Source: Nitratidesulfovibrio vulgaris str. Hildenborough
Lineage (GTDB): Bacteria; Desulfobacterota; Desulfovibrionia; Desulfovibrionales; Desulfovibrionaceae
Reading direction: 5' to 3'
DNA: 32,000 bases
Assembly (NCBI RefSeq): GCF_000195755.1
Contig: NC_002937.3
Coordinates: 3,450,001 to 3,482,000, forward strand
The translations under genes and the position numbers were made by a program. The notes under the pieces were generated by a model. The model saw nothing but the letters and a program-made list of their open reading frames with translations, had not been told where the DNA came from and searched no databases. Position 1 is the stretch's first letter. Each line of letters begins with the position of its first letter. This document shows, in pieces, positions 1-32,000 of this stretch.

Positions 1-127
1 TGTGCTTCGCGCAGGACGACAGGGCACCAGACATGGTGCCATACACTGCGAGGCAGGTGTTTGCCGGACGCCTGGCAGGACGCCTGCCGAGCACATGGCG
101 GGCATACGTCTGGGAATGCATCTGCGA

Positions 128-175
128 CGAGAAACAAGGAAGGGGCGGAGGGGGTGTCGCAACCCTCTCCGCCCC
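128..175 (-). terminator. Candidate intrinsic terminator downstream of the TPR-gene operon
   Basis: Stem GGGGCGGAG (142-150) pairs with CTCCGCCCC (167-175). On the minus strand it is followed by the T-rich run TTCCTTGTTTCTC (141-128). It lies about 50 nt past the TAG at 229-231. Confidence 0.4.
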
Positions 176-228
176 GTTACGGCACTGTGCACGGCACTAC
201 GTGCATTCTTCAGGCGCAGCGATGTGCC

Positions 229-852
229 CTAGCGATGGGCTTCGAGCTCCTTCAGGAACTCGGGGCGCACCTCGAAGCCGTTCTCCATGGCGAGGTCGGC
301 GAACTTCACGGACTTGGCGAAGTCGCCAAGCTCGAAGTAGGCGAGGGCGAGGTTGTTGTAGGCCGGGCCGAAGGAGGGCTCCTTCTTGATGGCCTCGTTG
401 CTGATGTTGATGCAGGCCTCGTAGTCGCCCTCCATGTAGAAGGCCGCGCCCATGGTGGCCATGGCCTGAATGAAGTCGGGCTGCCACTTGAGGGCCTTCT
501 TGAGGGCCGCGATGGCCTTCTCGGGTTCACCGCGCTGCAGGTGCACGAAGCCGATGTTGCTCCACGCCACGGGGAACTTGGGACGCGACTGCGCGGCCTC
601 TTCGTTGTAGCGCAGGCAGCCTTCGAGGTCGCCACGCTGGAGGCAGATGCCGCCAAGCTGCACATAGGCCTCGGCAAGGCGGGGTGAGTTGCGCACGGCG
701 TTGAGGAACGACTCCTCGGCAGCCACGAAATCGCGCTTCGAAAGCAGGGCGAGACCGAGGTTGTAGTGGTGGTTCGCGCAGTTTTCGCTCTGGGCTATCT
801 CGGCCCGCAGGTCGGCAATGTATTCGTCGAGGTCTTCATATCTGGCCTTCAT
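229..852 (-). CDS. Tetratricopeptide-repeat (TPR) protein, 207 aa
   Basis: Track ORF 229..963 trimmed to the ATG at 852 (MKARYEDLDEY...), with AAGGAGGG 8 nt upstream. It has several 34-aa TPR-like units, e.g. AEAYVQLGGICLQRGDLEGCLRYNEEA, PVAWSNIGFVHLQRGEPEKAIAALKKAL and GPAYNNLALAYFELGDFAKSVKFADLA. Confidence 0.8.
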   Translation of the reverse strand: MKARYEDLDEYIADLRAEIAQSENCANHHYNLGLALLSKRDFVAAEESFLNAVRNSPRLAEAYVQLGGICLQRGDLEGCLRYNEEAAQSRPKFPVAWSNIGFVHLQRGEPEKAIAALKKALKWQPDFIQAMATMGAAFYMEGDYEACINISNEAIKKEPSFGPAYNNLALAYFELGDFAKSVKFADLAMENGFEVRPEFLKELEAHR

Positions 853-1228
853 CGACGTGGCCCTCCTTGAGCAGAAGCTTGTAGTACCAGATGCAGAAAT
901 CAAAGATTCCGCGGTACTTCTCGTCCTTGTTGATGATGCCGAGAGCGCTTTCGAGCGCACCACGGCCGTATTCGTTGGAGTAGTCCTTGACCTTGGAGCT
1001 TTGCAGAAATTCGCGGACGAGTTGCTGTGTCGTGCGCTTGGTCACGTCCTGCCGCAGTTCCATCGGGTCGTTGGGCTTCTGGAAGGGGTCCCAGTTTTCG
1101 TAGCCGATGCGGTCGATGAACTTGCGGCGGCGGGGGGCCATCTTCTCGTAGATGGCGCGCTTCTGCTCCTCCTCTTCGGGAGTGAGCACGCGCGGTGTAC
1201 CGTCTCTGTAGATGGAGGCGGATATCAT
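836..1228 (-). CDS. Hypothetical protein, 130 aa (no family recognised)
   Basis: ATG at 1228 with GAGGGA 6 nt upstream. The start shares one base with the upstream stop (TGATG), and its own stop lies 17 nt inside the TPR gene, so this is a tight operon. GC-rich third codon positions are consistent with real coding. Confidence 0.65.
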   Translation of the reverse strand: MISASIYRDGTPRVLTPEEEEQKRAIYEKMAPRRRKFIDRIGYENWDPFQKPNDPMELRQDVTKRTTQQLVREFLQSSKVKDYSNEYGRGALESALGIINKDEKYRGIFDFCIWYYKLLLKEGHVDEGQI

Positions 1229-1896
1229 CAGTCGTCCCTCTTCGGCTTGCCGATGCCGAGGTAGGCGTCGTCGTAGCGGGTGAGAAGCGCCATGGAAACG
1301 GGCACATAGACCTGATGCAGTTCGCTGAAGCGGCTGCCCACGGCCACGGCTATCTCCTTGCTCAGGGCCGCGAGGCGGTCCTGAATCCTGTCCACGGCCA
1401 CGGTGGGGTACTTCTCGCCAGCGCGGAAGGCCGTCTTGCCACAGGTGTGGCCCTTGCCCCCGATGGCGGTGGGAATGCCGTACAGGCGGCAGGTGATGGG
1501 CCGGTGCGCATACAGCACACAGGCGTCGCCCTCGCCAAGCAGCGGACAGCGGACGCGCTCACGGGCGGCCTCGGCGAGGATGTCCTCTGCCGGGCGGCCG
1601 TCTTCCGATTCGCGGTACATGCGACGCTTGATGCGGTAGGCGTGCCTGTCGGCGTCGCTCGCGCGTTCGAGCACAGCGGAGCGCTCGGGGCCGAAGTCGA
1701 AGGAAGCCGCGAACTTGCCGTTCAGATACATGGCCTCGACAAGGCTCAGGTCGAACATGGCATGGCAGCAGTCGCTACAGCCGAGACCGCAGGTCACGCA
1801 GTCGGGGTGCAGCGCACGGACGCGCTCGAACAGGGCGTCTGTCTCTGCCACGAGAGCCTCGTATTGTGCGAAGATGGCCGAAAGGTCGATGTTCAT
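1228..1896 (-). CDS. YkgJ/UPF0153-type cysteine-cluster (putative Fe-S or Zn binding) protein, 222 aa
   Basis: N-terminal CVTCGLGCSDCC cluster plus the downstream CPLL...C.LY..RP..CRLYG segment, as in the YkgJ family. It is the first gene of the 1896->229 operon. Confidence 0.75.
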   Translation of the reverse strand: MNIDLSAIFAQYEALVAETDALFERVRALHPDCVTCGLGCSDCCHAMFDLSLVEAMYLNGKFAASFDFGPERSAVLERASDADRHAYRIKRRMYRESEDGRPAEDILAEAARERVRCPLLGEGDACVLYAHRPITCRLYGIPTAIGGKGHTCGKTAFRAGEKYPTVAVDRIQDRLAALSKEIAVAVGSRFSELHQVYVPVSMALLTRYDDAYLGIGKPKRDD

Positions 1897-2146
1897 TGCG
1901 GTAGTTGCGCTCCTTGGGATGCGGCGCGGGCGTCGGCAGACGCCGACCGGAGGTCGGCCTCGCTGCCATCGGCCATGCGCCGGAACGTGCGACGGGGTGG
2001 GCTGCGCAGGATGCAGCGCGGAACGCCGTCCACAGGGGGACGCGGGCGGCCCCGCTTGCGGGGTGCGTCGAAGGCCCTATGCGAATGCCGCCGGGCGGCG
2101 AGTTGCGTCGTCCGGCGGCACGAAAACGGTGCGGAACGAGTTGCGT

Positions 2147-2335
2147 CTAGTTCTCTTCGACGGTGAGGGCACCGGCTTCACAGACTTCCACGCAGGACTC
2201 GCAGCCGAGGCACTCTTCTTCATTCACGGCAACAGCCTTGCCGTCCTGAAGTTCGTAAACTTCAACGGGGCACACGTCCACGCATTCGCCGTCGCCAGTG
2301 CACTTGTCAGTGTCAACAGTAACAGTCCAACCCAT
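2147..2335 (-). CDS. Small dicluster-type ferredoxin, 62 aa, 7 Cys (predicted [3Fe-4S]+[4Fe-4S])
   Basis: Motifs C12-TG-D15-GE-C18-VDV-C22-P and C42-LG-C45-ES-C48-VEV-C52-E. GGAGGAAGAC lies directly upstream of the ATG at 2335. Confidence 0.9.
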   Translation of the reverse strand: MGWTVTVDTDKCTGDGECVDVCPVEVYELQDGKAVAVNEEECLGCESCVEVCEAGALTVEEN

Positions 2336-2392
2336 GTCTTCCTCCGGGCGTTTTGTTGTGAGCGCCTATGCGCCCCCTTTTCATGATATCAC

Positions 2393-2430
2393 CCTGACAT
2401 GTCAGGAGTAATGTCGCTTAGCATGTCAGG
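2393..2430. promoter_or_regulatory. Perfect 14-bp palindrome CCTGACATGTCAGG plus a third half-site, upstream of the ferredoxin gene; candidate operator
   Basis: CCTGACATGTCAGG at 2393-2406. The half-site CATGTCAGG recurs at 2422-2430, 24 bp away. The sites lie 58-95 bp upstream of the ferredoxin ATG, in a locally AT-richer stretch. Confidence 0.35.
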
Positions 2431-2516
2431 GGCACGTTCAGCACTTGTTCCTGCTGATAGCTTTCGGCCCCAAGGGTGTCAAGCTTTCCGCGCAGAAAGC
2501 CGCTGACCCGCGCCAA

Positions 2517-3869
2517 TCATTGCAGCACGAGCCTTACATGGTAGAGACGCGCCCCCCGCTGCACCTGTATCAGCACCTGCGCGTTCAGCTGATACCGACG
2601 ATAGGCCACCGCGAAATCATCAAGGCTTTCGACCTGACGCGGCCCCACGGCGCGCAGCACGTCACCGCGTGCCAGACCCAGCTGTGCGGCGGGGCTTCCG
2701 GGACGGACTTCGGCGATGACCAGCCCGCCGCGCCCCTGTTGCAGGATGACGCCCCAGCGCTGTGCCGCCAGCCGTTCGGCGTCGGCCCGTCCGAAGATGG
2801 CGGGAACGACCCGCAATTCGCGCTCCTGACCGCCACGCATGATGATGACGCGCAGCACGTCCTTATGGGTGTAGTTGCCCACCAGCAGCAGGTACTCGTC
2901 CTTGCCGCCCACATCGTGCCCGTTGATGGAGAGGATGACATCGCCCGGTTCAAGGCCCACGGTGGCTGCCGGACCGCCTGCGAAGACCTCTGTGACGAGA
3001 AGCCCCGCCACCTTGCCAAGACCGAGCACCGAGGCGGTACGCGGGTCCACGTTCTGTCCGGAGAGGCCAAGCCACACGGGGCTGACGCGCCCCTGTCCCA
3101 GAAGTTCCTCCACCACGCCACGCGCCTTGTCGATGGGGATGGCGAAGCCGATGCCCTCGCCCCGCGCATAGACCGCCGTGTTGATGCCGATGAGTTCGCC
3201 AAGGATATTGAGAAGGGGGCCGCCGCTGTTGCCGGGGTTGATGGCGGCGTCGGTCTGGATGAGGTCGGTGAAGAGCCCGTCCTTGCTGCGGATGGTGCGG
3301 TTGAGGGCGGAGACCACCCCAGTGGTCACGGTGTGCGAAAAACCGAAGGGATTGCCGATGGCGAGCACCGTCTCTCCCGGCATGAGGTCGGCGGAGTGGG
3401 CCATGGGGGCCTCGGGCAGGCGTCCCGCGCCGGCAAGGCGCAGTACCGCGAGGTCGAAGTCCGGGTCTGCGCCCACGAGGTCTGCCGTGAAGGTGCGCCC
3501 GTCAAGCAGCCGCACGGCGATGCTGGTGGCCCCGGCGATGACATGGGCGTTGGTGAGCACGAGCCTGCGCTCTCCGTCGATGATGACCCCAGACCCCAGA
3601 CTGCGCGAGGTGACGCGCTGTTTCGGCAGCCCCGGCGCCAGTTGGTCGAGCATCTCGTCATCGAGGAGTCCCGGCATGGGATTGACGCGGCGCTCCTCCA
3701 CGCGGGCACTGGTGATGTTGACGACAGCGGGCGCCACCCGCTGCACAGCCTGCACCACCGGGGTCACACGCGGGCTGGCAGGGTCCACCGCAGCGAACGC
3801 GACCGGCTGCGAGTCAGGGCCGCCCAGCACACACAGGCATGACAGGCAGATGCACAGCACCCGCAGCAC
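2517..3869 (-). CDS. HtrA/DegP/DegQ-family periplasmic serine protease with two PDZ domains, 450 aa
   Basis: Trypsin-like triad contexts TNAHV (His), DFDLAVLRL (Asp) and GNSGGPLLN (Ser), followed by two PDZ-like segments. Start re-picked to the GTG at 3869, with AGGAGG 6 nt upstream. This gives a signal-peptide-like N-terminus (LRVLCICLSCLCVLGG). Confidence 0.85.
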   Translation of the reverse strand: MLRVLCICLSCLCVLGGPDSQPVAFAAVDPASPRVTPVVQAVQRVAPAVVNITSARVEERRVNPMPGLLDDEMLDQLAPGLPKQRVTSRSLGSGVIIDGERRLVLTNAHVIAGATSIAVRLLDGRTFTADLVGADPDFDLAVLRLAGAGRLPEAPMAHSADLMPGETVLAIGNPFGFSHTVTTGVVSALNRTIRSKDGLFTDLIQTDAAINPGNSGGPLLNILGELIGINTAVYARGEGIGFAIPIDKARGVVEELLGQGRVSPVWLGLSGQNVDPRTASVLGLGKVAGLLVTEVFAGGPAATVGLEPGDVILSINGHDVGGKDEYLLLVGNYTHKDVLRVIIMRGGQERELRVVPAIFGRADAERLAAQRWGVILQQGRGGLVIAEVRPGSPAAQLGLARGDVLRAVGPRQVESLDDFAVAYRRYQLNAQVLIQVQRGARLYHVRLVLQ

Positions 3870-4214
3870 GGCGCGCCTCCTGCTGGCAACTCTCCCGGTG
3901 CGCCGTGCGACAGACCGCAATGGCAGCGATACGACACCCCCTTCAGCAGGCACGCCCCAATCCGTTCGCGGAAGCGGGCCCGACGCACCGGGGCAGGCAC
4001 AGGAAGGCGGGGAGTCTCCGGCAGGGCGGCTACAGGACGCCGGATCATGTGACGACATATGCGGACTGGGCATGGGGGACCTCTTCGCGTATCGGGTGTG
4101 CGTGACCTCTATCCCTTATCCCTATACTGCAAGCCCGACCTGTTGTGAACGCATGGGCGATTGCCAACGCCCCATGCAGACGCTACCTTGCCGCCAAGCA
4201 TCACAGGAGCGACC

Positions 4215-5288
4215 ATGAACCACGAACTGCGTAGCGTCATCGACGCCATCAACCCTGTCGACCAGAGCCTCATGGCTGCTGCACAGGCCCATCTGGACAA
4301 CCTGACCAAACCGCGCGGCAGCCTCGGCAGGCTCGAAGAACTGGCGGCGCGTCTCTATTGCATCGCCGGAGGACGGCGCCCGCTGCGCGTCGACCCGGCC
4401 CGCGTCTTCACCGTGGCGGGCGACCACGGCGTCTCGGCCGAAGGGGTGAGCCCCTTCCCGCAGGAGGTCACCCGACAGATGGTGCTCAACTTCGCCAACG
4501 GCGGGGCTGGCATCAACGTGCTGTGCCGCACGGCGGGCGTCGACCTGCGCGTGGTGGACGCCGGATGCCTTGGCGGACCGTTCCCCGAACACCCCGCACT
4601 CATCCAGCGCAAGGTGGCCGAAGGCACCGCCAGCATCGCCCGTGGCCCCGCCATGAGCCTCGAGACCTGCGAAAAGGCCCTGCTGCTGGGCATCTCGCTT
4701 GCCGAAGAAGCCGCTGCCGACGGTTGCCGCTGCGTTGGCACGGGCGACATGGGCATCTCCAACACCACTCCATCCACCGCCCTCTACTGCGCCTATCTCG
4801 GTCTCGACCCCGCCGATATCACCGGCCCCGGCGCGGGGCTGGCAGGCGAAGCCGTCCGCCACAAGGTCGAGGTCATCCGCCGCGCGCTCGAGGTGAACCG
4901 CCATATCGTGGAGGCAGGCGACCCTGTCGCCACCCTCGCGGCGCTGGGCGGCATCGAAATCGCCACACTGGCGGGGCTGGTCATCGGGGCCGCGCGGCAC
5001 GGCCTCGCCTGTGTCATCGACGGGTTCATCTCCACGGCTGCGTTCACCGCCGCGTGGAAGATATGCCCGGACGTGCGCGGCTACTGCTTTCTGTCCCATG
5101 CCTCGGCCGAACCCGGCTACCGTAGCGTGGTCGATGCGCTCAATGCCCAGCCGCTGCTGCACCTCGGCCTGCGCCTCGGAGAAGGCACGGGCGGGGCACT
5201 CGCCATGTTCCTGATGCGGGCCGCCGCCGACATCTTCAACGACATGGCCACATTCGCCGATGCGGGCGTGAGCGAGGCCGACGACTGA
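4215..5288 (+). CDS. cobT: Nicotinate-nucleotide--dimethylbenzimidazole phosphoribosyltransferase, 357 aa
   Basis: Family-typical sequence: [85 protein letters not shown] at 4215 with AGGAG 5 nt upstream. Confidence 0.9.
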
Positions 5289-5424
5289 ACCGCATACGGG
5301 GCAGCCTGCACGGAAAGACTGCACACCCCGCACTGCGGGCAGGGGGAAGGCCGAAGCCGATACCAGCCCGAAGGCGATTCACGCAGATGCACCAACGCCC
5401 ATGCATCCCCATGGAGAACCCGTC

Positions 5425-6410
5425 ATGACACCACTGCTCGAACTGCGTGACGTCTCACGCCACTTCACCGTCCGGCGGGGGTTCTTCGACCCCACACCGC
5501 TGACGCTCAAGGCGGTGGACGGCGTGAGCCTCTCCGTCGACAAGGGCGAGACCCTCGGCCTCGTGGGCGAAAGCGGGTGCGGCAAATCCACGCTGGCACG
5601 GCTGGTCGTACGCCTGCTTGACCCCACGCACGGCGACATCCTGCTCGACGGGGACTCGTTGGTGACCCCCGGCACGAAGGTGCAGACCAGCCTTACCGGC
5701 AGGCTACAGATGGTGTTCCAAGACCCCTCTCATCGCTCGACCCGCGCATGTCGGTGGGCCGCAGCATGGCCGAACCACTGACGGCCTCCGGCCGTTCCTC
5801 CGCAGCCCGGCGCCGCGAACGGGTCGCCGCCATGCTCGACCGGGTGGGCCTGCGACCGGAACACGCCAGCCGCTATCCGCACGAATTCTCCGGCGGGCAA
5901 CGGCAGCGCATCGCCGTGGCGCGGGCCCTCATCAGCAACCCCGACCTCGTGGTCTGCGACGAGGCCGTCTCATCGCTCGACGCCTCTGTACAGGCGCAGG
6001 TGCTGAATCTGCTGCGCGACCTGCAGGACGAGATGGGGCTTGCCTACCTGTTCATCTCCCACGACCTCGGGGTGGTGGGCCACATGAGTGACCGCATGGC
6101 GGTCATGTATCTGGGCAGGGTGGTCGAATACGGCCCCCGCGAAGCACTGCTGCGGACCCCGGCGCACCCCTACACCCGGGCCCTGCTGGCAGCGGCCCCC
6201 GGACGCGACCCTTCGCGCCGGACGCGGCGTCCGGCCCTCTCGGGCGACCTGCCAAGCCCACTCGCCGTGCCTACGGGCTGCCCTTTCCACCCGCGTTGCG
6301 CCGAATCCATCGCCCGATGCACAGACGACGACCCGATATGGCACACGGTGGCGGGAACGGGGCAGATGAGCCACACGGCCCGCTGCCACCTTCTCGCAAG
6401 CGGCTTGTGA
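5425..6410 (+). pseudogene. Oligopeptide/dipeptide-type ABC transporter ATP-binding protein (OppF/DppF-like) interrupted by a 1-nt frameshift
   Basis: Walker [10 protein letters not shown] and ...LQMVFQDP are in frame 1 (ORF 5401..5781). [10 protein letters not shown]..., the signature FSGGQRQR, Walker B LVVCDEAVSSLD and the Opp-type C-terminal HPYTRALL...CPFHPRC are in the next frame (ORF 5748..6410). The junction at 5725-5735 reads CCC-TC-TCA-TCG. One base is missing from the expected Tyr/Phe codon of QDP-Y/F-SSL. Confidence 0.75.
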
Positions 6411-6489
6411 AAAATTGGACTTGACGCTGACGCCGCACCGGAATCATAGTGCCCCTGTCCACGCGACCCACCAAGCAAGGAGAGACACC

Positions 6490-6990
6490 ATGTCCAGCGA
6501 ATTTACCAATGCCGTTCAGGACATCTGCGAAATCCTGATGTTCGAGAACTGGTTGCGGTTCTATTTCATAAAGGAAGGCGAGGGCGACACGCTGACCATC
6601 GAGGTGCCCGAAGCCAGCCTTGCGCGCATCACTGAACAGCACGCCCACCTCGTGCCGCTGGTCGAGGCCCTCAACGGACAGGTCATCGACCACACCACCT
6701 CGCAGCAGGCCGTGTGCACCTACGTGGCCGCCCACGTCGAAGGGCAACGGATGCGTGACGGCGTGCCCGCCACCGTCTTCGGCAGCACCACCTTCCAGAA
6801 CGAGATTCAGCTTTTCGGCGTATGGGTGCAGACCCATGAAGAGCAACTCGACAAGGGGTTCCTCGACTTCGCCACATGGAAGGCCCTGTTCGCCGAATGG
6901 CGCAACTCCGACAAGGTGAAGGCCCAGATTGACGCCGCGCGCGAAGCCAGCACCCGCGCCTCCACCTCTTCCTGCGATACCGTGCAGTAG
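6490..6990 (+). CDS. Hypothetical protein, 166 aa (no family recognised)
   Basis: ATG at 6490 (MSSEFTNAVQD...) with AAGGAGAG upstream. Uniform coding bias. A strong hairpin follows the gene. Confidence 0.7.
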   Translation: MSSEFTNAVQDICEILMFENWLRFYFIKEGEGDTLTIEVPEASLARITEQHAHLVPLVEALNGQVIDHTTSQQAVCTYVAAHVEGQRMRDGVPATVFGSTTFQNEIQLFGVWVQTHEEQLDKGFLDFATWKALFAEWRNSDKVKAQIDAAREASTRASTSSCDTVQ

Positions 6991-7056
6991 GTATCGCGCA
7001 CAGGGCACCATGCGCTCCCACTGTCGTTTCCGCGGAAGGGGTTCCGCGTAGCGTGA

Positions 7057-7085
7057 GGGGCGACCCGGCCAAGCCGGGTCGCCCC
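7057..7085. terminator. 13-bp GC hairpin between convergent genes (candidate bidirectional terminator)
   Basis: GGGGCGACCCGGC-caa-GCCGGGTCGCCCC. There is no clear U-tract on either strand, hence moderate confidence. Confidence 0.45.
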
Positions 7086-7224
7086 TGTCTCATCTCCGCT
7101 ATGTGCTACAATCTCAAGTGGCATGACCGCATGTCGGGCCGCCATCCATGACACGTTCGCGCACGGGTGCAACCCGCTCAAACGACGGACAGAGAGGAAC
7201 GCCCCCCCGCGTCAGCCAAAAGAC

Positions 7225-8124
7225 CTAGCGCGACTCGAACCAGTCACGCACCTCTCCGGTCACACGCAATGCATCAAGCCATCTCCGGGGCAACCACTCG
7301 CCACCGTGGCGCGCGCCCATCAGCATCCCCAGCATGAGCCCGCGCGCGCACGAGTCGCCTCCGCCCATGACATTCTCCACAAGGCCCGTCTCCGGTTCGT
7401 GTTCGTGACGCACCGCCATGTGCACCACCCCGCAGAAGGCGCCCTGCATACCGCATGACTGGCCGAACCTTGCAATGGCAGCAGAGGTATCGGTGCCACC
7501 CGCCATGAGCGCGAACTCCACCCAGTCCTGCGCGGGCAGGGCACCGTAAGGTTCTGACGCGGCCTTGCGCAACGCGTCCTCCATGCCTGCGCCATCAAGC
7601 AGGTACAACGCGGTGCGGGCGAAGAACGCGGCACCGTCGCCGATGACGGGTGCCCCGTGCGTCATGAGCGTCTGCGCACGTGCGGCCTCGACAAGCACAT
7701 CGGGCGCTGCGGCATGGACTGCCAGAAGCGGTGCGATGCGTGAAGCACCGGCGAAGTCGTTGGTGATGGCGCCTGTCGCCGAAGGGGGGCGTCCGGCCCG
7801 GAAGTTCTCGAGCGCGCCCAAGGTCGCCTTGTCCATGTAGCCCTTGTAGTGCGACATCTCCTCGACCCATCTCCGGGCGAAGTCTGCGAGGTCGAAACGC
7901 CCCAGGGCCGACACGGACCTGAAGAGCAACATGGTCTGGTCGCCGTAGTGCGACAGGTCGCCAAGAGCCTTTCCGGCATGGTATCCGCGCCTTCCGGGGG
8001 CGCGCATTTCCGTCATGCGGCCGTATTCCTGAAGGATGTGCTGCTGGTCGTATTCCCAGTGTGCGCCCAGTGCGAGCGAGTCCGCTACGAACGAGGCGAG
8101 TATGGCGGCTTCGATGCGTGTCAT
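7225..8124 (-). CDS. ADP-ribosylglycohydrolase family protein (DraG/ARH-like), 299 aa
   Basis: Family-like features: N-terminal FVADSLALGAHWEYD, central DLSHYGDQTMLL, C-terminal GGGDSCARGLMLGMLMGA (metal-binding D-rich region). ATG at 8124 with AGGAGAA 5 nt upstream. Confidence 0.8.
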   Translation of the reverse strand: MTRIEAAILASFVADSLALGAHWEYDQQHILQEYGRMTEMRAPGRRGYHAGKALGDLSHYGDQTMLLFRSVSALGRFDLADFARRWVEEMSHYKGYMDKATLGALENFRAGRPPSATGAITNDFAGASRIAPLLAVHAAAPDVLVEAARAQTLMTHGAPVIGDGAAFFARTALYLLDGAGMEDALRKAASEPYGALPAQDWVEFALMAGGTDTSAAIARFGQSCGMQGAFCGVVHMAVRHEHEPETGLVENVMGGGDSCARGLMLGMLMGARHGGEWLPRRWLDALRVTGEVRDWFESR

Positions 8125-8280
8125 GTCCGTTCTCCTGTGGGCGGTGAGCGCCCGCAGCCTTCAACGGCGTGGTGCCCCGCAACGGGGCGACGGGATAACG
8201 CGGGGTTGGACTACGGGTCTTGGCGTAACTGTAACATATCCTGCGAAGTCTGTCAGCGTCCGCAAACAGACACCTCCATT

Positions 8281-8412
8281 GCCGGGTGGAAAGGCACGGC
8301 AGGCGTTCGCCCACGGCAGGAGGCACCCCTGTCAGCCCACTGTGCCGACCGTCGCAGCCTCGATTCTGCATCGGCGCTGCAACGGCGAAAGGCCCGGACC
8401 GCTGTCCGGGCC
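8281..8412. repeat. Copy 1 of a ~131-bp direct repeat ending in the hairpin GGCCCGGAC-cgct-GTCCGGGCC
   Basis: Aligns base-for-base with 8510-8640 at roughly 90% identity (about 10 differences by eye). The first 40 nt, GCCGGGTGGAAAGGCACGGCAGGCGTTCGCCCACGGCAGG, are identical. Confidence 0.85.
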
Positions 8413-8509
8413 TGCCAGCGACAGACGACCGCCCCCGATGCGGGGTCGGTGCCACCTCGGCGTCATGCAGCCGATTCATGCTCGCGATGGCGCCAGAGGC
8501 ACGCATGGC

Positions 8510-8640
8510 GCCGGGTGGAAAGGCACGGCAGGCGTTCGCCCACGGCAGGGGGGCCCCTGCCTGCTCACTGTGCCGACCGTTGCAGCCCCGATTCTGCATC
8601 GGCGCTGCAACGGCGAAAGGCCCGGACTGCTGTCCGGGCC
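8510..8640. repeat. Copy 2 of the ~131-bp direct repeat; its hairpin is flanked by AAA and TTT
   Basis: Same element, 229 bp to the right of copy 1. The terminal hairpin AAAGGCCCGGACtgctGTCCGGGCCTTT could act as a weak bidirectional terminator just downstream of the small ORF 8683-8913. Confidence 0.85.
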
Positions 8641-8682
8641 TTTCTGGGGAGGAGGGGCCGGGGGGAGTGCCCCGGCTGGTCA

Positions 8683-8913
8683 TCATCGCTCGCCCGACGA
8701 TGACCTGGCAGAGGAGGGTCGCGTAAGGAGGAGGGCACCGGACCGGGCAAGTCCGGCGAAGAGGCGCTGTGACGTGCGCCAGAAGTCTGCCATGATTTCT
8801 ATGCCTCGACGCTCTGCGGGGGGGAGGTCGAAGAGCATGACGTCCAGAGGGACGGCTATGGCTCGGGCTGCGGGTCGGCCGTTGCCGGTGTATCGTTGGT
8901 TGCGGATGTGCAT
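8683..8913 (-). CDS. Small hypothetical protein, 76 aa
   Basis: ATG at 8913 with AAGGAG 6 nt upstream. A near-consensus sigma54 -24/-12 element lies about 30 nt upstream. Codon third positions are mostly G/C. No family recognised. Confidence 0.45.
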   Translation of the reverse strand: MHIRNQRYTGNGRPAARAIAVPLDVMLFDLPPAERRGIEIMADFWRTSQRLFAGLARSGALLLTRPSSARSSSGER

Positions 8914-8943
8914 CACAGGCTCCTTGTTGCCTGCCTTCTCTAA

Positions 8944-8959
8944 AGCACCAACCGTGCCA
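8944..8959 (-). promoter_or_regulatory. Candidate sigma54 (-24/-12) promoter
   Basis: The minus strand reads TGGCACGgttgGTGCTT. Against the consensus TGGCACG-N4-TTGCW the spacing is correct and there is one mismatch. It is positioned about 30 nt upstream of the ATG at 8913. Confidence 0.55.
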
Positions 8960-9017
8960 AAGGATCATCTCCATAAATATCAGAACGCTACAACAGCGTA
9001 CCATTTCACGGCCGTCG

Positions 9018-9063
9018 TGCACATGTGCAGACTTGCGCACGCTCTTGTGCACCATGCTGCACA
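9018..9063. promoter_or_regulatory. Cluster of TGCAC-type inverted repeats; candidate enhancer-binding-protein sites
   Basis: TGCACATGTGCA (9018-9029) and TGTGCA-N6-TGCACA (9046-9063), with a further TGCAC at 9067-9071. They lie 60-105 bp upstream of the sigma54 element. Confidence 0.4.
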
Positions 9064-9140
9064 AAATGCACGAAACGCATCGTGGGCTTGCCTTCGGCGC
9101 GCACCGGTCCTATCCCTTTTCCGCAACCCAAGGAGAATCC

Positions 9141-9374
9141 ATGAGCAACAGACCCACAGACCCCGTCTACCCCGACATCTCCGACGACGACCTCTGGCTG
9201 CATATCCTTGCCGACCTCGACGCCTTCTACGGCGACAGGTTCAACCTCGACCAGAAGCGTCAGGCCTTCACCAAGACATGCGAGGCCTTTGACGACTACG
9301 TTCCCCTCGAACGCTTCACCAAGAGGGTGCGCGTCAACTGCGTGTGGAACCGCCGTATCGACCTCGACGCCTGA
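9141..9374 (+). CDS. Small acidic hypothetical protein, 77 aa
   Basis: ATG at 9141 (MSNRPTDPVYPDISDDDLW...) with AAGGAGAA 5 nt upstream. Good coding bias. No family recognised. Confidence 0.55.
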   Translation: MSNRPTDPVYPDISDDDLWLHILADLDAFYGDRFNLDQKRQAFTKTCEAFDDYVPLERFTKRVRVNCVWNRRIDLDA

Positions 9375-9454
9375 ACAGCCAACGAAGGGGCCCGCCTGCG
9401 GCAACTGGCCTCGCTGTCCGCTGGCCGCTGGTTCCAGCCGTCTGCATACACCAG

Positions 9455-9490
9455 ACAAAAAGAGGCTCCCCCGCCCTGCGCAGGGGAGCC
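9455..9490 (-). terminator. Intrinsic terminator of the lactate permease gene
   Basis: GGCTCCCC (9464-9471) pairs with GGGGAGCC (9483-9490). On the minus strand the stem is followed by TCTTTTTGT. It lies 45 nt past the permease stop. Confidence 0.6.
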
Positions 9491-9534
9491 TTCCGAGAAC
9501 CGGAGCGACGCGTCGGGATCGCGCCGACCGGCGG

Positions 9535-11166
9535 TTACGGCAACATGCCCTTCAACGGGTAGGCCTGCAGCAGCGTCAGCACGCACACGAAGAGCGTCAT
9601 GGCGATGCTGTGCCCCAGCGTGAAGCGGAAGAGGGAACCTTCCTGACCGACCATGTTGGTCGAAGCGGTCGCCACCGAGATGGACTGGGGCGAGATCATC
9701 TTGCCGGTGACGCCACCCGAGGAGTTGGCAGCCACGGTGAGGTGCGGGTCGACACCCACGGCCTCTGCGGTGGCACGCTGCATCCCGCCGAAGAGGGCGT
9801 TGGACGAGGTGTCGGAACCGGTAAGGAACACGCCAAGCCAGCCGAGCAGCGGCGCGAAGAACGGGAAGAGCCAGCCGGTCTTGGTGAAGGCGATGCCCAG
9901 CGTGGAGCTCATGCCCGAGTAGTTCATGATCTGGGCGAGGCCGAGGATCATGGCGATGGTCACGACGGGGAAGCGCAGCTGGTAGAAGGTGCGGAACAGG
10001 CAGGCGATGGCCTTGTCGAAGCCGTACTTGGGCATCACGGGCACAGCCAGCAGACCGGAGAGAAGAATGGCGGTACCGCCAGCCGAGATGAGGTTCAGCT
10101 TGTACTTGGCTGCGTAAGGGGCGTTCTTGGCGGCGATGGGGGCGGTCTTCTCGATGAGGTTGTGCAGGCCGGGCCAGTCGACCGAGACGGAGAAGATGCC
10201 GTCGAGCACCTTCTTCACACCGTCGAGACCCCAGAAGAACACCATGACGGCAAGGATGATGTAGGGCATCCATGCACGGATGACGTCACCCGCGCTGTAC
10301 TGCGACACGGCGCTCAGTTCCACCTCGGCCTCACCGGGGAAGCGCCACGTGGTGGCGGGCTTCCATACGCGAAGCAGCAGCACGAGGCCGATGATGGTGA
10401 CGATGGCGGACATGATGTCCGGCAGGGTGGGGCCGTGGTAGTTGGAGAACACGAACTGCGAACCGGCGAAGCACACACCCGCGACGGCGACGGCGGGCAG
10501 CACTTCCATGGCACGCTTGAAGCCGCACATGGTCACGCACAGCCACATGGGGACGATGACCGACAGGAAGGGAAGCTGACGGCCGACAATCTGGCTGATG
10601 TGCATGGTGTCGAGGCCGGTGACCTGACCTGCGACGATGATCGGGATGCCGATGGCGCCGAAGGCCACCGGGGCGGTGTTGGCGATGAGGCAGATACCCG
10701 CGGCGTAGAGCGGGTTGAAGCCGAGGCCCACCAGCATGGACGCGGTGATGGCGACAGGCGTGCCGAAGCCGGCCGTACCTTCGATGAACGAGCCGAAGGC
10801 GAAGGCGATGAAGATGGCCTGCAGGCGACGGTCGTCGGTGAGGCGGGCCAGCGAATCCTTGATGATCTCGAACTCGCCCGACTCGACGGTCATGTTATAG
10901 ACCCACACGGCGGTGATGACGATCCACACGATGGGGAACAGACCATAGGCCGCCCCGTACAGCGTGGCGCTGGCGGCAAGAGACACGGGCATGCCCCACA
11001 CCGCGATGGCGAGGACGATGGCGCTGGTCGTGCCGAGGAATGCGGCCACATGGCCCTTGGCCCGCTTGACCGCGAGCATGTAGAACAGGATGAACAGCGG
11101 AATGGCCGCCACAAGGGCCGAGCCGAGCGCGCTGGACAGCGGGTCGTAGTTCTGGATCCAATTCAT
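9535..11166 (-). CDS. lldP: L-lactate permease (LctP/LldP family), 543 aa
   Basis: Polytopic membrane protein with family-typical segments: FGSFIEGTAGFGTPVAITASMLVGLGF, NTAPVAFGAIGIPI and LTGSDTSSNALFG. ATG at 11166 with GAGGAGGAA 6 nt upstream. Confidence 0.9.
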   Translation of the reverse strand: MNWIQNYDPLSSALGSALVAAIPLFILFYMLAVKRAKGHVAAFLGTTSAIVLAIAVWGMPVSLAASATLYGAAYGLFPIVWIVITAVWVYNMTVESGEFEIIKDSLARLTDDRRLQAIFIAFAFGSFIEGTAGFGTPVAITASMLVGLGFNPLYAAGICLIANTAPVAFGAIGIPIIVAGQVTGLDTMHISQIVGRQLPFLSVIVPMWLCVTMCGFKRAMEVLPAVAVAGVCFAGSQFVFSNYHGPTLPDIMSAIVTIIGLVLLLRVWKPATTWRFPGEAEVELSAVSQYSAGDVIRAWMPYIILAVMVFFWGLDGVKKVLDGIFSVSVDWPGLHNLIEKTAPIAAKNAPYAAKYKLNLISAGGTAILLSGLLAVPVMPKYGFDKAIACLFRTFYQLRFPVVTIAMILGLAQIMNYSGMSSTLGIAFTKTGWLFPFFAPLLGWLGVFLTGSDTSSNALFGGMQRATAEAVGVDPHLTVAANSSGGVTGKMISPQSISVATASTNMVGQEGSLFRFTLGHSIAMTLFVCVLTLLQAYPLKGMLP

Positions 11167-11720
11167 GAACGGTTCCTCCTCAGGGCTGCACGGGCCTAGC
11201 CGCAGGCCCGCATGTTGTGATGCTTATGCGCGCATTACGGCATCACCACGCCCATGAACAAGCCATCCCACCTATCCGTACGGTTTTCCAGACACTTCAC
11301 TTGTGCAAAGCCTTCGCCCCTTCCCGCCCGCCATTTCAGGGGCAAACGCGGCACAGGCTCCCCGAGTCGGATGTAACCCATGACAATTGAATAGGTTTTT
11401 TCCGCCCGCACACTGGTTGAACAACTTGCACATATACATTAACCCGCGCTCATGAACTCCGCATAACACTGACAAACCCATAATACATCGTTATTAAAAG
11501 ACAAACACGACACGCTGCGTATCCATTAAAAGGCAGTAACACATGCGAGTCCGAGAAAATGGACAGCCTGTGCAAGACAAGCAGTCCGTGTCACGTGGGA
11601 GGAACGCCACGGCTGCGACGCCTACGCATGAAGGGGCATCCTCTCGCCGCAACGGGCTCTTTGAAGCGCCCTCACACGCCTACCCTTACAGGCTGTCCAT
11701 GTGTAGGGGCACGCATGCAA

Positions 11721-11746
11721 AGACGGCGCACCTTACGGTGCGCCGT
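11721..11746 (-). terminator. Hairpin terminator candidate downstream of the glycosyltransferase gene
   Basis: GACGGCGCACC-ttac-GGTGCGCCGTC (11-bp stem, tetraloop). On the minus strand it is followed by TTTGC, a short U-tract. Confidence 0.45.
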
Positions 11747-11928
11747 CCGGCATTGGTAACATCTGAAAGTCATGCTCACACGTCGCTTTTCCCGCCAGCA
11801 GCGCAGGGCAGGCGCCTTCTCCGGCATCTCGCCGCCACGCCATCCGCCACGGCTACCCCGTGATCATGCAGCGCGACGCGACGCCTCGTGCCCCCGCCCG
11901 TGCATGGAGGCGGCCTCTGCTGGCGAGG

Positions 11929-13614
11929 TCATTCCGCAGCGGCCTGCAATGTCCTGACGCAAAGCCCTGCCAGCATCCGTGCAGCAGCAGGCAGTCTCGG
12001 GGCGGTTCTGCCATAGGTGGCGAGAAGGTCCCTCGCATCGGCACGGCGAGTGGCCCTGTCGATGGACGCGAGTTCTTCTTCGGTGAACTTGCGTTCCATC
12101 TTGTGATGATTGCCCCACACATGGCCCCATGCCGCTTCCGAAAGAGGGGCTGCGCGACCGGCGTCCTGCCGGTGCACGACGCGCACCCTGCCGTCGTACC
12201 GCACCATCCCCCCCGCCTTCCACACCTGAATGTCGTGTTCGAGGTCATCGACCTGCGAAGGCGAGAAACGGATGTCGAAATCCGGCACGCCCAGACGCTG
12301 GCATGCACGTCTGTCCAGAAGATGGCAGCAGCCCATGACGGAGAGGCAGGGCCTCGCATGGTCGTACTGCCCAAAATCCATGACCAGCGGGGCATTGTTG
12401 GTGAAGCGTATGAGATGCCTGCCCGTCTTCTCGAAGAAACGCGCCACGTACTGCACCGTGGGCAGGGTACCGGGGTTCACGCCCTTGGGGCCCACCACCA
12501 CCGTGCCGGGATGCTCTTCCATGTCCTGCACATAGCAACGCAGCCAGTCCTGCGGCAGCAGCACGTCGTCATCGAGGAAGGCGAAAAGGTCGGCCTCGCG
12601 CATGGAATCGAGGTGCCACAGCCAGTTTCGGGCCGCAGGCGCGCCCACGTTCACGGGCAGGTGGATGAGTTCAACGGGCCTTCCGGCGGCGGTGGCGCGC
12701 ACCGCAGTCTCGAAGTCTTCACGCGAGAAGGTCGTCGAACCGTTGTTGATGAGCGCGATGGTCGCCCCGCCCGTGTCCGACGCCAGCAGGCTGCGCAGGG
12801 TATCGAGGGTCACCTCGAACTTGTTCCACGTATAGAAGCCGATGCCTATGCGCTTGCCCGCAAGGATGTCAGCCGGTGGCGCAGGGCGGTCGAGGTCGTC
12901 CAGCGTCCGCAACAGGTGCAACTGCGCGGGTTCGCCCGCCAGTGCCTGTGCATACAGGTCACGCGCCCCATCACGGTCGCCAGCGGCATGGGCGCGACGG
13001 GCATGGTAGAGCGTGAGCAGGGGCGAAGGCAGCGACACGGCAACGCATGACGCAGCGCAATCGTCATCTCCGGCCGCAAGGGCCGCATGGGCGAAGAGGG
13101 GTGCCACCAGCGACGCCACCGGGGTCGCCATGAACGCGGTCACGCCTGCTGCCATGTGCTCCCACGAACCAAGTTCCCATAAGCGCAACAGGCAGGCGAA
13201 GGCGTCACCGTGTGACGCACTGCCCACCGCAACGCGCACGGCCTCCAGAACGGCATCGGGCGAGGGCGGCAAATCATAGGCACGCCCAAGCGCCTCATTG
13301 GAGGGCACGTTGGCATGTTCGCCGATGCACGCCTCCACGCCCCGCAGCCATGCCGCATACTCCGGAGACGGCGGGGCCATGCGCGAGAGCGTATTCACCA
13401 GTCCACGCAGGGCGTCGTCGAAAGGATGCAGCATGAGTGCCTGGCGCAGCAGCCCCGCCGCGAAATGCAGACGCCCCTGCCTGAAGGCGGGCGGCTGCCG
13501 GTCGAGGTCGCGCAGGAGGGCGTCGGCCCACAGCATGGCATAGCCCGGCTGGCTGTAGCCGTGCAGCAGATGCAGCGTCACATGATGTGCGAGCAGGGTG
13601 TCATAGGCGTGCAT
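11929..13614 (-). CDS. Glycosyltransferase family 2 protein with an N-terminal helical (TPR-like) domain, 561 aa
   Basis: The C-terminal half has the GT-A fold signature: IGIGFYTWNKFEVTLDTLRSLL, the DxD motif FLDDDVLL, and VMGCCHLLDRRA. Track ORF 11929..13962 trimmed to the ATG at 13614, with GAGGAG 5 nt upstream. Confidence 0.8.
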   Translation of the reverse strand: MHAYDTLLAHHVTLHLLHGYSQPGYAMLWADALLRDLDRQPPAFRQGRLHFAAGLLRQALMLHPFDDALRGLVNTLSRMAPPSPEYAAWLRGVEACIGEHANVPSNEALGRAYDLPPSPDAVLEAVRVAVGSASHGDAFACLLRLWELGSWEHMAAGVTAFMATPVASLVAPLFAHAALAAGDDDCAASCVAVSLPSPLLTLYHARRAHAAGDRDGARDLYAQALAGEPAQLHLLRTLDDLDRPAPPADILAGKRIGIGFYTWNKFEVTLDTLRSLLASDTGGATIALINNGSTTFSREDFETAVRATAAGRPVELIHLPVNVGAPAARNWLWHLDSMREADLFAFLDDDVLLPQDWLRCYVQDMEEHPGTVVVGPKGVNPGTLPTVQYVARFFEKTGRHLIRFTNNAPLVMDFGQYDHARPCLSVMGCCHLLDRRACQRLGVPDFDIRFSPSQVDDLEHDIQVWKAGGMVRYDGRVRVVHRQDAGRAAPLSEAAWGHVWGNHHKMERKFTEEELASIDRATRRADARDLLATYGRTAPRLPAAARMLAGLCVRTLQAAAE

Positions 13615-14204
13615 GGTGTCTCCTCGTTGGGTGCACAGTATCCAGCAAGAGCGATGCCAGCAACCATAACCAGCCACCACGAAAGGGATTCCACCTCCGG
13701 CACTCCGTTCATCTGCCCCCCCGTCCGGCAAGGTGTCCGAATGATGACAACTGCCCCGATTCCCCCATCTCTCCCTGACCGGATGCGCCACAACCTGCGA
13801 CGTGCGGGGCTTCGATAGGCGATGACTACAGTCCCGCCCATGGCGCCCCCCCCTTGCACGTCGGCAGGGACCGCGCCGGGCCTCACGTCCGCCAGCCTTC
13901 GGGCCACTAGCGTCGAATGCGCCTTCGGCGCACCCTGTCGGGCCCCGGGGCTGCTGCGACACCGCCTCCTGACTGCGCAGCGTAAACGCTCATTTATTCG
14001 ATATTGCTAATCCAAGGACACCCTGCTGACTCCTATCATCTATTCATAGACAAAAATGTTACTAGATTCTCATATACAACGCGCTTAAAATACATTTATT
14101 GCCATTTTTGATATTCTGACATATTTCTCGGTTCCCGGCGACGGAATCTCCCGTCGTCGCACCACCACGGCCATGGGCCCGCACAGTCACCACGGAGAAC
14201 GCGC

Positions 14205-15332
14205 ATGTGTCGCCTGTTCGCCCTGACCTCCACATCCCCGGTCTCGCCCATGCTCGCCATCAATGCCCTCAATGTCATGAAGGAAGGGCACGATGGGTCG
14301 GGCGTGGGCCTGTATCTTTCGGGGCTTGAAGGTCCTTTCGCCGCCCACGAGGGGCGGCCCGTCCTTTCGGGCATCTTCACCGATGCCGGACGCAAGCGCC
14401 TTGACGCGCTCATGAAGGAGCGCGGCTTCCGCCCGGTGCACAGTCTTGAAATCCGCAAGACCGACCCGCCTGCGGGCACGCCGCGCCGGGGCATGTACCT
14501 TGCGCAGGTGTACGAACCCGCCCCGGCATGGGAAGAGCTTTCGGCCGCGCACCGCGCCGCCTCGCTGGTGGAGACGCGCGTCGCCATCCGCGAAGCCGGT
14601 GAAGAGAAGCGCGACATGATGGCCTTCTCCTTCTGGCCCGGTGTGGTGATGATCAAGGAGGTGGGCGACCCGCTCACCATCGGTCGCTGGCTCGACCTCG
14701 ACAGGAGCGACCTGCACGCGCGCCGCATCCTGTGTCAGGGCCGCCAGAACACCAACTACGCCATCAATCTCTATGCGTGCCACCCGTTCTTCATCGAAGG
14801 CGTGTGCACCATGACCAACGGCGAGAACACCGCCTTCGTGCCCATCCGCGAGTACCTCCAGACCCGCGGCATCCCCGGCTACATGGGCTACCAGTCCGAC
14901 TCCGAGGTATTCGCGCACATCCTGCACTTCACGCTCAGGCGTCTCGGTCTGCCGCTGGAGGCGTACAAGCACGTCATCACGCCCCTGCGCGGCGCGGAAC
15001 TGGCCGAACACCCCGACAGCGCCACGCTGACGCGGCTTCAGACCGTGTGCCGTCGCATGATCATCGACGGCCCCAACTGTGTCATCGGCGTCACGCCCGA
15101 GGGCACCATGTTCATGGTGCAGGACCGCAAGAAGCTGCGCCCCGGCGTGGTGGGCGGCAAGCCGGGCATCTACGCCTTCTCGTCGGAAATCTGCGGCCTC
15201 GACGCGGCCATCCCCGACCGCGACCCCGCGCTGGACTTCCAGCCCATGCATCTCGACACGGCCTACGTCAGGCCGGATTGTCAGGAGGTCACCGTATGCA
15301 GCCAGCTCAAGGCATTACCCCCTCGACCCTGA
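14205..15332 (+). CDS. Class-II (Ntn) glutamine amidotransferase, GltB domain-1-like subunit of a split glutamate synthase, 375 aa
   Basis: Met-Cys N-terminus (MCRLFAL...), typical of Ntn amidotransferases. Similar to archaeal-type GOGAT subunits. GGAGAA upstream of the ATG. Confidence 0.8.
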   Translation: MCRLFALTSTSPVSPMLAINALNVMKEGHDGSGVGLYLSGLEGPFAAHEGRPVLSGIFTDAGRKRLDALMKERGFRPVHSLEIRKTDPPAGTPRRGMYLAQVYEPAPAWEELSAAHRAASLVETRVAIREAGEEKRDMMAFSFWPGVVMIKEVGDPLTIGRWLDLDRSDLHARRILCQGRQNTNYAINLYACHPFFIEGVCTMTNGENTAFVPIREYLQTRGIPGYMGYQSDSEVFAHILHFTLRRLGLPLEAYKHVITPLRGAELAEHPDSATLTRLQTVCRRMIIDGPNCVIGVTPEGTMFMVQDRKKLRPGVVGGKPGIYAFSSEICGLDAAIPDRDPALDFQPMHLDTAYVRPDCQEVTVCSQLKALPPRP

Positions 15333-16930
15333 GCGTGAAGGACCTGCCATGGCAGGTCGAATGGGACAGGGCCACCTGTGCGCTGTGCGGTCGCTGTACC
15401 GCCGTGTGCCCGGTGAACGCCATCGAGCTTGGCGTGCATCGGCAGCGCATCGTCGACGCGCCCGTGGGCCTCGCCAAACGCCCGTCCAACGCGCACACCG
15501 TCTACCACGGCGTACGCCAGCGCACCGACGCGGCCTATGCCTGCGTGGGCTGCGGCATGTGCACCATGGTCTGCCCCAACAACGCCATCCGCCCCGTGCA
15601 TCAGGCCGAGGCCACCGCACTGCGCTTCCACAACAACCGTGGCGGACAGCCGCGCACCCGTGGCGGGCGACGCAACGACCCGCTGGGGCTGCTCGACCAG
15701 ATCAAATTCATCCGCATCTCCATGCTCACCGACCCGGCCCTCGATGCCGGACGGCACGAGTTCGAACTGCGCACCCTGCTGGGCCGCATCCTGCCCCCCG
15801 AAGAGGGCATGGCCGCGCTGCATGGCAACGGCTGGGTGCCGCCGGTGCGCGAAATCTACCCGCTGGTCATCGGCGGCATGAGCTTCGGCGCGCTCTCGCC
15901 CAACATGTGGGAAGGGTTGCAGATGGGCGTGGCCTACCTCAACGAGGAGATGGGCATGCCCGTGCGCATGTGCACCGGCGAGGGCGGCTGCCCCCCGCGC
16001 CTGTTGCGCTCGCGCTTCCTCAAGTACGTCATCCTCCAGATAGCCTCGGGCTACTTCGGCTGGGACGAGATACTCCACGCCATCCCCGAGATGAAGGAAG
16101 ACCCCTGCGCCATCGAGATCAAATACGGGCAGGGTGCCAAGCCCGGCGACGGAGGCCTGCTCATGTGGCACAAGGTCAACAAGCTCATCGCCTCAATCCG
16201 TGGCGTGCCCCCCGGCGTCTCGCTGCCGAGTCCGCCCACGCACCAGACCAAGTACTCCATCGAAGAGGCCGTGGCGAAGATGATCCAGTCCATGAGCATG
16301 GCCTGGGGCTTCCGCGTGCCCGTCTACCCCAAGATATCCGGCACCGCCACGGCACTGGCCGTGCTCAACAACCTCGTCCGCAATCCCTATGCGGCGGGGC
16401 TTGCCATCGACGGTGAGGACGGCGGCACGGGTGCGGCCTACAACATCTCCATGAACCACATGGGACACCCCATCGCCTCCAACATCCGCGACTGCTACAA
16501 CGCCCTCGCCGCGCAGGGCCGCCAGAACGAGATTCCCATCATGGCGGGCGGCGGCATCGGCAAGAACGGCAACCTCGCGCACAACGCCGCCGCGCTCATC
16601 ATGCTCGGCGCCAGCATGGTGCAGAGTGGCAAGTACATCATGCAGGCGGCTGCGGGCTGCGTCGGCTCGGAGGTCGACCGCTGCAACATCTGCAACATAG
16701 GCCGCTGCCCCAAGGGCATCACCTCGCAGGACCCGAGGGTGTACCGCCGCCTCGACCCCGAGAAGGTCGCCGAAAGGCTGGTGGACGTGTACCTCGCCTT
16801 CGACACCGAACTGAAGAAGGTGTTCGCGCCACTGGGCCGCTCCACATCGCTGCCCGTGGGCATGTCAGACGCCCTCGGCATCGCCGACCGCAATGCGGCG
16901 GAGAGGCTCGGCATCAGGTACGTCGTCTAG
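15296..16930 (+). CDS. Glutamate synthase FMN-binding (GltB domain-2-like) subunit with N-terminal 2x[4Fe-4S] ferredoxin domain, 544 aa
   Basis: CALCGRCTAVCP and CVGCGMCTMVCP, followed by the GOGAT core IGGMSFGALS...IEIKYGQGAKPGDGG...SPPTHQ...IMAGGGI. Track ORF 14732..16930 trimmed to the ATG at 15296, with AGGAGG 7 nt upstream. It overlaps the upstream gene by 37 nt. Confidence 0.85.
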   Translation: MQPAQGITPSTLSVKDLPWQVEWDRATCALCGRCTAVCPVNAIELGVHRQRIVDAPVGLAKRPSNAHTVYHGVRQRTDAAYACVGCGMCTMVCPNNAIRPVHQAEATALRFHNNRGGQPRTRGGRRNDPLGLLDQIKFIRISMLTDPALDAGRHEFELRTLLGRILPPEEGMAALHGNGWVPPVREIYPLVIGGMSFGALSPNMWEGLQMGVAYLNEEMGMPVRMCTGEGGCPPRLLRSRFLKYVILQIASGYFGWDEILHAIPEMKEDPCAIEIKYGQGAKPGDGGLLMWHKVNKLIASIRGVPPGVSLPSPPTHQTKYSIEEAVAKMIQSMSMAWGFRVPVYPKISGTATALAVLNNLVRNPYAAGLAIDGEDGGTGAAYNISMNHMGHPIASNIRDCYNALAAQGRQNEIPIMAGGGIGKNGNLAHNAAALIMLGASMVQSGKYIMQAAAGCVGSEVDRCNICNIGRCPKGITSQDPRVYRRLDPEKVAERLVDVYLAFDTELKKVFAPLGRSTSLPVGMSDALGIADRNAAERLGIRYVV

Positions 16931-17005
16931 CGGGCGGGCAGGTTCCCGGCCCCGCGCACCGGGCCGCTGGCGCACACGCGCCGCGGCAAACGCAAGCGGA
17001 GAAGC

Positions 17006-19339
17006 ATGATGTCCGGCAATGAAACGATCCGCATCGGCGGACTGGATAACGGAGAGCGCGTCTCGTCGCGCAGGCTCGAAGAGCGCATACAACAGGCCGT
17101 ACAGGATGGCGCGCGCACCATCGACATCGAGGCGGCAGGGCAGCACGGCATAGGCGGTCGCCTGTGGGTTGCCCGCACCGAACCCGTGCGCGTGACCGTG
17201 CGCGGCGCGGTGGGCCAGCGTCTCGGTTCCATGGGATGCGAAGGCACCAGCATAGAGGTCATGGGCCCCGCCTCCGAGGACGTGGGCTGGCTCAACGCCG
17301 GGGCCGACATCCTCATCCACGGCAACGTGGGCGGGGGCACGGCCAACGCCATGGCGCAAGGCCGCATCCGCGTGGGCGGCAACATCGGCTCGCGCGGCAT
17401 GACCATGACCAAGCAGAACCCGCGCTTCACCGCCCCCGAACTCTGGGTGCTGGGGAGCGTGGGCGACTATTTCGCCGAGTTCATGGCGGGCGGCACCGCC
17501 GTGGTCTGCGGGTTCAACGCACAGAACCCCGCCAACGTGCTGGGCTACCGCCCGTGCGTGGGCATGGTGGGCGGGCGCATCCTCGTGCGCGGTCCCTATG
17601 ACGGCTTCTCGCAGGCCGACGCGCGCCTCGACCCCATCGACGACGCCCTGTGGCAGTGGCTGGTGGACGGCCTTGCCGACTTCACCGCCGCCCTCGGCAA
17701 GCCCGAACTCGCCGCCGCGCTCTCGGTGCGTGAGGAGTGGCAGTGCATCGTGGCGCGCGGCCCCTACGAGAAGACGGGCAAGACCCGCCGCTCCATCTCC
17801 GACTTCCGCCGCAACGTGTGGGACCGAGAACTGGGCATGGGCGGTCTTGTGGGCGACCTGACGTCGCTCGACCGCAGCCCCATCCCGCTCATCACCACCG
17901 GCGAACTGCGCCGCTTCGTGCCCGTGTGGGAGAACGCCCGCTACGCGGCCCCTTGCCAGTCGAGTTGCCCCACGGGCATTCCCGTACAGGAACGGTGGCG
18001 GCTGGTGCGTGACGGACTCGTGGACGAGGCCGTGGACATGGCGCTGGCCTACACACCCTTTCCCGCCACTGTATGCGGCTACCTGTGCCCCAACCTCTGC
18101 ATGCAGGGCTGCACCCGCAACCTGCAACGCATGAAGCCCGTGGACGTGACCATGCTCGGCAAGGCCGGGGTGCGTTCCGACATACCGGCCCTGCCGCCCC
18201 TCACCGGGCAGCGCGTGGCCGTGGTGGGCGGCGGTGCGGCGGGCATCTCCGTGGCGTGGCAGTTACGGATGCGCGGCATCGAAGCCGTCATCCACGACAT
18301 GGAGCCTCTCCTCGGCGGCAAGATTGCCTCGGCCATTCCCGAAAGCCGCATCCCGCGCGAGGTTCTCGACGCTGAACTCGAACGCGTACGCAAGGTGCTG
18401 CCCCACATCCACCTGCACCGCAAGCTGACGAAGGACGACTTCGAACAGTTGCGCGCCGACTTCGACTTCGTGGTGCTGGCGACCGGGGCGAGCAAACCCC
18501 GTATGCTGCCCGTACCCGGCAGGGAGTTGGCGACCACGGCCCTCGACTTCCTGCGCGATGCCAAGTCCGGCAACGGCAAGCCCTGCAAGCGCGTGGTCAT
18601 CGTCGGCGCGGGCAACGTGGGATGCGACGTGGCCACCGAAGCCGCACGCCTCGGTGCCGAATCCATCACCCTCGTCGACATCCAGACCCCCGCCGCCTTC
18701 GGCAAGGAGCGCGACGAAGCCGAACATGTGGGTGCCACCTTCCGCTGGCCCTGCTTCACCCGCGAGGTGACCGCAGATGGGCTGGTGCTCACCACCGGCG
18801 AGCTCATCCCCGCCGACACGGTGGTCTTCTCCATCGGCGATGCGCCCGACCTCGACTACCTGCCCGACACCATCGCCACGGAACGCGGCTACGTCACGGT
18901 CAACGACCTTGGCCAGACCACCGACGCCCGCGTCTTCGCCATCGGCGACGTGGTGCGCCCCGGTCTGCTGACGCAGGCCATCGGCGCAGGTCGCAAGGCC
19001 GCCGGTGCCATCGCGGACATGGCAGAGGGCAAACGCCCCGTCTCCGACACCCGCGAGATGGTGGACACCGCCCGCATCAAGCTTGAATACTTCGACCCGC
19101 GCATCTCCGGCTTCGACGACCTCGAACGTTGCGGCGAAGCGTGTGTGAGTTGCGGCGCATGCCGCGACTGCGGCGTGTGCGAGACCATCTGCCCGCAGGG
19201 GGCCATCTCGCGCCGCGACCTCGGCGAAGGACGCTTCGAGATGACTGTGGACGGCGAACGATGCATCGGTTGCGGCTTCTGCGCCGGGGCGTGCCCGTGC
19301 GGCATCTGGAACCTCGTGGAGAACACGCCGCTGGAGTAG
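17006..19339 (+). CDS. Fusion protein: GXGXG-motif (GltB domain-3-like) + GltD-like FAD/NAD(P)H oxidoreductase + C-terminal 2x[4Fe-4S], 777 aa
   Basis: N-terminal repetitive GXGXG beta-helix region (GNVGGGTANAMAQGRIRVGGNIGSRG). Cys-rich APCQSSCPTG...CGYLCPNLCMQGC. Dinucleotide folds VAVVGGGAAGIS and VVIVGAGNVGCDVA. C-terminal CVSCGACRDCGVCETICP and CIGCGFCAGACP. Confidence 0.85.
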   Translation: MMSGNETIRIGGLDNGERVSSRRLEERIQQAVQDGARTIDIEAAGQHGIGGRLWVARTEPVRVTVRGAVGQRLGSMGCEGTSIEVMGPASEDVGWLNAGADILIHGNVGGGTANAMAQGRIRVGGNIGSRGMTMTKQNPRFTAPELWVLGSVGDYFAEFMAGGTAVVCGFNAQNPANVLGYRPCVGMVGGRILVRGPYDGFSQADARLDPIDDALWQWLVDGLADFTAALGKPELAAALSVREEWQCIVARGPYEKTGKTRRSISDFRRNVWDRELGMGGLVGDLTSLDRSPIPLITTGELRRFVPVWENARYAAPCQSSCPTGIPVQERWRLVRDGLVDEAVDMALAYTPFPATVCGYLCPNLCMQGCTRNLQRMKPVDVTMLGKAGVRSDIPALPPLTGQRVAVVGGGAAGISVAWQLRMRGIEAVIHDMEPLLGGKIASAIPESRIPREVLDAELERVRKVLPHIHLHRKLTKDDFEQLRADFDFVVLATGASKPRMLPVPGRELATTALDFLRDAKSGNGKPCKRVVIVGAGNVGCDVATEAARLGAESITLVDIQTPAAFGKERDEAEHVGATFRWPCFTREVTADGLVLTTGELIPADTVVFSIGDAPDLDYLPDTIATERGYVTVNDLGQTTDARVFAIGDVVRPGLLTQAIGAGRKAAGAIADMAEGKRPVSDTREMVDTARIKLEYFDPRISGFDDLERCGEACVSCGACRDCGVCETICPQGAISRRDLGEGRFEMTVDGERCIGCGFCAGACPCGIWNLVENTPLE

Positions 19340-19451
19340 CAGCCTCGAACGCCGCCGTGCCCGTGCCCAAGACGCTGGCACAGGTGTCCCGCCGCCACTG
19401 AACAGCCGCGGGGCACGCCACAGGACGCGACAGCGCCAGACGAACATGCAA

Positions 19452-19480
19452 GGCCCCCCGGACGACCGGGGGGCCTTTTA
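19452..19480 (+). terminator. Strong rho-independent terminator of the glutamate synthase operon
   Basis: GGCCCCCCGG-acga-CCGGGGGGCC followed by TTTTA. Confidence 0.8.
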
Positions 19481-19746
19481 CGTGACGCGACGCCACCGGC
19501 AGGTCGAATCCACTGCGGCAACAACGATGAGGCAAGCCATATCTCATAGGTGTGGCATTCTAGCCACTTGCCCCATGGCATAGCATCCCGGTCACATCGG
19601 ACACTCAGGCATGCTCTCACGATACGGCAGTAATCCGCGGACTCCCAACTACGTTCGAACCGACTCCTCCACATTGACAGCGCGTGCACCCGGTGGGCAT
19701 AGGATGGTATGGCCTCTTCATACCCATGTCGCAGCAAGGAGCACGC

Positions 19747-21390
19747 ATGAACGCCGCCACGCTTTTCGTCCGCTGTCTCGAAGCAGAGGGCGTCGACCAT
19801 ATCTTCGGCATCCCCGGCGAGGAGAATCTCGCCTTTCTCGAGGCCCTGCGTACCTCGTCCATCAGGCTCGTACTCACCCGCCACGAACAGGCGGCGGGCT
19901 TCATGGCAGCCACCTACGGCAGACTCACGGGACGCCCCGGCGTATGCCTCTCGACCCTCGGCCCCGGTGCCACCAATCTCGTCACCGCCGTGGCCTATGC
20001 ACGCCTCGGGGGTATGCCGCTCATCGTCATCACCGGGCAGAAGCCCATCAAGCACAGCAAGCAGGGGCGGTTCCAGATTCTCGATGTGGTGCGCATGATG
20101 GAACCCATCACCAAGTCGACCCGGCAGGTGGCTTCGGGTTCCGCCATCCCCTCGCTGGTGCGTGAGGCGTTCCGCCTTGCCGCCAAGGAGAAGCCCGGCC
20201 CCGTGCATATCGAACTGCCGGAGGACATCGCCGCCGAAGAGGTCGCCACCACACCCCACACCCCTTCGCTGGTTCGCCCTGCACAGGCCGACCCTGAACT
20301 CGTGGGCGAAGCCGCGCGACGCATCCGCAAGGCCAAACGCCCGCTGCTGCTCATGGCGGCAGGGGCCAACCGGCACGACGTATGCGGCCACCTGCGCCGC
20401 TTCATCGACACCACCGGCATGTTCTTCTTCTCCACCCAGATGGGGAAAGGGGCGGTCGACCAGCGGCACCCCCGGTCTCTCGGCACGGCGGCACTCTCTG
20501 ACCACGACTACCTGCACTGCGCCATCGAACGTGCCGACTGCATCGTCAACGTGGGGCACGACGTGGTGGAGAAGCCGCCCTTCTTCATGCACCGCGACGA
20601 CGGGCGCACCGTCATCCACGTGAACGTCTTCCCGGCGCAGGTCGATGACGTGTACTTCCCGCAGCTTGAGGTGGTGGGCGACATCGGCGAATCGCTGCAA
20701 CTCATGGCCGACATCGTCGGACGCTGCCCCGGCGCGGACGACGACTACCTCAGGCGCATCAAGGAACACATCGACGCCCACGTCTACGCCACCGGCCTCA
20801 CCAACTCCTTTCCGCCCACGCCTCAGAGCATCGTCAGCGAGGTGCGCGAAGCCATGCCCGAGAACGGCGTGCTGGCCCTCGACAACGGCATGTACAAGCT
20901 GTGGTTCGCCCGCAACTACCGCGCCTATGCCCCCAACACCCTGCTGCTGGACAACGCCCTCGCCACCATGGGGGCGGGCCTTCCCTCGGCCCTTGCCGTG
21001 GCCCTGCTGCGCCCCGGCACCCCCGTGGCGGCCCTGTGCGGCGACGGCGGGTTCATGATGAACTCGCAGGAACTCGAGACGGCGGTGCGCCTCGGCGTCG
21101 ACCTCACGGTCATGGTGCTGCGCGACGACGGCTACGGCATGATCAAATGGAAGCAGGCGGGCATGGAACTGCCCGTGCATGGTCTCGACTTCGGCAACCC
21201 CGACTTCGTGCGCTACGCCGAAAGCTACGGGGCCACGGGGCATCGCGTCTCAGCCCCTGACGGGCTGCGCCAGACCCTGCGCCGCTGCCTCGCCACGCCG
21301 GGCGTCCATCTCATCGAAGTCCCGGTGGACTACAGCGAGAACGAAAAGGTCTTCATCGAAGAACTCCGCAGCAAGACATGCCTGCTGTGA
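19747..21390 (+). CDS. Thiamine-diphosphate-dependent enzyme of the acetolactate synthase (AlsS-like) family, 547 aa
   Basis: N-terminal ThDP pyrimidine-binding domain (GIPGEENLAFLEAL, RHEQAAGFMAATYGRLTGRPGVCLSTLGPGATNL) and C-terminal ThDP-binding motif CGDGGFMMNSQELET. ATG at 19747 with AAGGAG 6 nt upstream. Confidence 0.85.
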   Translation: MNAATLFVRCLEAEGVDHIFGIPGEENLAFLEALRTSSIRLVLTRHEQAAGFMAATYGRLTGRPGVCLSTLGPGATNLVTAVAYARLGGMPLIVITGQKPIKHSKQGRFQILDVVRMMEPITKSTRQVASGSAIPSLVREAFRLAAKEKPGPVHIELPEDIAAEEVATTPHTPSLVRPAQADPELVGEAARRIRKAKRPLLLMAAGANRHDVCGHLRRFIDTTGMFFFSTQMGKGAVDQRHPRSLGTAALSDHDYLHCAIERADCIVNVGHDVVEKPPFFMHRDDGRTVIHVNVFPAQVDDVYFPQLEVVGDIGESLQLMADIVGRCPGADDDYLRRIKEHIDAHVYATGLTNSFPPTPQSIVSEVREAMPENGVLALDNGMYKLWFARNYRAYAPNTLLLDNALATMGAGLPSALAVALLRPGTPVAALCGDGGFMMNSQELETAVRLGVDLTVMVLRDDGYGMIKWKQAGMELPVHGLDFGNPDFVRYAESYGATGHRVSAPDGLRQTLRRCLATPGVHLIEVPVDYSENEKVFIEELRSKTCLL

Positions 21391-21407
21391 CGCGTGAAGG
21401 AGACACC

Positions 21408-22802
21408 ATGAGCAGCATCACCGTCCGCAACCCCTTCGACCTCTCCACCGTCGGCGAAGTGCCCCTCATGTCCGAAGCAGAGGCCTTCGCCGCACTTGAG
21501 CGCGCCCATGCCCTGCATGGCGACCCGGCGCACCGCATCCCCGCCCATGAACGTCTCGCCATCCTCGAACGGCTGGCGACGCTCATGCGTACCCACGCCG
21601 AAGCACTTGTGCGCGATGCCGTCCGCGAAGGCGGCAAACCATGGGCCGACAGCGTGGTGGAGGTGGAACGCGCCATCGACGGCGTGCGCTGGGCCGCGCG
21701 TGAACTGGCACAACTCGGCGGACGCGAGGTGCCCATGGGCCTTACCCCGGCCTCGGCAGGGCGGCTGGCCTTCACGGTACGCGAACCACGCGGGGTGGTG
21801 CTTGCCATCAGCGCGTTCAACCACCCGGTGAACCTCATCGTGCATCAGGCGGTTCCCGCATTCGCGGCGGGTTGCCCCGTTCTGGTCAAGCCCGCGTCGG
21901 CGACACCACTTTCGTGTCGCAACGTGCTGCGCCTCATGCACGAGGCCGGAGTGCCCGAAGCATGGGCCACCATGCTGCCCTGCGCCGCCGCCACGGCGGA
22001 GAAGCTGGTCGCCGACCCGCGCGTGGCCTTTCTCTCGTTCATCGGGTCGTCGCGTGTGGGCTGGCACCTGCGCTCGAAGCTGGCCCCCGGTGCCACCTGC
22101 GCACTGGAACACGGCGGGGCCGCCCCCGTCGTGCTGGACGCCAGCGCCGACCTTGACGCCGCACTCCCCCTGTTGCTCAAAGGCGGTTTCTACCATGCAG
22201 GGCAGGTATGCGTTTCGGTGCAGCGTGTCTTCGCCCCGCACGAAACGGCGCGCACGTTCGCCGAACGCCTTGCCGCAGCGGCGGCGCAACTGCCCACCGG
22301 CGACCCCATGCGACACGACACCGCAGTGGGGCCGCTCATCGACCCGCGAGAGGTGTCGCGCGTCCATGAATGGGTCGAGGAGGCACGGGCAGGCGGAGGC
22401 ACGGTGCTGTGCGGCGGTGCCCCCCTTTCGGAGACGCTATACTCCCCCACGGTGGTCTATGACCCGCCGCAGGGCTGTCGCCTTGCCCGCAACGAAGTGT
22501 TCGGCCCGGTGGTGGCGGTCTTCTCCACACGCGACCGCGACGAGGCCATCGCCCGCGCCAACGACGTGCCCTTCATCTTTCAGGCAGCGGTCTTCGCACG
22601 CGATGTGGATGTGGCCCTCGACACCGCGCGGCGGCTGAACGCCACCGGGGTCATGGTCAACGACCACACGGCCTTCCGTGTGGACTGGATGCCCTTCGGC
22701 GGGCGTGGGGAATCGGGCATGGGTACGGGCGGCATAGGCCCCGCCATGCACGAAATGACGACGGAGAAGCTCATCGTGCTGCGTTCACCCGCATGGGCAT
22801 GA
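21408..22802 (+). CDS. Aldehyde dehydrogenase family protein, 464 aa
   Basis: ALDH landmarks: FNHPVNL, ALEHGGAAP (catalytic Glu region), GQVCVSVQRVF (catalytic Cys), NEVFGPV. ATG at 21408 with AAGGAG upstream, 17 nt after the ThDP enzyme stop. Confidence 0.85.
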   Translation: MSSITVRNPFDLSTVGEVPLMSEAEAFAALERAHALHGDPAHRIPAHERLAILERLATLMRTHAEALVRDAVREGGKPWADSVVEVERAIDGVRWAARELAQLGGREVPMGLTPASAGRLAFTVREPRGVVLAISAFNHPVNLIVHQAVPAFAAGCPVLVKPASATPLSCRNVLRLMHEAGVPEAWATMLPCAAATAEKLVADPRVAFLSFIGSSRVGWHLRSKLAPGATCALEHGGAAPVVLDASADLDAALPLLLKGGFYHAGQVCVSVQRVFAPHETARTFAERLAAAAAQLPTGDPMRHDTAVGPLIDPREVSRVHEWVEEARAGGGTVLCGGAPLSETLYSPTVVYDPPQGCRLARNEVFGPVVAVFSTRDRDEAIARANDVPFIFQAAVFARDVDVALDTARRLNATGVMVNDHTAFRVDWMPFGGRGESGMGTGGIGPAMHEMTTEKLIVLRSPAWA

Positions 22803-23056
22803 CGGGATGCGACCACAACGGCTTGGGGGTATACAGCGACGGCATAAGAGGGCGCACACGAGAACAGGGTGCATGCAAGAACAGGCGGCGTCTGGCAGAC
22901 GAGAAGGGCGACGAGACGGGGCAACGAATCTGCACCACGCGGTCATCACGCAACCCGATATGAGGCTGTCTGAGCTCAACGTGCAGCCCACAGCGTATCC
23001 GCTCACGGGCGCTTTCGCCTGCACACGCGGCAGCCGAAAGCCTCTCACAGCGAAAC

Positions 23057-23080
23057 GCCCTCCCTGCGCGGAGGGAGGGC
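23057..23080. terminator. Hairpin between convergent genes (ALDH and hemolysin-III)
   Basis: GCCCTCCCT-gcgcgg-AGGGAGGGC. It sits 10 nt from the hemolysin-III stop. The minus strand continues GTTTCGC, a weak U-tract. Confidence 0.45.
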
Positions 23081-23089
23081 TGCCGCGGG

Positions 23090-23737
23090 CTACAGCCTGC
23101 TCACGTACAGGTACATCACGAGGAAATGGCAGAAACTTCCGGCCATGACGAACACGTGGAACAGCTCATGGAAGCCGAAATGCCGTGCCACGTTGGGCCA
23201 GCGGCTGGCATAGACCACGGCACCCACGGTGTAGAACAGGCCTCCCGCCAGCAGCCACCACAGCGCCCCGGCGGGCAGGCTCACCACCAGCGGGTACACG
23301 CCGACGATGACCATCCACCCCATGCCGAGGTACAACCCCGTCGACAGCCAGCGCGGCGCATGCAGCCAGAACACCTTCACGAAGATGCCAGCCAGCGCCA
23401 GCGCCCATACGCTGCCGAAGAGCGACCAGCCCCACGGCCCGCGTAACGGGATGAGGCATATGGGCGTATAGGTCGCCGCGATGTAGACGAAGATCATGCA
23501 ATGGTCGATGCGCCGCCACAGCCGCACGCCCGCCTCGGAAAGCGGCAACCAGTGGTAGAGCGTACTCGCCGTGTAGAGCATGACCATGGCGGTGCCGAAG
23601 ACCGCGAAGGTGACGATGTGCCACGGCATGGCGGGCGACGCCACGCGGGCAAGCAACAGCACGGCCCCCACCAGCGCAAGGACAGCGCCAAGACAGTGGG
23701 TCAGTCCATTGACGGGTTCCCTCAATCGTACAGCCAC
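23090..23737 (-). CDS. Hemolysin-III / PAQR family membrane protein, 215 aa
   Basis: Seven predicted TM segments, N-terminal EPVNGLTHCLGA, a D/H-containing motif RRIDHCMIF, and C-terminal FHELFHVFVMAGSFCHF. GTG start at 23737 with GGGAGG 6 nt upstream. Confidence 0.85.
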   Translation of the reverse strand: MAVRLREPVNGLTHCLGAVLALVGAVLLLARVASPAMPWHIVTFAVFGTAMVMLYTASTLYHWLPLSEAGVRLWRRIDHCMIFVYIAATYTPICLIPLRGPWGWSLFGSVWALALAGIFVKVFWLHAPRWLSTGLYLGMGWMVIVGVYPLVVSLPAGALWWLLAGGLFYTVGAVVYASRWPNVARHFGFHELFHVFVMAGSFCHFLVMYLYVSRL

Positions 23738-23927
23738 GGCTCCCCTCCCGTCGCTACAGGTGCAATGGGATACTACCCGAATGGATGGTCGGCGTCATCC
23801 CGTGAGAAGGCTCGATGTCCGCCCTCGATGCCAAGGGAGCATGGCAGCGACCACAGCTGACAGGCGGACGAAGGGGAACGCCAGCCAACGCCACGGAAGC
23901 CACACAGTTCGAACAGGGAGACCGCTC

Positions 23928-24455
23928 ATGTCATGGACGCGCGATACCATCCAGACCATCGCCGAACACATCTCCACCCGAGCCCGAAAATGGATCAGGG
24001 TGCTGCATCTCTTGTCGGCAGGGCTGTGGATAGGGGGTACGGCGGCACTCACCTCCGTCATCTGCCTCTTCCACCCGCAGAGTCCTGCTGAACTGCTCGC
24101 CCAGAACCGCATCCTCATGACCATCGACTTCTTCATCATCGCACCGGGGGCGCTAGGCTGTCTTGCAAGCGGCATCCTCTACGCCCGCAGGACCCCGTAC
24201 GGCTTTCTCAGATTCCGGTGGATCATCGCCAAATGGCTGGTGAACATCGGCTTCATCGTGTTCGGCGGGCTCGTGGTCGTGCCATGGCTTGAGCGGGGCA
24301 TCGCCCGGAGTCTGGCCATACAGGACATCCCCACCGAGACGTGGAGCATCATCGGCATGCACCTGACCGTGAACACCCTGCAATGGGCCACCATCATCCT
24401 TGTGGTCATCATCTCGGTGTTCAAGCCGTGGGGCAGGACCCGCTTCGATGTCTAG
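23928..24455 (+). CDS. Small integral membrane protein, 175 aa (4 TM; DUF2269-like by recollection)
   Basis: Track ORF 23580..24455 trimmed to the ATG at 23928 (MSWTRDTIQT...), with AGGGAG upstream. Four hydrophobic helices. Confidence 0.6.
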   Translation: MSWTRDTIQTIAEHISTRARKWIRVLHLLSAGLWIGGTAALTSVICLFHPQSPAELLAQNRILMTIDFFIIAPGALGCLASGILYARRTPYGFLRFRWIIAKWLVNIGFIVFGGLVVVPWLERGIARSLAIQDIPTETWSIIGMHLTVNTLQWATIILVVIISVFKPWGRTRFDV

Positions 24456-24482
24456 CCTGCCCAGCGCCGGACGCGATACGGG

Positions 24483-25742
24483 CTACCTGTACATGGGCAG
24501 CACACCGAAGACGAAGAGCGTGTGGCACACGGCGGTGACGAGGCCGAAGGCCAGCAGTGCAGGCACCGTAAGGCTGCCGCCGCCGACACGGTAGCCCGGC
24601 GCGGGACGTGTGGCGCGACTCGCCCGCAGCATGAGTGCGGGAACGACCACCGACCACACCGTGGCGGCAAGCCCCGCCCAGCCGATGGCCAGCAGGAAGC
24701 CGTCAGGCCACAGCAGACCGCCCACGGTGGGAGGGCCGAAGGTGACCAGCGTGGTCTTCGTGCGTCCGGCGCGCGTGTCGTCGAAGCGGCACAGGTCGGC
24801 GATGTAGTCGAACAGGCCCAAGCCCGCCCCGAGAAACGACGTCGCCACCGCAAGCGCAGAGAAGGCTTCGAGCATCCGCAGGATGAACCCGCTGTTCAGG
24901 TTGGAACCTGCCGCACGCACGAGGTCGCCCACGTTGCCGCCTGCGGCGATGACATCCCTGAACTCCGCGCGGGGGATGGTGCCGTCGCACGCCACTATCC
25001 ACAGCAGGTAGCAGACGAGGGCGATGCCCGTGCCCCCCACGAGACAGCGGTTGATGTCGGCGGGCCTGCGCCCGAAGTACTTCACGAGGCTGGGCACGCT
25101 GGCGTGGAAGCAGAACGAGGTGAGATAGGTCGAGAGGGCCCCCCACACGAAGAGGGCCGAACCGCCTTCGCCTCCGGCGTCGAAGAGTACGTCGGCGCGG
25201 ATGTCCGAGAGCATCCCGGACATGGAGAGGATGAAGCTGACGACCATGCCACCCATCATGATGACGGACAGACGGTCGACGATCCATGTGCTCCACCACA
25301 CACATGCCGCCAGCAGCAACGCGAAGGAGAGGCCCGCCGCCAGCTTCGAGGGTTCGTAGCCCGAGACCGCCAGCAGGGTGTGCCGCATGATGGAACCGCC
25401 CCCGCTGACGTAGGCGTAGACGAGGATGTACAGCACGAAAGCCACGGCCGCGCCGTTGATGACGCTCCAGCCGGGGCCGAGTGTCTCGCGGACGAGGGTG
25501 TGGAAGCTGGCCCCCGGTTCGAAATGCAGGTTCACCTCGAGCAGTGCCTGACTCGAAAGCAGCATGACCAGCCACGCCAGCAGCATGACCGCAAGCGACC
25601 AGCCGAACCACATGCCCGCCGAGATGGTGGGCAGGGCGAGCATGCCTGCGCCGATGGACGTACCGGCGATGATCATGGTGCCACCGAAGACTCCGGGGCG
25701 ATGTGCCGCGTTCTGCCCGGGGCGATGAGCCGCGTTCTGCAT
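24483..25742 (-). CDS. Aromatic amino acid permease (Mtr/TnaB/TyrP, HAAAP family), 419 aa
   Basis: GGTMIIAGTSIGAGMLALP near the N-terminus and about 11 TM segments. ATG at 25742 with GAGGGAG 5 nt upstream. Confidence 0.85.
   Translation of the reverse strand: MQNAAHRPGQNAAHRPGVFGGTMIIAGTSIGAGMLALPTISAGMWFGWSLAVMLLAWLVMLLSSQALLEVNLHFEPGASFHTLVRETLGPGWSVINGAAVAFVLYILVYAYVSGGGSIMRHTLLAVSGYEPSKLAAGLSFALLLAACVWWSTWIVDRLSVIMMGGMVVSFILSMSGMLSDIRADVLFDAGGEGGSALFVWGALSTYLTSFCFHASVPSLVKYFGRRPADINRCLVGGTGIALVCYLLWIVACDGTIPRAEFRDVIAAGGNVGDLVRAAGSNLNSGFILRMLEAFSALAVATSFLGAGLGLFDYIADLCRFDDTRAGRTKTTLVTFGPPTVGGLLWPDGFLLAIGWAGLAATVWSVVVPALMLRASRATRPAPGYRVGGGSLTVPALLAFGLVTAVCHTLFVFGVLPMYR
25693..25740. repeat. 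Tandem 24-bp duplication inside the permease 5-prime end (encodes QNAAHRPG twice)
   Basis: Units 25693-25716 and 25717-25740 are identical at 23 of 24 positions. The single difference is synonymous (GCA/GCT Ala). Confidence 0.9.
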
Positions 25743-25986
25743 GGATACTCCCTCGATAAATGAAAAGAGGAGCGCGCTATGCACTCCTCATTGTTGAACA
25801 GAGTCGTGTCGACGTTCCGTTGGACTTCGCCCCGCGACGACTCCGGGGCGGCTGACAGGAACGGGGGTTGTACCGTGCAACCCTCGCAGGGGCAAGCACG
25901 GCGCGAATCTCATGCAGAAGGCCACCCGCGCCGCCTCATGTCGCCGTGAAGCGCTTGCCGTACCCCGGCCAATGTCCGTTACCCCC

Positions 25987-26769
25987 TCAGGCGCGGCGGG
26001 TACGGCGTGCCGGGACTGGGCCACCCGTCTTGACCGGGACGGTACGCTTGCGCCTGCGTCCGAGAATGGCAAGAAGCGGACGCGCCTTGGCGAACAGCGT
26101 CTCCTCCACGGTCTCGTCGATCATGAGCGAATAGAGGTCTCGCCCCATATGACGCCGTACGCGCATCCCCATCTCGCGAAGGCGTGCCGCACAGTCTGCG
26201 ACGCACAGCCCCGGCGACACCGGAGGTACATTCTGGTGCGCCCTGCCGACCGGTAGCGGACGGGCTCCATCAGCCTCCTGTCCGGCATGATGCGCAGCAT
26301 GGTGTCCGGGGAGAGGCACGATGCCATCATCCCGGCTGCCGACCGAGGTCGCCGCAAGCAGCCGCGCTATGCCTGCCGCTGGCATACCCTGCGGCACCAT
26401 CAGAACGTGCGCGTCCGTGCCGGACTCCACATCCATGCCGGAAGCGACCCCCAGAATGATGAGGTCTGCGCCAATCTCGCGCACGGTCCGGTCGACCACC
26501 ACCGGAAGGTCGCCTTCACGGTAGAGACAGTCGAGGTCGAAACGGTAGCGCTCGGCAAGGAGCAAGGCCTCGGCAAGCAGGCTTGCGGCACGGCGACGTA
26601 TGGGCGCACATCCCGTCGCGAACCCCACGCCCGGCTGCCGTTCAGCCCCGACGGCCAGTGCCGTCACCCTGCACTTGCGCCGTGACGCGAAGGCGAGGGC
26701 CTGCTCCAGTACCACCAGAGCATGGCCCCCGTCGACGAGAGGTACGAGGATGCGATCAAGCCTGACCAT
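25987..26769 (-). CDS. Hypothetical protein with degenerate universal-stress-protein-like N-domain and basic C-terminal tail, 260 aa
   Basis: MVRLDRILVPLVDGGHALVVLEQALAFA...ADLIILGVASG resembles a Usp alpha/beta core. The start ATG at 26769 overlaps the TauE gene end by 14 nt. The C-terminal half is low-complexity, so its extent is uncertain. Confidence 0.55.
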   Translation of the reverse strand: MVRLDRILVPLVDGGHALVVLEQALAFASRRKCRVTALAVGAERQPGVGFATGCAPIRRRAASLLAEALLLAERYRFDLDCLYREGDLPVVVDRTVREIGADLIILGVASGMDVESGTDAHVLMVPQGMPAAGIARLLAATSVGSRDDGIVPLPGHHAAHHAGQEADGARPLPVGRAHQNVPPVSPGLCVADCAARLREMGMRVRRHMGRDLYSLMIDETVEETLFAKARPLLAILGRRRKRTVPVKTGGPVPARRTRRA

Positions 26770-27826
26770 GCGCCCCGGCGACGCCGCCGGCACGTTCCGC
26801 GGCACGCCCCCTCCACATGGAACCGAGGATGATGACCGCCCCGATGAACAGCGCGAAGCACATGCACACGAAGCTGACCCGACCGAGGATGGTCAGTGTC
26901 GATGCCGACAGGTCCATAAGGCCCAGCTTCACGAGATAGCCCGGCAGGGCGATACAGCGGCTCACCGCCACGATGAGCATGATGGTGGCCATGACGACCT
27001 TGATCATGTGTTCGCGGACATAGGTGGTGCCGATGGCGCCAAGCTGCACGCCCAGCAGCGAACCGCCGAGGATGATGAGCACCAGACGGATGTCCACAAG
27101 CCCGTGCATGGCCCAGTTGATCGACCCCCCGAGACCCATGATGAACGCCACGACCAGTTCCGTGGCGGAAGCCATGATGCCGGGAACACCCAGAACATAG
27201 ATCATGCCGGGAACGCCCACGAAACCGCCCACGGCGATGGTAGCGGCGAGCAACCCCGTGGCGAGGCCCACCGGAACGGTGAACCAGAATGAGATGCGTA
27301 TGCCCGAGGTCTTGAACGTGACCATGGGCGGCAGTTCTATCTGTTGCAGGCGACGGGCCAGCGGGGGCGTTCCCTCGGGGATATGGCATCGCGCGCAACG
27401 AATCGCGTCCTGCATCACGTAGCCGCCCACGATGACGAGGACCGCCACGAACGACAGGCTCACATAGAGGTCCGAACCGGCCTGACCCCATGTCTGAAGC
27501 ACCATCTGCTGGATGCGGATGCCGCCCTGTACCCCCACGGCCGCCGAGATGGCCATGTACAGGCCCAGCTTGAGGTCCACCTGCCCGTACTTGAAGCGCT
27601 TGATGGTGCCCACGAGGGCCTTGGGGAACTTGTGGCACATGTTGCTGGCCACAGCCACCGTACCGGGTACCCCAAGGCTCATCATGCCGGGCGTGAGCAC
27701 GAACGCCCCCCCGGAACCGATGAAGCCGCTGACCAGACCGCCGATGAAGCCGACGATGAAGAGGAACGCCACCGAGGCGGCATTGAGTTCGATGAAGCGC
27801 GAAGGGTCGAGCGCGAGAATATCCAT
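26756..27826 (-). CDS. TauE/SafE (TSUP, DUF81) family anion exporter, 356 aa
   Basis: Two homologous 4-TM halves with glycine-rich motifs (GFIGGLVSGFIGSGGAFVLTPGMM and ATGLLAATIAVGGFVGVPGMIYVLG). ATG at 27826 with AGGAG 7 nt upstream. Confidence 0.85.
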   Translation of the reverse strand: MDILALDPSRFIELNAASVAFLFIVGFIGGLVSGFIGSGGAFVLTPGMMSLGVPGTVAVASNMCHKFPKALVGTIKRFKYGQVDLKLGLYMAISAAVGVQGGIRIQQMVLQTWGQAGSDLYVSLSFVAVLVIVGGYVMQDAIRCARCHIPEGTPPLARRLQQIELPPMVTFKTSGIRISFWFTVPVGLATGLLAATIAVGGFVGVPGMIYVLGVPGIMASATELVVAFIMGLGGSINWAMHGLVDIRLVLIILGGSLLGVQLGAIGTTYVREHMIKVVMATIMLIVAVSRCIALPGYLVKLGLMDLSASTLTILGRVSFVCMCFALFIGAVIILGSMWRGRAAERAGGVAGAHGQA

Positions 27827-27839
27827 GCCGATGCTCCTG

Positions 27840-28133
27840 TCATGCCTTCACGGTGGCGCGTGCCGAAGGGCGTGCCACCGTGGTTTCTGCGGCCTTGCGG
27901 GCTTGCGGGCGCGCATTCACTCCGAGGACGCTCCACAGGTCGCTGGCGAACGTGCCATGGACGTACGAGAACGCGAACACCGTCGCTATGGGGCCTGCGG
28001 CCCACAACGACCCGCGGGCGAACATGGACGTGATGACTTCGGCGTGGGTGAACACCGCCGCATACATGGCGACGGTCAACAGACCGAAGACGGTCATGCG
28101 TCCCACGGGTTTACGGTCAGTCTTTGCAGCCAT
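27840..28133 (-). CDS. Small two-TM membrane protein, 97 aa
   Basis: ATG at 28133 with AAGGGAGAG upstream. Its stop is 13 nt before the TauE start. Hydrophobic segments VFGLLTVAMYAAVF and LWAAGPIATVFAFSYV. Confidence 0.6.
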   Translation of the reverse strand: MAAKTDRKPVGRMTVFGLLTVAMYAAVFTHAEVITSMFARGSLWAAGPIATVFAFSYVHGTFASDLWSVLGVNARPQARKAAETTVARPSARATVKA

Positions 28134-28194
28134 TGACTCTCTCCCTTGGTTTGCCCGCGCTGCGGGTCATGCCTACGGAGGGGCACAAGCCCTC

Positions 28195-28758
28195 CTAGTC
28201 GACCGTGAACAGGGCCAAAGGCATCCGGCCCTGCAATCGCAAGCCCTCTTCAGGCTCGCTCAAGACCATCTCCACACGTCCCAGCGACCGGGTCATGCGG
28301 GTGATGGCGTCTCCAATCTCCGCGAAACACACTTCGTGGCCTGCCGGCACCCCGCACGCCCGGGCGGCTTCCAGCCAGTAGCGGGCCGAAACCCCAGCCT
28401 GTGCGGTGTAGGCCTCTCGTGTGCTGTCCCCTGCCTCTGCCGGCCCTACGGTCAGGAAGGTCAGCGCGGCATCCATGCGACCCGCCAGCGAGATGGCGTA
28501 CCCCGCAAGCCGCGCCGAAAAACCCGCGCCATGTCCCACGACCAGCAGGCGCTTGCGCCCCTGTCCCTCGCGGCGCATGACCGCCCCGGCAAGCAGCATC
28601 TCCCCCGCCTCGGCAAGGGCGATGGCCTCCGCGTAGTCGGCCAGACGCTCTTCGATGGCGTTGACGCGTCCTGCGCGTACGCCGTCGGGCACGTCACGGG
28701 CGCCTCGACGCAACAATGAAAACCACTTCGGTCTCATCCCTGACTCCTGAAATCCCAT
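28195..28758 (-). CDS. Hypothetical protein with Usp-like core, 187 aa (alternative start ATG 28737, 180 aa)
   Basis: KRLLVVGHGAGFSARLAGYAISLAGRMDAALTFLTV resembles the first strand-helix-strand of Usp folds. The ATG at 28758 shares a base with the upstream stop (TGATG). The ATG at 28737 has AGGAG 6 nt upstream. Confidence 0.6.
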   Translation of the reverse strand: MGFQESGMRPKWFSLLRRGARDVPDGVRAGRVNAIEERLADYAEAIALAEAGEMLLAGAVMRREGQGRKRLLVVGHGAGFSARLAGYAISLAGRMDAALTFLTVGPAEAGDSTREAYTAQAGVSARYWLEAARACGVPAGHEVCFAEIGDAITRMTRSLGRVEMVLSEPEEGLRLQGRMPLALFTVD

Positions 28759-28937
28759 CAGACGCGCTGCCGGGGTGCAGGACGGGAGGTCACCGTCTTG
28801 CCTGCCACCGGGGTCGGGCGCCGGTCTTGCCGGGTTTCAAGCGAACGGACGAGATAGGCGGCCTCCGTCTTCTGGTCACGTTCTGCGAAAGCCACCGCGG
28901 CGAAGAGCGTCTCAACGGAATGGCGGATGGTTCCCAT
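28758..28937 (-). CDS. Small basic hypothetical protein, 59 aa, first gene of the TauE operon
   Basis: ATG at 28937 (MGTIRHSVETLFAAV...) with GGGAGAA about 6 nt upstream, and a sigma54-like element about 40 nt upstream. The longer track ORF (to 29084) would start inside a strong hairpin. Confidence 0.4.
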   Translation of the reverse strand: MGTIRHSVETLFAAVAFAERDQKTEAAYLVRSLETRQDRRPTPVAGKTVTSRPAPRQRV

Positions 28938-28975
28938 TTTGCTTCTCCCGGCTTCATGTTTTTTGTGAGAGCCAT

Positions 28976-28991
28976 AACAAGCCCCGTGCCA
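28976..28991 (-). promoter_or_regulatory. Candidate sigma54 (-24/-12) promoter of the TauE/Usp-like operon
   Basis: The minus strand reads TGGCACGgggcTTGTT. The -24 element is perfect and the spacing is correct, but the -12 GC is GT. The predicted start is about 30 nt upstream of the ATG at 28937. Confidence 0.4.
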
Positions 28992-29054
28992 AGCGCGATT
29001 CCGATCACAACCATTCAAAATGATGAGACATTCACTGCACGGATCTCCACAGCG

Positions 29055-29088
29055 CAAAAAGCCTCGTGTTGCGATATGCAACACGAGG
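29055..29088 (-). promoter_or_regulatory. 11-bp-arm inverted repeat CCTCGTGTTGC-gatat-GCAACACGAGG; either an activator-binding site or a minus-strand intrinsic terminator
   Basis: Perfect arms at 29062-29072 and 29078-29088. On the minus strand the stem is followed by CTTTTTG. It lies 71-97 bp upstream of the sigma54-like element, in an AT-rich divergent intergenic region. Confidence 0.5.
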
Positions 29089-29216
29089 CCACTTCAAAGG
29101 CACAATACTACTTGCTTTTCACAAGGTTAGGCTGAAAAATACACACATGCTGCATAATGCAACACCAGAGCAGGATGCAGCAGACGGCAACACCGGGCAT
29201 GGAGGTAGCGAACGGC

Positions 29217-31265
29217 ATGATCTTCTTCAGGAAACTCATCGAACCCGGCTGCGCCCCGGAAGAGACAGCGGAAGACCCTACCACGCTTCGGGGCAAGGTC
29301 GCCGCAGCGAAACTCCCCGAAGACGCGCAGCGGGCCGCAGAGGCCGAAATCGCGCGCATGGAGAAGACCGACCCCTCGGTCGCCGAATATGCCATCGCCC
29401 TCGGCTACGTGGAGTGCCTGCTGTCACTGCCATGGTCGGACATGGCCCCCGCGTCGTTCGACCTCCATGGCGCCGCCCGCGTCTTCGACGCGAGTCATGC
29501 GGGACTGGGACAGGTTCGCGAACGGGTGCTGGAGCATCTCGCCGCCCACGCCCTCGGGGCATCACGCCCCTTCTCGCTGCTGGTGGTGGATGACGAACCC
29601 ATAGCGCGGGCGAACCTCGAACTCGTCCTGCGGCGCGAGGGGCACCATGTCGAGGTTGCCGCCAACGGGGAGGAGGCGTTGCGACGTTTCGACGGGCAGG
29701 AGTTCGACCTCGTCGTCTCCGACCTCAAGATGGACACCATGGACGGCCAGCAACTGCTCGAGGCGATACGCGAACGGTCGCCCGAGACGCAGTGCATCAT
29801 CGTCACCGGATTCGCCACCGTCGACAGTGCCGTCCGGGCCATGCGCTCGGGTGCCGTGCACTATCTCACCAAGCCCATCGACCTTGACGACCTGCGCGCT
29901 GCCGTGGCCGACGTGCTGCGCGGCCGCCGGGCACGCTACCGGATGCGCGCCCCCCTGCTGTGCTTCGTGGGCCCGCCCGGCGTGGGCAAGACATCGGTGG
30001 GGCAGGCCATCGCCAAGGCCATGAACCGCCCCTTCGTGCGCCTGTCGCTGGCCGACCTGCGCGACGAGGCCGAACTGCGCGGACACCGGCGCACCTACGC
30101 GGGCGCCATGCCCGGGCGCATCATGCAGGCCCTGCGCACGGCCGGAGTGCGCAACCCCGTCTTCATGCTCGACGAGATGGACAAGATGGGGCAGGACGCC
30201 CGTAGCGACCCCGCCATGGCCCTTCTCGAACTGCTCGACCCCGAGCAGAACGACCGTTTCCTCGACCGCTACGTGGACCTTCCCTTCGACCTTTCGGAGG
30301 TCATGTTCATCGCCACGGCCAACGACACCTCGCGTATGCGCGGACCACTGCTCGACAGGCTCGAGGTGGTGCCCTTCGCCGGGTACTCCGAAGACGAGAA
30401 GGCCGACATCGCCTCACGCTTCCTGCTGCCGCGCCAACTGCGCGAGCACGGGCTCGTGCACCCGCGCCCCGTGGTCGCGGACGAGGCCCTGCGCCGCATC
30501 GTACGTGACTATACCGACGAGGCGGGCGTGCGCGGGCTCGAGCGTGAACTGGCCCGACTGTGCCGCAAACTCGCACGCCTGCACATGGAGGGGCACGCCC
30601 CACTCCCCGCCGGACTGGACGCGGAGCAGGTCACCGCGCTTCTCGGCCCCGCCCGCTACAACCACGACAGGACGGGCGGCGGGCAGCACACGGGCCGAGC
30701 CACCGGGCTTGTCTGGTCGGAGAAGGGCGGCGAGGTCATCTTCGTGGAGGTCTCGACCATGGGGGGCTCGGGCCAGCTCATCCTCACCGGTTCGCTGGGT
30801 GACGTACTCAAGGAATCGGCCCGCATCGCCCTGAGCCACCTGCGCAGCACCCCCGACGTGTTCGGCCTGCGCGCCGTCCCGTTCGACAGGCTCGACATCC
30901 ACATCCACATCCCGGCGGGCGACGTGGCCAAGGACGGCCCCTCTGCGGGGGTGACCATCGCCGCCGCGCTGGTCTCGCGCCTTGCGGGCAGACCCGCCCG
31001 CGCCGATGTGGCCCTCTCGGGCGAACTATCGCTGGGCGGCAGCCTGCTGCCCGTGAGCGGCATCCGCGAGAAAGTCCTCGCCGCGGCGCGCGGCGGCGCG
31101 CGCACCGTCATCCTGCCCCGGGCCAACGCCCCTGACGTGGCCAACCTGCGAGCCACGGTTCAACGCCTGCCGCGCATCGAACTGGTCGGCAGCGTTTCAG
31201 ATGCGCTCGAAATCGTCCTTGCCCCTGCCGCGCAGCCCGCGACAAAGGGAGGCCTCGACGCATGA
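29217..31265 (+). CDS. lon: Lon-family (S16) AAA+ protease with an internal CheY-like receiver (REC) domain and no PUA-like N-domain, 682 aa
   Basis: aa 30-115: Lon N-terminal helical remnant (KLPEDAQRAAEAEIARMEKTDPSVAEYAIALGYVECLLSLPWS, HAGLGQVRERVLEHL). aa 121-236: REC (LLVVDDEP, DLVVSDLKMDTMDG, IIVTG, YLTKP). Walker A GPPGVGKT and Walker B FMLDEMDK. Protease Ser in KDGPSAGVT and Lys in GIREKVLAA. Start chosen at ATG 29217, with GGAGGT 10 nt upstream. Confidence 0.85.
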   Translation: MIFFRKLIEPGCAPEETAEDPTTLRGKVAAAKLPEDAQRAAEAEIARMEKTDPSVAEYAIALGYVECLLSLPWSDMAPASFDLHGAARVFDASHAGLGQVRERVLEHLAAHALGASRPFSLLVVDDEPIARANLELVLRREGHHVEVAANGEEALRRFDGQEFDLVVSDLKMDTMDGQQLLEAIRERSPETQCIIVTGFATVDSAVRAMRSGAVHYLTKPIDLDDLRAAVADVLRGRRARYRMRAPLLCFVGPPGVGKTSVGQAIAKAMNRPFVRLSLADLRDEAELRGHRRTYAGAMPGRIMQALRTAGVRNPVFMLDEMDKMGQDARSDPAMALLELLDPEQNDRFLDRYVDLPFDLSEVMFIATANDTSRMRGPLLDRLEVVPFAGYSEDEKADIASRFLLPRQLREHGLVHPRPVVADEALRRIVRDYTDEAGVRGLERELARLCRKLARLHMEGHAPLPAGLDAEQVTALLGPARYNHDRTGGGQHTGRATGLVWSEKGGEVIFVEVSTMGGSGQLILTGSLGDVLKESARIALSHLRSTPDVFGLRAVPFDRLDIHIHIPAGDVAKDGPSAGVTIAAALVSRLAGRPARADVALSGELSLGGSLLPVSGIREKVLAAARGGARTVILPRANAPDVANLRATVQRLPRIELVGSVSDALEIVLAPAAQPATKGGLDA

Positions 31266-32000
31266 GACCTCCCCTTTTCGGCACGCTCCGCGCCAACCTC
31301 CGGCAGCTTGTGATGGCGGGCATCGCCCTCTCCATTCTCGGCATCAGCGTACTTGGCGGCATGTCATACTCCTACCTGCTGCAACTGGATGACGCGCTTG
31401 GTCTTGCCGAGGTGGTAGACGACCTCAGCAGCGACATCCTCGAGATACGCCGATATGAGAAGAACTACCTTCTCTACGTCATGGAGGAGGACTACACCGA
31501 GAACCTCGCCTTCATCGAACGCGCCCTCGGCGTCACGAACGTCATCCTGCCCCCCGACGGCACGGGGATGCTTGGCACCGACGAACAGGGCAGGCACGCC
31601 ATCGTCGCCCTGCGCCAGCAACTGCACGGCTACCGCGCCACCATCACGCGGCTGGAACAGCTGCGGCGGCAAGGCGACAACCGGCAGGCAGACTCGCTGC
31701 TCAACGACCTGCGCGAAGAGGGGAAGCGCCTCGTGGAGGGCGCACGGCAAATCGCAGCCTACCAGCGGTCGCGCATCCTCGGCATGGTCTCGAAGCTCAA
31801 GCAGCAGCTGCTCATCTCCATCCTCGGCTTTCTCGCCGTGGCCGTGTTCTTCTCATGGCTGGTGGGACGCAGGCTTCTGGGGGCCTTCACCCTCATCGAG
31901 AACGCCACCCGGGGCATCGTGCAGGGCGACTTCAAGCCGTTGCCCCTTCCGGACAGCCGCGACGAGTCACGCAGCGTCGTCAAGGCACTCAATCACATGA
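31262..32000 (+). CDS. Membrane sensor protein with HAMP domain (probable histidine kinase), 5-prime partial; runs off the window
   Basis: Not in the supplied ORF track because it has no stop in the window. My own translation from ATG 31262 gives 246 codons without a stop: MRPPLFGTLRANLRQLVMAGIALSILGISVLGG (TM1), a ~140-aa helical sensor region (LEIRRYEKNYLLY...), LLISILGFLAVAVFFSWLVG (TM2), then RRLLGAFTLIENATRGIVQGDFKPLPLP..SRSVVKALNHM (HAMP). The ATG overlaps the lon stop (ATGA). Confidence 0.75.
   Translation, partial: MRPPLFGTLRANLRQLVMAGIALSILGISVLGGMSYSYLLQLDDALGLAEVVDDLSSDILEIRRYEKNYLLYVMEEDYTENLAFIERALGVTNVILPPDGTGMLGTDEQGRHAIVALRQQLHGYRATITRLEQLRRQGDNRQADSLLNDLREEGKRLVEGARQIAAYQRSRILGMVSKLKQQLLISILGFLAVAVFFSWLVGRRLLGAFTLIENATRGIVQGDFKPLPLPDSRDESRSVVKALNHM

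Follow-up and report, generated by a model that had tools for sequence, protein, structure and literature searches.

Can an AAA+ protease be placed under the direct control of a histidine kinase? For proteases of this class the usual means of control are adaptors, substrate tags or allosteric ligands. The question is raised by a gene whose product carries a receiver (REC) domain within a Lon protease chain, here called REC-Lon, and which lies in a window of 32,000 nucleotides (the whole stretch of DNA that was analysed). Its sequence matches DVU3303 (AAS97772.1/Q725X1) of Nitratidesulfovibrio (Desulfovibrio) vulgaris Hildenborough at 100% identity; the canonical lon of this organism is another gene, DVU1337. 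DVU3303 is probably a specialised LonA paralogue that acts as second response regulator in a branched two-component system.

The architecture and the idea of phospho-gating have been known since 2011, when DVU3303-3305 was described as a "three-component" system and phosphorylation-dependent proteolysis was proposed (Rajeev et al. 2011, Genome Biol 12:R99). The locus matches this system in sequence, gene order, Pfam domains of the kinase, activator, TauE and Usp proteins, sigma54 promoter and palindromes. The initial annotation knew of no characterised REC-Lon. With respect to biochemistry this stands: a literature search for phosphotransfer, ATPase or proteolysis work on any REC-Lon gave only two D. 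vulgaris Hildenborough papers and unrelated work, and a mutant paper on D. alaskensis G20 leaves REC-Lon unmentioned. The novelty that it implied does not stand, given these two papers (Rajeev et al. 2011; Trotter et al. 2023, Front Microbiol 14:1095191; PMC10102598).

Gene start and integrity of the locus

The open reading frame runs from 29157 to 31265 on the forward strand and would encode 702 amino acids if the first ATG (29157) were used. The ATG at 29217 is preceded by a GGAGG at 29201-29205, homologues of REC-Lon start with MIFFRK or MFFRK, and the RefSeq re-call has 682 amino acids (WP_014524642.1). Judged by these features the start at 29217 is the better choice, and the coding sequence is given as 29217..31265 (+), 682 amino acids with the conserved N-terminus MIFFRK, in agreement with the initial annotation.

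A misassembly, which had been named as a possible source of the unusual domain order, is ruled out by the occurrence of the identical protein on at least 23 independent contigs and by the same architecture in all of the 120 best database matches; the locus is genuine. An upstream Lon N domain in frame with the protein is ruled out, since the divergent gene lies there and the frame is closed by a stop codon (TGA, 29133). Scanning the window against Rfam gave no matches to structured RNAs.

Domain architecture and conserved residues

Pfam matches (702-residue numbering) were obtained for Response_reg (PF00072, 142-250, E = 3e-30; score 105 bits, cutoff 30.2), AAA (PF00004, 268-405, E = 8e-24), Lon_lid (PF22667, 430-480, E = 4e-17) and Lon_C (PF05362, 488-688, E = 1.3e-61). 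The LON N-domain family PF02190 gave no Pfam match at E <= 0.1, and neither PF00158 nor HTH_8 was matched in REC-Lon. All further residue numbers refer to the 682-residue form.

The alignment with E. coli Lon (phmmer, 6u5z, E = 3e-144) falls into two blocks, residues 17-111 with E. coli Lon 247-341 and residues 242-648 with 346-751. Since the gap between the blocks is at 341/346 of E. coli Lon, REC is a true insertion. It comprises approximately 130 residues, following the N-terminal three-helix bundle and preceding the AAA+ module; E. coli Lon residues 1-246 (about 246 residues with the PUA-like domain and the long helix) are without a counterpart. The exact insertion point given by this alignment is new here and adds to the published work.

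In the chain this gives, from the N-terminus, a segment (29217..29564, +; residues 1-116) in which a disordered leader (1-18) precedes the helical remnant of the LonA N-region, the three-helix-bundle region, then the REC domain (29571..29930, +; residues 119-238) with the codon of Asp169 at 29721-29723. The AAA+ module with the Lon lid follows at 29940..30596 (+; residues 242-460) and includes Walker A (29970-29993), the pore-loop Tyr294 codon (30096-30098) and Walker B (30165-30185), all on the forward strand. The S16 Lon protease domain occupies 30618..31220 (+; residues 468-668), with the codons of Ser576 and Lys619 at 30942-30944 and 31071-31073. Thus the domain matches and the Ser-Lys dyad agree with the earlier assignment as a LonA-type protease that lacks the PUA-like N domain, keeps only the helical tail of the N-region (placed at residues 30-115 or so) and carries a complete receiver (121-236) between that tail and the AAA+ module.

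The functional residues that had been listed for the protein were each found at their assigned position, and they are invariant, as are the switch residue Y216 and the pore-loop Y294, in a set of 95 homologues of 54-84% identity. In the REC domain these are D125, D126, the acceptor D169 (VVSDLKM), T197 and K219 (LTKP), with Y216 in addition. In the ATPase they are GPPGVGKT 252-259 (Walker A), MLDEMDK 317-323 (Walker B, D319/E320), with Y294 in addition, and in the protease S576 (DGPSAG) and K619 (GIREK).

An AlphaFold2 (AF2) model of REC-Lon has a pLDDT of 82.5 and the LonA fold (target-normalised TM-score of 0.90 to 6on2); it is a monomer model and as such carries no information on the hexamer. 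Five strand-helix units at residues 120-238 form an intact (beta-alpha)5 REC domain, joined to its neighbours by linkers of 3 and 8 residues, the latter leading to the AAA+ module. The N-region is modelled as helices 21-30, 35-49, 56-70, 83-93 and 98-116.

REC-Lon scores below the curated cutoffs of the Lon models, with 586.4 bits against 608.05 for TIGR00763 (endopeptidase La equivalog) and 503.6 bits against 891 for NF008053. The NCBIfam models of CpdR and RssB match at the level of REC only and far under their cutoffs. The closest REC relatives in PDB and NCBIfam belong to the NtrC/NtrC1 family.

Operon partners and the divergent operon

The stop codon of DVU3303 overlaps the start of the sensor histidine kinase gene DVU3304 in an ATGA at 31262-31265, as had been noted before. 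The window holds the 5' part of the kinase gene (31262..32000, +; 246 of 492 codons). Its product was earlier described as a HAMP sensor with two transmembrane segments. The two hydrophobic segments are present (13-36 and 179-206), and the full-length protein, taken from an identical contig (L001/L002), carries HisKA and HATPase_c in Pfam; the HAMP match remains sub-threshold (20.3 bits, cutoff 25; E = 7e-4).

A third gene of the operon, DVU3305, lies past the window end and encodes a translationally coupled sigma54-dependent response regulator of the NtrC type, with Pfam matches to PF00158 and HTH_8; ATGA overlaps are found at both junctions of the lon-kinase-activator operon. The earlier picture of a simple kinase-to-protease pair has therefore to be replaced by a branched arrangement of one kinase and two receivers. 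The suggestion that the neighbouring kinase is cognate is kept: DVU3304 is a plausible cognate kinase of REC-Lon, which fits the pairwise cofitness of >0.9 among DVU3303, DVU3304 and DVU3305 (Trotter et al. 2023) and, as indirect evidence, the REC co-variation described below. Because lon heads the operon, polarity could account in part for its cofitness with kinase and activator.

Upstream lies the divergent operon DVU3302-3298 (25987..28937, -; identified by ORFs, called genes and Pfam), the presumed target of DVU3305, which the initial annotation did not connect with the locus. On the reverse strand it comprises a 59-residue ORF (28758-28937), a 187-residue protein (28195-28758), a 97-residue membrane protein (27840-28133), a TauE/SafE anion permease (26756-27826, Pfam TauE E = 2e-36) and a Usp-domain protein (25987-26805, Pfam Usp E = 6e-6). 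A sigma54-type promoter, TGGCACGGGGCTTGTT, at 28976..28991 (-) faces this operon, with 39 nt between it and the ATG at 28937, and similar minus-strand sigma54 elements are found at the same position in the related loci L007, L008, L011-L014 and L016. A palindrome TGTTGC-N5-GCAACA at 29067..29083, within a perfect inverted repeat at 29062-29088, is a candidate DVU3305 site; a second copy, TGCTGC-N5-GCAACA, at 29148..29164 overlaps the upstream ATG at 29157. Further instances of the motif precede REC-Lon in L007, L009 (two copies), L010, L011 and L017.

Binding of DVU3305 to the intergenic region between lon and the divergent operon was detected by DAP-chip, and expression of the operons rises at high pH, under heat and in stationary phase; the authors proposed activation by phosphorylation (PMC3333781). 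DVU3302-3298 is listed as sigma54-dependent and DVU3303-3305 is listed without such a promoter (Kazakov 2015). The only candidate for a sigma54 promoter of lon, GGCAC-N8-TTGC at 29099, was rejected, having a spacer 3 nt too long, in line with the listing of that operon. A sigma70 consensus scan of 28700-29300 found nothing.

Distribution and receiver relationships

The REC-Lon architecture is kept at 47-85% identity across Thermodesulfobacteriota and Nitrospirota, and the module is conserved in at least 13 loci of these phyla, which are a sample and not a census. Among the 13 related loci listed, kinase and activator are found within 7 kb of REC-Lon in 12, and TauE and the 97-residue gene are directly upstream in 11. 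This conservation across phyla is a further addition over the published work and is new here. An exhaustive search of representatives at E <= 1e-30 gave 329 matches, a number inflated by multi-REC proteins; only about 20 single-stretch matches covering the full span are REC-Lon, and many are fragments. Short variants without the protease domain (P0146, P0162, P0177) are contig-end fragments or frameshifted calls and represent no new architecture.

The REC domains of Lon and DVU3305 are 51% identical. In 173 of 200 bootstraps the RECs of Lon and of the activators group together to the exclusion of NtrC, NtrC1 and CheY; only this joint clade is supported, as reciprocal monophyly was recovered in 3 of 200 bootstraps for each group. 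The two RECs were compared within only 13 genomes, where their identity is 49.3% against 45.8% for shuffled pairings (p = 5e-5). The excess is concentrated at alpha1 (59.3% against 51.3%) and beta5-alpha5 (51.1% against 43.2%); a small excess is seen outside the interface too (p = 0.01). Both regions are kinase contacts of REC domains, and beta5-alpha5 also belongs to the usual REC dimer surface. By these comparisons the REC domains of Lon and DVU3305 are each other's closest relatives and co-vary within genomes at their kinase-contact surfaces, which is new here.

Proposed mechanism and alternatives

We consider it probable, taking the explanation as a whole, that the locus encodes a branched system in which one kinase activates both REC-Lon and a sigma54 activator. 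A LonA protease has lost its N-terminal region of some 246 residues for substrate binding and oligomerisation, and the short loop that joins the three-helix bundle to strand beta1 of the AAA+ module has received a phosphorylatable REC. The membrane kinase DVU3304, with two transmembrane segments, a periplasmic domain and a HAMP-like linker, would phosphorylate both receivers. DVU3305 would bind the TGTTGC-N5-GCAACA palindromes and fire the sigma54 promoter from which the TauE/Usp operon is divergently transcribed. In Lon, phosphorylation at Asp169 would most likely turn ATPase and protease on, through altered REC-REC or REC-AAA+ contacts that govern ring assembly or pore access; the models for such a switch are the gating of the AAA+ ring by REC in NtrC-type activators and of the hydrolase in CheB. 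A single signal, probably oxyanion or general stress, may thus trigger transcription and targeted proteolysis together. Of these steps, the architecture, the conserved residues, the synteny, the binding of DNA by DVU3305 and the shared phenotype of the mutants are established, and phosphotransfer to D169, the direction of control and the substrates are inferred. The lon operon has no sigma54 promoter, so that the explanation does not account for its regulation, which counts against it. We also entertain, with more doubt than trust, that REC took over the role of the lost N domain, so that REC pairing driven by phosphorylation would assemble or open the hexamer while the same kinase drives the sigma54 activator, one oxyanion or stress signal leading at once to transcription of an anion-permease operon and to degradation of specific proteins. 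Candidate substrates would then be operon components or pathway members.

Architecture and conservation leave the sign of regulation unfixed, and phosphorylation could instead turn the protease off, unphosphorylated REC-Lon being active; stress would then stabilise the substrates and at the same time, through the activator, switch on the TauE operon. Under chlorate, mutants of the three genes have a phenotype, loss of the signalling genes being beneficial and loss of the supposed target DVU3299 detrimental (PMC10102598). These opposite signs for the signalling genes and the TauE gene imply that a picture in which the system simply activates TauE is incomplete, and they hint at an antagonistic element in the circuit. 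However, lon mutants resemble kinase and activator mutants and are not their opposite. In the NtrC/NtrC1 family, where the closest REC relatives are found, and in CheB-type regulators phosphorylation relieves inhibition or promotes assembly, and we think an off-switch unlikely. Decay into a truncated, non-functional Lon gene, in line with the original TIGR annotation 'ATP-dependent protease La, truncation', could appeal to the lacking N domain and to the TIGR00763 score just under its cutoff. It is hardly credible, being refuted by conservation: the catalytic residues are all invariant, the architecture persists across both phyla, transposon mutants show a phenotype and the AF2 model is confident.

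The missing PUA-like substrate-binding domain also allows REC to be seen as a docking or substrate-recognition module in its place, which would pair with the REC of DVU3305 or with the kinase, bring that partner to the Lon pore and so give proteolytic negative feedback in the pathway. The two RECs are close paralogues (approximately 50% identity) that co-vary also at beta5-alpha5, and REC proteins are Lon substrates elsewhere, for example FixT (PMC7078487). The phospho-acceptor set and the switch residues, invariant in the 95 sequences, would however be needless for pure docking, and a Lon that destroys the activator predicts opposite fitness, against the high cofitness found, unless the insertions are polar; this reading seems improbable to us. 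A further role would be that of a phosphate sink that tunes the phosphorylation of DVU3305, with constitutive protease activity. Second receivers in branched systems often serve as sinks, as with CheY1/CheY2, and a shared specificity surface is what a competitor needs. Yet a single-domain REC would suffice for this purpose, and the strict retention over two phyla of a precise insertion in an intact ATPase-protease argues for coupling between REC and Lon, which makes a sink very improbable.

If the probable explanation holds, an ATPase ring wired to a REC domain would be a compact and genetically tractable example of kinase-gated proteolysis, and if REC has replaced the N domain, the first AAA+ protease under direct histidine-kinase control. 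REC-Lon would also be a natural test of the role of the LonA N domain, as REC stands in its place. The host is a model sulfate reducer for which mutant libraries, DAP-chip and fitness data already exist, and the link to an anion permease that matters under chlorate stress is relevant to souring control. As the idea was published in 2011, the present value of REC-Lon lies in biochemistry rather than in the discovery of the architecture.

Comparison with known systems

The DVU3303-3305 system (Rajeev 2011; Trotter 2023) is the same locus and shows no difference; these papers provide DNA-binding and fitness data. With the canonical LonA proteases of E. coli (6u5z), Y. pestis (6on2) and M. taiwanensis (4ypl/7fd4), REC-Lon shares the three-helix bundle, AAA+ module, lid and S16 dyad; it differs from them in having no equivalent of E. 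coli residues 1-246 and in the REC of approximately 130 residues between 341 and 346.

In NtrC-family regulators (Aquifex NtrC1 1ny5/4l4u, DctD, E. coli NtrC) REC is likewise directly N-terminal to an AAA+ ring ATPase, and there phosphorylation governs ring assembly. The AAA+ module of REC-Lon is in contrast of the Lon type, without PF00158, GAFTGA loop or HTH, and its REC-AAA+ linker is predicted as 8 residues (AF2) instead of a coiled-coil helix. CheB also joins a REC to a hydrolase, and phosphorylation is expected to lift inhibition there, but its REC is N-terminal and its effector is an esterase of one domain instead of an ATP-driven hexamer. CpdR (Caulobacter ClpXP) and RssB (E. coli ClpXP) have in common with REC-Lon the logic of two-component phosphorylation coupled to AAA+ proteolysis. 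The likeness to CpdR/ClpXP may be taken as an analogy only: CpdR and RssB exist as proteins of their own, which dock on ClpX and hand substrates over to it, whereas the REC of REC-Lon is covalently inserted in the protease.

Reading frame and domain organization

An exact-sequence look-up identified the Lon protease with an internal receiver (REC-Lon) as AAS97772.1/Q725X1, i.e. DVU3303 of N. (Desulfovibrio) vulgaris Hildenborough, originally annotated as "ATP-dependent protease La, truncation". A separate canonical lon, DVU1337, is located elsewhere in the genome. The longest frame from the first ATG is 29157..31265(+), 702 amino acids. The start at ATG 29217 (682 amino acids), as chosen in the initial annotation, is better supported, since it is preceded by a GGAGG at 29201-29205, the N-termini of homologues read MIFFRK/MFFRK, the current RefSeq call for the DVU3303 protein is 682 amino acids, and the upstream ATG (29157) is overlapped by a regulatory palindrome. 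A hidden N domain fused in-frame upstream was ruled out by an in-frame TGA at 29133 and by the divergent gene.

Pfam domains, given here in the numbering of the 702 amino acid form, were Response_reg (142-250, E 3e-30), AAA (268-405), Lon_lid (430-480) and Lon_C (488-688), with no Pfam match to the LON substrate-binding domain in the protein. Other residue numbers of the protease refer to the 682 amino acid form. In a search of solved structures, residues 17-111 aligned to E. coli Lon 247-341 and residues 242-648 to E. coli Lon 346-751. Judged from this alignment, the receiver of approximately 130 residues is a true insertion into Lon, and the protein lacks the first ~246 residues of LonA. The receiver is inserted in a loop of four residues that connects the final helix of the N-terminal three-helix bundle with ATPase strand beta1. 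The receiver-in-Lon architecture first noticed from the sequence was confirmed in full, and all the residues then named were found at their positions.

The AlphaFold2 model (pTM 0.70, mean pLDDT 82.5) has five helices and then, at 120-238, a classic (beta-alpha)5 receiver, which is joined to the Lon body by only 3 residues on one side and 8 on the other. The Lon body was compared with Y. pestis Lon, giving a target-normalised TM-score of 0.90. In the CheY fold the N- and C-terminus are close to each other, on the side of the domain that faces away from the phosphorylation site, and the active site of the inserted receiver would therefore face outward.

The architecture is common to all of the best 120 database matches, which are 54-99% identical to the protein. 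Across 95 aligned sequences, the receiver residues D125, D126, D169, T197, Y216 and K219, both Walker motifs (A and B), the pore-loop Tyr294 and the catalytic Ser576 and Lys619 are invariant. In two database representatives, P0146 and P0177, the protease domain is replaced by Arg/Gly/Pro-rich or unrelated C-terminal tails; these were rejected as real variants, as they resemble gene calls that are frameshifted or cut off at a contig end. An exhaustive representative search suggested that clustering at 50% identity reduces the family to about 20 groups, with fragments accounting for many of them.

Kinase, activator and divergent operon

The lon stop codon overlaps the start of the kinase gene (DVU3304) as ATGA at 31262-31265, as described in the initial annotation. 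The window holds 246 kinase codons, and the full gene was taken from a contig 100% identical to the window across 12.8 kb. The complete kinase has 492 amino acids with HisKA and HATPase_c. Its earlier description as a two-TM HAMP sensor holds for the two hydrophobic segments (13-36 and 179-206), whereas the HAMP match stays below the Pfam cutoff (20.3 against 25 bits). A third gene (DVU3305), also joined by an ATGA overlap, follows downstream, outside the window and hence out of reach of the initial annotation, and encodes a 451 amino acid NtrC-type activator (REC, Sigma54_activat and HTH_8). In this activator the kinase has a partner of the conventional kind, with the protease forming a second branch. 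The architecture was read correctly in the initial annotation, and naming this kinase as the cognate partner of the protease was probably right; the reading of the system was incomplete, as both the activator and its target operon were missed.

The operon divergent from lon has five genes, i.e. a 59 amino acid ORF, a 187 amino acid protein, a 97 amino acid membrane protein, a TauE/SafE permease (DVU3299, 26756-27826, minus strand, E 2e-36) and a Usp-domain protein (E 6e-6). The intergenic region of 280 bp contains a sigma54 promoter, TGGCACGGGGCTTGTT, at 28991-28976 on the minus strand, and two palindromes with the consensus TGYTGC-N5-GCAACA: TGTTGC-N5-GCAACA at 29067-29083, nested in a perfect 11+5+11 inverted repeat (29062-29088), and TGCTGC-N5-GCAACA at 29148-29164. 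They lie approximately 80 and 160 bp upstream of this promoter, a typical enhancer geometry. Promoter and palindromes together form a compact control region (28976-29164). Upstream of lon, neither a properly spaced sigma54 promoter nor a sigma70 consensus was found; a plus-strand GGCAC-N8-TTGC at 29099-29116 was rejected because its spacer is 3 nt too long.

Other genes in the window include an HtrA/DegP-like serine protease with Trypsin_2 and two PDZ domains (2517-4070, minus strand), an L-lactate permease (9535-11163, minus strand, PF02652, E 2e-174) and a family-2 glycosyltransferase (11929-13959, minus strand). A plus-strand run of redox and 2-oxoacid genes (14732-22799) comprises a Glu_synthase and 4Fe-4S protein (14732-16927), a GXGXG/Pyr_redox_2/Fer4 protein (17006-19336), a TPP-dependent enzyme (19684-21387) and an aldehyde dehydrogenase (21378-22799).

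Conservation across genomes

A scan of species-representative genomes gave at least 13 REC-Lon loci. Those listed belong to Desulfovibrionales and Desulfocurvus, Desulfobulbales and Desulfocapsaceae, Syntrophobacteraceae, Desulfomonilaceae, Desulfonema and two Nitrospirota (Thermodesulfovibrionales). In 12 of the 13 listed loci REC-Lon has a kinase and activator pair no more than 7 kb away, differing in position and strand, and the TauE and 97 amino acid genes are directly upstream and divergent in 11 of 13. Two Desulfocapsaceae loci (L018 and L019) keep the pair upstream and have no divergent TauE and 97 amino acid genes. Six of the listed loci carry the palindrome and eight carry a minus-strand sigma54-like element; both features are seen in loci of two phyla.

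The receivers of Lon and DVU3305 are 51% identical. For the 13 genomes of the listed loci, Lon and activator receivers formed one clade against NtrC, NtrC1 and CheY (173 of 200 bootstraps), and reciprocal monophyly of the two groups was not supported. In the two Nitrospirota loci, the Lon receivers cluster with activator receivers of their own lineage and not with the other Lon receivers; co-evolution, gene conversion or the limited resolution of a domain of 120 residues could explain this. Identity between the two receivers was 49.3% within a genome against 45.8% when randomly re-paired (p = 5e-5). This excess is concentrated at alpha1 (59.3% against 51.3%, p = 5e-5) and beta5-alpha5 (51.1% against 43.2%, p = 1.5e-4), compared with 47.0% against 45.2% (p = 0.01) for the rest of the domain. 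In known kinase-regulator complexes alpha1 and beta5-alpha5 are the kinase-contacting surfaces, and this co-variation is what would be expected if both receivers must fit the same kinase.

Published data

The initial annotation implied that such a protein had gone unrecognized. This did not hold, as the literature has discussed exactly this gene, and put forward the same hypothesis, since 2011. Rajeev et al. 2011 (PMC3333781) found by DAP-chip that DVU3305 bound the intergenic region between both operons, described induction by high pH, heat shock and stationary phase, and named orthologues in other Desulfovibrio species, Thermodesulfovibrio, Thioalkalivibrio and Dechloromonas. A weaker peak in their supplementary DVU3305 table, at genome positions 1411925-1412128, lies upstream of clpX (DVU1336) at a distance of 36 bp and hints that this activator could act on a further AAA+ protease gene as well. 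In Kazakov et al. 2015 (PMC4641369), DVU3302-3298 received a sigma54 promoter and DVU3303-3305 received none. No biochemical test of this protease was found in the literature searched. REC-Lon is unusual for a Lon.

Proposed mechanism

The best-supported reading of DVU3303-3305 is a branched two-component system, where one kinase has two receiver targets. The membrane kinase would phosphorylate the sigma54 activator, which would then turn on the TauE/Usp operon, and the same kinase would also phosphorylate Asp169 of REC-Lon.

Fitness data complicate the transcriptional branch. In 6.25 mM chlorate DVU3303, DVU3304 and DVU3305 were all detrimental, with pairwise cofitness above 0.9, and the TauE-family DVU3299 was required (fitness -2.3; Trotter et al. 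2023, PMC10102598). In other words, disruption of lon, kinase or activator was beneficial and disruption of the TauE gene detrimental. The three signalling genes have the opposite sign to DVU3299, their supposed target, and simple TauE activation cannot account for both results. For the protease branch three other readings remain: phosphorylation could inhibit REC-Lon, the receiver could be a docking module toward the paralogous activator receiver, or it could act as a phosphate sink.

With its N domain lost, REC-Lon is predicted to serve a narrow and dedicated set of substrates, and control would likely act via assembly or via the entry portal built by the three-helix bundles. Phosphorylation is most likely the activating signal, by analogy with NtrC-family activators: the closest structural relatives of the Lon receiver are of the NtrC1 type, which gate ring assembly, and in REC-Lon, as in these activators, the receiver directly precedes the AAA+ module.
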